A stretch of DNA of 64,000 nucleotides, taken from assembly GCA_040437565.1 (NCBI GenBank), contig JBDOQK010000006.1:62001-126000 (forward strand), read 5' to 3'. Origin of the DNA: Albugo candida (lineage: Eukaryota). A program made the translations under genes and the position numbers. Positions within the stretch are counted from its first letter, which is position 1. Each line of letters begins with the position of its first letter. Below the pieces are notes generated by a model. That model was given only the letters and a program-made list of their open reading frames with translations, was not told the DNA's origin and did no database searches. This document shows positions 1 to 64,000 of the stretch, in pieces.

Positions 1-169
1 GAACTACCTGACTGCCAAAAAACGATAAATGATGCGAATGTGCTTTCCACGTCAACAGATACTATGTTTGTTACAGAGCAGCAAATAACTTGTAGATTGA
101 TGCATCAAAATGCGCTCAGTACAAAATGCTGCAACCGACAGCAACCCAGCGCCTCAATACTTTTTGGTG

Positions 170-943
170 TTTGTGATGGATGTGAAACTCGAAACAGTTC
201 GAAATGTCAATGAATCAGCCCGACTCGAGTTGCAGTGCAACAAAATAAAATAAAGTCATTCCCACCTGCTCATTTGGAAGCTTCCTACGTAGAACAGATT
301 CCTTATGTATGACACCTACAGACATCTTTGTAAGTATCTCGACCATATCATGGAATGCGAACAGTGCGATCTTGATTCAGCTTGAGAGTGACGAGATGCA
401 ATTACCCTTCACGTACACCTCTTTGTTTACTTTATCCACATTTCTCTACGTCTAAAGCAAGTGCCAAACTATCGACCAAGAATAGAAAAGGCATGACGTC
501 GTTGCATCTGCAAACTCATGACACGCTGAATTCGCGTGAATGTTTTGCGGAGGATGGAACACGATTGTCAATATTTCTCATGCCATAGATTTGAGGCATT
601 CTTTGATGATGTATGAACGCAAGCTGGAAGAAGACAGTAATTCATCCCGAATACCCATGCAGTTCCGATTGCGTGTTGTGAGATCACAAATGACGAGTGG
701 AATAAGCTCAAGGAATTGGCTCGGTTACCAGAAGAACGCCATCGTCTGAAGAGCCCGCACGAAGCTGATATGTCTAATTCACGGGCGATAGACCCTACTA
801 CGTGGAATCCTGTTGATTCTTACGCTCTAGACGCAAAGGCTGACATATCAAAGCAAAGTTGTGATGGAAATGATCGAAGACGAAGCGCAATTAGTCACAA
901 AAGTGTCCCTTTTTTGAATATGTTGGAGCGCAGCACACTTTAA
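170..943 (+). pseudogene. Decayed, internally deleted duplicate of the BED-hAT gene (4490-7510) and its upstream region
   Basis: ~550-730 matches ~6460-6645 (WNTIV...YERKLEEDSNSSRIPMQ vs WNTIV...YKRKLEEDSNPSRRPMQ; shared tgcgtgttgtgagatcacaaatgacga). 731-890 matches ~6974-7120 (KSPHEADMS...KQSC). 170-345 resembles ~4073-4320. A frameshift and large deletions are present. Confidence 0.85.
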
Positions 944-2024
944 ATGGCGTAAGAGGTCGTCCTAGCCTTACATTTGGCTTGGTTAATGCGCCATTAGTTT
1001 TTTAGTTATCTTCCGAATGGTTTGTGCTTCTTGCGAATCTCAAAGCTGTTCCAGCACTTGCATCTCGATCCTACAATAGAGCTGATCTGGTCACTCGTCG
1101 CTGTCAATGATTCATTTGGTATGGCTATGAACCCCAGCATTCATCCACAACATACAAACAGTTTTCTTAAGCTACTTTATAGTTTCTAAATTTTGCATCC
1201 TCGTAAAGATCTATTGTGAGTGTACTACAATCTGCAGTCTAAATTTCTTTGTCAAAGATCTTGGCAGCCCGTGTGCTTTTCAGAGCACCGTCAAATGGTG
1301 CAGATCGTTCTACTGCTATGCATACATCTAATCTTGCAGCTGAATGCCGCAGTTTCGTTCCAATAGAAATTTTCTGCAAATTCCTACTTCAGCTGCTAGG
1401 GACGAGGATTTGCGAGCGAGAGACAAAGTGCTACCGCGGTCACTTCTATTAGATTGCATTACATCACGTAATTGCCGGCAGTATATATCTCGAACAATCT
1501 TGCATTAATAAAGCCCCTACCATATGTGCCGATCAAGTGACCAGCCCGGCGCACTTGATGAGAAGTGTTATTAAGCACTTGGAGAAAGCGGCAACAAAGT
1601 AGGATGATTGCGTGTGCTACATCATTTTCGCAAGCCAAATATGTACGAAGCGAGCGGATTCTTTGGACCAAAGGCACAGTATCACCGCTTCATTTAAAGG
1701 TCAATAAGATGATGCTCATAACAGTGCGTTCTGTTAAATTCCATTGCATAAATGGCCACAAAAGAATACGCCATGACTCTTCGAAAGCGCAGGCACGTTG
1801 ATGCGATTGATCCAATCCTCGCTTAAAGCCACTTTGTTCGGCTTTATGCAGTGCACGTACCAAAATCATCAGTCGGGTTTTAGTGAAGGTAGAAGAGAAT
1901 GTGTGGGGCGCTCATCCGGCGTATTGAATTGAGAATTTGAAATGCTTGGCGTCTTGAATGTGTACATAGGTGGTCTGAACAAATGTTACTCTTACTTAGA
2001 GAGGAAAGACGAGAAAAGAAATGT

Positions 2025-2549
2025 TTATTTGTATTTATCACAGGCGTGATTAGCCTCATAATTATAAATGAGGAACAAGATTACTTCCTGATCTGTACTC
2101 AGCCCAAATTTTCCCAGTATGCCTCCATCAAATGCTTCTATAAAATGCAAAATAGTGGGGGCAATCCGAGACTGACGAATTGGTTGTATTTCGAACAAAT
2201 TACCGAGTGCCCCACTAAATAGTTCACCCATTATTGGTATTTGCAACGACTGTAAAACAGTAGCATGCAGGTCGTCAAAGGACTTCTTGCATTGTTGGTT
2301 GAGAAAACCGTCAGAACCGTGTCGGGGTCCCGCAGCGATACATTTGTAGACAAATGATACGCGAACAATTTCGTTCAACGGATGTAAGCTGCAAAAGTGG
2401 CTTGGCATGAATACCAACATCTGCTGATCATTCCACTTGGTATCATGCCAGGTCATATTTTTTGTCGTTGGATCATATACGGGATTCGCAGCAAGAGTTT
2501 GGAGTACGAAAACGGTGGATGTGGCGAAAAAAAGTGCTGGAGAGACCAT
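2025..2549 (-). CDS. Putative secreted orphan protein (174 aa), possibly a truncated or decaying longer gene
   Basis: ATG-initiated ORF with a signal-peptide-like N-terminus (MVSPALFFATSTVFVLQTLAA) and an Inr-like TCACTTTTCGATTTTT just upstream on the - strand (~2567-2582). No recognisable domain. Confidence 0.5.
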   Translation of the reverse strand: MVSPALFFATSTVFVLQTLAANPVYDPTTKNMTWHDTKWNDQQMLVFMPSHFCSLHPLNEIVRVSFVYKCIAAGPRHGSDGFLNQQCKKSFDDLHATVLQSLQIPIMGELFSGALGNLFEIQPIRQSRIAPTILHFIEAFDGGILGKFGLSTDQEVILFLIYNYEANHACDKYK

Positions 2550-4489
2550 TGTATGTTCAGTTGCTGAAAAATCGAAAAGTGATGCACTAAGTCACAGAAA
2601 TGCTTATCCAAAAAGCATATGATTGTCTCGCCTTCTACGCCATTAAGGGTTTTTGTATATGGTGAAAGAAAATCTGAAAGTATAAACTAACAGGGTCCAG
2701 CTGAAACTTACAGTGAGATTGGCTATGTAGTATCGTAGAAGAAATCTATATATATATAGATTTGATACGCCTATCTGGAGATATAGGGCAGCAATCTACA
2801 TCTAGGTGCATGGTGCAGGTTGCAGAAGCTCATTGCAAGCTCATGGCAAGCTCCTAAATATGTTGATGCAACGTTTGCCTGAGGATATGACGGCGATATC
2901 CACCCTTTATAGGATGAATAAGGGTATGTATTTTGGGAGAGGTATTGAAGCCACTTCACTTCTTTACCAGAAAAAGCGCTTGCCCTAATTATAGATCCCA
3001 TTGTGTTCTTACATTATAGATTTGCTGCGACACACATTACGTAATCCTGTGCGTTAGTGACCCACGCATTTTCAAGACTCCCTATGTATGTGACAGCTGA
3101 GAGATCGCACAAATTTGAAGAATTGTGCAAAGGCAAGCCGAATGAGTAGATCAGTACCTCAACTTTCGAACCAGTTTGTTCTAGAATGAGCATAGCGAGC
3201 ATCGCATGAATAGAAGAGCCAGCCACCTCATTCATGTCCATTTACGCCTGTCTAAAGAAGTAGGGAGAAATACATCAAACACATGGTTGCAGATTACTGC
3301 GACTATGTGCTGGTCCAAGCTCATGGCAAGCTCAAGCTCATGGCAAGCTCGTGGATATCACGATGCAACGTTCGCTGGGAGATATGGTGACGATTTAGGG
3401 TCGAGGTATAATTTTTCTGAAGTTTTCGTAGGTTAGAGTTGCATGTTAGTACCTTTTTTTGAAGTCATTATTTACTTTAATATGTCCGTCCGTGTCTTTG
3501 ACATTCTCCAATATGGTTTTATTCAATCTTGACATCAACGACAGCGAATTCGACAGCTGCGAAAAACGCGTCATACAAATAAATTACACATCATGCAGTG
3601 TACTGTCACATGCGAGACACTGAAGCAGTGAATAACAATAGCTGATTCCTTCCTGCACGTTTGTTACATGAGTAAAAATTGCGAAGGCCTCTTTCCAGTA
3701 TGCTTGCGCAGGGAGACATGCTGCTTGTAGATTATTAATGATCAGCACTGTTTTCCCAAGATACTCGAGACCTATACAAAAATCCAATGCCACCTGTGGC
3801 TGGGGACGTCGGGTATCGCTACCGAAAGCAATCGAATGCGGAACGAACACTCTGTAATCTGCGGCTGTTAGGCTTTCTTTACGGCATGTTCATATCTCTT
3901 CAAAAAGAAGACCAGTAATAATTTCAATGTGATTGCTTCGTTAACTAATTGCTCCACGGCACCGAGTAGCAATTAAGGTGCAGATCGAAACATCATAACG
4001 TGATACTGTGACATTAGTACAACTGCTGTATCACTGGATACAATGCACCCCAGTACCGTACACGAAACAAAAGTCTGCGATGAATGTAACATTCTAGAAC
4101 CCCTTAAAAATGCGGAGAAAACCAGCCCGATTCAAGTTGAAGTGCGAAGGAAGATATTGAATTATTCCTCGCTTTTGGACAACTTGACTCGCGAGAATCG
4201 GTCGCAATTCTACCGCAGCAAGCAGAAGAAATTGTCGCTGTAACACAATTACCATGGAAGTGATCTGAAACCACGCGCCACTACTCATGGACACCTATGG
4301 ACATCTTTGCGAGTATCGACTGGCAGTATCTATATCTACTCAGCGAGCCACTGCATAGACAGCAAATGCAAAGCTGGCGACAAGAACACGACAAGGATCG
4401 TGACACGCTGCATTAGGATAAATGTACTAATTTAGGCTATTTGTACTAGCATCTTCAAAACGAGTCATTTTCCAACGCCGCTTAAAAGA

Positions 4490-7400
4490 ATGGACGACGA
4501 TCTGATGGCGGTCCCGGTTCCTACGTTGAGAGCTGAACCGGCGCCTGTCACTGACGCAGACGCGTCTTCATCTTCGGACACACATCGAGCTCAAGCTCAC
4601 AACACAAGCGATGCTGCAGCACTGAGTCATTCCGTCGATTCTTCTTTTGCTTTGCATGCATCCGACGAAGACGATTCTCATTACCGTATCACAAATCACG
4701 TAGCCATCGCCACAGACGACTTTCCTATCGTCTCCCACTCGGATGACACCATGCGTCATGAATCTGGCACGACTACATTCACAGCAATAGAGAATACACC
4801 TTCCAATCACAGCAATGGAGATGCTTGCAATACAAATCGAACGCGGCGACAAAGACGCTCCTCTAAGAGCTGTAGTAAGAAAGATGCAGCGATGATGTTG
4901 CCAAGTTATATCTGGAATTACTTTGTCAAGGATTCCACCGGAAAATATGTTATCTGTACCTTATGTACTGATCAAACCACCCGATTTGCCTATTCTGGTG
5001 GAACCAGCACCATGAACCGACATTTACGTAAAAAACATCACAAATTTGCTCCGGGAAAATCAGCGGCAGACTATGAGAAATCCAAATCGTCTTCAACTTT
5101 CCGACGATATCCATCGAATCAGGGAACCAATAACATTGGATATAACAACATTATGGATGCCGCAGTGTTGAATGGCGTCTCACTCAATGAATTGCAAGCA
5201 CAACGCCAATTTGTGGATCTGCGAAGACGCGGCAATATAGTGTCAGGAACATCATATTCGAAACGAAGGAAACTATTCCCTGGATTAGTGTTCCTGGATA
5301 CCACCACCGACTCGAGCACAAATGGCCTCACCTCATTACCAACTGATTTCGACCCCACAGGCTTTGTAAATCTTACGGCCAATGGATCCATCGGGACTCA
5401 ACTCTCTTCAGCCTTGGATTTCTGCCCAGAATTGGACGCTTCCACGGCCACAAACTCAGGATTCATGTCGACATCCTCGTCCCCGAGTACTGCCCCCAAT
5501 TCCAATTTGACAGCCTCGACTTCAGCTGGGATGTATCAGCCAAGTACGACTGATCACACTGCACTGATCCATGGGTCATACGCTCTTCGGAATCGTGTCC
5601 ATCAAAGTCTTTCCACTCAAAAGCTCCTCGCACATCGCGTATTAAAGTATCTGATTGCTCAATATGAACCGCTCCATTTATCACTGCGCATGCAATCAGA
5701 ACTCCATCAGCTTTTGTTCGGAATGGAACAATTTCTACCGTCAATCCCTTTCCCCACAGAAGAAGCGTTGAAAGTCGCATTAGCCAATTTGTACTGCTCA
5801 CAACGAGAGCTTTTGAAGGAGTTTCTCGTCAGTATCGATCATATGAGCTTTTCATTGAATAATTGGACATCAAAGTATGGTCAAAACATACTCACAGTCA
5901 CAGCCCATTGGATCTCATTGGATTTCAAGCGTCGAGACTGCATATTGGAAGTGTACATTCTTCCTCTTGGGGAACATATCAATACTGTTGCGCTATTACA
6001 TGACGTCATGTACAAATGGGACATTCCAGCTTCCAAGCTTGTGGGATTAGTGATGAGTCAACAAGCCAAAATCGGCCAAGAAGACAACTCTATACCACAA
6101 AGTGCATTACATCAAGAATTCCCAATGCTTTATGTTGTGAATTGCTTTACACAAATGCTCGATACGTCAATGTCGGAAGGATTATCGAAATGTGAAGAAT
6201 TGATTCGACGATGTAGGAATTACGTTTCTTATTTCATACAGAATCCATCCGAGTATCAGATATTCCTATCTCTCAAAGATTTGTCAGCACATTTGCCTCA
6301 AGAAGCCTCAACTCTCGGCCATGATACAAATGGTCAAATGTGTGGGCATTCAGCAGAAGAAACGACAATGAAAACGGAATTGAATGAGACTGTACCTCCA
6401 TGTACTCGGAATACGTATCCATTGACACTCCCAATTTCATTCATTTGTGACTATGACGGACAATGGAACACCATTGTCGATATGATTGTTCGTATTGTGG
6501 AATTGGAGCCTTATCTGAAGATGTATAAACGCAAGTTGGAAGAAGACAGCAATCCATCACGAAGACCCATGCAGCTTCGATTTGCGTGTTGTGAGATCAC
6601 AAATGACGAATGGAATGATCTCAAGGAATTGGCTCGATTACTGGAACCCCTTGGTGATGTCGCCCATCTTGCAAAACAGCGCACGGATTACTATCCGGGG
6701 CTTTCCATAATGTATCCGATTTGGCACAGTATCAAAGAGCATTTGAGAGATTCCACACTTTGGATTACAACGCCTTTGGCAGCTGTTGTCGCAAACACTA
6801 TCGCAAGTTGTTATGAACGCGTGGAGCCTTGTGCTATGGGCTCCTCAGCTACTCGATCATCGTATGTAGCGTGCTTACTGGACCCGCGATTCAAATCACT
6901 CGAGTTTTTGAATTCCACTGAGAAGGAACGTCTGATCGATGAAGTGCGTACTCTACAGCACGAAATGGTATCTGAAGAACGCGATCGTCCCAAGAGCCCG
7001 CATGAAGCTGATCTGTCTGATTCACGTGAGGTGGATCTCACTGCATCGAACTCTGTTGCATCTCACGATGTGAACGCCAAATCGGACGTATCCAAGCAAA
7101 GTTGTGAGCAAAGACGAAGCGCCAGTAGTGGCAGTATCTCCCTCCTTCAGCAGTACTCTCATGTCAAAGACAATCAGACACTGTATCCACCAGATAATGA
7201 AAAAGCGGCTCAAGATCATGTCACACAATACATGGAATCGCCTTCATTGCCTGCAACCGATGATCTCGATAATGATCCGTTAGAGTGGTGGAATCGCTAT
7301 CAGCGTCTGTACCCGTGGCTTGCGAAATCCGCTCGACGGTATTTGTGCGTTCCAGCTGTCTCCATCCCATTCGATGAAGTCTTTACAAAAGTCGGACAGC

Positions 7401-7510
7401 TTATGCGCGAGAAAAAGACCCGACTCGACATTGAGGTCGCTGCCCAAATGTTATTCAGTCGAAGCGTATCGAACATTGCGGAAATGGATCGATTCAATCT
7501 TTCCGCGTAA
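4490..7510 (+). CDS. BED zinc finger / hAT transposase-derived protein (ZBED/DAYSLEEPER-like), catalytic residues degenerate
   Basis: BED finger IWNYF..C-TL-C...GGTSTMNRHLRKKH; hAT core motifs SLNNWTS, VTAHWI, CFTQ, QWNT, LLDPRFK; C-terminal hAT dimerisation region DPLEWW...YPWLAKSARRYLCVPA. Intact 1006-aa ORF; Inr-like TCATTTTCCAA ~25 nt upstream. Confidence 0.9.
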   Translation: MDDDLMAVPVPTLRAEPAPVTDADASSSSDTHRAQAHNTSDAAALSHSVDSSFALHASDEDDSHYRITNHVAIATDDFPIVSHSDDTMRHESGTTTFTAIENTPSNHSNGDACNTNRTRRQRRSSKSCSKKDAAMMLPSYIWNYFVKDSTGKYVICTLCTDQTTRFAYSGGTSTMNRHLRKKHHKFAPGKSAADYEKSKSSSTFRRYPSNQGTNNIGYNNIMDAAVLNGVSLNELQAQRQFVDLRRRGNIVSGTSYSKRRKLFPGLVFLDTTTDSSTNGLTSLPTDFDPTGFVNLTANGSIGTQLSSALDFCPELDASTATNSGFMSTSSSPSTAPNSNLTASTSAGMYQPSTTDHTALIHGSYALRNRVHQSLSTQKLLAHRVLKYLIAQYEPLHLSLRMQSELHQLLFGMEQFLPSIPFPTEEALKVALANLYCSQRELLKEFLVSIDHMSFSLNNWTSKYGQNILTVTAHWISLDFKRRDCILEVYILPLGEHINTVALLHDVMYKWDIPASKLVGLVMSQQAKIGQEDNSIPQSALHQEFPMLYVVNCFTQMLDTSMSEGLSKCEELIRRCRNYVSYFIQNPSEYQIFLSLKDLSAHLPQEASTLGHDTNGQMCGHSAEETTMKTELNETVPPCTRNTYPLTLPISFICDYDGQWNTIVDMIVRIVELEPYLKMYKRKLEEDSNPSRRPMQLRFACCEITNDEWNDLKELARLLEPLGDVAHLAKQRTDYYPGLSIMYPIWHSIKEHLRDSTLWITTPLAAVVANTIASCYERVEPCAMGSSATRSSYVACLLDPRFKSLEFLNSTEKERLIDEVRTLQHEMVSEERDRPKSPHEADLSDSREVDLTASNSVASHDVNAKSDVSKQSCEQRRSASSGSISLLQQYSHVKDNQTLYPPDNEKAAQDHVTQYMESPSLPATDDLDNDPLEWWNRYQRLYPWLAKSARRYLCVPAVSIPFDEVFTKVGQLMREKKTRLDIEVAAQMLFSRSVSNIAEMDRFNLSA

Positions 7511-7581
7511 TCGGATCGTATTCGCATACGGCACAAAGGATTTTCTTCCACATTTCGACTGTCGCGTGTCTATTCAGCAAA

Positions 7582-8336
7582 ATGGGATCCATCCGATTTG
7601 CGCTGTTTCAAGCGATTCTGTTCAGCGCAATTGCCGCGTGTTTGACGAGTGTATTTACGAATCCGTTGAAGCGAAATTGGGACGAGAAGGATTATGTGTT
7701 TGTGCTCGCAGTGTTCACGACAGTGTTTCTCGATCGCATGCGTTCCAAACGGATCGAAAGTATGGTTCAAAAAGCACATTACGAAAAGCGACGAGAAGCG
7801 GCTCTGCTGGAATTCAACGGAATGTATCATGGAGAAGCGATGCAAATTGGAAAGAATGCCACGACATGTGTTCTCTTCTTCGTACGGCGTCTCACTCGGA
7901 GACTCCATCGCTTACTCATTGGAATTCTGTAGGGCTCCTGGTGTCGTGCATCTCGGAAAGCATTACAAACGTTTGATTCCGTCCGAGCGACTGTATCGAA
8001 TGACATCCAATTTGTAGCTCTCACGCAAGAAACCCGCGAGGAATTGGAAATGTATTCCGTCAAAGGCGTTAACGCCGCGTACTTCAAAGATTTGCGAGAT
8101 TTTGACTTTACAATTGCGATGGAGGATGGACGAATGAGCAAAGAGTATCTCGTGCGCTTTGATCTCACAACGGTGCCGTATGTGTTTATCGTCGGGAGAA
8201 ATCGTATGATCGAATGGTACGGCCGCGTCGACGATAAAGCCTTCAAAGTACGTCATCTCCGTTGATGAGTTGGCAACGTGACAGAAACACTTTGTAGCAA
8301 ATGCTGGAAATGAATGCGTCGAATTCGTCTGCGTGA
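7582..8336 (+). CDS. Membrane-anchored thioredoxin-fold (TlpA/redoxin-like) protein with CxxS motif
   Basis: Splicing GT-AG intron 7882-7932 gives CVLFF-GSWCRAS...IQFVALTQE...VPYVFIVG (Trx active-site position and cis-Pro strand). Two N-terminal hydrophobic segments. Last intron ~8248-8297 and the 3' end are uncertain. Confidence 0.65.
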
Positions 8337-9464
8337 GCGCCGCGCCCAGAAGATACACAACGAAGCAAGTAGAAGAGAATGCTACGATAACGTGAAAGAG
8401 CTGATTACATCTTAGTACCGACCTCCATATCGTCGAAATCCGCCATCTGAATCGCCTCTTCCTCCTCGACCCGGTCCACGATCGCGAGAAAATGGAGCAC
8501 GACTCATATCTCTATCTCGNNNNNNNNNNNNNNNNNNNNNNNNNNNNNNNNNNNNNNNNNNNNNNNNNNNNNNNNNNNNNNNNNNNNNNNNNNNNNNNNN
8601 NNNNNNNNNNNNNNNNNNNAATTGGGACGAGAAGGATTATGTGTTTGTGCTCGCAGTGTTCACGACAGTGTTTCTCGATCGCATGCGTTCCAAACGGATC
8701 GAAAGTATGGTTCAAAAAGCACATTACGAAAAGCGACGAGAAGCGGCTCTGCTGGAATTCAACGGAATGTATCATGGAGAAGCGATGCAAATTGGAAAGA
8801 ATGCCACGACATGTGTTCTCTTCTTCGTACGGCGTCTCACTCGGAGACTCCATCGCTTACTCATTGGAATTCTGTAGGGCTCCTGGTGTCGTGCATCTCG
8901 GAAAGCATTACAAACGTTTGATTCCGTCCGAGCGACTGTATCGAATGACATCCAATTTGTAGCTCTCACGCAAGAAACCCGCGAGGAATTGGAAATGTAT
9001 TCCGTCAAAGGCGTTAACGCCGCGTACTTCAAAGATTTGCGAGATTTTGACTTTACAATTGCGATGGAGGATGGACGAATGAGCAAAGAGTATCTCGTGC
9101 GCTTTGATCTCACAACGGTGCCGTATGTGTTTATCGTCGGGAGAAATCGTATGATCGAATGGTACGGCCGCGTCGACGATAAAGCCTTCAAAGTACGTCA
9201 TCTCCGTTGATGAGTTGGCAACGTGACAGAAACACTTTGTAGCAAATGCTGGAAATGAATGCGTCGAATTCGTCTGCGTGAGCGCCGCGCCCAGAAGATA
9301 CACAACGAAGCAAGTAGAAGAGAATGCTACGATAACGTGAAAGAGCTGATTACATCTTAGTACCGACCTCCATATCGTCGAAATCCGCCATCTGAATCGC
9401 CTCTTCCTCCTCGACCCGGTCCACGATCGCGAGAAAATGGAGCACGACTCATATCTCTATCTCG
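7675..9464. repeat. 845-bp duplication across N gap (7675-8519 = 8620-9464); assembly artefact
   Basis: Sequence appears identical on either side of the 100-N gap 8520-8619, offset 945; the ORF track is duplicated. Confidence 0.9.
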
Positions 9465-11471
9465 ATCACGACTTCGTGAACGTCCATTTCGATTATGTGA
9501 GCGTGAGGCATTTCCACTTGTTGGAGGATTCCCCATTCCCGGCTGGAAATATGTCTTGGAAAAGGAGACGCGCATGTGTGAATCGGGATACGAGAGATTA
9601 TCGAGGCAAAGGAGAGCCATCACCGCTTCGTCCATTGTGGCCATTTCAATAATTGCCATTTTGTTGTTTTGTTTGATGAAATGAAAGTTTTTCACAAAGC
9701 CGTACGGTTGAAACAATTCCACCAATGCATTTTGATTCCGTTGTAACTCCATCGGAATGCCGGAAATGTGTAATAGCGGACACGGTGAGACAGCTTCCTG
9801 TGGACTACGTCGACGATAACGATGTAAAGGCGATTGTGAGAAATCCCGCGTGTTCTCCAGCTCAAATAGATCGACTTCTCCGCGCGGCATGGACACATTC
9901 TGATGCTTGGAATAATCGACCCGGAGTTTCTTGTTGAATAGATAGACGCCATCCAAATGATCGAGCGCAGAAGTCGCCTGAGAGTTCACGTCACTTTCTT
10001 GTGCTCCAAACAAATACAAAAACTTACATGAAAATCGTCGACAAACTGAATCAAAGCTGTGTCCTGTTTCCGAAACATAATTTTCACTCGCACGACATCG
10101 CCAAAACATCCGAAAAATGTGAATAAGCGATCGGGCGTCTGTGAATGGAATCGCATAAGTCGCAAAAGGAGAATGAGTGTACGATGACATACCACCAGCT
10201 TTTGATCCATATTGCTGCAGATAAGAACGGGTGAGCGACGTTTGTCTGGACGTAAGGATCGACCTGTCGAATGCGGAGGTAAGCTATAACCGGGCGGCAT
10301 GTGTCCAAACGAGTCGTCATCAAAGCGATCCGGCCCTGGACCTCGCGTGTCGAAACGCGGACCTTCCATGTAGCCCTCATGTTCGTCTGTGAAATCATTT
10401 CGTGGACCGTACACACCACTACCTCCTCTGCCTTGTGAATTCGGTACATCACCGAGCATTCCTGGCATTGGTCCTTCGTCGTAATTGATATCAGGGCCGT
10501 TTCCGTCGGCAACAGAGGGACCCGGAGGCAAGCCCGGATTCATGTAATCCCAAGATCGATCGTTGTTGAACCGAACGCGTAATTCTGGATGTCGAGAGAA
10601 GACGATACCCAACGTGTTGCATCCAGTGTATATATCTCGTCCATCTAGCGCTTGCTGCGCAGCTTGTGCCTGATCGATGGATTCCATTTGCACCAGCGCC
10701 TTGAATTCTTCGTTTTTCCAAAATGTGACCACTTTTTGTACATTGCCAAATTTCTGGAAAACCTATCGATTTTCAAATGTAAAGCAAAGAGCAGCCAAAA
10801 AAACGACTCAAAGACCTGCTGTAAGACATCCACAGTGACGTCATAATCGATTTTGGTCACAGTGACCATAAGAATTGTGTTGGGTGCACCCGCATACCCT
10901 CCTCGTCTTCCCGTTGATCCATTGCCACTATCTCCCGAACGAGAAGAATGCTGATTTTTTGTCATATTCTCATAGTCAGACGAATGTTCCTGACGCGTAT
11001 TCGGTCGATTGGATCGATGGGAATGATTTTGGTCGATCGAATGCTCGTCCTGAAATCCAGCGCGAGTGGTGATTTCACTCCGATTACTATACTCGAAAAA
11101 GATCCTAGCTCCTCGTATCGTCGCATCTCGAGTTTGGTAAAAGTTTATGAGATTTGTCGCTGACGAAACATCCGGTAATTGCACAAATGCTTGTGATTTC
11201 TGTGTGATAAGTAGAGATTTCTCGACAACAGCGAATGGACAGCACAATGCGAGCAGCTCGCTTTCAAGACAGTCTTGTGGTAATCCATGGACGAATACAA
11301 CCTAAGCATGCAAGAATTTGGAAATAAAAGCTGTCATGGAAATGGAGTACAACGATGGAGGAAGGAAATGTGTACCCGGGACTCAGGATTACTAGAACGT
11401 GCGCGTTTGGACATTGGTCTGTTATTTTCCAACTCTTTTGCACCACGTTTACCAGTCGCAGGCTCTGTCAT
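9357..11471 (-). CDS. PTB: Polypyrimidine-tract-binding protein / hnRNP L family, 4 RRMs, multi-exon
   Basis: N-terminal KR...KRAR NLS-like; RRM1 VVFVHGLP...QAFVQL; RRM2 VTVDVLQQVF...KALVQM...ALDGRDIYTGCNTL; RRM3 TPDRLFTFFGCFGDVVRVKI; RRM4 LLHISGIP...MRVSFSK; RS/RGG-rich tail. Confidence 0.9.
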
Positions 11472-12239
11472 TTGAGAATTCTATCGCGAAAGAGCTCAGT
11501 GCTCAGGAGTTTTGTTTGAATCAAACGGAACGGAATTGGAAAGTAATGAAAATCGAGCAGAATTAGTGCACTGTGGTGGAAATACAAACAAAACAAAGGA
11601 CGGGATGAGATGAAAGGTACGAGAAACGACGCAACATAGAATGAAGAGGATTTTTGGAGCAAGTGAGTGCGAACATTCCAAAGGGAGGTATTGCCTTATT
11701 TCAACGCATTTCGCACACACAATGGAGAGGATCACAGCTCAAAATGATGCGAACGTCCTATTGTCATTCATTACACTGACGTACCACAACAAATACGCAC
11801 AACGCTTGGACTTGTTCCGCTCGTTAAATGGAGGCCGACCAGCCAAAATATCGTAAAGGTACAGTGAGTCTCTTAATGCAAGACTCTATTTAATAGCCAA
11901 TCGCAATGACAGTGTGTTGGAGCGTCGTTTCAATAGGACCAGTTTGATACAAAAATGCTTCTTGTTTTAATCCGATTGTACTACCGAAAGGCCGAAAATT
12001 TGTTGTATACAGCGATTTTGATTGTTTTTTTGAACGGCACATTTTTGAATTTAGAGTGTTCCTCTCAAAGCCGACCGGTCGAAGTAACAGAATCATTTCT
12101 TTTGTCCCGTCCTTTTTCCTCTGTTTCAAAAAGATATCGTTTGGCGCTTTTCTCCCCTTTCGTCCTCCCATTTCCCCTCTTTGTTTCTTTTAAAGAAGCA
12201 ATCATTTGTGACTTTGCGCCACGTGTTTCAGTATCTTAA

Positions 12240-12944
<705 letters not shown>

Positions 12945-13541
12945 TTTAGTGCTTTCGTTTGGATATACACGATCATTGCTTTACCATTTGCTTTGAAAGA
13001 CGGACACATGTCTTTGTTTTCTTATTCGTTTCCGCTGTTTTCTACTTGCTGTTTCACGCTTTACCGGCATAATTGTGTTAGCTGAAAGGGAACAAGCGAT
13101 TCTCAAACAGCGTTCTTCTCCTTAACGCGCGATTAAGAATTCTGTCAAATTGAAAGGCTGATGTGCTATTTTGGTAAAAAGTAACTTTTGATGAATACTC
13201 TTCGATCCGCTAATATGAAGAGTGATGTTCTCGATGGAACTGGCAACTACGGGGAATTGTATGAACCGATAGAAGCATGTATAAGTGCACATCACATTAC
13301 AGGCTAACGCATATGGCTTGGTAACATGATTCGACAAAGTTTTACTACTGTGTAGTATAGTGCATATGCGCCTGGAGCGTCATTTATACCTACTACTTTT
13401 TCTTGGAATAGGGCCGCACCAAGTAGATCACAAGAAGGCACAAGACATTGCACATTGCACCAAATACACATCATGAATTTGGCTCCTCAGCGCAACGCTT
13501 TTAAATATATATCCTGCAAACGTACCTCTCCTAAACATCAT

Positions 13542-13612
13542 GCGCCGTTGGTTTAGTGGTAAAATATCTCGTTGCCATCGAGATGCCCCGGGTTCGATTC
13601 CCGGACGGCGCA
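13542..13612 (+). tRNA. tRNA-Gly (GCC)
   Basis: 71-nt cloverleaf: acceptor GCGCCGT/ACGGCGC-A, anticodon stem TCTCG/CGAGA with loop TTGCCAT, T-loop GGTTCGATTCC. TA-rich upstream, T-run downstream. Confidence 0.97.
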
Positions 13613-14356
13613 CATTTATCTCTGTGTTTTCAGGTGAGTCTCATATTCTCAAGAGTTTCCGTTCACATCGTATAATTGCTTTAAACCCACGTCGGCATCC
13701 ATTATAATTGCAATTTCAATTCACGATGTTGCGAAAGAAGCGTCAAATCTCATAACTCCTACATCATTATAGGATTCTGCGTTAAGAGAGATTTATTGAA
13801 GTCTATTAACAGTCCTCCCTTCACTTGGGTTGAATGGACAGAGTCTGCATTCAAATTAAAAAAAAAAGCTACCAGGGGAGCGGGACAAGCGGTCTCTATA
13901 TATTGATGCAAAAGATAGAGGTAAAAAAGTACTTCCAAAAAGTGTCGCTTTCTAGCTCAATCAAATCCAATCATGATCCATGTGGAAATCAGCACACAGG
14001 ATCAACTCCGACTATGAGCCCCACACGGTCAATTGCGCGAAAAAACACAGTGTAAGACGTAACAACCGTCAAGAATGAATGTATTGGTCACATTACAAAA
14101 ACTGCAAGATGACTATGTAGTCTCGCGCATTCTTAGTATTCAGATATTAAAGCCCAGGGCAATGATATTCTACTTCTTCGCTGGAATTATACAGAGCCTA
14201 CAAGTCACTCTATAGGTGGAGTTACATAAATTCTTCTACAAAGCGAGCCAAACGGTAAGCCGAACTGGAGTACTGAATTATAATCTAGCAGAGGACACTA
14301 CAGAAACATCACCAAATATCATTCTACTTCCACTCATTCATGTCCGAGCGAAAATG

Positions 14357-14427
14357 TGCGCCGTCCGGGAATCGAACCCGGGGCATCTCGATGGCAACGA
14401 GATATTTTACCACTAAACCAACGGCGC
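14357..14427 (-). tRNA. tRNA-Gly (GCC), identical copy, convergent
   Basis: Reverse complement of 13542-13612, followed by CATTTT. Confidence 0.97.
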
Positions 14428-15443
14428 TTTACATACACTGATGTCATATATAGTATAAATAAAGCGTAACACAGCATTGTGGCTTTTTTGAACGGCGACC
14501 AAGAACTTCTGCTCTTTTCGTGGTCTACACCCGAATTTTGTGCTTATTCTGTACTCTTAAAGGCAGCGTTACGATCAATACAAACACATTAAGCTCAGCA
14601 AGGTCTGGATTAACTCGCAAAGTATCACTTGTTCTTTTTTCGGAACTTGACGGTTGTTGCTGTACGGCATCGACAAGCAGAAGTGCAAGTGCACCTCGGA
14701 CAATGCGTGAATTTAGCCACAGGTTGGACATAGTCTCGTATTGTTCTGGGCCACAATGTAGGAGTGTCAACAGTAAGACATATTGTCAACTCAGAGGTAT
14801 TTTCATGGAAGTTTTATATGTATTAATAAAATTCAGGACACCCTAGGCACGTAGAGATATTTCGAGTCATATCAACATTTTCACTGATATGACTATACCT
14901 GCACTCAATATATTTTGTGGAACTTGATTATGCGAAGAACAAAGCCCTAGCAGTGTATGGGTATTTTCTGTGTGACTTGGCCCTTTTCCTTTGTAACGAT
15001 CCTATACTGTTGTTATTTAATATCAACAGCGCTTACGCGGCGGAATCGAGTCCGTTTGAGAGATCCCTAGCTTTCGCTTGCGCCTGTCGGATTCAAAATG
15101 CGGTCAGCATTGGCTGTTTAGTTTTCATCCTAGGTTTGCCATCACACCCAAGCACTGAAAAACTGGTACTAGAATAAACGATCGAAATATGGAAATTTCT
15201 AACTTTCTTCCTCCTGGCACGACTGCGCAAAAGGTGAAACAGTATTTTCGTGGACCAGATCAGCTCGCACGGCTTCTTCAATATTTCTACAGTATCCTCA
15301 AAGCCTGTCTTTCACGAATAAAGTTAGCGGCACACGAGTGAAAGGAGAGGAAGAGAAGTGAATGGAAGCAAGCCGAGTATTGAGAGATGTTAAACTAAGG
15401 TAACAATATAAAGGATGAAAGCGTCAGAGTCTGTATATTGCAA

Positions 15444-15671
15444 TCAATGTTGATTAGGTCCATGTGATATATCGCTTCTCTTCATAAGCAGTTTTCTGTT
15501 TGGTGGTGGTGGCTCGGGTTTTTTGGGGCGCGCTTGTTTAGCGGGTCTTGTATCTGACGGGGGAAGCCTTATGTGCACAGAAGTATGTTTCTTGGGTCCA
15601 ACGTCTTTTATTGAACAGACTTGTACGTTTACGATTGAAAAGCCAATGGCGAGAATCAAATAGAATTGCAT
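15444..15671 (-). CDS. Small secreted Pro/Lys/Arg-rich protein (75 aa), effector candidate
   Basis: Signal peptide MQFYLILAIGFSIVNVQVCS, mature part ...RPAKQARPKKPEPPPPNRK. Inr/FPR-like GCATTCTCCAATAT upstream; paralog at 63827. Confidence 0.65.
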   Translation of the reverse strand: MQFYLILAIGFSIVNVQVCSIKDVGPKKHTSVHIRLPPSDTRPAKQARPKKPEPPPPNRKLLMKRSDISHGPNQH

Positions 15672-18274
15672 TGGTACCAATTCGCGAATAGAGATATTGG
15701 AGAATGCGCAAAGACCTGCTACTCAACTTGAAGAAGTTATGGAGTAACTGCATAGAATACTGGATGATAGAAAGCCAACTTCGATAAAATTAAATTTAAA
15801 CAGCTTTCTTCTACATTGTACTTGAACATGACATGCAAATTACGCATGCCGCCATTTCTGCCGCTAAACCATGATTGTGGCAGGAGTTATAGGTCGTAGA
15901 ATTCCACCCATCGTTCCCGTTAACCCTCATCAGGAAGCGCCTGAACAGAGCCGGATGAGATATAGGCGAAATAGGTTACATGATAGATAGATGCTCACAG
16001 CCCTGGATCGCATTTCTTCGTTAGTGTTTTCTATTGTTATAGTTTCGAAGAAAATTCGTTTATAGAGAACACATTGTACCAAATAATTCTATCAGCGTTA
16101 AATTAGTGCAAGCTGAAACTCCAATGTCACACTAGAAAGATACTCTATGCATTTAATGTCAAGCAGAAACCTGCCCCACGATGTCAGCTGAGTACATGAT
16201 ACATTACTAGATCATGAAAGAAGTTTTATACAGGCAGGAGGTTGAGAGAGTAAATTGCTGCTGTTCGCTGGCAGAGTACGTGATTTTATTTTTACTATAA
16301 ACCAGTATGGATTTTACCGCATTCTAAGAAATTCCGCTTATCAACTCTGCGATATTGAGATGCCTTTGACCCATTTCCAATTTCTTGGTGGATGGCTTGT
16401 GCGGAAGGAAGCCAAGCGTTCGTCTCAACAACGCCATGCCAAATATAAGTAAGCTCGTAACCATAAGGAAGTATGGGGCAGACAGCCTACATCGTTGAAA
16501 GGCTGCACAGAATGAAGAATGGGAGCGAAGTTTCTACCACGCGTGAGCGACAGTCTACAGCGTGCTAATAGCTTTTACAAAATATAGGAGCATTATAGCT
16601 TAGAAACGTTGTTGCCTGACACTCATTTTGCTTCGGCACGCATGAGTTGCCGTCTCCAAAGCATGTCAACTTGAGCCAGAACAATTCTCCTTAGCTCGAA
16701 AGATAATCAAATAACTAACGGCTAAAACGGAAATGTCAGCACGACTTGGCCAACCAGAAAAGGTTCAATTTCTCGCAATAAGAATGCCATTATAAATTGG
16801 CATCATCGGAAGCAATTGCGTTATGAAGTAAAATTAGACGCCGATAATGGGTCATTCCAACGAATTGTTTGAAGATGCATCAAACAACATAAACAAATCG
16901 ACAAATAGGCGAGAAAATGATCACTTTGCACATTACATTTTTTGCGAAATCAAAGCCATTCATCACCTGCATCGAAACTCATTTGCATTGACGATACATT
17001 GCATCTAATCTCTTGACAAAGAAAATCCACATCTTACCTTATCTGGCCTTAAAATCTGCCGAAAATCATAGACCCTCACATCCAATTTTCTCTCTCTCAG
17101 ATCACGTATTGCAGAAACCAGGCTAAGGATGATTGTATGTACCTAGATTGGCACATTGATGCCAGCTTTAGAGCTCGTACTGCTGGAGCTGAATTAACTT
17201 TGGCACTTTTGACGTGCTCATGACTCTAATCTTATAAGATATCCATTATTATATTCTTTTAGCTCATGTTGCATACTAATCAAAGAAATAGTCACATACG
17301 GCTTCCGTGATAGTAGTTGCTTCTCAGTGTTAGAAAGATATGTGTATTGGGTTGATACGTACCGTGCTTGAGCTACTCCAGCTCTCATAAAAGGAGATCA
17401 GCAACGATTACGTAGCTACTTGTTCCAACAGTTCGTTGTTGTCCGAATGCAGAAGCCTTGTGGCATATGTCAGCAAAAGAAGCTCGCACAAATGGCTCTG
17501 TTCAGAACGCGTGATTTGAACATACGTCAAGCATTTTTAGTACCGAGCGAGCCGACTAAAGGAAAAGTGACCACCGTGACGAAAGCAAGATCAGCTTGAG
17601 AACTAGCGTGTCTAAAGTCTGCGAGAAATGATGTGTTTTTGTGGCTGGACTTCATACGCTTGGAGGCCCATGTTAGAGATGAACCATATTATTGTCCAAA
17701 GCGCTTCAAGAATGTCCTGACTCTGGGATTCCGCTGGCAGAATCGATTGTAATCGAATTCGAATTCGCGTCAAGACCACATTATCACCGAGCTTCATTCG
17801 CTATTTTGAAAAGCAAAGAGAGCACACGAATCCTTCATTATGCTCGGCAGTTAACCGTCTTGGCAGGAGCGAATGAACACCAACCTTGGCAACTGTCGTC
17901 AAATGTCGGAATGTTTGGGCACATAACAATCTGCTGAATTGAAGTACGGGATTACACCAGATGCTTTCGGTTTTTATCTATTAAAGTGCATAGAGGCTGA
18001 ACGCAAAATGTGGTGAAAAGTTGGCGTAAATCCCAAGCAAACCGAGCACGGACGAAAACCGAAAAGCGCATACAGTTAAGTTTGTCAGTTCCCGAAAACC
18101 TGCCAACACATACAAACAGTAATCTGATCCGACTGCCCGGCTGGTCCACTACTGTTTTGTCTTTCAAAGTATTGAATATGTCAAGCTTGATAACGACTCT
18201 GTTGAGGAATGCACACGGTTTGGGAGTAAAAGTATGTATTGAATTATATAAAGGAAAAAGGGATAAGGGATTTT

Positions 18275-19237
18275 TCATTCGGATTTTTTGAAAGATAATC
18301 TGTTGAACGTACCTGTAACTTTCTTCGTCAGCTGCTTCACTGCTTTTCTCCCTTTTTTTTTTGCGGACTCCTGTAGCTTTCCAATTCGACTAGGCTTCTT
18401 GTCACCTTGGGACGAATCAGAGTCGGATTCGGCCGCGTCATCCGAATCGTTTTCAGGTTCTTCATAGTTGGATACGGCCATGTTATTTCTATGGTCACCA
18501 ATTTCACCAGAGCGGGATCCGTACGCACGATCAATGTGGTTTCCAGATTCATCCGAGGAGTCAGATGCATCAGAGTCGGCATCGACCGCGCTGGATGAAG
18601 GACCTTCAGAACCGGGTTCGGGTTGATAAGGTTTGTATGGAAGCATGGGAGGTGCCCGTTGGTGAGTATGAGGTGGTCCAGGGAGGGGAGCTGTATAACC
18701 ACGAGCGGGTGCACCATTTTCGGGCTTATCATAAGGAGATGCGATTGCAAGTGGGAGATGATTCTGATGAGTGGAAGAGTGCTGTGAATATAGTTGTTGG
18801 CCAGAAGGGAGACGTGGATACTGTTGATGGTGAACTTGTGCTTGTGGTGGTGCTTGATGTTGGCGTAGAAGATACTCATACATCTCCCATTCATTATTTT
18901 CTTTCACAGCTTGCACATTATGCAAATCATTATGATGATAGCTATGCGGTATTAAAGTGTCCTCTCCCTCGAACTCGTCATGTGGTACCGAGTATATATT
19001 ACCATAGTCCATAAGTTCATCTGTTCCGACTGGATAATTATACGAGTAATGGCTTTGGTGATTCATTAGATTTCGACTGGAGACGGGATTGCTTTTGATG
19101 ACTTTTGCGCTGGAGTCCATTCTTACTCCGTCGATGTTGCTTGTATCCTTTTTTTCTTCAATACCTTCTCGCAGTGCCATTCCATGAGACGTGGTTGCAA
19201 GGACCAGCATATTCGCGACCGAGATGTGAGCTTTCAT
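18275..19237 (-). CDS. Secreted low-complexity orphan protein (320 aa), effector candidate
   Basis: Signal peptide MKAHISVANMLVLATTSHG; His/Gln/Pro-rich middle, Asp/Ser-rich region, basic C-terminus KKKGRKAVKQLTKK. Intronless; strong Inr/FPR upstream. Confidence 0.8.
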   Translation of the reverse strand: MKAHISVANMLVLATTSHGMALREGIEEKKDTSNIDGVRMDSSAKVIKSNPVSSRNLMNHQSHYSYNYPVGTDELMDYGNIYSVPHDEFEGEDTLIPHSYHHNDLHNVQAVKENNEWEMYEYLLRQHQAPPQAQVHHQQYPRLPSGQQLYSQHSSTHQNHLPLAIASPYDKPENGAPARGYTAPLPGPPHTHQRAPPMLPYKPYQPEPGSEGPSSSAVDADSDASDSSDESGNHIDRAYGSRSGEIGDHRNNMAVSNYEEPENDSDDAAESDSDSSQGDKKPSRIGKLQESAKKKGRKAVKQLTKKVTGTFNRLSFKKSE

Positions 19238-19264
19238 CGTATTAGGAGATTGTTTTGGACAAGG

Positions 19265-19280
19265 AAAATTGCAGAATGAG
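19265..19280 (-). promoter_or_regulatory. Oomycete Inr+FPR core promoter of the 320-aa secreted gene
   Basis: CTCATTCTGCAATTTT on the - strand fits the YCATTYYNCAWTTY consensus, ~28 nt upstream of the ATG. Confidence 0.75.
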
Positions 19281-21940
19281 TAGAATTGAACGCGATGCAG
19301 ATTTGTAGAATGCCGATCAATCCAGTAGAAGCCAGATTGCGGAGTGGTTCGATGTCGCTTCTCTACGACAACAGAGTTGTACCCCTACGTGCATGCAACC
19401 GGAGCGAGCTTTCCGGTCTCGTTCCAAGTGGTCAATGCTCTTACATTTATCGCGTTGTAAATTTTACAACTTCGAATCAGTAAATCGATGCCACGTTTGA
19501 GATTACAAGCAAGATATATATGCGATGTTGTTACTCGAATGTAGCACAAAACGTTGATCAACGAAAATTGCTTGAATCAAGTCTTTTCTTATTCTTGCGC
19601 TGAAAGAGAGCTTATAACTTGACAGACTCTACTTCGCTTGAAAGCAGTGATTACATTCATAATGATGTTTACGAGCTCCTGTTTACACGCACAAATAGTT
19701 GCAACAATATTGGCGCTTTACATTTTTTACTACAATAGCAGAAAGAACCTCGTCAGGTTGGTACGGAAAGATGGTTATAGTGGTACACTTCCGAAGAAGT
19801 AGGCGACCTCATCCGCTTCCGAAAATTCAGCCTTCGTCGTGCGTGATTCGACGTGCTCATTACAAGAAAAAAAAAGTCCAGGCACAGATAGTGTGCATCA
19901 AAGTCCGTATGTTTGTGCTCAAATTAGAGGACCCTCCAGTCGATTCACTTTACAATAATCACCAAGGTTCACCCATGCCAAACAACACAACAAAGGTATT
20001 TTGTAGCTTTGATTCTTATCAGTATTAGTCATGCTGAAAGGTGCATTGGAAACTTCATCATCATCTGTCAAGCCATTGTACAGACCGTTCATATACTGAT
20101 ACGACTCGCATTTCAATTAGACCGAGTAGGTCGTCTGTTTACATTCATATGACATCATGAATTTTGACGAATATGTGTGTTCCTACAAATACAAGCATGC
20201 AATGTGAGAAAGTATGTGTCGTGACAATAAACGCGCTCTTATTCTGCTCCATCTATTTACGCTGAGCAAAGCTTGGACTTAAGATCACATAGTTGGAAGT
20301 ATAATAAGGTATAGAGATTAGTCAGTCTCGAGATATTTGAATGATGGGTGGACGTCGATCATTGCCTTTTAGTTGACGGTGAATGTTCTTATTTAGATAC
20401 GATAGGGTTATTGAAGCAGGCTTTGCTATGAACAGCTACTGCTTTGTAGCCTAAAAGCATTAATGATGATTCTGATTGTTACTAGTAGCACATTATTTGT
20501 GATAGGAGATGCTTATGATTGAAGCTGCAGACTTGAACAAAGCGTGGATCAAGTCGTCATGCCTTTTTTGAGGTCAAATGGAAAAAGTAACATTCTTGTC
20601 AGAACTGCGTACTGAATCGCTGAGCTACTTGATACAAATCTCCTGCGGGGTGAGATACAATTCTGAAGACTTGTTGCACATAGGTGTGGACTGCTTCATC
20701 TTAGAATGATGTCGACTTTGTGGCAGCAGAACTGTAGATCCCGTAACCAAAAAGGTAGTAGTTCGCCAGCTAGTCGTTTTGCTCCAGCCTCGATCAAATA
20801 GAGTCTCGGATAGAAAAGCATGCTAATATTCCGATGTTGTAGTGTAGCGGCCTTGAACTATCCCGTATCGAACTGTGTGGAAATCTGCAAACGATAATTG
20901 GAAGACTCGATGGGACAACGTGCTGCTTCGACGTGCTGTAAGATTTGGTTAATGTTTGCCTCGCCCTGGCTTGACTCCAAACATATATAGCTACAGACTT
21001 GCCAGTTTGTAAGAGCTTTGTTGCATTCTAACTGATGTAATGATAGAGAGAATCATTTAAGCAGTAGCCATATTATTATCAGAAAATCAAGTAAATAAGA
21101 GTTCTGTATCATGTTGAAGAGCTACCTTAAATGAAAACGTAGATGCCACTCTTATGCGCGGTGCAATCGTTCGAATCTGTTTGGATAATCGTATTGAAGC
21201 TGATGATAGGTAAGGAATAGGGATGGATGAGAAGGACACATTTCCTACCCACAATGCATTTCGGCGCTGTAGAAGATAATTACGCTTACGCTTTGAGTAT
21301 ATTTCCTTGTAAGAAGTCGATCTAGTTGCGCGCGATCGCACAGAAAGAAATATTGTTATCTATCTCTCAGTTTCGACGCTACAAGTCACAGACGGCTCCC
21401 TTGATTGTAGTTGCTTCTCAGTGTTGATCACCGCAAAGCTCAAGCAAGAAGATATATGTATTAGGCTCTTTATACCTACCGTTCTGTCACATCAATTCAA
21501 TGATTAGATTCCTGAACAAACAGATCTCAAATGAAGACCATGCATATGTCGAGACAACTCTGTAAGCACCCCATTGAAAGATACTGCCTGGTGAAACCAC
21601 AAATTGATTTACTTCTCTTTTCTTGTCAGACAATCTATACATTCACCTGAGGCGCGCAACTCAGTGTTTATTATAACGCGTCAATATTTCTAAAAAAAAA
21701 TTATACTATAGTACTCTGAAAGCGCTGCGCTCGATGCAAGAGGGCCTGCACATGGGAATCAACGAGTACTTTAGCAGTTTCTTGTAGATGTCTCATTAAA
21801 CGCACAAATTCCACTGTGCACGGTCTCCGAGTACTCAAATCAAGATACTATCACAATATTAACGCTACTCCCATAAGCGTACTGACTGTTTTGTCCTTTC
21901 TGAATCGTACAACCAGCACGCATACATTCTCATACGCAAC

Positions 21941-24900
21941 ATGGTGTTCTTCTCCGTCACCTTTCTCGCAATCATATTCCTCAGCATTCAATGCATCCCA
22001 ACTCATAATGCGTCTGAATCCCTTCAGAATACTTTCTTTTATCCAAATTCATCAACTTCCCCAAATCAGAACATAGTCGAGTTATCCTCTAAAAACTCTT
22101 CAATAACAGAACTCTCGGAGCATCAAAATGATGAAAATTGCGGAAAACCGCAGCCCGGGCAAAACTTTGCATTGTTTTATCTCTTTTGTTACCGTCAGAG
22201 GTATCCCATTCAGGATATAATGAGCTTATATTTCGGCATCGGAATGAAAATCAAACACAACATGGAGCACATTTATAGGGACGGAATGTCTGTTGTCTTC
22301 AAATCGACGCCTAAAATGTTCAATCGCGCTGCAAAGAGTTTCGGTGCGTATACGATGAAAACACTCGTTTTTCCAAAGTTGTACGCATACGGAAAGTCCT
22401 TTGTCGACTCACTCGCAAAACTTTATGTTTCTTTGTGGAGAAACGAATTGGAACAAGCAAACAATCGATTTCAAAGTATGACTTTCGATGAAAAAAGCAA
22501 ACTTTGGAAGCGGCTGACTGAAAACAAATTCGATCAATACGCCGTCCTCGTGCAAGAACGCAATAAAAGCGGTAGAATCGAAGCGTATAAAGCGGATGGA
22601 GTGTATCGAGTCTACGGCGCATACGCGACGCATTATAAAGCGATAAATAGTGAGTACGAGGCTTCCGTGTATTTCCGAGAAGATGAAGAGGAAGAGATCA
22701 GATTTAGAGCTTCCGATCGACAATTTCTTCCGAGGCTATCATTACCTCCTTCCATCGCGTTCCCGTGGCCGTGGTCAAGCGAACTAATAAAGCGGAGAAG
22801 CTCAATTCTCATAATGAAAGAGTACCTGGAAGCATTCCAACGCTCTTTCACCACCTCAGAGCCCAATAATGGTACCTCCAGCAACGATACAAGCTCGAAT
22901 ACAAATGACTTGGCCCATCAATACCTCCGATATGTTCACGATATGGATCCCGAGCCCAGCGGTTTGAATGAGTTGAGATATTTGAGTGACGGTGGGAGTC
23001 TTATGAGTGGAAATGGAGCATCGAATCGCTCAAAGTGTCTGAATGAACAGCTTTGGTCATTCCACTACGCTACAGGGATCCCTGATCTCACCATCTACAA
23101 AGTTGCTAATGCATCCGATGCGATATTTCCCAATTTTACAGAGTTCCTGGCCACAACATGTAACAATACCACGTCTTTCTTACAATCACTCGATATTGAG
23201 ACAGCAAATTCCTCCGAGAGCGATTGGAATGACGAGAATGGAGATTGTCCTTCAAATTGTGCACCAACGATTCCAAACTATTCTTTGAATCGATCGATTG
23301 TGTATGAAGCCTCCATTCCCTTTTATACGTATCCATTCTTCCGTTTTTCTAAGAAAATTGAGTGGAGGCGATCAGGAGTGACCATTTTCACTCCGAATCT
23401 GATGGAATACGTTCTTTGTCAGCGATTCTATCAATGTGCAAATGGGAATCGAGTCCAACGCGTCCTTCTTATCAAGGAAATCATCCAAGACGCAACTCTG
23501 CATGAGCTGAAAGGCATTTCCAGTGGTATCCAAGCGTCATCGACGGTCTGGTTTTCTCAAGAAGATCGAAATTCGGACGAGTATGCGGACGCAATCCTCG
23601 GCTTTGCGTCCAACATTCTTGAAAACCTCACTGTCAAACAGCCTGGGGACTCATCTCCAACACTCGGGGAAGCGCTTTATCGCCGCATGGAAGCGGCTGA
23701 CTCGATTCTCCATTCGGACTCATACTATACGTACTCCACTGAAGCGCGTGCATCAATTCAGCAGTACGATATCGCTCCGCTGACAGAATTTTCGGAAGAC
23801 GAACTACTCAATTTGATCGATTTCACTCAATCCATCACATACAAATTGTCAAATGAAATCAACGCATATGTCCAACGACGTCGTGAAAACAGCCTTTACA
23901 GCCTCCTTTTGAATGCCACAAAGCATCGACAGCGATATGACACTCGAAAAGCGTTGACAGAGATCGCCATGTTGTCAGATCATCGAGCAGCGGGCTTTTT
24001 AGTTTACGAAACCAATCGGCTGAATGTTGTGTACCGAGACCTGAGGGTACCGCATCCATTTCACTTCATTATGCGCTTATTGATACGCCTTCACGAGAGT
24101 CAGTTGCTTCTCTTAAAAGAATCCNNNNNNNNNNNNNNNNNNNNNNNNNNNNNNNNNNNNNNNNNNNNNNNNNNNNNNNNNNNNNNNNNNNNNNNNNNNN
24201 NNNNNNNNNNNNNNNNNNNNNNNNAGAAAATTGAGTGGAGGCGATCAGGAGTGACCATTTTCACTCCGAATCTGATGGAATACGTTCTTTGTCAGCGATT
24301 CTATCAATGTGCAAATGGGAATCGAGTCCAACGCGTCCTTCTTATCAAGGAAATCATCCAAGACGCAACTCTGCATGAGCTGAAAGGCATTTCCAGTGGT
24401 ATCCAAGCGTCATCGACGGTCTGGTTTTCTCAAGAAGATCGAAATTCGGACGAGTATGCGGACGCAATCCTCGGCTTTGCGTCCAACATTCTTGAAAACC
24501 TCACTGTCAAACAGCCTGGGGACTCATCTCCAACACTCGGGGAAGCGCTTTATCGCCGCATGGAAGCGGCTGACTCGATTCTCCATTCGGACTCATACTA
24601 TACGTACTCCACTGAAGCGCGTGCATCAATTCAGCAGTACGATATCGCTCCGCTGACAGAATTTTCGGAAGACGAACTACTCAATTTGATCGATTTCACT
24701 CAATCCATCACATACAAATTGTCAAATGAAATCAACGCATATGTCCAACGACGTCGTGAAAACAGCCTTTACAGCCTCCTTTTGAATGCCACAAAGCATC
24801 GACAGCGATATGACACTCGAAAAGCGTTGACAGAGATCGCCATGTTGTCAGATCATCGAGCAGCGGGCTTTTTAGTTTACGAAACCAATCGGCTGAATGT

Positions 24901-25921
24901 TGTGTACCGAGACCTGAGGGTACCGCATCCATTTCACTTCATTATGCGCTTATTGATACGCCTTCACGAGAGTCAGTTGCTTCTCTTAAAAGAATCCAAA
25001 AGGATTGTGATCTGTGGTACGCTCACAGAATTCAATTTGTCGTACGTTCGCTGTCAGCGAGCGCACTGAGTGGCTTTTGTAACGCGATAATATAAAAAGA
25101 GTCATTTGATTGATTTCTTACAAACACTCTTTTTATTTTGTATTTTGTGGTTTGCATTTTGTACGGAATGAAAGAATTTGTGACAGGAAAAGTGGCAGAG
25201 AAATTGCGTGCGAAAGGATCGTTTTCATATCACTCGACAATGAAAACTTTCCATCGCGTGTTGAAGCTGTATGGAAAAAGTATTGTTCTGTGTATTTGGG
25301 AGCAAATAGAGACATTACATTTGTCAAATCGCAACGAAAAAGCAATTACACTTATTATGACACCACATATCGTCTTATTGGGTGTATTACTGCTGAAATG
25401 TATCGGAAATTCACACATGCAAGTGATGGTGAGGTTTTATACACAATGTATCGCTTTTTGACACGTTCGTTACAGTGTCGTGTTGGCATTGCATTGGTAT
25501 TGGTGTCGTCCACTTTATTTACAATCATTCACTCGGCACTTCGTCTCTATATGAATATCTGTTGCTGTATACCATCTCTTTGGTATGTATTGAGAGCTCT
25601 GCAGTGTGTAGGAACAGCACTTTATATGTGCACAAGTGTTCTGCCTTTAGCTCAGACGTCAGAGTCGCAATCGGTAAGCCACAAATTATGCAGCGATTTG
25701 ATTGCAAACTGGTAAGCAGGTGATAGTAAACCATATGCAACCTCACACAATCTTATTCGTGCAGCGAGATGGGCTTTTTACGCCGTCTGAGTCATTTTAT
25801 TGGCGCCATACTTTTCCTTGAGCTCATTTCAATACTTTTGCTGTGTGACGCAATTCGATCATGTCGGAGCTTTTATTTGAGACATATCCTCTCACAACAA
25901 ACATACAAATTTTCAGACTAA
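21941..25921 (+). CDS. Orphan glycoprotein: signal peptide, long N-glycosylated ectodomain, multi-pass TM C-terminus (multi-exon)
   Basis: MVFFSVTFLAIIFLSIQC signal; many N-x-S/T sequons; hydrophobic helices in the 25110-25900 exons. The 1042-aa ORF is inflated by 291 codons by the gap duplication. Joining of the 3' exons is inferred. Confidence 0.65.
23352..24997. repeat. 773-bp duplication across N gap (23352-24124 = 24225-24997); assembly artefact
   Basis: Apparently identical flanks of gap 24125-24224, offset 873. Confidence 0.9.
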
Positions 25922-25928
25922 GATTGTA

Positions 25929-26837
25929 TTAGAATTTGTATACATTTTTCGATGAGTATTCGAGCTCCTTAAGTAATCCCTCGAGATCGCCTTGACTCAT
26001 GTCTTTTGATCGCTCACCGCATATCAAATGCATCATTCCGGGCGGTCCACAGACACACACAAGTATCTCATTGCTGGGTGACGGCATTACTTCTTGAATC
26101 ATCTCTTTTGTAATTGTCCCTGAAAGACCCTCCCATTCTTTTGAGGGACGAGATATCACATGATGTACCTCAAATTGAGGATACAAAAACTGCATAGCAT
26201 CCAATTCATCTTGCAGGTACATGTCCTGTTCCGTCGAATTGGCAAACAGTAACACCACTTGCGTTTGATCGTTTGGATTCCGGCAAATCTCTTTGGCAAT
26301 TTGTAGCATCGGTGTGAGTCCCGAGCCTCCCGCAATCAAACCGATTTTTTTATAAGTGTTTGGCTCATACGGTAACTTCATTTTGGGTCCTTTGATTTCC
26401 ACAGTGTCGCCAGGTTTGAGGTCGCACAGATGTTTACTCATAATGCCTTTTGGGTACTCCTTCACCACCAACTCAATGTATCCCCGCTCGCTGTTGAGGT
26501 TGACGGGAGTATACGGTCGTATAGTTTGTTTATTATTGATTTTTGCGCGGGTGAGGAGACAACTCGCAACGGGTAAACCCATTTCGTGTCCCTCAGAGGG
26601 GAGATCCAGGATAATTCGCTTTACGTTATGATTCAAGCGCTCAATGCTGCGTACAGGGAAGGAGCGGAATTCATTAGGATCAAGTGCGGTCGTTTTATCC
26701 GATTTCTCATTTTCACAGTCCGCGACGGTATGATGGAAGGCGCAAAGCGAGTAGAGACTCAGTGAGGATAAACCTGAAGTATATGAGAGTTTTTTTAAAT
26801 TGAGTGTCGAGCGGTAAAACTGACTGGCGAATCTCAT
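25929..26837 (-). CDS. NADH-cytochrome b5 reductase (MCR1-like, probable mitochondrial presequence)
   Basis: RPYTP FAD motif, G-x-MS, IAGGSGLTPMLQ, CGPPGMM, terminal F. Confidence 0.95.
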   Translation of the reverse strand: MRFASQFYRSTLNLKKLSYTSGLSSLSLYSLCAFHHTVADCENEKSDKTTALDPNEFRSFPVRSIERLNHNVKRIILDLPSEGHEMGLPVASCLLTRAKINNKQTIRPYTPVNLNSERGYIELVVKEYPKGIMSKHLCDLKPGDTVEIKGPKMKLPYEPNTYKKIGLIAGGSGLTPMLQIAKEICRNPNDQTQVVLLFANSTEQDMYLQDELDAMQFLYPQFEVHHVISRPSKEWEGLSGTITKEMIQEVMPSPSNEILVCVCGPPGMMHLICGERSKDMSQGDLEGLLKELEYSSKNVYKF

Positions 26838-26918
26838 TGAGGCGTCTCGATTGCGATTTTCCCCTCAAAAGGTGGGTGCGTAAATACCTGTCAGAATTTA
26901 TTATACGAACAAGGAGTG

Positions 26919-27249
26919 ATGGACGCACACGCAGCAAGAAGAAGAATGCTCGTATTATGGACGGCGATGGAGCGCGCATCTGTGGGTATTGTGACTAAAG
27001 ATCGGTATGAAAATGAGGTGGAAGTAGGACTACGATGATGAGAGTGTGTACAGGACAGTTGTGACAGCGAAAGCAGTGGTTCCGAATAGATATCAAACGC
27101 TTTTCGCGGTGGAAAAATTGGAGACACCGCTTGGGGTGTATCCTGAAGCGTTATTGCGGGAAAAGGATATATCTCAAATGTATTTGGAGCTGACAAACGA
27201 GCAAATAGGCATGTTGCGTGAGGATATAAATCGAGAGGAGACAATTTGA
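26919..27249 (+). CDS. GEMIN7: Gemin7-like SMN-complex subunit (intron 27005-27053)
   Basis: Spliced protein MDAHAARRRMLVLWTAM...FAVEKLETPLGVYPEALLREKDI resembles the recalled Gemin7 signature F.V..LQTP.GV..EALLR..DI. Confidence 0.65.
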
Positions 27250-27559
27250 TTTGATTTTATAGTGAGTGGGAGGATGAGGCTACCTCAGAGAAATCAATGA
27301 GGTGGAGGAACGATTAAACAAACTTTTGGATAGTGAAAATGCAGTTTATTACTTATCCCATCGTATTGCTGCGACTTGGCTTGGTTCCTTCCCAGTTGAC
27401 ATAAAATCAAATACATCGCTCATTTTTCATTCGATATAATTAGTATTGTGTCCACAGACTACACGTCCGGAAATGAACTATCAGGGACATCCCATTGCAT
27501 CCAATACATCGACAATCCATTCAATGTTTTCAACGGGAAAAATACTTTGAAGTTGCGAC

Positions 27560-28115
27560 TCATCGATCACAAACAAACATGTAATTCATAATTGCTAACG
27601 TGAATACTCCGAGAAAACAAATGACTACTCACTTCCTCTCTATATACACTCATCACACTTTTTACTCCACACTCAAATCGTCGCCCTTCCCTCATGCAGC
27701 CACAATTACCTGTTTCACATTTTATAAATCATTATCCCGTACGTATTAATACACCCCCAATTCCAATCCATTCACGCAACTTTCATCAATGCGACACTCC
27801 ACGCAACAGCAACATCACATCGATCCTGCGGAAAGGTACATTTCCATTCGTATCATTCTCTCCACGACACCACATTACATCCCTCTTTTCTTACTCATAG
27901 CGATACTCTCAACGAAAGCGTAATGTTCCCATCGTAAGAGAAAACCTCTTTCTATTTCATAAAATAAAACAAAACAAATGATAAAAAGTGACAGGATTCT
28001 CGATAGCGATGACGAGATCTTTTACGAAGCGCTACATGGCGAATATGACGTCTCCTTCATCCCCGAGCGCGTCGATCTCCACGGATACAAACCCTCCACG
28101 TACACAGTTGACATT
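27560..28115 (-). CDS. Possible small multi-exon membrane protein
   Basis: Coding-like segments (RILSLFIICFVLFYEIERGFLLRWEH; Cys-containing pieces) bounded by plausible GT-AG sites; the model could not be resolved. Confidence 0.25.
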
Positions 28116-28198
28116 TCTGCTTGAAATACGCACTCTAAACGCTTCTTTGTAGCAATTCCCAACCAAATAACGAGAATCGACAACCGTCTCCACGCGAA

Positions 28199-29022
28199 AT
28201 GACTCCATCGATCTGCCGCTTTTACGTCCTCGGAAAGTGTCGATATGAGAGTCTCTGCACATATTCTCACAATATTGAGATCCGCGACACCCAACGACCC
28301 ACAGAACCCTCCGAAATGGTCGATGCTGCACGCTTTGTCGATTGTCCATTTTTCTTACGCGGCAATTGCAAATTCGGCGACTTTTGTCGTTTGCGTCACG
28401 CTGTTCCTCGTCCATTGGCGCATCGGTGTTGCACGCCCGTGTTCTCAAAACGCATTACAACGTATCCCAATACTCCACTCTCTGCGTATACGTGCGGTAT
28501 CTGTTTGGATGACATTGTCGATAGCGGGAAACGCTTTGGACTTTTGAGTATGTTTCCACATGCATTTCCATACAAATTTCAAGTGTTTTTGTAGCGGGAT
28601 GCGATCATTGCTTCTGTACGGAATGTCTTTGCGAATGGCGTCGATCCAAAGATTTGGACGTGGAAGTGACTCGAACATGCCCGGAATGTCGTCAGCCAAG
28701 TTTCTTCATCGTTCCATCGATCACATTCTGCAAGGGAATCGAGAAAGAGCATGCAATCCGAGCGTACAAGCATCATCTCGGGAAGCGGAAATGCAAGTAT
28801 TTTGATGGAATGTTTGGATCGTGTCCGTTTGGTCAGCATTGCTTCTATGCGCACTTGGATGAGGATGGACGTGATGTCAAGACGTTGGATTATCGTAAAC
28901 GAGCATTGAGTCATCTTCACACGCGTCTTTGGAGCAGTTATTCACAGCTTTTGTCGTTTCTTCAGAGCTTTGGTTGGGTCGAAAATGATACATTCGAATT
29001 GGAAGATTTCGATGGAGAATGA
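28199..29022 (+). CDS. MKRN: Makorin-type CCCH/RING E3 ubiquitin ligase (intron 28548-28594)
   Basis: Two CCCH fingers; RING CGIC...RFGLL-TGCDHCFCTECL.EWR...CPECR; C-terminal CKYF...CPFGQHCFYAH. Confidence 0.9.
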
Positions 29023-29050
29023 GCGATTGTAATGTGAAAATGCGATGCTG

Positions 29051-32000
29051 TTAGTTGTGTTGTATGCAATTGATTGCAATTGTAATGCACGACACACATA
29101 AAACCATTGTGTTGAGACGCTGATGACATATTTCCTCTTCTTTCGCGCCACATAACACACAACTGCCCAATGATTTCTCAAATGGAAAACACATTTTTAT
29201 GAATTGTGTCCAAAGTGTTGCGTCATATTTTTTGATTTCAGCGCGAGAACAGTTGTATTTCGCTTGAATTTGATCGAATTTCATTTGAATGCTTTCGATG
29301 GATTCGGTATCGCCTTCGATTCGCTTTGTCGGCGTCACTGTCACCTCAACGCTTTCAGCTGTCTGCGACTTCTCATCCGATTCTCTCATCGTTTCGCTCT
29401 CCTTCTCATCCGATTCTTCGACTGCTTCACGCCCATTCTCCGACTTTCGAGTCGTTTCGTTGCTTTCAGTAAAAGCGTCCAATGCCGAAAGCGTCGGCTT
29501 CCTCGGGTCAATGTCAATCCCTAATTTGTGCGTGTGAGATCTCTCTGTTGCCATTCGCATTGAAAGCAATGGAGAAACTTTGTGCCACGTCAAATTGGAG
29601 AGATTCCCTTTGACACATAAGCGAACGAGTGATTGGATGCCACCAATGGATTTCGGTATGTGCGTAAGGAGATTTCCGCGAACATCCAAACACTTTAAAT
29701 TATGAAATTTCGTCCATGTGACATTGGAAATGTTCCACAAATTGTTATATGAGAAATCTGCTGTTTGTAGAGACGACAATTGACTCAAACTCGGTGGTAG
29801 CGCCAAAAGCGAATTGTTTGCGATATTGAGAGTCACAAGTCGATGCAAAAGTGAGATTTCTGACGGAAGTTCCACCAGAAAATTGTTTGAGAGTTGGAGT
29901 TCTTGCAAGTTGGCAAATGCAAAGAGAATTGTCGAGCGTGAAAGTGATGCAATTCCATCGATCGGTGAGACGTGCTTTTCGTCTGAATGTTTTGCGTCGA
30001 GTCCCGCGAGAGCAAAAGTGTCGACACAGACGCCTGCTTGTTGGATGCTCGTTACCAACGCCTTTGATCGATTGGAATCCTTCTTTCCCAGCATCATTTC
30101 AAGGCGGAAGACTAGTTCCCATAAGGCTTTACTATTTGTATGTCGATGTAAAACGTGTTGGAGTGCATTCCAATGCCATTCAGTGAGCGGAAGCTGTTGC
30201 TCCAATACGCTAATGAGAAACACTTTGATCACAGAACGACGAATTGACATGTTGGACGCATCGAAAAGAGACGTCGATACGATCAAACTCTTGTAACTCG
30301 CTGCAAAAGTCTGTTTCCAATCCCATTCGTTCTTCGCCAAATGAGCCATTCGGATACAAAATGCTGGTAAATGACCCAAAGGAGACGCGTATCGCGACAT
30401 GAAAGCCATGCGTTTACTCTGTGGAACGAGAGATAAAGTCATATCAAAGACTTTCCATAGCGAAATGAAAGTGCTCGGGACACGAAAAGTAAGTGCTTCC
30501 ACGACAATTGACTCGATTTTCGGCATTGTGTCTGCGTTCCAATTCTCCGAACTGATTCGCCGTGTGAGAATTTCCGATGTATTGACAGCTTCCGTGGAAA
30601 TGATATGCTGAAGGAATCGTTGCAGATCGCAGAGTACAGTGTCATTGGGAGCTTTGACGTCACTTGTTCGGACACTCAGATACTGGAGCCATATTCTCTC
30701 TTGTTGGGAGATCGATAGACGCGTAAATTGATCCGATTCGAGGAGTACGTTGAAGAGATCGCTTGCATCTACAAGAGAAGAGAAGCGTCGGAGCAGCAAA
30801 CACGCCGACAACGGGATGTATATATCGATTCCGAGTGAGCTTTCTGTATCGTAAAGCTTCTGCATCCACGCATTTGTGATATCGTGAAGGATCTGCTTGA
30901 TTTGATCGTTCTCAATCGTCGATGAGGTTTGGAAATTGTATCCAACAGCGACCGCAAACTTCTCCAAACACCTTTGTATCGAGCAATTTGACTGTAATGA
31001 GAATGGCTCATGCGAGTTCTCTTTAGATCCGATTGCGTTTGCTGTCGATAACAAATAGTAATAGAGATGCTGAATGAAATTTGCAGTGTCTTCGGAAGTC
31101 GTTTCGAGTGCTTTGGCGTTCAAATCGGTTCGATTTTCGATCGATAAATGAGTTTGTATCTCTTTGAGGATCCAACAGGCTCGCGGTGCATTACGCAAAG
31201 AAGCGTCATACTCACTACCGCGAGCGTCGATGCGATTTGCGTTGGCTTCAAAAAGCAATCGACAGGTCCACATGATGTTCCCATACGCAATGACGGACGC
31301 TTTCTCACAATTCTGAGCGTCTGCTTTCTCCAGCAGAGTACATCCACGTACAAATGCGCGCTCCATACGTTCTCTCACAGTCGGATCAATCAATTGGTGT
31401 CGCCAAAAAAGCTCGCGAGTGAATAAAAATTGCTCTATGACAAAGCCAAGTTGTTCGATATCCGCTACATGACAGCTTTGTACGTTTCGGAGTGTCAGAG
31501 ACGGAAGCTCATCGGTCAATAAGACGTGAATGTAAATGAGTGAGATGTAAAAGCGTTCGCGATGATGCAGAGCTTTGGATGCAGCAGGAAGCCACGATAA
31601 GATATCATTGTCGGATGTTTGAGTGTCTTCTTGTAGACAATTGAGAATCGAAAGCGCTGATTTTGATCTTCCCGAAGCGCAATATTGCGAGCAGAATTGT
31701 AAGATAATGTTTGTGATTGCAGCTGATCGCTCTGAATGATCGATAGAGTCATTGTTTCCATTCTCTTGACGCGATAAGAGGAAATGGAGGACGCGTGGGA
31801 ACAACGCCTCTGCGATTTGAATGGAACGAATCGGACTGATGGAAAGATAAAATAGCCACAAATGATAGGAAGACGGAAGGAATTGAAGAGCTTGTTCGGT
31901 CATTTCCAATAACTGATCGTCGTTTTCTTCAAGTTTTGCCGTATGACGAAAGAGATTGAGATACAGCAACCAAAGTGACTCGGAGAACGCTTTGCCATCA

Positions 32001-34197
32001 ACTTCCAATGCTTTTGACAATCGATTTAATGCAAATTCTTGACCACAAAGCGTTTCTGCATCGTTGAGACGGTTGCAACACAGTCGATGTAAAGCGATCA
32101 TTTGCATCGTTACAGTCTTTCCAGCATGCAAACACGCGCCATGTAACGTCAATGGAGAGTTGGATTCCGGCCATTCAATTGCTTGTAAAGCGTATAGAAT
32201 CCAAGCGTCTGCATCCTGTGGATCTTCCGAGACACGATGTTCCAATTGCGATAGTGTGATCATATGATTGTCGTTGGCCACAAAGTATCGAGAAGTGCTT
32301 TGTGAATTGCATACTTGTTCATTTGTGTCGTGTTTTGTTTCTAGAGCCAAATACTCTTCATTCCCAGCGGATTGCGTGTGTTCCGTCGGATCTTCCCGCT
32401 TTTCCACCGCTCTAACGCCTTCGTTTCTCATTGTTACAGCCTATTAAGCACATACCGTAATGAGAAATAGCAATTGAAAGAGAGGATTTCGTAAACCTGT
32501 GGAGCCAAAAGAACAAACTTTTCGGAGATACTTTCACGCAATTGGAAGAATGAGTCGAGTTCCATCATTGCCACTGGTGAGAGAAAGGAAAAGCTATCGG
32601 ATCCGTTTTGTGACTTGCTCTCTGACACATTTGAATCGCTGGCTGCTGAACGCTCGATATCTCCCTGGTGCTGGAATTCACAGTTTGTATCATTACAGAC
32701 TCCATTCAGCTCATAAAAACATAAAATTCTGTGCAGAAAGAATGTGAATGTGACGTTCTCCCATAGAAAAGACACAACTTCGTACTTCATTGGATCGATT
32801 CGCTCAGATCGCGGCTTTTTTGAATGCAATTGTAAAAGGACCGAATCTCTTTCTGGATCGAATGGCCGTTTGTATGTCTTGTAGTAATTCTCGATACATC
32901 TTAGCGACACTTGTTCGTTTCTGCAAGTAGCGGCATTCTCGTTGACAGTTGTTTTCGGGATTTGAGACGTTTGAGAATGGAGAGGAACGGATCGTTCAAG
33001 AGCCCAGGCGAATTCTAAAGGAGTTGCGTCCTCATGACAATCCATCCTGTCGCTGCCGAATTGCAAGTACGCTCTGAATAAACGCGTTTTTAGGTTTTCG
33101 TCGACGGATTCGGAACTCTTGAGAAAAATCATAAATCGCCAGCATCGACGCATTTGTATGATCTCTTCCGTTCTTTGATGCTGATCAAATGTGCCTTTTG
33201 TTGTGTGCTTTTTAATCCGTTGGAAGGCGCAAGCAATCTGATCGAGTTCTTCTTTACCGCTTTCGATGACATCTTGAAGATCTATTGGAGCGAGATATCA
33301 GTGTCAGTTTTGGCGTCTTCTGATCCCCACGCACCCAATTGAACTGTATCATCGCATGTCCTCTGTTGTGAGTGTCCGTGTTCTGCTACAATTCCCGCAT
33401 CCTCTCGGCCTTCAATCACCTGCAATCGCCTAAGACTCTGTTTTGCCGTTTTTTTCTCTTCCTGTGCGATCTGAATGTTTCCTTGAGGGCATTGATTCGC
33501 ACAAAACTCTAAAGCATTTGCCAATTGCTGCCATGTGAGTTTCTATAGGCGAATGGATCATTTTTCCACTATCCGAATACGAGCAAATAGAAGCGACTTT
33601 CTCACATTCCCAGTGAGCAGCAGGCTTCGAGTTGCTATACGATGTAATAGCGGAAACAGCAGAGTCGATTGTTGAGTGTCATCGCTCCAATTTATTAATT
33701 GTCCTTGCTTTACTTTGAGAATTGATATTTGTTAAATATCAAAAGGNNNNNNNNNNNNNNNNNNNNNNNNNNNNNNNNNNNNNNNNNNNNNNNNNNNNNN
33801 NNNNNNNNNNNNNNNNNNNNNNNNNNNNNNNNNNNNNNNNNNNNNNCATGAACGAATTAAATTGTGTCACATTTTTATTGTGCTGATCGATTTTGCGCTT
33901 TTTGGATCGATTTTCTGGGGATGTTTGTGGGTTGGTAGGATGAGAAATGGGTGTGTCGCTAATGTTAGGGCATACGTTTCCTTCTGGTCGCTCTGAGGTA
34001 CCATTTTCGTGAGAAATAACGTCATTGTGAATACCATTTCGCATGTTTGAGCATTTGAGTTGTGTGTGTCTCTCCTTTAGAGCTTTCTCACGCAATAAGA
34101 GACGTTTCCTTACGATTTCCAATTCATTTTTTTCGCTTTGAAGCTGTTGCAAACGCTCTTCCAGTTGCCTTTTGGAAAGATTTGCGTGCAGTATCAT
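29051..34197 (-). CDS. ZFC3H1/Red1-like protein: coiled coil, zf-C3H1, HAT-like repeats, plus C-terminal LRRs and CxxC pair
   Basis: IDPMK|ILCFYELNGVCNDTNCEFQH finger; HAT-like DAWILYA, SLWLLYL, HLWLFYL; LRRs LQELQLSNNFLVELP, LNIANNSL, LDVRGNLL; CVLC...CVSC. Multi-exon and spans gap 33747-33846; exon linkage is inferred. Confidence 0.7.
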
Positions 34198-34336
34198 AAT
34201 CGCAAAAGCAATGTCAACGTGTCGTTCTTAACATGTTATTGCAGTTAAAGATAGCTAATGGGTCTAAAGGATATGTTAAATGCTATTTATATGGCGCGAT
34301 GTTTGGGATCAGTTTGCTGCTTCTTTGAGATAAATA

Positions 34337-35140
34337 ATGAAATCGGTGCAAGTCATTACGGATGGAAATCGTCGGCAAGGTGATATGAATGATAACGAGC
34401 AGAAGCAGTGTGTACACGGTGCAGTAAAAATGCTATTATGTTGTGATTAAAGCTTACAGGTATTATTCAAGATGTTGTGAATTGGTTTATGAGGAATGCA
34501 CAATTGAATGCCGAGGGCGAATGTAAAGATGGTAAGGATACAGTCATAAAGAATGGTAATCTCTCTCATCGTTTCTCATCCCTTCAGATCTGAAAGCGCT
34601 CGAAGAACAGTTGGAAATACAACTTCCTGCGGTACATCAATGTTTCATGATCATGTCGTATCTGATTACTGAACTGATTGAATAAAATGATAGGGGTTAT
34701 TAGCTTTATTGGAAGCCCAAAGCGGTGGCATATGGTTTGAGGAATCAAAGGTAAACCTCTCGTCATTGTGTACTATATAAATTTTCACCCCAAGTTCGTA
34801 GCTGTTATCAGCAAAGGTAAAAACAAAGCATATCGTATCAACTCGTACTTAAACGGACATATAGGGCATCTCTGATACAACTTCAACTGCAACCTCTCAC
34901 AGCGATTGGAAAGCAGCATACATTCCTTTTGCTTCTGATTCGGATGGATCTTTGCTGATTATCGACACGTCGGAAGGCAACGCTGTCTATTTTTTTCACG
35001 AGGACGGGAAGGGCAAGAAAGTGTCTGTATCATTCTCCCAATTCCTGGAAGACTTTCGCAATCAATTACTATCGAATCGATTCAGCTTTGTTCAAGATGT
35101 CGGACTTGTGGAACGCTCGTGTTCTCTCAAGAAAAAATAA
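34337..35140 (+). CDS. SMI1/KNR4 (SUKH) domain protein, multi-exon
   Basis: Exon segments LKALEEQLEIQLP, IPFASDSDGSLLIID and SFSQFLE match SUKH signature motifs. Confidence 0.6.
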
Positions 35141-35249
35141 TATCTAAGCAATTAAGTATGGAGCATTAAGGCACACTTTGTTTTTTCCCTAAAAACATTA
35201 CGCTATTTGTGTAAAATCTTATCACTTGAGATTTTGTTCAGAATGTATG

Positions 35250-36032
35250 TCATACAGTAATCTTTGCCTCAATACGCTCCAAACACTTTCGACGGAACTT
35301 TTGGAAGGGCCAACACGCCATACAATTCTCAAATTCCGCAGCATCAATGTCATCGGAAGCCAGATTAGTGGTAGTACCGTGATTCCCGGCCGTGTGTTCA
35401 GCAGTGATTGCAAGTGCCTCATACCATTCGAAGAAGTGGTCGTTGCTATTAAACAGAAAAAACTCGAAAATTCGACCGGCAGGATCGAAGACGAACAAAC
35501 CTCCTATTGTGGTTGCTTCCACACGCGCTACTTTCAATTCAAGTAATGGCTCAACTCCACAAATTGGCTGTTCGACGATTGTTAAAAGACGATTATTCAA
35601 AGTGGCAAAGACTTTCACCCATGATTCTGATTTTAAAAGATCTCGTTTCCAGAACACCCAAGTCTCTAGAAATGGTCCTTCTCCAGTATCCTCTGATGAA
35701 GTCGGAGAAGTAACGAATTTTCGAGTATTCTCTGTCTCTTGAGCTGCATGATGGGCGCTTTCTCTCGATCCAGAGCTTATTTGCGCGGTCGTTGCAACGG
35801 ATGTTCGGCTATTGGCAAAATTTGGCGGTTTGCTATGGAGAAGTGTGTTCGTAACAGCTGATATTCGTGAGCGTGTCTGCCAAAATCGATCTTCTGTGTT
35901 CTCACACTGCATCTCCACAAAAAGTGTCTTCTTTTGTTTCTTCTTTTGCACGTTCGAAGAGCCAATCAGAAAAAAATTCAAACCTTTTAAATCTAATGAA
36001 TTGGAGTGACTTGAAGTTGCAAATGAACCCAT
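35250..36032 (-). CDS. PH-like domain protein (start uncertain)
   Basis: LETWVFWKR...WVKVFATLNNRLLTI...FEFFLF...FFEWYEAL resembles PH-domain strands and the C-terminal Trp helix. Confidence 0.55.
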   Translation of the reverse strand: MGSFATSSHSNSLDLKGLNFFLIGSSNVQKKKQKKTLFVEMQCENTEDRFWQTRSRISAVTNTLLHSKPPNFANSRTSVATTAQISSGSRESAHHAAQETENTRKFVTSPTSSEDTGEGPFLETWVFWKRDLLKSESWVKVFATLNNRLLTIVEQPICGVEPLLELKVARVEATTIGGLFVFDPAGRIFEFFLFNSNDHFFEWYEALAITAEHTAGNHGTTTNLASDDIDAAEFENCMACWPFQKFRRKCLERIEAKITV

Positions 36033-36237
36033 TTCGCTTGAAGAAACACTTGGTAGCTAATACCCCTTACAACTCGATTTCGAACTAGTCAGTATCGATG
36101 CAGTACAATGACAGTTGCCTTCCACTTTTAATTCTTTAACTAAAGACAATAAATTTCACTCCTATTCAACATTCAAGGTATTGCACGTTCTAGCACGTTC
36201 TATAATGACATGACAGTACAGGCACTTCCATAAGCTT

Positions 36238-39200
36238 CTAACTAACATTTCCCACACCACCAAGTTGATCCGGACATCGATACTCTTCAGGCAACAAAGA
36301 TCGCTGTAATTTATTAAAAGCAAATTGTCGTTTACCGGTATTTTTGAGCGCATTTTCGATCCGAACGCCATGACTTCGCATCACCGAAACAGTCGCAGGG
36401 ATACGATGTTCCGGTAAATCGTGATGTCGATGCAGAATACGCACTTGTTCTAACGTCACTGACATTGCTGTACGATCTTTTGCACTTTTACACACAGTCA
36501 CACGCCCTCCTCCAAGTTCGCGACATAAATCAGACGATTTTTGTAATATTTCGGGTCGTTTCGTCTTGACCAAACTCTGAGCAGCATCCAGTACATACGC
36601 TTCCAATGCGTGGAATTCCTGTGCGACTTGATCTTTTGTCAATTGTAGCGATAATTTAGATCCATTGCGATTCAATCGAGCGAATGAGTGCGTCGAATCC
36701 GATAACGCGACAGCCAAGCGACAGTATCGCTCACAATACGCGCGCAATGGCTTCAGATTATTCATATTGATCATATCTTGAAGCTCTGTTTTGGCTCGTT
36801 CCGTGTTATTCGCAATCGTTTGCATCTCATTGATTCCTTGTGTGAATAGAAGCGGAATCACTGAAATTTCTCCACCATTCGCTAGTCGTTCCGGTAATTC
36901 AACCAATCCTGTCACGACTTGCACGGTCACGACATATTTCATTGGATATTTTGCATCAGAAGACGGCTGTGAAGACACTTGAACTTTAACAATTCCCGCG
37001 TCTTCGTTCGGATCTTTGACACGTCTCGACACGCGAAAGGAAAACCGACCTGTTGGGCGATCGCGAACATCTTGGATCACAAACGATACACACGACAAAT
37101 TCGCGATGGCACCGGCCATATCTTCAATCATTCCAATCTCTTTTCCATGCGTTGAAAGTAGTGACTCTACTTGAAAGAGAAATCCCAATTTGGAAAGCAT
37201 ACGAAGCACATGAACACCTGCATCGGCGTCAAAACTCTGTATTGCAACTTCCACTTTCCGCACAAAACTCGCAGTCAATGCAGCCAATGCCTGCGCAAAG
37301 CAACAGTCCATACGAAGCTGTAAGTCCCACTGAAGGTCGTCATATTGCTGTAACTCTTCTGGCCATTTCGCTCGATCTAATTCCGAATGCGCCATTTTCT
37401 CTTGCATCTTTAAAAGTCGAGCTTGAAAAGACATAATTCCGCCCTTATTGAATTTGTAGCAATGTGCTGCAAACGCACCGACGGTCGTGAAATCGTACAC
37501 AGTGATATCTTTCGACGACCGTCGTTTTTCCTCATTCAAAAACGCACTTGTTGGACCAATGAGTAAATCTTGTATATGTAAATTGATTGGAACAAATCGT
37601 AAAGCTTCATTTTTCTTCTCCACACTCGCTTTAAAGTATTGTTTGTGTTTATCACGACCAACCAGTAGTTGTACATTCTTTCGGAGTGTTGAAACGTATT
37701 CTTTCCTTTTTTTCACACGATTTTCAAGCCATTCTTTAGACAATGCGGTATCGCCTTCATCCTGTATTTGACCAATCAGCGTCCCATAAAACCCTCGAGC
37801 TTGCTTGTCTTTTTTCTGATTCAAAAAGGATCTCAATTCTTCTCGAGCCTTTTCGGCTTGTTCCTGGCGCTGAACTGCGAGAATCTCCAGCAGCTGACGT
37901 GGAATACAATTGGCATACGTGCTTTCTTGCAGATCTTCGACCACAAGTCCACCAATACCGTCGTCTGAGTCGTATTGAAAGAACCGAATCAGATTTCCAA
38001 TTGATTTGTGCGCGAGCATATCGTCTTTTACGTGCACATCACCGGGCATCATCACTGTCTGAACACTCAATTCGGCATTTCGTTTATCGCCTTCCAGAAT
38101 AGCGTTCATTTCTTGGAGAAGCTTATTGTCTTTGCCCATTACATTCGATAAATTTTCATCGTGAGGATACACGTGAAGCGGTTGACTGCTGGCGGCTGCG
38201 TCCAAGACTGCTTGTGACGATGTGACAAATTCCAATACGGGCTGAAACAATGTCATTTCGTACGAAACAGCGTCTTTTGTATCCATTGAATTCACATCTG
38301 ATTCCAAATAATCAGCTGAAAGACTGGAAGTCTCGAGTCTTTTCTTCCGACTTTGAATGGTGCTCGCATGAACCATGAAATGGAGTAACGTATTGGATGC
38401 TGGACCGACCACAGGAACTTCGAGAACAGCCACAAATGGAAACACTGCATGTTGTTGTGTTTGTGCACTCACACGTTCAGTGCTTCCCACGCAAATCCAA
38501 GGCACATTCTGCTCAATAGTTTGAAGTGATATTGAAGCCGGTAAAGGACGTCGCGATGTGAAGAAATCCAATGATACAAAACACGTGCGATCGAATTCTG
38601 CGGGTAATTTAACTCGAACAATAAGACGGAGTTTGGTGCTGGGATCATCGCTTCCTAAAATCGATTCGGAGATACTTAATCGATTGGATTGAAGTTTGGC
38701 GTAATGATGCGTGTTTGGCGATGCGACTGACGAGCGTGGGGTGAGATTGAATACGTCGGCTTTGACAGATATACGTGCGACCGAATTACGAGTCTCATTA
38801 TGTATTGCTTCAGTTTGTGGATTCCATTGTAAGAAAAGCAATAGTAAAGGTGGTAATCCTTGTGGTAGCCAGCTGATGAATATGTACCACACTACATCCG
38901 ATAATTCGCTATGTTCGCCTTGAAACGAGACGTATTGAGCGATGTAAATGACTTGTGCGGATATGTATAGTACACATGTGGTTGCGATGATACTGTAGAA
39001 GATAGCCAATGACTTTCGGATTTGCGACTCGGAGGGATCCTCATTTAGCATTAAATGACGACCACGACTCATAACCATACATCCTAGAATCATGAGTAAG
39101 ACAGTGTACACAATAAAACCAGCGCCGAGTAAAAGATAGAAAAACTGCATTTGGCACTGGATGACACTTTGTCGAACGGTTTTACCACCGGCAGCCAATG

Positions 39201-41146
39201 GAATTTGACATTCTTCCACTGAATCACAACGTAATGTTTCAATATCGTAGACACAGTATAGTTTGTCGTGAATCATGCCCATGGTTACAATCAAACATGC
39301 AAGGATAACGCCATTTACGATAAAATAAGCGAGTACCACCGGTGATTTGATGGTAAGTTTCTTAAATCCTCGGAAAGATAACACGGTTGCCCTACAAAGT
39401 AAATGTGAGTAATGAGTTAAAAAAAGTGTGAACGCATGTACCAGTGAAAGCATAATGATAGAATCATAACCGTATTGAAAAAGTATTGAGCCGCAAACCA
39501 GTAAACATAAAGTTTAGATGGTTGTATAACCCACAATAGTGAGCCCGCACACGCGACCGCAAAAGAGAAAAGCGCTGATATCGCAACCATATCGGTCCAT
39601 AACGTCGACATGGTGAGGGGTAACCCATGCTGTAATTCCTTATTAGTAAAATACAATACGGTAAAAAATGGTGTCTGCGTACCCATTTGATAATAACCAA
39701 AGACGATAAAAAGCAAAACCCATACACGACGATGGAGATTACATCTAATGGTGAGATCTTGATTGCTCGTTGTGCTACATAACAGTCATGAGGTCTATAT
39801 TCATACCGCACCTAGCTGGTTCCTTACCTTTATTCACAGAAAAAAATGGAAATGCCGTGTTATCGACAGCCAAACTCAGACCTTGATATGCAGCCAAATA
39901 CACCGTATCGATCTGATCGAATTGCTTGCTGGGATTCATAAAGTGTTTAAATTGTATCTTCAGACGATCGCCATTGTCTATGGATATATTTTGTTGAGTG
40001 GGAATCGTAAAACTGATATTTGCGTAGCCAACTCGCAAGTCCAAATCTACCGATTGTATCGATTTTTGGGCTGGAAAAAATAGAGTCGCACTATCGATTG
40101 AACGAATTAGCGGGGAAAACGTACTTTCCAGATTCTGAGCTACCCGAAGAAGGAAAAAGGCCCCGGGATATAAACTTGAACCACTACGAAACGATAACGA
40201 GATGGTTGTGGGTCGCATCATTTCCAAATTATCAGCAATAACTTTGACGTTTGTGAAGGTTCCAATTAGTTTATAGGAGGAAGACGTCAATGTGATTTGA
40301 AATGCTTGCTTGGCTGCTGGCATCTTTGATTGTAATGTATCAAAACACCCAACTCCTTGAAATTTGAAAACCAATTGATTTTGCTCGGAAAAACTTCCAG
40401 GATTGGAACGTGTGGAAATCGATTTGACTTGGAAATTGTATTGCTGCCTTGATTCAATCAAAAGGCGGAGAGCGTCCATGCTCATGGTAAATGTGGATAC
40501 ATTGTTTCCGTACACACAAGGCACATTCACGGAGCCAATGGAGCACGTGACCTCGGTATCTGTCGGTCCCCACTGTGACGGCATATCAAGCGCAATAGAC
40601 GAGTCGAAAACGCAACTACTTTGTCGTAAGGAATCATACGTAAGATCCAGATCGGAAAATAGACGTGGGAAATTGTATTTAGTGGTGGCGGTCAATGCGC
40701 AATGACGACAGGTTCCATTGGCCGACGAATCGATCTCCATCGAAGGCAAATCACTCAAAGTGAAGCCGAGACTCTGAATGTGCGATATGCCACAAGCATT
40801 TATACAGGAAGAAATATCAGTGAATTGTGGTTTTTTGGGTGTGTACACACATTTGGATTCCTCACAATGGTAACCAAATGTGTCCTGCATTTCAATTGGA
40901 GGGATATATCCAATGAGAAAGGTTGCTAGTAAAATAAGGCCAATGNNNNNNNNNNNNNNNNNNNNNNNNNNNNNNNNNNNNNNNNNNNNNNNNNNNNNNN
41001 NNNNNNNNNNNNNNNNNNNNNNNNNNNNNNNNNNNNNNNNNNNNNAGAAAGGTTGCTAGTAAAATAAGGCCAATGGGAAGTTGAGTGCGATGATAACGTC
41101 GTCGTGCGATTTTGGTAGGAACGCAAGACTGAGTCCCACTGTTCAT
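36238..41146 (-). CDS. GPCR-INPP fusion: N-terminal anchor/signal, ~370-aa ectodomain, 7TM, C2-like region, inositol polyphosphate 4-phosphatase domain
   Basis: Catalytic CKSAKDRT motif. Seven TM helices emerge after splicing three GT-AG introns at ~39.4-39.8 kb. Removing the 30-bp gap duplication joins ATG 41146 in frame to ORF 39775-40890. Confidence 0.85.
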
Positions 41147-41820
41147 TTCTATAGACGACCATGCGTGGAAAATGAGATAAAAATGTAACCTGAATGCTTC
41201 GATGTAACCATTCTGTAAATGACTCCATAACGAACATGTAATATTCGATAAAAGCATTCTTGTTTGCTTATGTGTAAAGAGTGGAGCACGTGAAGGTCCT
41301 TGACGCACACGGCGAGTATATTTCGTTGCTGACTGTAGCGTTCCGAGTATGTGATTTAGTCGTCTCTGTAAATCTGAATTTGATTATGTAGACTCCGTGT
41401 GGAGGAATAGAGACACAGCAGATGGGGGAGCGACTGGAGTTTTCACTCTGGAATTCAATAGGTTTTTGAATTAGTAATGCGCAAATTGTCTTTTTTTATA
41501 AATCACTATCCTTCCGTCGGTATTAAAAGAGATAGAGCTATCGCAGTCACAAATAATCATCTTATACAGCGCCAACCCTAGTTGCCACTTTCGCTCTATT
41601 GTCTGCACGTTGTTACCTTTCCCTACCGCTCCATGGAGACTAGGGTCTGTAAGTAGTGTGTAGCTCACTACACACATNNNNNNNNNNNNNNNNNNNNNNN
41701 NNNNNNNNNNNNNNNNNNNNNNNNNNNNNNNNNNNNNNNNNNNNNNNNNNNNNNNNNNNNNNNNNNNNNNNNNNNNNCATAATTCGAAATCGGTATGGTA
41801 CGTGTTTTATTCCTTCGTTT

Positions 41821-43397
41821 ATGGTGCGTGACATCATTGCACATATCTGATTCGACCTCTTTTGACGAATTAGGCGTCTGTTTTCCTTGGGGACTTGAAT
41901 GATTACATCCAACCTTCGCAGGCGTGCGTGAACCCGCTTTTCGTGGGTACGCAAAACTTACCCGAATCAGAAGCAATATCGGATTCAAAAAGAGTCACAC
42001 TCGCGATTGAAGACGATTGGAACCAAGATAGCAAAGCACTCGAAACGAAACCGAACATTATACGTCAGACCGCACAACAACGAGCAACTATTACATTGGA
42101 TGATTGCTTAGCGTGCAGTGGTTGTGTTACGTCTGCTGAAACAGTTTTGATCACACAACAAAGTTATGTAGACATGTTGGAAAAACTACGACTGACACCC
42201 TCACCATACTCCAAAAAAATTATGACTGTGTCGTCGGCCTCACGTGCGTCCTTGGCAGCACATTTTGATCTCCCAATTCATGTAGTCCACTGCAAATTGG
42301 TGACATTCTTTCGAACATTAGGTTTCGACCTTATTTTCGATACCGGCTGCTGTGAGAATATGATGTTGCTTGAAGCCCGTGAAGAATTCCTATACCGGTA
42401 TCAGAATCAGACAAATCCAACACCTTGGAATCGTTCTCAGACAGAATCAGATGCTGACCCAGCAATTCTCTCCCCATCGACAGCGCTACCAATGTTGGCT
42501 TCTTCGTGTCCAGGCTGGATCTGTTATGCAGAGAAGACCCAACCAAACGCCCTTCCATTCATCGATACCACCAAATCGCCGCAACAGATCGCTGGGACAA
42601 TCGTAAAAGAATTTCTGAGTCGAGATTTCCACATCGACTCAGAACAGATGTTCCACGCCACATTGATGCCGTGTTTTGATAAGAAACTGGAAGCGTCCAG
42701 AAAAGAATTCCAACGATCTGAAGACACTTGTCGTGATGTGGATTGTGTGCTTGCAACTAGCGAATTGATAGAACTCTTTCAAGCTTTGCAAATCGATTTC
42801 AAAAAGTTAGAAGAAGCTTCTTTACATGAGAAAGAAGCTCAGTACAGTGGAGTTTCCCCAGACGGTCGGATTGTGTACGGATCCAGCCCGTTAGCTACGT
42901 CTGGCGGTCAACTTGAGCATATTTTTCGATATGCAGCCAAAACGTTGTTCGACATTGAAATTCGTGGTCCACTGGAATATTCCGTCGGGAGAAATCTTGA
43001 TTTTCGTGAGGTTTCTCTATCCGTTCAAGGGAAAGTGGTCTTAAATTTCGCGATCGCATACGGTTTTCGCAATATTCAATCAATTATTACAAAACTTCGA
43101 CGTGGAAAATGCTCGTATCATTATGTGGAAATCATGGCGTGCCCCGGCGGTTGTCTGAATGGCGGCGGTCAAATCAAGCCTTCAAGCAGTCTAGAGTCTT
43201 CTGCATTAGTATCGACCGTGACAAAACGCTTCCAAGAGTTGGAAGAATGTGATCCAGAAAAAGACGATTTCTGCAAATTTATTTATGGAACGTATTTGGG
43301 CAAACCATTTTCCGAAATGGCACAAAGCGCTCTTCACACAACGTATCGAGCTGTCCCGAAATTGGAACAAGCCAATCCGCTGGGAATTCGATGGTGA
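41821..43397 (+). CDS. NAR1: Cytosolic Fe-S assembly factor NAR1/NARFL (Fe-hydrogenase-like)
   Basis: LNDYIQPSQACVNP, TLDDCLACSGCVTSAE, SSCPGWICYAEK, MPCFDKKLEA, EIMACPGGCLNGGGQ. ATG at 41821 appears to be followed by intron 41824-41873. Confidence 0.95.
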
Positions 43398-43401
43398 GCT
43401 T

Positions 43402-45030
43402 CTAAGCGGAATCTGATTTCTCATCCACTTTTCGACATAACGCGGTCATTTCCTGCGTGCTTTTACTAACGTATCCGGGACACAGCATCCGACTTGCATC
43501 GGCTTTCGACACGGCGTTTTCTTTTTCTCCCCAAAGTTTTTCATGAATACAAATTTCTTTCAAATAAAGACGCAGTGAGCGAATTCGATCCGATATGACG
43601 TTTCCTTCCGTTTTGATATTTCCCGCAGACAGTTTATCCGATCGGTTATCAGAGTCGCTACTGAAAGCGCTTTTCGACTTTGTTTCTATTCGCTCTTTGT
43701 CACTCAACCAGTTCTGACTATGAAGCACCATACACATCAAAATAACGGGAAGGTACCACAACGAGCACATAAACACTTTATGTGCCGTTGCGTTTGTTGG
43801 GTTTTGTGCAAACTTTCGAGCCAAATGGATAGCATATGCGTTGATAAGCGTTCCTTCGACCGCAAACATACAACTGGTGGCGTCTAAGAGGTATGCAGCC
43901 ACGGGAATAGGAAGAAGATACAGAGAGTATCGAAGCGCGATTGCCGATGTGCGTGCGCCAGTTGGGTCCGCGCAAGGAATCATTTTGTAGCCTCCACGTG
44001 CATAATCCTTTCGCGATTTCCAACTCAGTGCGAAGAAATGAGGCATTTGCCAACAAAATAACAATGAAGCTTGAAGGGCAGCTTCTACACTCAACACAGA
44101 GCCCGTTGCCGCTGCCCAGCCCATCACTGGAGGCACAGCGCCGACGATCGACCCGATCCAAGTATTCCATTCTGTCCGTACTTTAGAAGGTGTATACACG
44201 AGTGTATACAGTCCTATGTTGAAGAGACCCAAGGTAGCTGTTGGGAAGTTACACCCAAGCCCGAGAAGAATCGTACTTATTGCGGCGGTGGACGACCCGA
44301 ATGCAATGGCATGGCGATGCGAGATTGCTCGAAGTGGTAAGGGACGCTTACATGTTCTTTTCATCTTGGCGTCTAGATCAGATTCCATCACTTGGTTGAA
44401 TGTGTTGGCAGAGATCGCAGCGAGACCGGTCCCCAGTGATAAAGAAGCGAAGGAAACCCATGAGACTGGACCACCCGCCATCAGAAACCCGGCACCAGAA
44501 GACATCACAACCAACGCACTAAGACGTACTTTACCGAGTTGGTTGTACACACCAATTTGATGCTTTGTCCTTGTTTTCCAGTCGGATGNNNNNNNNNNNN
44601 NNNNNNNNNNNNNNNNNNNNNNNNNNNNNNNNNNNNNNNNNNNNNNNNNNNNNNNNNNNNNNNNNNNNNNNNNNNNNNNNNNNNNNNNATCAGATTCCAT
44701 CACTTGGTTGAATGTGTTGGCAGAGATCGCAGCGAGACCGGTCCCCAGTGATAAAGAAGCGAAGGAAACCCATGAGACTGGACCACCCGCCATCAGAAAC
44801 CCGGCACCAGAAGACATCACAACCAACGCACTAAGACGTACTTTACCGAGTTGGTTGTACACACCAATTTGATGCTTTGTCCTTGTTTTCCAGTCGGATG
44901 ATTCTACCACCTGAGTTTTTACATGATCGAGCACTGGAAGACTGCTCTGATATCGAGCGTAGTTTGTGTAGAGTGAAGTATACCGAATAAAGGCTCTAGA
45001 CTCCATGCAAACAAGACGGTGAATTTGCAT
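43402..45030 (-). CDS. COX10: Protoheme IX farnesyltransferase (heme O synthase)
   Basis: ANTFNQVME.DLDAKMKRT.KRPLP, LYTLVYTP.K, WQMPHF..L, DYARGGY. Contains an artefactual 212-bp duplication across gap 44589-44688; start codon uncertain. Confidence 0.95.
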   Translation of the reverse strand: MQIHRLVCMESRAFIRYTSLYTNYARYQSSLPVLDHVKTQVVESSDWKTRTKHQIGVYNQLGKVRLSALVVMSSGAGFLMAGGPVSWVSFASLSLGTGLAAISANTFNQVMESDXXXXXXXXXXXXXXXXXXXXXXXXXXXXXXXXXXSDWKTRTKHQIGVYNQLGKVRLSALVVMSSGAGFLMAGGPVSWVSFASLSLGTGLAAISANTFNQVMESDLDAKMKRTCKRPLPLRAISHRHAIAFGSSTAAISTILLGLGCNFPTATLGLFNIGLYTLVYTPSKVRTEWNTWIGSIVGAVPPVMGWAAATGSVLSVEAALQASLLFCWQMPHFFALSWKSRKDYARGGYKMIPCADPTGARTSAIALRYSLYLLPIPVAAYLLDATSCMFAVEGTLINAYAIHLARKFAQNPTNATAHKVFMCSLWYLPVILMCMVLHSQNWLSDKERIETKSKSAFSSDSDNRSDKLSAGNIKTEGNVISDRIRSLRLYLKEICIHEKLWGEKENAVSKADASRMLCPGYVSKSTQEMTALCRKVDEKSDSA

Positions 45031-45157
45031 CCGATTGCGTAATTTCGCACAAACTCGTACAGTTTTGTTCTGGCTCAATCCACTAAATTTATGTGGATCA
45101 CAATAGAACGACAGAAAGCCTCGCATCGTGTGCATCACATCATAATATTTTCCGTTC

Positions 45158-45760
45158 ATGAGTCTTCGGGTACAACGCAACCAATTTAGATCGAAATGTC
45201 CCTCTCATTCTTTAGCATTAATTACATTTCTATTCATATCATTCTTTTTATCGACATTCTTCTCAATGCTTTGTTCGAATATGAGGCAGTATTTATAAAT
45301 GCGTCGACTCTCCTTTCAAAGTAACTATTCGCTCTCTTTGTGTCCCTCGCTTATCGCATACACAGTTTTCAGGTTTTTGTACAGCTATATGGCCTCGTGA
45401 CTATTTTATTATTAATCGGAACAACGCGGAATTTCCAAATCGGTGCGTGGAGAAAAGTATCCCGTCAATTTCGAGGAGCGATCATTGCAAATGTCAGTTA
45501 TGTTCTCATCACGATGGCACTGGTATACAACGAAATAAATGCAAACTATGTTCGTAACGTAACGTCCTTGCAGCATGTTATAACGCATAGGAAATACGAG
45601 CATTTCTTATTGCGGCTCGCAATCTCATTGGCACAAAAAGCAAGTAAGAATCTCATAAACCAATCAAAAAACCAGTCTCATGATCAGCAGTGTCTCTATT
45701 GTATTACACTTGTAGCATGAACACGTTGACACAATGCCAATCAAGATGAATTTCAAAAAT
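45158..45760 (+). CDS. TMEM138-like small multi-pass membrane protein, multi-exon
   Basis: DILLNALFE...TTRNFQIG.W..V.RQFRGAII..VSY...Q..SLLYY pattern resembles TMEM138 as recalled; ends approximate. Confidence 0.45.
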
Positions 45761-45764
45761 GTAT

Positions 45765-46904
45765 TTATAAAGGACGTTGTAATTTTGCAATATTCCATTC
45801 CATCACTGGTTCGTTCTCACGAGCAGTTAATATCTCATAACCGGTATCCGTGACCAAGAGCTGATGCTCGAATTGAGCCGATCGTGCTCCGTCCACTGTG
45901 ACAGCGGTCCAATTATCTGGCCACGTTGTATCTTTCCACGAGCCCATGTTGATCATCGGCTCAATGGTGAATATATGGCCAGGTTTCATGATACCGACAG
46001 CTTTGTTTTTCGCATAATGAGGCACATTGGGCACTGTATGAAATAATTTCCCAATTCCATGACCGCAATATGTCTTAACAACTGAAAAGCCCTGAGCACT
46101 TGCAACAGACGCGATACGTTTACCAAGTTCACGATACATCGTTCCAGGTTTTACTAAACTCACAGCTGCCTGCAAGCATTCGAAAGCTGTCTTGACCAAT
46201 CGAACGCCCTCGGGATCCACATCACCGACAAGAAAAGTCTCGTTCAGATCGCCATGATACCCGTCCTTGTAAACGGAAATATCGATATTTACGACATCGC
46301 CATTCTGAAAAGGACGTGAGTCGGGTATACCATGACAGATGACTTCGTTTACTGAAATGCAGCACGATTTTGGGAATTCATAATAATTGAGAGGCGAAGG
46401 ATAGCATCCAAACTCCATGCACGCATCGTGAACGATGCGATCAATCTCATCTCCGGTGACACCGACAGCAATTGCATTACCAGCGATATCCAACACCTTG
46501 CGTCCAAGATGACAAACAGATCGGATGCCCAGAATATCATCGGCCGAATAGATTGGAATTTGTGTGGAGGCATTTTGCTCCGAAATTGGAATGCCACTGT
46601 CACTGTAATCAGGCCGAGAAATGTGTGGCGGAACATAAAGTTTGGGTGAGACGAGACCAGGACGAATAGAGCCAGTGAATGGGTAATCAGCAAACTGTGG
46701 AGTGATGTTAGAGGCACTGCTAGCGTTTACACTGAACATCGTGTGAAGTGATTTGTGATGGGACCAATACCCTTTAAAGCATTGTTGAGAGCAGAATGTG
46801 CTAATGACGGGCGGAATGCCGAGTTTCTTGCATGTGGGACAGACTAACGTTCCGCTTTTGCTGCATTTCGGTGTGGTACATGGCGATGGTGCTACGGTAG
46901 CCAT
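45765..46904 (-). CDS. MAP1: Methionine aminopeptidase 1 (type Ib, N-terminal zinc finger)
   Basis: C-x4-C...CPTC...[10 protein letters not shown] finger; [47 protein letters not shown]. Confidence 0.97.
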
Positions 46905-47805
46905 TAGATTGGTTTATAATAATGATAATGAACCAATCGGAGCAGATAGGAGAATAGTTGTACGAATGTGCGCATAGCGAGCAATTCGTTGGCTAAAAAA
47001 ATCCAAAGTATCATCCCTCTCAACATCAAGGTTGCAAGAATGTACACGAAACATGACACCTCATTCAATTTCGACTTTACACAACGGACAAGCGGAATTC
47101 TCCAGCAGCCATCCCTGGACGCAGCCTACGCCAATAAGGGTGATGTTACAGTCGTGAGCGATATGCTACATACTTGAGTGAAAGATGTGAGTGCATGGAA
47201 GCGTCAGCGCATGATCGTTTGGCTCGAAATTGTGTTGACAAATAATACACCTGCAAGACTATTGAATGGTTGGTTGTCGANNNNNNNNNNNNNNNNNNNN
47301 NNNNNNNNNNNNNNNNNNNNNNNNNNNNNNNNNNNNNNNNNNNNNNNNNNNNNNNNNNNNNNNNNNNNNNNNNNNNNNNNGGTACATGGTGATGGCGCTA
47401 CAGTAGCCATTGGATTGGTTTATAATAATGACGATGAACGAATCGGGGCAAATAGGAGAATAGTTGTACGAATGTGCGCGTAGCGAACACAAATAGGAAA
47501 TTCGTTGGCTAAAAAAATCGCCCAACGCCAAAGGATCATCCCTCTCTACATCAAGGTTGCAAGAATGTACACAAAACATGACACCTCATTCAATTTCGAC
47601 TTTACACAACGGACAAGCGGAGTTCTCCAGCAGCCATCCCTGGACGCAGCCTACGCCAATAAGGGTGATGTTACAGTCGTGAGCGATATGCTACATACTT
47701 GAGTGGAAGATGTGAGTGCATGGAAGCGTCAGCGCGTGTTCGTTTGGCTCGAAATTGTGTTGACAAATAATACACCTGCAAGACTATTGAATGGTTGGTT
47801 GTCGA
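46875..47805. repeat. Non-identical duplication across N gap (46875-47280 vs 47381-47805), probable second haplotype
   Basis: Same MAP1 5' end and RING-H2 3' end on both sides, but with many SNPs and two short indels. Confidence 0.8.
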
Positions 47806-48812
47806 ATACGAAATACTTACGAACTGTAGTCCATATATTGTTTCCATCGACAGGAAGGAAGACGTTCGATTCTACTTGGTGCGATTTGTCGCCATCGGTC
47901 TTTTTTGACATCGCCAACACGCTCACCGAGTTCTAAAAGCTCTTCATAGGTCATCGCGTCGGGGTTGACATCAGTTAAATGTCCATGATTTGGAATGAAA
48001 TTTGACGATATCAATGAAGCGTTCATCGCATATTGCGATCGAATCTCGTACTCTTCCAATGCAAAGCTCTAGACAGCACCCATAAGAGATGATAACTTGG
48101 TGCAAAGTTCATATACCTCTTCTTCTTGCAAAGACAACGCCAATGCAATAGAAGCGTCTTCTTGATCCGATACAGACCGAATGTGATTTGTCGCTTCCTG
48201 CGATAATTCTGTTTGATGAGCAACCGCATCCTGTTTTCTCTCTAAAGAACGCAGACTCGATTGAAACGTTATACCCGTTTCTGTTTGCCCATTTTGCAAA
48301 GTCATGTTTGGCCGTGTGGGATCACAAAGCAAGGCCGAGTCCGTTTCAGTAGATTGTATCTGAAAATCCGAAGGTGACATATATACATTGTCACTAGTGT
48401 CTCCATTCAGTCTTGGGCTTGACGAGGTCAAATCGATCACATTTGACTACAAATAGTTCTATCAATTGTGCTAATGCGGGGCCACAAAGATCAAAACACA
48501 AAGATTCAAGCGCAAAATAGTACATTGGCAACCGTATGTATCGACCTTGATTCAACTGCATCTGGCGGTGTATCATTGGCGCTCTTCTGCAGAATGATAT
48601 GAGCGAGCTACCAACGTAATCTTCGTGTGTATACCAACCGTGGCACGTTTTCTAGATAGAATTGTATACTCTCGATGTAAATTTCGATAACGTCGTTGCA
48701 AAAGCGTATACTTTCGAAGGATAATTATATGCGCTTCTTTCTCATTCTCATACGCTTGCTCGAGTGTGTGCACGCGTTGAGTGAGAATTTCCGCGTGAGC
48801 GATCGACATCAT
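47586..48812 (-). CDS. RING-H2 E3 ligase (BIG BROTHER-related type) with N-terminal coiled coil and UIM-like motif
   Basis: NPDAMTYEELLELGERVG; spliced CIICQHNF...LPCTHIFH..CVQGWL....CPLCK; DASIALALSLQEEE. 5' exons inferred. Confidence 0.8.
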
Positions 48813-48859
48813 TGCAAAAAATAACGGTGTCAACACCGTTTACTCTAAATTAGAGTCTT

Positions 48860-49450
48860 TTATTTAGTTTCAGATACGGTCGAAATTTCGTCTGCTAGCT
48901 GTAAGTAGAACACGATTGTCTCAAACAGTCTGAGACGCGCCTTTGGTTTACTGATGTTTTCCAGCTTGCTTACGACCGACTGAAGAACAAAACCTTCATT
49001 GTTTTTGTAGCGTTTTTGTATCTTTTGCTTCGCTGTGCTGTCCAATATCTGAAAGGAGTATGACGAGTAATTCTCTAGCTTCGTCAAATCCTCTACCAGA
49101 AGCTGTAAGTCATCAAATGCAATAAAATTAAAAATAGGTGAAAACTCTTCAACAGCTTTGATCAATTGCTGAAAAATGTTGAGGATGAAAGCCTACATAG
49201 AACAATTAGAAACTTGAGTTCGCATTTAATTTGCACGACCTTGAGTTGCTTTCCATCCATTTTGATATTAGAGGACTCGTTGCCATGATCGTTAGCTTTT
49301 GTTGCAAGGAGAATTGAGAAATTCTCCTTATCGTGTAGAAAGTTATCTTTCAACTCCAATTGGTGTTGCACGATATCCGATTCTCCGTGGATGGATGAAA
49401 ACAGTTCTTGCTTTTTTAAACGTTTCAATAACAACATTCGTTTTGTTTCC
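48860..49450 (-). CDS. Hypothetical protein (two or more exons)
   Basis: Adjacent coding-like ORFs 48860-49165 and 49162-49437 separated by an intron-like segment; no motif recognised, 5' end unknown. Confidence 0.35.
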
Positions 49451-49722
49451 TAATGATAGCAATCATTTAGTACGTTTCACGAGTTGGGTCACACTCGAAC
49501 CGGTATCGTATCATCCAAACGGGCGTCAAGATGGGACGGAGGTTTCGGAGCTTGCGGCAGATGATTGCAATAGGGACCATCTAGACTGCTACAGGTTCTA
49601 CTGGCGCTGAATTTCACGGTTGAAAACGCTATTGTGCATAGAAGAAGGTGTTGATGCATCGTACAGACAGTTGACGAATGATGAATAAAGCCCACTTATG
49701 TGCGAACTTATTGCTACATTAA

Positions 49723-50766
49723 ATGCGAAGCGCAATTAAACAGATGTCTGACACGTTGTGTTTTGTTTGTTCAGAGCGTTTGGTCCCTGCGGCTACCACG
49801 TGGCAGAAAGCCCTGATTAGCTCGATTGTTCTCTACCGAGTAGACGAAGACAAGCAGGGAACCGGTGTTAACGAGGTTGATATGTGTCTAGAGGAGTATC
49901 GTCGGACGTTGAATACCGAACAACTAGGACAATGTCTTCTTTATTGTAAGCGACTGGGTTCTACACAGACGTACCTTCACCTAACATTGAAGCCACGTGC
50001 ACCTGATGGTTTCGTCTGCTTTACAAAAAGTCAGACAGATGGTAAAGGACGTGGAAAAAACAAATGGGAGTCGCCCGAAGGTTGCTTAACATTCTCTTAT
50101 AACAGCACATTTACCGATGGCAATACGTTGCCTTTGATTCAGTATTTGGTTTCTCTTGCGATAATAAAGTGTGTTGAAAAATGGGACCCAACGTGCACTT
50201 GCGTCCAAATCAAATGGCCCAATGATATTTACGCAAATGGACAAAAAATCGGCGGCGTGTTATGTCAGTCCGAATTTTCTAACGGAACGTTTGGCGTTAC
50301 AACAGGTACGTAACGAATCGATTACAGTGCCTAAATCTGATTTGCAAAATAGGTGTCGGACTCAACCTGTCAAACTGCGAGCCTACAACGTGCTTGTGCG
50401 ACGTCATATCAAATGCGTCTGGTCTCACAAAGTAAAATGCATCCGTCGTATTCCCACTTGTATTTATAATATTCATTTAGAGAGGCGTTTTTAGCAACTT
50501 TTTGCAACATTTTGGAACCGATGGAAAAGCAATTCAAAATAAGCGGATTCGAGCCATTTCGACGGGAATATCTACAGAAATGGCTTCATACCAACCAAAA
50601 GGTCCAATACCGATACGATAGAGACAGCCAAGCCATGCCGGCGGTCATTCGCGGTCTTACACAAAATGGCTGCTTGTTGGCGGAAGGATCAGCTGGCCAA
50701 AAGCTAGAATTGTATCCGGACGGGAACTCGCTCGATTTCTTTTCAGGATTACTGACACGTAAGTAA
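49723..50766 (+). CDS. Biotin--protein ligase (holocarboxylase synthetase/BirA type), multi-exon
   Basis: STQ, QTDGKGRGKNKWESP.GCL, KWPNDIY, KIGGVL, C-terminal LYPDGNSLD. Confidence 0.92.
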
Positions 50767-50786
50767 AATTTGACCAAATGCAGCAG

Positions 50787-52583
<1,797 letters not shown>

Positions 52584-52660
52584 TTTGTATAAAAAGATAT
52601 TTATAAGATATATTGAAATTAGAACAAAATATACTTTTTGACCCAATGTGCTCACAATCA

Positions 52661-54295
52661 TTACGATTGCGTTCGATCAACAATTCCTTTCACAAGCACT
52701 GGAATCGTTTCAAATAGATTCTTGAGCACGACATCGGGAAGATTGGCGATTTCTGTCTCTGCGTCCATTGGATTTTTATCGAGGATTACGCGAGTGGACC
52801 AGAGAAGAAGACATCCAGCGCTTGATGCATCTTTATAATCTTTTACCAGTACGCTACAAAAGCGTTATCAGGTCAATATCGACATAATTTGGGTTACGTA
52901 CGTGGTGTTCTGGTTACGTCGAACGTGATTGATCGGTTTGTTTTGACTGGCATCATGCAAAATACTTCGTGAGATAAAAACACTTTTATCGGGATAGATG
53001 CGTTTGTGCTGCACACTGAGACGCTCCTCTTTAATTGCTCGATGACTAGAAGAGGAGTCGTTGATGATGAGGTTGACCACGCGACGGATATATTTCGTAT
53101 CGGCATCGAGTTGTTCCAAAACTTGAACACTTTTCGTAAACGGATATTTACCTTCAAATTCCATATTTCCAAAATTAGCCCAAATGTGATCCATTACTTT
53201 CTTTGAGTCGAAATTGATAAAACGATGTCGAAAGAAAATATCCATTTCATCTTTTGATGTTTCGTATTGTACTTCGAGTCCGAAATACGCCATTGTCGGA
53301 TTCTTTGGAGATCGAAACGATGCATTGCATTGCTGAATTTGCGCGTCAACTTCTTCGATCCCTTTTTCAACGTGTTGTAATAATGTGCTCCGAATAGGAT
53401 AAAGTTGAGATTGTGTGGAGGAAGGTGACCGTATAGCTGCTGGTAGCGATCTTGGCGATGTACTTGTGGAAGACGGCGCATTCAAAATCATGTCTAGAGA
53501 CGGGATCTACAATACAGACAACATTTCAAGTTTTACAGGATGAATGACTCAAATTGCTGTGCTTACATTCAAAAGTGGCTGCTTGGTAAAATATTCTTGA
53601 AGTCGCTGAATAAATTTCATCTGTTCTGTTAAAGTGCGACGCAAAAAATCGTTTTCTTGGTCGACTCGAGCCCGAACGTTGGCATGCTGCTCGGCTTCTT
53701 TCTTCCATGCAAGCTCAGTGTTGTATTCAGAAGGCTCGGATGACTGCAAAACCTCAATCTGTTCTTTTAAATCCTTCACTTTGGCACGCAGAGCGATCAA
53801 TTCGTTCTATCAAAGAGAAAACCTGTGAATATATATAGCCTTCGGGATATTATAGTCGAAGACACACACTTTTTGACGTTGTCGATGTTTTCGTGCAGCT
53901 TTTGCGATTTGCGCTCTTCGCTTTGCTTTGGGATCCTCAAATTCATCCAATCGATGATCGTCCATATATAACTGCCCTTTATGTCTCTTGTTAAATCGAT
54001 CTGATATCATACTGGTAGTGGGAGACGAGCTATCCGAAAAATGAGCGTGGGAAGAAAGCTGGTGTGGCACATTGCTGATAGGCGTCAATATAGAGCGATC
54101 CAGTGAGGACGATAATGACATTACTCGTGAGTTGCCGTTGTTTGAGAGTGCTGAGATTACATTCAGATTATCCGAATTCGACAAAGGTGTGAGGGAGTCC
54201 ACTGTTTGTGCTGACAGGGCAGCCGGCCGCGTGTTGCTTAAAGTAGAATTCGTTTCCGAATTCGCTTGGCGTAGTGAGTCATGAAAAGCATCCAT
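52661..54295 (-). CDS. bZIP-like transcription factor with START-like C-terminal region (oomycete type), multi-exon
   Basis: Basic region KRRAQIAKAARKHRQRQK followed by zipper LIALRAKVKDLKEQIEVL; W...EN..LR..L..Q second coil; START-like alpha/beta C-terminus. Confidence 0.7.
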
Positions 54296-54744
54296 TTTTG
54301 GTTGGCGTCGGGCGGGTTACTTGTCGTTAGTAAGGATCGCGAGGAACTGAGTGGATTCTGTGAGAGGTACAAGCTGTATAGCTGTATATACCAGATTGTT
54401 GCTCATGAACGATTACGTAAAAAAATCCGTTTCTACTCAGCGCTTTTGCCATGGATTAGCCAATCATAATATCTGTTCAGAATATGCGAGCGTGGTTAGG
54501 GTAGTGACGGGCTGGCTTCCACATTTTGTGATTACGTTGAAGAAACGTATATCAATTTGTATAGTGAAATTTTGGATTCTCGCGTTAGTTGTCTTGATCA
54601 GATACAATAAATTAATTATATATTACATCATCGATTACGTAATACGAGTTACTATCCATTCGCAAATCTGAGTCTGAATTGCATTGGTTATTAATCAACA
54701 CGTCTATATCTGTAATTTGCACAAGCCCACCACACGAATAAAAA

Positions 54745-56185
54745 ATGGGCCAAAGCCAAAGCGGTTTGCCTCGCGAAGGCGCGAGGAAGAAGAAACCGGA
54801 TGACGCGGAGAAGAAAAAGAAGAAATTTGAGCCTCGTAGCGGGGTCATGACGCATAAAAGACGCAAGAAGAAGGGACCCTCCGCAGCAGTGCGAATTCCA
54901 ACAGTGTATCCGACCGCAAAATGTAAACTTCGACTTCTCAAATTGGAGCGAATCAAAGATTTTTTGTTAATGGAGCAAGAATTTATTCAAAATCAAGAAG
55001 TTATGAAACCAAAACACGAAAAAGACGAAGAAGAACGCTCCAAAGTCGACGATCTTCGCGGGAATCCAATGGGCGTCGGTACTTTGGAAGAGATCATCGA
55101 TGACAACCATGCGATCGTTTCATCATCGGTTGGTCCGGAATACTACGTCAGCGTCATGTCTTTTGTGAATCAAGATATGCTTGAAACAGGCTGCTCTGTT
55201 TTATTGCATAATAAAGTCATGTCTGTTGTTGGAATATTGTCGGATGATACAGATCCGATGGTAAGTGTCATGAAGGTGGATAAAGCGCCCCTGGAGTCAT
55301 ATGCGGATATTGGAGGCCTTGACGCGCAAATTCAAGAGATTAAAGAAGCTGTGGAACTACCGCTGACACACCCGGAATTGTACGAAGGCATTGGTATAAA
55401 ACCACCGAAAGGTGTCATTTTGTACGGGGAACCCGGAACAGGAAAAACTCTTCTGGCTAAAGCAGTGGCCAACCAGACGTCTGCGACATTCTTACGAGTT
55501 GTTGGATCTGAATTGATTCAGAAATATCTTGGTGATGGTCCGAAATTGGTTCGCGAAATGTTCCGTGTCGCCGAAGATCTCGCGCCATCTATTGTTTTTA
55601 TTGATGAAATTGATGCTGTCGGATCCAAACGATACGATTCGAATAGCGGTGGTACACGTGAGATTCAACGGACGATGCTCGAGCTTCTTAATCAATTGGA
55701 TGGATTCGATGAGCGCGGCGATGTCAAGGTATGAAAACCTTCATTAATCAATACACTGTTGATAATGCATGAAACACGCAGGTGATTATGGCGACAAATG
55801 CGATCCAAAGTTTGGATCCGGCGCTTATTCGACCTGGTCGCATCGATCGAAAGGTTGGTTGTGTCTGTCTAATCATCTACGTTCTCTTGGTTTTATGACT
55901 GTCAAAATGTAGATTGAGTTCCCTCTGCCTGATACAAAAACAAAGCGTCGTATCTTCCAAATTCACACTGGCCGTATGAGTCTATCAGACGACGTGGATC
56001 TCGAAGAATTCATCATGTCGAAAGATGAGCTTTCTGGAGCCGATATTAAGGCTATTTGTACGGAAGCAGGACTTTTGGCGCTACGTGAACGTCGAATGCG
56101 TGTCACACACGTGGACTTCGCCAAAGCCAAGGAAAAGGCTCTCTATCGAAAGAAAGCGAATATTCCAGAAGGTCTTTACCTTTAA
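54745..56185 (+). CDS. RPT2: 26S proteasome regulatory ATPase subunit 4 (3 exons)
   Basis: MG start, [39 protein letters not shown]-terminal PEGLYL. Confidence 0.97.
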
Positions 56186-56376
56186 GCAGCGCATAATATA
56201 ATTTCACTCAGAAATTTGTGAGGTTTATGTATTGTATTACTGCATTTTTTCAACAACTCGGGTATCATTAGCAGTGCCAACGAATCAAAAAATGCACCGA
56301 CTTTCTACAAATTGTAAACTGCAATTGTACTTTTAAATAATAAGATGGAATGTTTTCGCAAAGGCTTTCGAAATCT

Positions 56377-58151
56377 TTAGCGTTTGACGTGATAAGATAC
56401 TGGACGTGAAGGTCTCCTGCTATGTTTGATCCAAACCCTCCTACCGTTGTGGTCACTACGCGCTGCATGAGACAGACTCTTGTTCGTCTCACAGACATCT
56501 TCCTCTTCGTCACTCATTTCTTGAGCGATCGCATGCCGACGGGATGTCCTTGTTTGCTGTACCACACAATTCAAGTCGTCCACAAAATCTCTACTTCGTT
56601 TTCGGTTTCTAAATTGCATATCATTTTGATCCGCAGTTGCTTCTATCTCATTAGTATCTGTAGATGTTTGTTGTGGCATAGCCTTCGCTAAGCTGCTATA
56701 CAAATCAGCTATGTCATAATAGCTTTTGTATGGGCTTCGTTCGTGTAAACGAGCCAGTAGTGCTTGCGCAGCCAATTGCTTGGAGATACGTTTGGTTGAG
56801 CCCACTCCCTTCACAGCAACAATGAGCATTTGCATACGGTTCAATGCGCACAACGGGTACCTCGCCCGCTTTTTTTCCACAGGATGCGACTGTTTTGAAG
56901 CTATTGCATCCATTCTTTTCCGTCATCAGCGTATTGTAAACCACCGAGATGCCTCGATTCCGATTCTGATATTCTTGCAGTACTTGTGCGGGCGTTCGTA
57001 TCGATAATGCGAGGCAAGCCTAGAGTCAACTGTCAATGTGTATGAAATCGAGACGAGTTATCTTACGTACAGAAAGAACACGATCGTCCGACATTGACAA
57101 CTGCTTGAAGTCTTCGAGACTCTACGAGAGCGCATGAGAACATGAACCTACGTGCTTTTTCAATGACTCAAACCATCGACTTGGAATCCATTCCATATGA
57201 CATCATTTGATCGGTATAATCGACGCTTTTCTCGCATGCATTGGTGTCCTTCTTCACCAAAAGCTTTTGGAAATCGGGAATTCTATCCAACTGTTAGCAA
57301 TGTATTGTAGGATGAGAGCATGAACGAGAGTGATGTACAATTTCTTGAGCGCAGACTCCACCGCCGCTTCTCTTGCCAGAACCTTGGATGGTCGGCTTTC
57401 CATCGAGTACCGTTTCTCGTGCACGTAAATCGCACACGTGACTGGATTTATTAGATCTATAGTACACATCAAGAATCACTTCCTGAAATCGATTCAACTG
57501 ATTGACCTCACCATCATTCTTGGAAAACTCGTAGCGAGGGGTGCATCGTAACGCCGCTACTATATAATCCTACAGAAAACGATGTAAACAAAGTATACAA
57601 GTTACAAAATGGGCAGCCAACCCGAAGCAGCGCTTTTGCTGATTTTCCTTCTGGATTCTCAATTCGAACGCCATTTACAAGAATTGTGTTGAAGACATCA
57701 ATAGTCTCATGAAGTTTTCCAATTCCCACGATGCGCTTGATGCTCTAAAGTGAGGTAAGTAACATAGTTATACGGATGGCAATGCTGCTAATGTGCTGAT
57801 AAGTACTGATTCGCTGGTAGGAAGAAGAGTGTGGTCGAAATGCGAATGTTTATGAGTCTCATAAACTTCATTTTCATTGCAAGAGCGAAATATATTTAGA
57901 GGAGGCAAATGTGAGCGAGCAAATGCGTCGAAATCGGCCTCTGAATTGCAGCTTCCAATGCGATACGGTCGAGACCAACAGACGACTTTGGTCTTTTCAT
58001 GAACAAAAAATCGAATTCCGGAATCATGAAGCATCTCCACCCATCCTTCAGGTAGCACAGAGTCATATTCGCTGCATTCTGATGTATCTGTTGATAGTTT
58101 ATGTCCCTCAGAAGCGCTCAAAGCCACCGTCGTATCATTCACGTTATTCAT
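56377..58151 (-). CDS. DGCR8: DGCR8/Pasha-like protein: WW-containing module plus two dsRNA-binding domains, multi-exon
   Basis: LPEGW..LHDSG..FVH....VV.WSRPY...HLPPL; IENPEGKS..LL; K.LA...A..AL..LIPDF; LEDF..LS..D.RV; TPAQVLQEY..RN.G; CGK....G...KRISKQLAAQ.LL..LH. Segments join through GT-AG introns. Confidence 0.8.
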
Positions 58152-59092
58152 TGTGGTTCCAGTAAACAATTATGTGAGGCACCTTATTATAGAGGAGGCG
58201 TTGATTGGGTGCGACTCTTTGTCGATCTTTCCAATCAAATATGACATAGCTAATGGTGATATTTGGACGCTTAATGACAGACAGCTTTTCTGACAAGTGT
58301 TAATGAATGCATGCTTCCGAATTGTCGCTTATAGAGAAGCGGTACGACATAGGTATTTTGTCATCCCAGTAGCTGTAAAGATGTGAAAAGCAGATGGAAA
58401 TGCAATACTAGTGAAACTGAACATGCGGGAACGGCTACCAAAGCGCGGTATACGTTGACGCGACAGTATCTAGAATTCTATTCCGACAATCCACGATATT
58501 GCATATAATAAGAATCGGTAAGTGTACTGTGCACTGATTGGAACGCAAAGGTCTTTTGATAATGGTATGAAAGCGGCATTTCAGAAAAGCCTGTTCATGT
58601 AGTATTACCACCGGCAACCTTCGAAACATGATTGAACATTAACTCAGCGAGAAAGCAGTGTTTGTCGATGATTTTACAGCGAAAACGCCACAGTGATGCT
58701 TGCACCAAATTCTCAATTTAATATTATTTGTTAAAGTCTATTGATTGTACCGGTACACTGAATTTCCCCAAGCAAACGAAATATACTCAGCATCTCAAAG
58801 CCTCTAACACTTTCTCAGTAAAGTCCCTTATGAAATAGGTCAACAATCACACCACGAGCAACACCAACGTTATAAACTCGCAAACAAATAAAACTGCCAA
58901 TCTGATTGACAGAATGAGACAAGATCGAATATACATCAATGTGTCACGTGGTTGATGTGCGAATTATCGCCAGCCACATAACTATCTGTTAAGAGGTCAT
59001 GCACAATCCCAATAATGCGGTTCCATCATCGCAATCCAAAAATACCCTGATGGCGGTTTATTAGATGGGTTGAAAAACATTCCTGAAACCAA

Positions 59093-60097
59093 ATGGCCTC
59101 GGCAGATGACGAGAAGAACGACAGCATTTCTGTCAATATTGCAAAAGTGATTCTAATGCTGCTCAATATGGCAATTGTAGTCATTGGCTCGCTAATTGTT
59201 CATTTCAGCCACCGAATCAAAGCTTCCGGGTGGCTGGACGCACTTAGCGAGGAGTATGATTGGATCACTCGCACCACATTCATGGTTCTTCTCGCGTTTG
59301 GTATCACACTGATTGTGATTGGAACTGTTGGGTGTGCAGGCGCGTGGTTACAGCGCCGCTGGATACTCACAATTTACGGCTTTCTGTTAATTCTCGCACT
59401 TGTCTTCTTCGTCCTCATTGGTGTTGTGAGTGGTGTCATCAAATTGAAATATACAACAATCAATCAAAATAAATCGGATCAAGTTTCAGATCCGGAGATT
59501 GGAAACAAATTCAATGAATTGTATTGCTACGGACAAATCCCATACTATTGTCAGGACGCAAAGATTGTCGATGCACTCGATACATTCAATCTCTCGTCAT
59601 TTGCATCGTCTGTTTCTAAAACTGCGACCAATATCTCATCTCTCTGTGATTTCGATGGCATTTCTTTAACGAATCAGATGGAACAAATGTGCACAGTCTG
59701 TCGGATGGCGCGTCAAAACCAACATTTTCGGCCAGTATTCGATTGGTTTGAGCGCGAGTGCCCACGCACGTCATCAAAGATGCAGTGGTGCTACAATTTT
59801 CTCCAAAGAGAAAATGTGGGCGATGAAATTGACAAGCGAGAGAATGCACCATTTCGACAGTGCAGAGACCGATTGTATCATTTCATATCCAGTTGGAGCA
59901 GTGGGATTCTCATTGCAAGTATCATTGTTTGCTTCTTGATACTCTCTGTTCTCGCATCTGCTTGCCTCATCCGCCGCAAAACAAGCAAAGACATTTGGGA
60001 TGAATTTTCAGGTCAGTCAAAAGGCTACCCGGAGGAAGTAAACGGTTCATACAATCAAATTCGGCCTCCTACAAATCCTAAATCAGTCTGCTTTTAG
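59093..60097 (+). CDS. Tetraspanin-like protein
   Basis: Three N-terminal TMs with GC.GA in TM2, Cys-rich large extracellular loop, fourth TM near the C-terminus. Confidence 0.75.
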   Translation: MASADDEKNDSISVNIAKVILMLLNMAIVVIGSLIVHFSHRIKASGWLDALSEEYDWITRTTFMVLLAFGITLIVIGTVGCAGAWLQRRWILTIYGFLLILALVFFVLIGVVSGVIKLKYTTINQNKSDQVSDPEIGNKFNELYCYGQIPYYCQDAKIVDALDTFNLSSFASSVSKTATNISSLCDFDGISLTNQMEQMCTVCRMARQNQHFRPVFDWFERECPRTSSKMQWCYNFLQRENVGDEIDKRENAPFRQCRDRLYHFISSWSSGILIASIIVCFLILSVLASACLIRRKTSKDIWDEFSGQSKGYPEEVNGSYNQIRPPTNPKSVCF

Positions 60098-60178
60098 CTC
60101 TCGAGTCATTGTGTTTTTGTTCCTATTACGTTCAAATGAATCGAATTTACTTTATTGTTAGAGTAAATACTTTGAAAA

Positions 60179-61720
60179 TCAAACGCGCAGTTGATTTGGT
60201 GTGGACGTGCATTTGTAATCGGGCTGTGAAGAGTTCGCGTTTTCTTCAAAAGTGAAAAATAGCGGTTCAATGTCTTCCAATAAAAGTCCTTTTGTCTCGG
60301 GACAAAACAGATAGACGAATACGAAGCAAACCAATGACAGAAATCCAAACAGATAAAACACTCCATTGACGTTCAAGTACGAGAATAATTTGGCCACAGC
60401 GATCATAGCGGAACCAGCCAGCCAATTCGACATGGTTGATAAAGTGACTGCTTTGGCGCGGACATTCGTTGGAAATATCTCTGCCGGATAGATCCAACAG
60501 ACCGGACCCCACGAAATTGCAAAATTGAATATGAATATGGATGTGAATATGATCATAACGTACCCAGCCCAGACGGAGCAATTGGAACTCGTTGTGTTCC
60601 CATTACAGCCATACGTGAATGTGATTGCGGATACTAAATGACCTACAGCCATCCCTATTGCCCCGATGAGCAATAAACGACGACGACCGACCCTATCAAC
60701 CCAGTACATTCCGGGAAATGTGCTTAGCCAAAATACGATTGACAGAATGAGCAATGATAACACACCATTTCCAGATACATCGCGAAAGATTTCACCACCA
60801 TACAAAAGAACTGGGTTGATGCCAGTAGCTTGTTGTAAGCCCTGAAGTGACATTGCAATCAGCGTTCTCCGTAAGAGGGAACTATCCAGCCACAAGGTCG
60901 ACCAAGTCACTGGTTTGCTTTCCATCTTCAGCTGATCACCAATCGCATCCAATTCCTTGTCAACATGCTCCGTTTGTCTCAGTCGCTTGAGAACCGTACG
61001 TGCCTCTCCTCTTCCCTTCACTTGATACGTCCATCTTGGACTCTCTGGAACGGTGAAAATTCCAATCATAACAATGAAAGATGGTATGAGTGCGACTGCA
61101 TTCGTGATTCGCCATCCGTATGTGGAACTAGCGACCAAATTATTGACAATGTTGGACAATAACATCCCAGTAGTATTCATGGCTTGCATCGATCCAGAGA
61201 GGATACCGCGTAGTTCTTTCGGAGCTGCTTCAGCCCCAAAAATTGGCAACGAAAACGATGAATTTCCGACACCTGCTCCCGCAAAAAATCGTCCCATCAG
61301 CACAAGTGCATGCTGTTTTGGAGGTGTCAGGCATACCCATAACGTGCCAGTGGTGAATAAACAACCCGCATTGAAGATGGTCACGCGTCTTCCATATCGT
61401 TGGGCGATATAGCCACCAATATACGCCCCAACAATGCATCCAATGTAGTACACAACATTATAAAGCGTTGTGAACGTCGTCCAGTTCTCAGGCATGTTAC
61501 GACTCGAACTCGTGCAGTCCTTATACGTATTGTGCTCGTAACCCACACAAAAATCGAACAGGAAATTATCCATTACGATAACACCGCCAGTTACTCCTTG
61601 ATCATACCCAAAAAACATTCCACCTAAAGACGCAAATATGCAGACAGCGATTGCATAAGTGCGTGTTCCTTGGGTCTCCTCCGTCACGGTAGCCGTGGGT
61701 ATGGAGACACCGACAGCCAT
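60179..61720 (-). CDS. MFS sugar porter (hexose transporter)
   Basis: GGMFFGYDQG, YGRR, PESPRW, QQATGIN, VDRVGRR, SWGPVCWIYPAEIFP, PETKG. Confidence 0.95.
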   Translation of the reverse strand: MAVGVSIPTATVTEETQGTRTYAIAVCIFASLGGMFFGYDQGVTGGVIVMDNFLFDFCVGYEHNTYKDCTSSSRNMPENWTTFTTLYNVVYYIGCIVGAYIGGYIAQRYGRRVTIFNAGCLFTTGTLWVCLTPPKQHALVLMGRFFAGAGVGNSSFSLPIFGAEAAPKELRGILSGSMQAMNTTGMLLSNIVNNLVASSTYGWRITNAVALIPSFIVMIGIFTVPESPRWTYQVKGRGEARTVLKRLRQTEHVDKELDAIGDQLKMESKPVTWSTLWLDSSLLRRTLIAMSLQGLQQATGINPVLLYGGEIFRDVSGNGVLSLLILSIVFWLSTFPGMYWVDRVGRRRLLLIGAIGMAVGHLVSAITFTYGCNGNTTSSNCSVWAGYVMIIFTSIFIFNFAISWGPVCWIYPAEIFPTNVRAKAVTLSTMSNWLAGSAMIAVAKLFSYLNVNGVFYLFGFLSLVCFVFVYLFCPETKGLLLEDIEPLFFTFEENANSSQPDYKCTSTPNQLRV

Positions 61721-63789
61721 CTACACGAATTATGATAATTTGAAAGTGGTATGTGGTATCAAAATGAGGATTGCGGAATACTTGTGCATTGAAAGTCAGA
61801 AAATATAGAACAGCGTCCCCTTCAAACACAATGCTTGCGTAGCATGGAAGAGTGGCTGCTTTGGAATGTTCATTGATTCTCCTACGTAACTTTCAGAGTC
61901 AAATGTTGAGTTGCCACAATTCCTCACGGAGCTATTTCGTCTCACAGGAATTTGTGGTAATCAGACAAAGACATTTTTTGCTCCGATGTCTCATACTGCC
62001 AAAAGAGAACTTTGATTGCGGCTTTAGAATACAGGAGTACAACTATTGCAGGGAACTTGACGTCTTTGATTTATTACACTGAGCAGCGCGTCTCAGATAC
62101 ATGTGATGATTGGCTGACGTGAAATCAAACATATGGAATGGTTCGTACTGATAGTTTTTAGCGTCATGCGGAATGAATTAGCTCATACACTCACGAGGCA
62201 GTTTCTTATAATAAGGTGCTATGTATGGTCTATCGGCATCTGCATAGCATGAAAAGAACGCTAGGCTAATGAGATCATTGATGATTGATTAGCAATACAG
62301 CGTGCTGGACAAGGATGAATGCATGAGGAATTCTTCGTGCGTTCTTGATAGCAAGGCATTCAGACTTCAAGCGATCAACGCCGCACGCATTGCGGAATAC
62401 TCGATCATAAATTAGAATCATGATACTGTCATTAAACGTCTCTAATTAATCCCGGCAGTACAAGCTCTAGATTAGCATCGATGTTTCAAGATGCAGGCCA
62501 AACACTTGCACCTTAATTCCAGTTGAATCCATGTTTAGCTTGAGAAAAATGACCATGTGTAAAGGCCGAGTTGTTCCCGCATGTTTGAAGATGAAGATCT
62601 TGATATCAATGGGCCTCTGTCTACGTCTGGCTTTGCAATCCTTTGTGACACGTCTGCTTGCCCTGGTCCTTCATATGACTTCTGATGCAGGAAAGTGAAG
62701 GTTTTGTTTGGTCAAGTCGAGACAAGAACTCAATAGTAGCAATAAGCGGATTGAACATCTTTTAAGCTCAAGCTGTTTTTTCTGGCTCAAGCCGATGTGC
62801 ACTGGAAGGAGCCGGTCCAACCATTTCTGCGTCACTATGCCCATTGTTCTGTAGAAGGCTCTCAACACGACACAGTTGCTCACGCATGATAGCAATTACA
62901 TCTACTCTCGATCATGTGCAGCCTTCAGACGATGTACACTACCTCTTCCATGTTTCATTACACTTGCAGCTTTAATTGTATATTTGCGCGTAGTATTATC
63001 GAGACATAGTCGTGTGTACAAGCACACCACTTCCACCAAAGGACTAGGAATGGGTGAAAAGGCATATTTTGCTGGCAATATAGCTGAGGTAGTGAGACGT
63101 CTCTAGCGAAAAATTAAATACTGGTTTGAAATCCTTTACTATGCCAGTCGACTTCAACCTCTTGCGTGATTGAGATTTCTTGCTTCGTTATGGTAATGTT
63201 TCTGTTTTGGAACTTCCGACTTATGTTCTCGGCTGATATCATTGGTATGTTTGTATTGCTGGTTCCTACTTGACGTCAAATGCATGAAGTGTTACGTTTA
63301 GTCCTATCATTGTGCTACAATACTAACAGAAAACGGATGGAGGAGGGGGGGGGTACGATCTAAGGCTGCGTGCATCCGAAAATCTTGTACATCTCTCCGC
63401 CTTATCTCGTCGGTCTCTTGTAACGCAAAGTAGCCTTTGTGGTTAAAAAGGCTGTAGGATGGGTTCAGGGTTCAGGGTTGAAAAACGGGATGGACAATGC
63501 GACATGTGTAGGTTTTATGTCACGCTCGGGTACAGATGCAGAAGATGGCCATTCGGAGTAAAGTGTGATCGAATTACTCTTTCCAGCACCTAAAGTTTTA
63601 TTCGCTTACTCGTTTTCTTGTTGTAAACACTATCTGGAATTCTTTGGAGGGTAAACTACTGGCGCGATCAATATTTGAAGAAAGGGAAGGCAACATGTGT
63701 AGGTTATTTTTCGAACCTGTCTCTATACCATCTAAACATCTATGTAGCTTCTCCAACAATTCGCAAGTATCTATGGTGAACTAAGTTAT

Positions 63790-63806
63790 GCTCATTTTTC
63801 AATTCT
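63790..63806 (+). promoter_or_regulatory. Oomycete Inr+FPR core promoter
   Basis: GCTCATTTTTCAATTCT fits the consensus; ATG 20 nt downstream. Confidence 0.7.
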
Positions 63807-63826
63807 CCTCATTGCAGCTTGGTTTA

Positions 63827-63998
63827 ATGCGATTCTGCTTGATCCTCGATGTTGGCTTTTCATTTCTCAACCTACAAATCTTTTTTAGAAGATGCTACGT
63901 CCAATAACGGTGCAGTTAAGCGCATAGGCTTAACGCCATCACACAATAAAAAAGCGAGGCAGCACCGGCCAGAGAATCCGGTGCCCTCATACCCGTAA
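63827..63998 (+). pseudogene. Frameshifted paralog of the small secreted protein at 15444-15671
   Basis: MRFCLILDVGFSFLNLQIF vs MQFYLILAIGFSIVNVQVC. After a frameshift at the T6 run (63881-63886): EDATSNNGAVKRIGLTPSHNKKARQHRPENPVPSYP vs KDVGPKKHTSVHIRLPPSDTRPAKQARPKKPEPPPP. Confidence 0.7.
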
Positions 63999-64000
63999 GC

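Follow-up and report, generated by a model that had tools for sequence, protein, structure and literature searches.

The window, i.e. the whole 64,000-nucleotide stretch of DNA that was analysed, carries a DGCR8/Pasha-like coding region at 56377..58151 on the minus strand, which begins with an ATG at 58151 and ends with a stop codon at 56379-56377. The splice model, supported by assembled contigs, joins eight exons into a single open frame of 464 codons plus stop, giving a 464-aa protein. The preliminary description had placed a gene of about eight small exons at this location, and the model agrees with it; every peptide quoted there (the WW stretch, SHLPPLNIFRSC, IENPEGKSAKALL, a segment ending in LKKLIPDF, SLEDFKQLSMSDDRVLS, TPAQVLQEYQNRNRG and a segment ending in KRISKQLAAQALLARLH) is present in the spliced product. 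All features below lie on the minus strand. Exon 1 (57807..58151, aa 1-115) encodes a short N-terminal leader, the WW module and an H.PPL..IF stretch. The start of the first double-stranded RNA-binding domain (dsRBD1; NPEGKS...) is in exon 2 (57622..57744, aa 116-156) and its second half in exon 4 (57339..57456, aa 176-215), on either side of exon 3 (57512..57569, aa 157-176). Exon 5 (57174..57282, aa 215-251) encodes the inter-dsRBD linker, exon 6 (57071..57121, aa 252-268) the conserved linker motif SLEDFKQLSMSDDRVLS, and exon 7 (56861..57019, aa 269-321) the first two thirds of dsRBD2; exon 8 spans 56377..56808. Exons 2, 4 and 7 were defined by the splice model, contigs and alignment, exons 3 and 8 by the splice model and contig joints, exon 5 by the splice model and contigs, and exon 6 by the family alignment.

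All seven introns predicted by the splice model are of the GT-AG type and 51-62 nt long: intron 1 (57745..57806, 62 nt), intron 2 (57570-57621, 52 nt), intron 3 (57457-57511, 55 nt), intron 4 (57283-57338, 56 nt), intron 5 (57122-57173, 52 nt), intron 6 (57020-57070, 51 nt) and intron 7 (56809-56860, 52 nt). Each was skipped in sequencing runs X1 and X2. In run X1, one 8209-nt contig skipped all seven with borders exactly as predicted (CT..AC on the plus strand), whereas in run X2 the seven joints were spread over several contigs and unspliced pieces were also found over introns 4 and 6. The DNA-like run X8 contained the whole stretch unspliced in a single piece, and run X5 covered it partially, with no joints; the assignment of X1, X2 and X5 to RNA is a guess. 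An alternative acceptor for intron 3 was ruled out by the contig joint 57456/57512, which settles the choice at this intron. An intron-less DNA allele as the source of the joined form in X1 and X2 was judged unlikely from the contigs alone, because X2 has both joined and unjoined pieces. The gene is real, transcribed and spliced in an Albugo-type oomycete, and one spliced contig unites the WW exon with the exons of the dsRBDs, which might have turned out to belong to different genes. Comparison of the runs revealed four amino-acid changes within the first 25 codons, and inside the conserved domains only synonymous differences (A206, F74), at very few sites. Two neighbouring proteins in the window fall into clusters of at least 90% identity together with Albugo candida and A. 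laibachii, which identifies the host as an Albugo-type oomycete, in agreement with the oomycete origin given in the preliminary description.

The WW module (aa 33-63, LPEGW...WSRPY; 57963..58055) was delimited by Pfam, PDB matches and alignment. Pfam detected a WW domain at aa 33-62 of exon 1 (7e-07, 29.6 bits with a cut-off of 26.9), and it is located N-terminal to the dsRBDs, as in DGCR8/Pasha. PDB and structure tests were run on exon 1 and on orthologues, while the spliced product was compared with insect proteins. The best single-domain PDB matches of exon 1 were the dimerisation domains of frog and human DGCR8 over aa 32-69 (4e5r, E 3.8e-9, 39.9 bits; 3le4, E 1.7e-8, 37.8 bits). The top match by summed score was NEDD4L, through four weak WW matches each worth 9-12 bits; the DGCR8 domain outscored every other single WW, so the module is of the type seen in the DGCR8 dimerisation domain and not a generic WW that binds PPxY. 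Residues L33, P34, G36, W37, H42, S44, W59, P62 and Y63 were invariant in all 17 N-terminal homologues aligned. AF2 pLDDT was 89-94 over the module, and Foldseek placed 3le4 and 4e5r in the first two ranks for the exon-1 model, though weakly (E 0.023). Two copies of aa 22-110 were predicted to form a homodimer with an ipSAE of 0.46, against 0.01 for the best of three controls, a contact agreement of at least 72% and a partner pLDDT of at least 58. Among solved structures, 21 of 30 homodimers attain the mark for a dimer and none of 23 monomers does; as the complex of the DGCR8 dimerisation domain has already been solved, this pass may reflect memory and shows likeness only.

A second conserved stretch follows the WW module (aa 80-91, SHLPPLNIFRSC; 57879..57914), in which H81, P83 and F88 are invariant among the 17 aligned N-terminal homologues. 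In family alignments it is the counterpart of the H..PL..IPC stretch of insect Pasha. In DGCR8, heme is ligated by the Cys of an IPC(L) motif that follows the WW domain. The motif reads SSIPCL in insect Pasha, and in the MAFFT alignment the Cys of the window protein (...NIFRSC) is one column off the insect Cys. None of the other 16 N-terminal homologues has a Cys at the post-WW position, the window sequence being the only one of the 17 with one, while in Saprolegniales a GCG lies two to three positions downstream of the IPC Cys. The heme-ligating Cys of DGCR8/Pasha is therefore not retained by alignment, and the alteration to IFRSC pointed out in the preliminary description extends, as outright absence, to all 16 other homologues. 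Heme sensing is probably absent.

The dsRBD1 (aa 145-219; 57270..57657) is encoded by exons 2-5, is collinear with dsRBD1 of insect DGCR8/Pasha and ends in LIPDF, a feature shared with DGCR8. The dsRBD2 (aa 277-343, TPAQVLQEY ... KRISKQLAAQALLARLH; 56743..56995) is encoded by exons 7-8 and was defined by the insect match and the family alignment. The linker motif SLEDFKQLSMSDDRVLS between them could be aligned to L..F..I.I.D.RV in insect Pasha as well as to every oomycete member. After dsRBD2, a C-terminal helix (aa 346-363, SPYKSYYDIADLYSSLAK; 56683..56736) matches the W/Y..L..LY helix of DGCR8; it aligned with 2yt4 and 6lxd in HMMER and across the family alignment, and the Achlya model has its equivalent at 361-375. 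The tandem dsRBDs, the family linker and the C-terminal helix are thus collinear with DGCR8. When single exons were searched, exon 7 alone had no match in the PDB, exon 8 alone had just two at E ≤ 10, both DGCR8 chains (E 0.99 and 1.2), and Pfam dsrm reached 0.11 for dsRBD2, below its cut-off; these values are sub-significant because the domains are split between exons. In annotated models of Peronosporales and Pythiales, dsRBD1 was missing in all four that were aligned.

The remaining C-terminal tail (aa 364-464; 56380..56682) is poorly conserved and has a basic cluster, RNRKRSR, at 56590-56613. In DGCR8, a helix of the C-terminal tail binds Drosha. An HMM of this tail, built from insect tails (motif in 112 of 115 sequences), found no match in the window product, and its scores in other oomycetes (-1.2 to -5) did not leave the spread of 1100 shuffles, whose 90th percentile was -1.2. 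The insect-type tail helix was accordingly not detected by this HMM, in line with the earlier remark that no Drosha-binding tail is evident: no tail match exceeded the shuffled controls. By eye, the protein ends of Saprolegniales look like the insect ILDKLK.EM.KL helix; the statistics give no support to this likeness.

In comparison with insect DGCR8/Pasha, the spliced product scored 92-101 bits over two blocks in the same order; the first covers aa ~29-100, and the second, aa ~143-345/363, contributes 48-68 bits. The match of the WW module, both dsRBDs and the linker to DGCR8 in that order, as first described from the sequence, was thereby borne out, and the human DGCR8 strings quoted there agree with human and frog DGCR8 chains in the HMMER alignments, in which the human IPC motif did not occur. 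Searched against the PDB, the oomycete orthologues from Achlya (1.7e-21) and Globisporangium (7.5e-17) had DGCR8 in all leading places. A profile built from oomycete sequences only matched human DGCR8 at E 6.3e-40 (141 bits) and the DGCR8 core 2yt4 at 1.4e-28, and the top six of its 35 matches were all DGCR8. The best other dsRBD protein was Staufen (5.1e-8), more than 100 bits below DGCR8, and TRBP, PACT, HYL1 and Loqs scored 14-26 bits. In Atlas features, the top three clusters for Achlya residues 1-380 were DGCR8/partner of drosha (0.90), and other dsRBD families reached at most 0.76. Both the PDB and the Atlas clusters agree with the original proposal of a DGCR8 homologue, the best matches being DGCR8 and not other dsRBD families. 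Foldseek returned DGCR8 chains in the top seven places for the Achlya model, but the TMt to the DGCR8 core was low (0.33-0.43), so this match does not establish that both dsRBDs pack in the way specific to DGCR8; the Dicer partners Loqs and TRBP followed (6.6e-07 to 2e-06). With its WW domain and a family profile far closer to DGCR8, the protein does not fit a generic tandem-dsRBD Dicer partner of the HYL1/TRBP/Loqs kind. That it is a DGCR8/Pasha homologue is well supported by these comparisons.

The family was found in all three oomycete orders sampled, Saprolegniales, Albuginales (Albugo) and Peronosporales. The tree grouped the oomycetes (100), the Saprolegniales (95) and the window sequence with Peronosporales (97), in the order of the species tree, and the window sequence had the longest end branch (0.82; median 0.2). 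Sequence comparison shows vertical inheritance of the family since the common ancestor of the three orders. Of 59 candidates from a search of proteins for homologues of exon 1, none reached E ≤ 0.001, and no protein with the Albugo first exon came up in the protein collections searched. Against representative proteins, multi-WW proteins dominated the best 150 of 468 matches; among 20 single-stretch matches that were looked up, seven were named oomycetes, one a sand fly and 12 unnamed. A search with alignment profile A1 gave at least five matches, all from Saprolegniales. Profile A2, made of trimmed cores and one sand-fly sequence, gave four oomycetes among the 120 of 309 matches listed, the rest being insect DGCR8/Pasha or unnamed; since the profile included an insect sequence, this search served to fetch sequences and is neither an independent test nor informative on other eukaryotic lineages. 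In public records the orthologues are named solely 'hypothetical', 'WW domain-containing' or 'DRBM domain-containing'.

Microprocessor (Drosha with Pasha/DGCR8) is regarded as an animal, at most holozoan, innovation, and outside holozoans a Drosha-like RNase III has been reported 'but no Pasha', in the excerpted text of Brate et al. 2018 (PMC6206976). For oomycetes, the RNAi literature, as excerpted, reports one Drosha-like DCL2 in each species examined and two in L. giganteum. The premise of a Drosha-like DCL2, part of the preliminary description, holds in that DCL2 is basal with Drosha in clustering (Bollmann 2016, PMC4791657) and closest to Drosha by BLASTP (Bollmann 2016, PMC4791657; Piombo 2023, PMC10080066). 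It is qualified in that DCL2 is reported to carry a PAZ domain and was argued to be more Dicer-like than Drosha-like in function, and in that DCL2 of Albugo laibachii is reported to deviate from the consensus catalytic motifs in each of its two RNase III domains (PMC4791657). Pasha/DGCR8 was unmentioned in the available text of the oomycete RNAi papers queried, and the available DCL2 literature contained no link to a Pasha-like cofactor. At the level of titles and abstracts, no description of an oomycete Pasha/DGCR8 was found; the supplementary tables of Bollmann 2016, Piombo 2023 and Brate 2018 might list one.

We consider the product to be a DGCR8/Pasha-family protein that is predicted to dimerise, to bind dsRNA and to assist an RNase III enzyme, as its cofactor, in the production of small RNAs, with a probability of roughly 60%. 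The WW region would most likely mediate dimerisation, as modelled, and the dsRBDs would bind stem-loop or long double-stranded RNA, so that the protein may be the cofactor through which an RNase III enzyme recognises its RNA; the prime candidate for that enzyme is the Drosha-like DCL2 reported in oomycetes. As neither the heme Cys motif nor the Drosha-binding tail is conserved, any RNase III partnership would be made through different contacts. We infer that a Microprocessor-like function with DCL2 is conceivable; a genuine two-part oomycete Microprocessor, in which the Pasha-like protein and DCL2 crop hairpin precursors in the nucleus, is a tentative proposal and rather doubtful.

A rather unlikely alternative is a DGCR8-family protein that has lost, or never had, a Drosha-type partner. 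It would be a general dsRNA-binding cofactor of the canonical Dicer-like DCL1, in the manner of HYL1/TRBP/Loquacious, or would take part in a different process involving dsRNA, for instance antiviral sensing, the processing of rRNA/snoRNA or the localisation of RNA. The missing tail signal and the non-conserved heme Cys fit this role, as do the PAZ domain and more Dicer-like nature of DCL2 with its altered catalytic motifs in A. laibachii, the single dsRBD kept in Peronosporales models, and the rank of Loqs and TRBP as the next-best structural matches. Against it, the DGCR8-specific layout of WW/dimerisation module, linker motif and helix is kept across oomycete orders, known Dicer partners have no WW and lie 100 bits lower in the search with the family profile, and a Drosha-like DCL2 is reported in each oomycete examined, in the literature as excerpted above.

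Two further explanations were considered. An expressed but drifting relic outside small-RNA biogenesis, for example of an ancient holozoan transfer, would account for the long end branch, the divergent tail and the four amino-acid changes near the N-terminus among related runs. We regard it as improbable, given that the frame is open over eight exons with all seven introns correctly spliced, that the core residues of the WW do not vary among the 17 homologues, that between-run differences in the conserved domains are only synonymous, albeit at very few sites, and that three oomycete orders keep the family in species-tree topology. The reading as a chance fusion between an unrelated WW and generic dsRBDs that share no ancestry with DGCR8/Pasha draws on the fact that both domains are common and mobile and on the summed score of NEDD4L; it appears close to refuted by the sequence comparisons. 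The NEDD4L score is composed of four 9-12-bit matches, as opposed to 38-40 bits for the single WW of DGCR8, the likeness extends outside the domains (to H.PPL..I, to LIP at the end of dsRBD1, to the linker motif and to the helix that follows dsRBD2), and the profile reaches E 6.3e-40 with DGCR8 as against 5e-8 with the next family.

DGCR8/Pasha has so far been described just in animals and their closest unicellular relatives, and here it is encountered in a white-rust oomycete. The combination of an oomycete Pasha-family protein and the published Drosha-like DCL2 makes the origin of Microprocessor directly testable. If a two-part oomycete Microprocessor is true, holozoans did not invent the pair of Drosha and Pasha: either it predates the split of the lineages of animals and stramenopiles, with many later losses, or gene transfer carried it between a holozoan and the ancestor of oomycetes. 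The protein is also an unstudied candidate cofactor for oomycete small-RNA research, a field relevant to major plant and fish pathogens.

Compared with known systems, the window protein shares the order of its parts with animal DGCR8/Pasha (PDB 3LE4, 4E5R, 2YT4, 6V5B, 6LXD, 9ASM): the WW/dimerisation module, the H..PL..I stretch, a dsRBD1 ending in LIP(D/Q), the linker L..F..I.I.D.RV, a dsRBD2 with K(R/K)..KQ.A.Q..L..LH and the helix that follows. The WW-mediated homodimer of animal DGCR8 is likewise predicted here. The window protein differs in having 31 residues before the WW domain, whereas insect Pasha has more than 100, in a much shorter stretch between the WW region and dsRBD1, in the displaced animal IPC Cys, which is not conserved in oomycetes, and in an unmatched C-terminal tail. 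Dicer partners (HYL1/DRB4, TRBP, PACT, Loquacious, R2D2) also have at least two dsRBDs and help RNase III enzymes, as cofactors, to make small RNAs, but are without the WW module, the DGCR8 linker and the helix after dsRBD2. The Pasha of Ichthyosporea is similarly non-animal, carries two dsRBDs, to which some species add a WW domain, and was identified by like evidence, namely best matches to animal Pasha; Ichthyosporea, however, are holozoans, sister lineages of animals with a clear Drosha (all from the excerpted text of Brate et al. 2018, PMC6206976), whereas oomycetes are stramenopiles. Within the oomycete lineage itself, the candidate partner enzyme is DCL2, encoded outside the window.

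Joining at GT-AG borders on the minus strand at 56377-58151 yielded eight exons separated by seven introns of 51-62 nt, with a single open frame of 464 codons. The peptides quoted in the preliminary description were recovered there by six-frame translation, spread across three frames. The gene is convergent with a proteasomal AAA ATPase gene (+ strand, ending at 56185), and the other neighbours include genes for a tetraspanin (59087-60097) and a hexose transporter (60179-61720); these are ordinary housekeeping genes. The DGCR8/Pasha-like gene has seven introns in 1.8 kb, whereas many genes in the window are uninterrupted ORFs of at least 1000 aa (for example 36238-39513, 29051-32440 and 4436-7510), and it is thus unusually intron-rich relative to the surrounding genes.

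Elsewhere in the window, an intact 1024-aa ORF (4436-7507, +) with BED zinc-finger and hAT dimerisation domains is a hAT-type transposase, active or domesticated. For a 1129-aa ORF (29054-32440, -), Pfam gave an NRDE-2 ('necessary for RNA interference') match at 6.2e-06 whose 26 bits fall short of the cut-off of 34, and further matches to HAT-repeat and C-terminal LRR; its product may be a nuclear RNAi or RNA-surveillance factor fused to LRRs. Runs of N (700 N in total) are flanked by duplicated sequence at 7963-8511 and 8908-9456, and at 21863-25069, 39775-41383 and 43402-45204. One gap is bordered on both sides by identical 182-aa ORFs, and repeated protein segments surround other gaps. These duplications probably arose as artefacts of assembly where scaffolds were joined.

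The contigs of four public sequencing runs (X1, X2, X5 and X8) were compared with positions 56200-58350. A single 8209-nt contig from X1 skipped all seven introns with borders exactly as modelled, the joint ends reading CT..AC on the plus strand, that is, GT..AG on the minus strand. All seven joints were identical in X2, spread across several contigs, and this run also contained unspliced pieces spanning introns 4 and 6. X8 carried the entire stretch in one unspliced piece, and X5 covered it partially, with joints absent from the parts covered. The contig joints placed the intron 3 acceptor at 57457, ruling out an alternative acceptor. As the assignment of X1 and X2 to RNA libraries is a guess only, the joined form might instead represent an intron-less DNA allele. 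Since X2 has joined and unjoined forms side by side, and the X1 contig continues colinear into the flanks on both sides of the gene, such an allele fits less well than cDNA of a compact genome. The DGCR8/Pasha-like gene is expressed, and because the WW and dsRBD exons were present on one spliced contig, they belong to one gene rather than to different genes, an alternative raised in the preliminary description. In exon 1 (57863-58147), X1, X2 and X8 differed from the window by N2I, V4M, T23I and E25A within the first 25 codons and by Y97H; differences within the conserved blocks were synonymous only (F74, A206), at very few sites.

Exon 1 (57807-58151) encodes a WW domain in Pfam (7e-07, over the cut-off), and its best single-stretch matches among all solved structures were the DGCR8 dimerisation domains of frog (3.8e-9) and human (1.7e-8), over aa 32-69. 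NEDD4L, nominally the first PDB match, was set aside, its score being the sum of four 9-12-bit WW matches. Exon 8 (56377-56808) generated two PDB matches at E<=10, both DGCR8 with E about 1, in an alignment that covers the end of dsRBD2 and extends into the helix after it. Exon 7 (56861-57019) alone found nothing in PDB.

Run with HMMER against 1.84 billion representatives, exon 1 generated 468 matches, the majority to multi-WW proteins and a subset to single stretches covering the WW and the next 30 residues. Twenty single-stretch matches were looked up: seven were named oomycete proteins (from Bremia, Globisporangium, four Phytophthora species and Achlya), one was a sand-fly Pasha-like protein and 12 were unnamed. 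Further searches added orthologues from Saprolegnia, Thraustotheca and three Aphanomyces species. The spliced window product matched the oomycete orthologues at 126-193 bits, covering the WW and dsRBD blocks. In PDB, the Achlya orthologue matched human DGCR8 at 1.7e-21, with DGCR8 in the first six places, and that of Globisporangium at 7.5e-17, with DGCR8 in the first five. A profile made solely of ten oomycete sequences matched DGCR8 at 6.3e-40 (141 bits), and all six of the best among 35 PDB matches were DGCR8; the best non-DGCR8 dsRBD protein was Staufen (5.1e-8, 36 bits), and TRBP, PACT, PKR, HYL1, DRB4 and Loqs scored below it. In the Atlas, the three clusters nearest to Achlya residues 1-380 were DGCR8/'partner of drosha' (0.90), other dsRBD families reaching at most 0.76. 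The AlphaFold model of the Achlya orthologue had pLDDT around 90 over residues 150-375, and its seven best Foldseek matches were DGCR8 chains, with low TM-scores.

Against insect DGCR8/Pasha, the spliced product aligned at 92-101 bits in two collinear blocks, with the WW module (aa 33-63), both dsRBDs (aa 145-219 and 277-343) and the linker in DGCR8 order, as had been claimed. The alignment revealed common motifs extending beyond the generic cores of the domains: H..PL..I following the WW, NP.GKS opening dsRBD1, LIP past dsRBD1, L..F..I.I.D.RV in the linker, K(R/K)..KQ.A.Q..L..LH within dsRBD2 and an aromatic-..L..LY helix past dsRBD2. The best matches in PDB and with the oomycete profile were thus to DGCR8/Pasha and not to non-Pasha dsRBD proteins, the tree covering oomycetes and insects only. 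The homolog reported at 56377-58151 is confirmed as an observation and its homology reading is supported; from these comparisons, membership of the DGCR8/Pasha family appears highly probable (about 0.9).

The tree was built from 19 sequences, namely the window sequence, 10 oomycetes and 8 insects picked for spread out of more than 110, omitting the chimeric protein P0131 and second models from the same species. Support was 100 for the oomycetes, 95 for Saprolegniales and 97 for the window sequence with Peronosporales s.l., and the inner order followed the accepted species tree. The window sequence, which had the longest end branch (0.82), fell between Saprolegniales and Globisporangium/Bremia/Phytophthora, the expected place of Albugo. 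Two intact window neighbours, the hexose transporter and a methionine aminopeptidase, are in clusters of at least 90% identity with Albugo candida and Albugo laibachii proteins. Neighbour clusters and tree position together show the oomycete assignment to be correct. With insects as the only outgroup, the tree is silent on the relation of the oomycete family to holozoan Pasha.

The exon 1 monomer model had pLDDT 89-94 across the WW and following helix, and Foldseek placed 3LE4 and 4E5R first, only at E 0.023. In the pairing prediction for two copies of aa 22-110, ipSAE was 0.46 (best of three controls, 0.01), contacts agreed by at least 72% between runs and partner pLDDT was at least 58; among solved structures, 21 of 30 homodimers and 0 of 23 monomers reached the mark used. 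At the predicted interface, the last WW strand (residues 54-67) pairs symmetrically with its counterpart. As the DGCR8 dimerisation domain structure is already solved, the prediction may echo that known structure; the predicted dimer shows likeness to the DGCR8 dimer, not proof of binding.

As a DGCR8-family member, the protein would, as a dimer, bind structured or double-stranded RNA and would serve an RNase III enzyme, the candidate being DCL2, the oomycete Drosha-like RNase III. In the accessible text of Bollmann 2016 (PMC4791657), DCL2 clusters basally with Drosha, carries a PAZ domain and is argued to have a Dicer-like role, and the catalytic motifs are reported to be changed in each of the two RNase III domains of A. 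laibachii DCL2. Given the family evidence and this mixed literature, confidence declines from family membership to function: a function in small-RNA biogenesis as cofactor of an RNase III is mildly favoured, and participation in a true Drosha-Pasha-type nuclear cropping complex appears doubtful. The Microprocessor-like function proposed for oomycetes is a plausible hypothesis.

No oomycete, Phytophthora or stramenopile DGCR8 or Pasha was found in the full text of openly accessible articles; the papers retrieved, judging by their titles and abstracts, use the terms in connections that have no bearing on such a protein. Pasha/DGCR8 is unmentioned in the accessible portions of Bollmann 2016 (PMC4791657), Piombo 2023 (PMC10080066) and a 2026 P. 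capsici paper. According to the portions available, Pasha was unreported outside animals and Ichthyosporea as of Brate 2018 (PMC6206976), and Plasmodiophora has a Drosha-like enzyme without Pasha (2026 paper). The orthologues carry generic names in public records, and searching the protein collections with the Albugo first exon recovered no protein that contains it; InterPro or PANTHER could already place oomycete orthologues with DGCR8. With an oomycete Pasha-like protein, the origin of Microprocessor becomes testable.

The heme ligand of DGCR8 is the Cys of the post-WW IPC motif. Insect Pasha has this Cys in an IPC(L) motif, whereas the window protein reads IFRSC, its Cys being offset by one alignment column, and Saprolegniales carry GCG slightly downstream of the insect IPC position. 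None of the 16 other N-terminal homologues had Cys at the heme-ligand position, in agreement with the alteration described previously. The displaced or absent Cys makes conserved heme ligation unlikely. The C-terminal tail of DGCR8 binds Drosha; an insect-tail profile had no match in the window product, as anticipated, and none above shuffled controls in other oomycetes. In four of six Saprolegniales proteins (P0126, P0155, P0156 and P0162), the extreme C-terminus, beyond a disordered stretch of over 150 residues, carries a conserved ..QLK(S/A)(E/D)L(R/Q)K(S/T)L.. motif. The Achlya model predicts this motif to be a helix (residues 574-585, pLDDT 62-66); by eye it resembles the insect tail helix, a likeness that the HMM test did not support, and it is missing from the window protein.

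The window protein has only 31 residues ahead of the WW. In all four Peronosporales/Pythiales annotated models, dsRBD1 is absent and a KKRKLD-type basic stretch takes its place; the Bremia, Globisporangium and Phytophthora proteins (P0081, P0087, P0151/P0139, P0153) run from the WW region through the basic stretch and linker to dsRBD2. This is either genuine loss or an annotation miss common to the models. An unnamed 269-aa fragment, P0090, contains both the KKRKLD-type stretch and the start of dsRBD1. It ends in ...SPEGKSVHAFLRV, the site where read-through of the window intron-2 donor (57622/57621) gives ...ALLRV, which suggests that the intron position is conserved and the gene model truncated in the organism of P0090. 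Compared with animal DGCR8, the window protein is a lineage-unexpected, structurally trimmed variant within the DGCR8/Pasha family.
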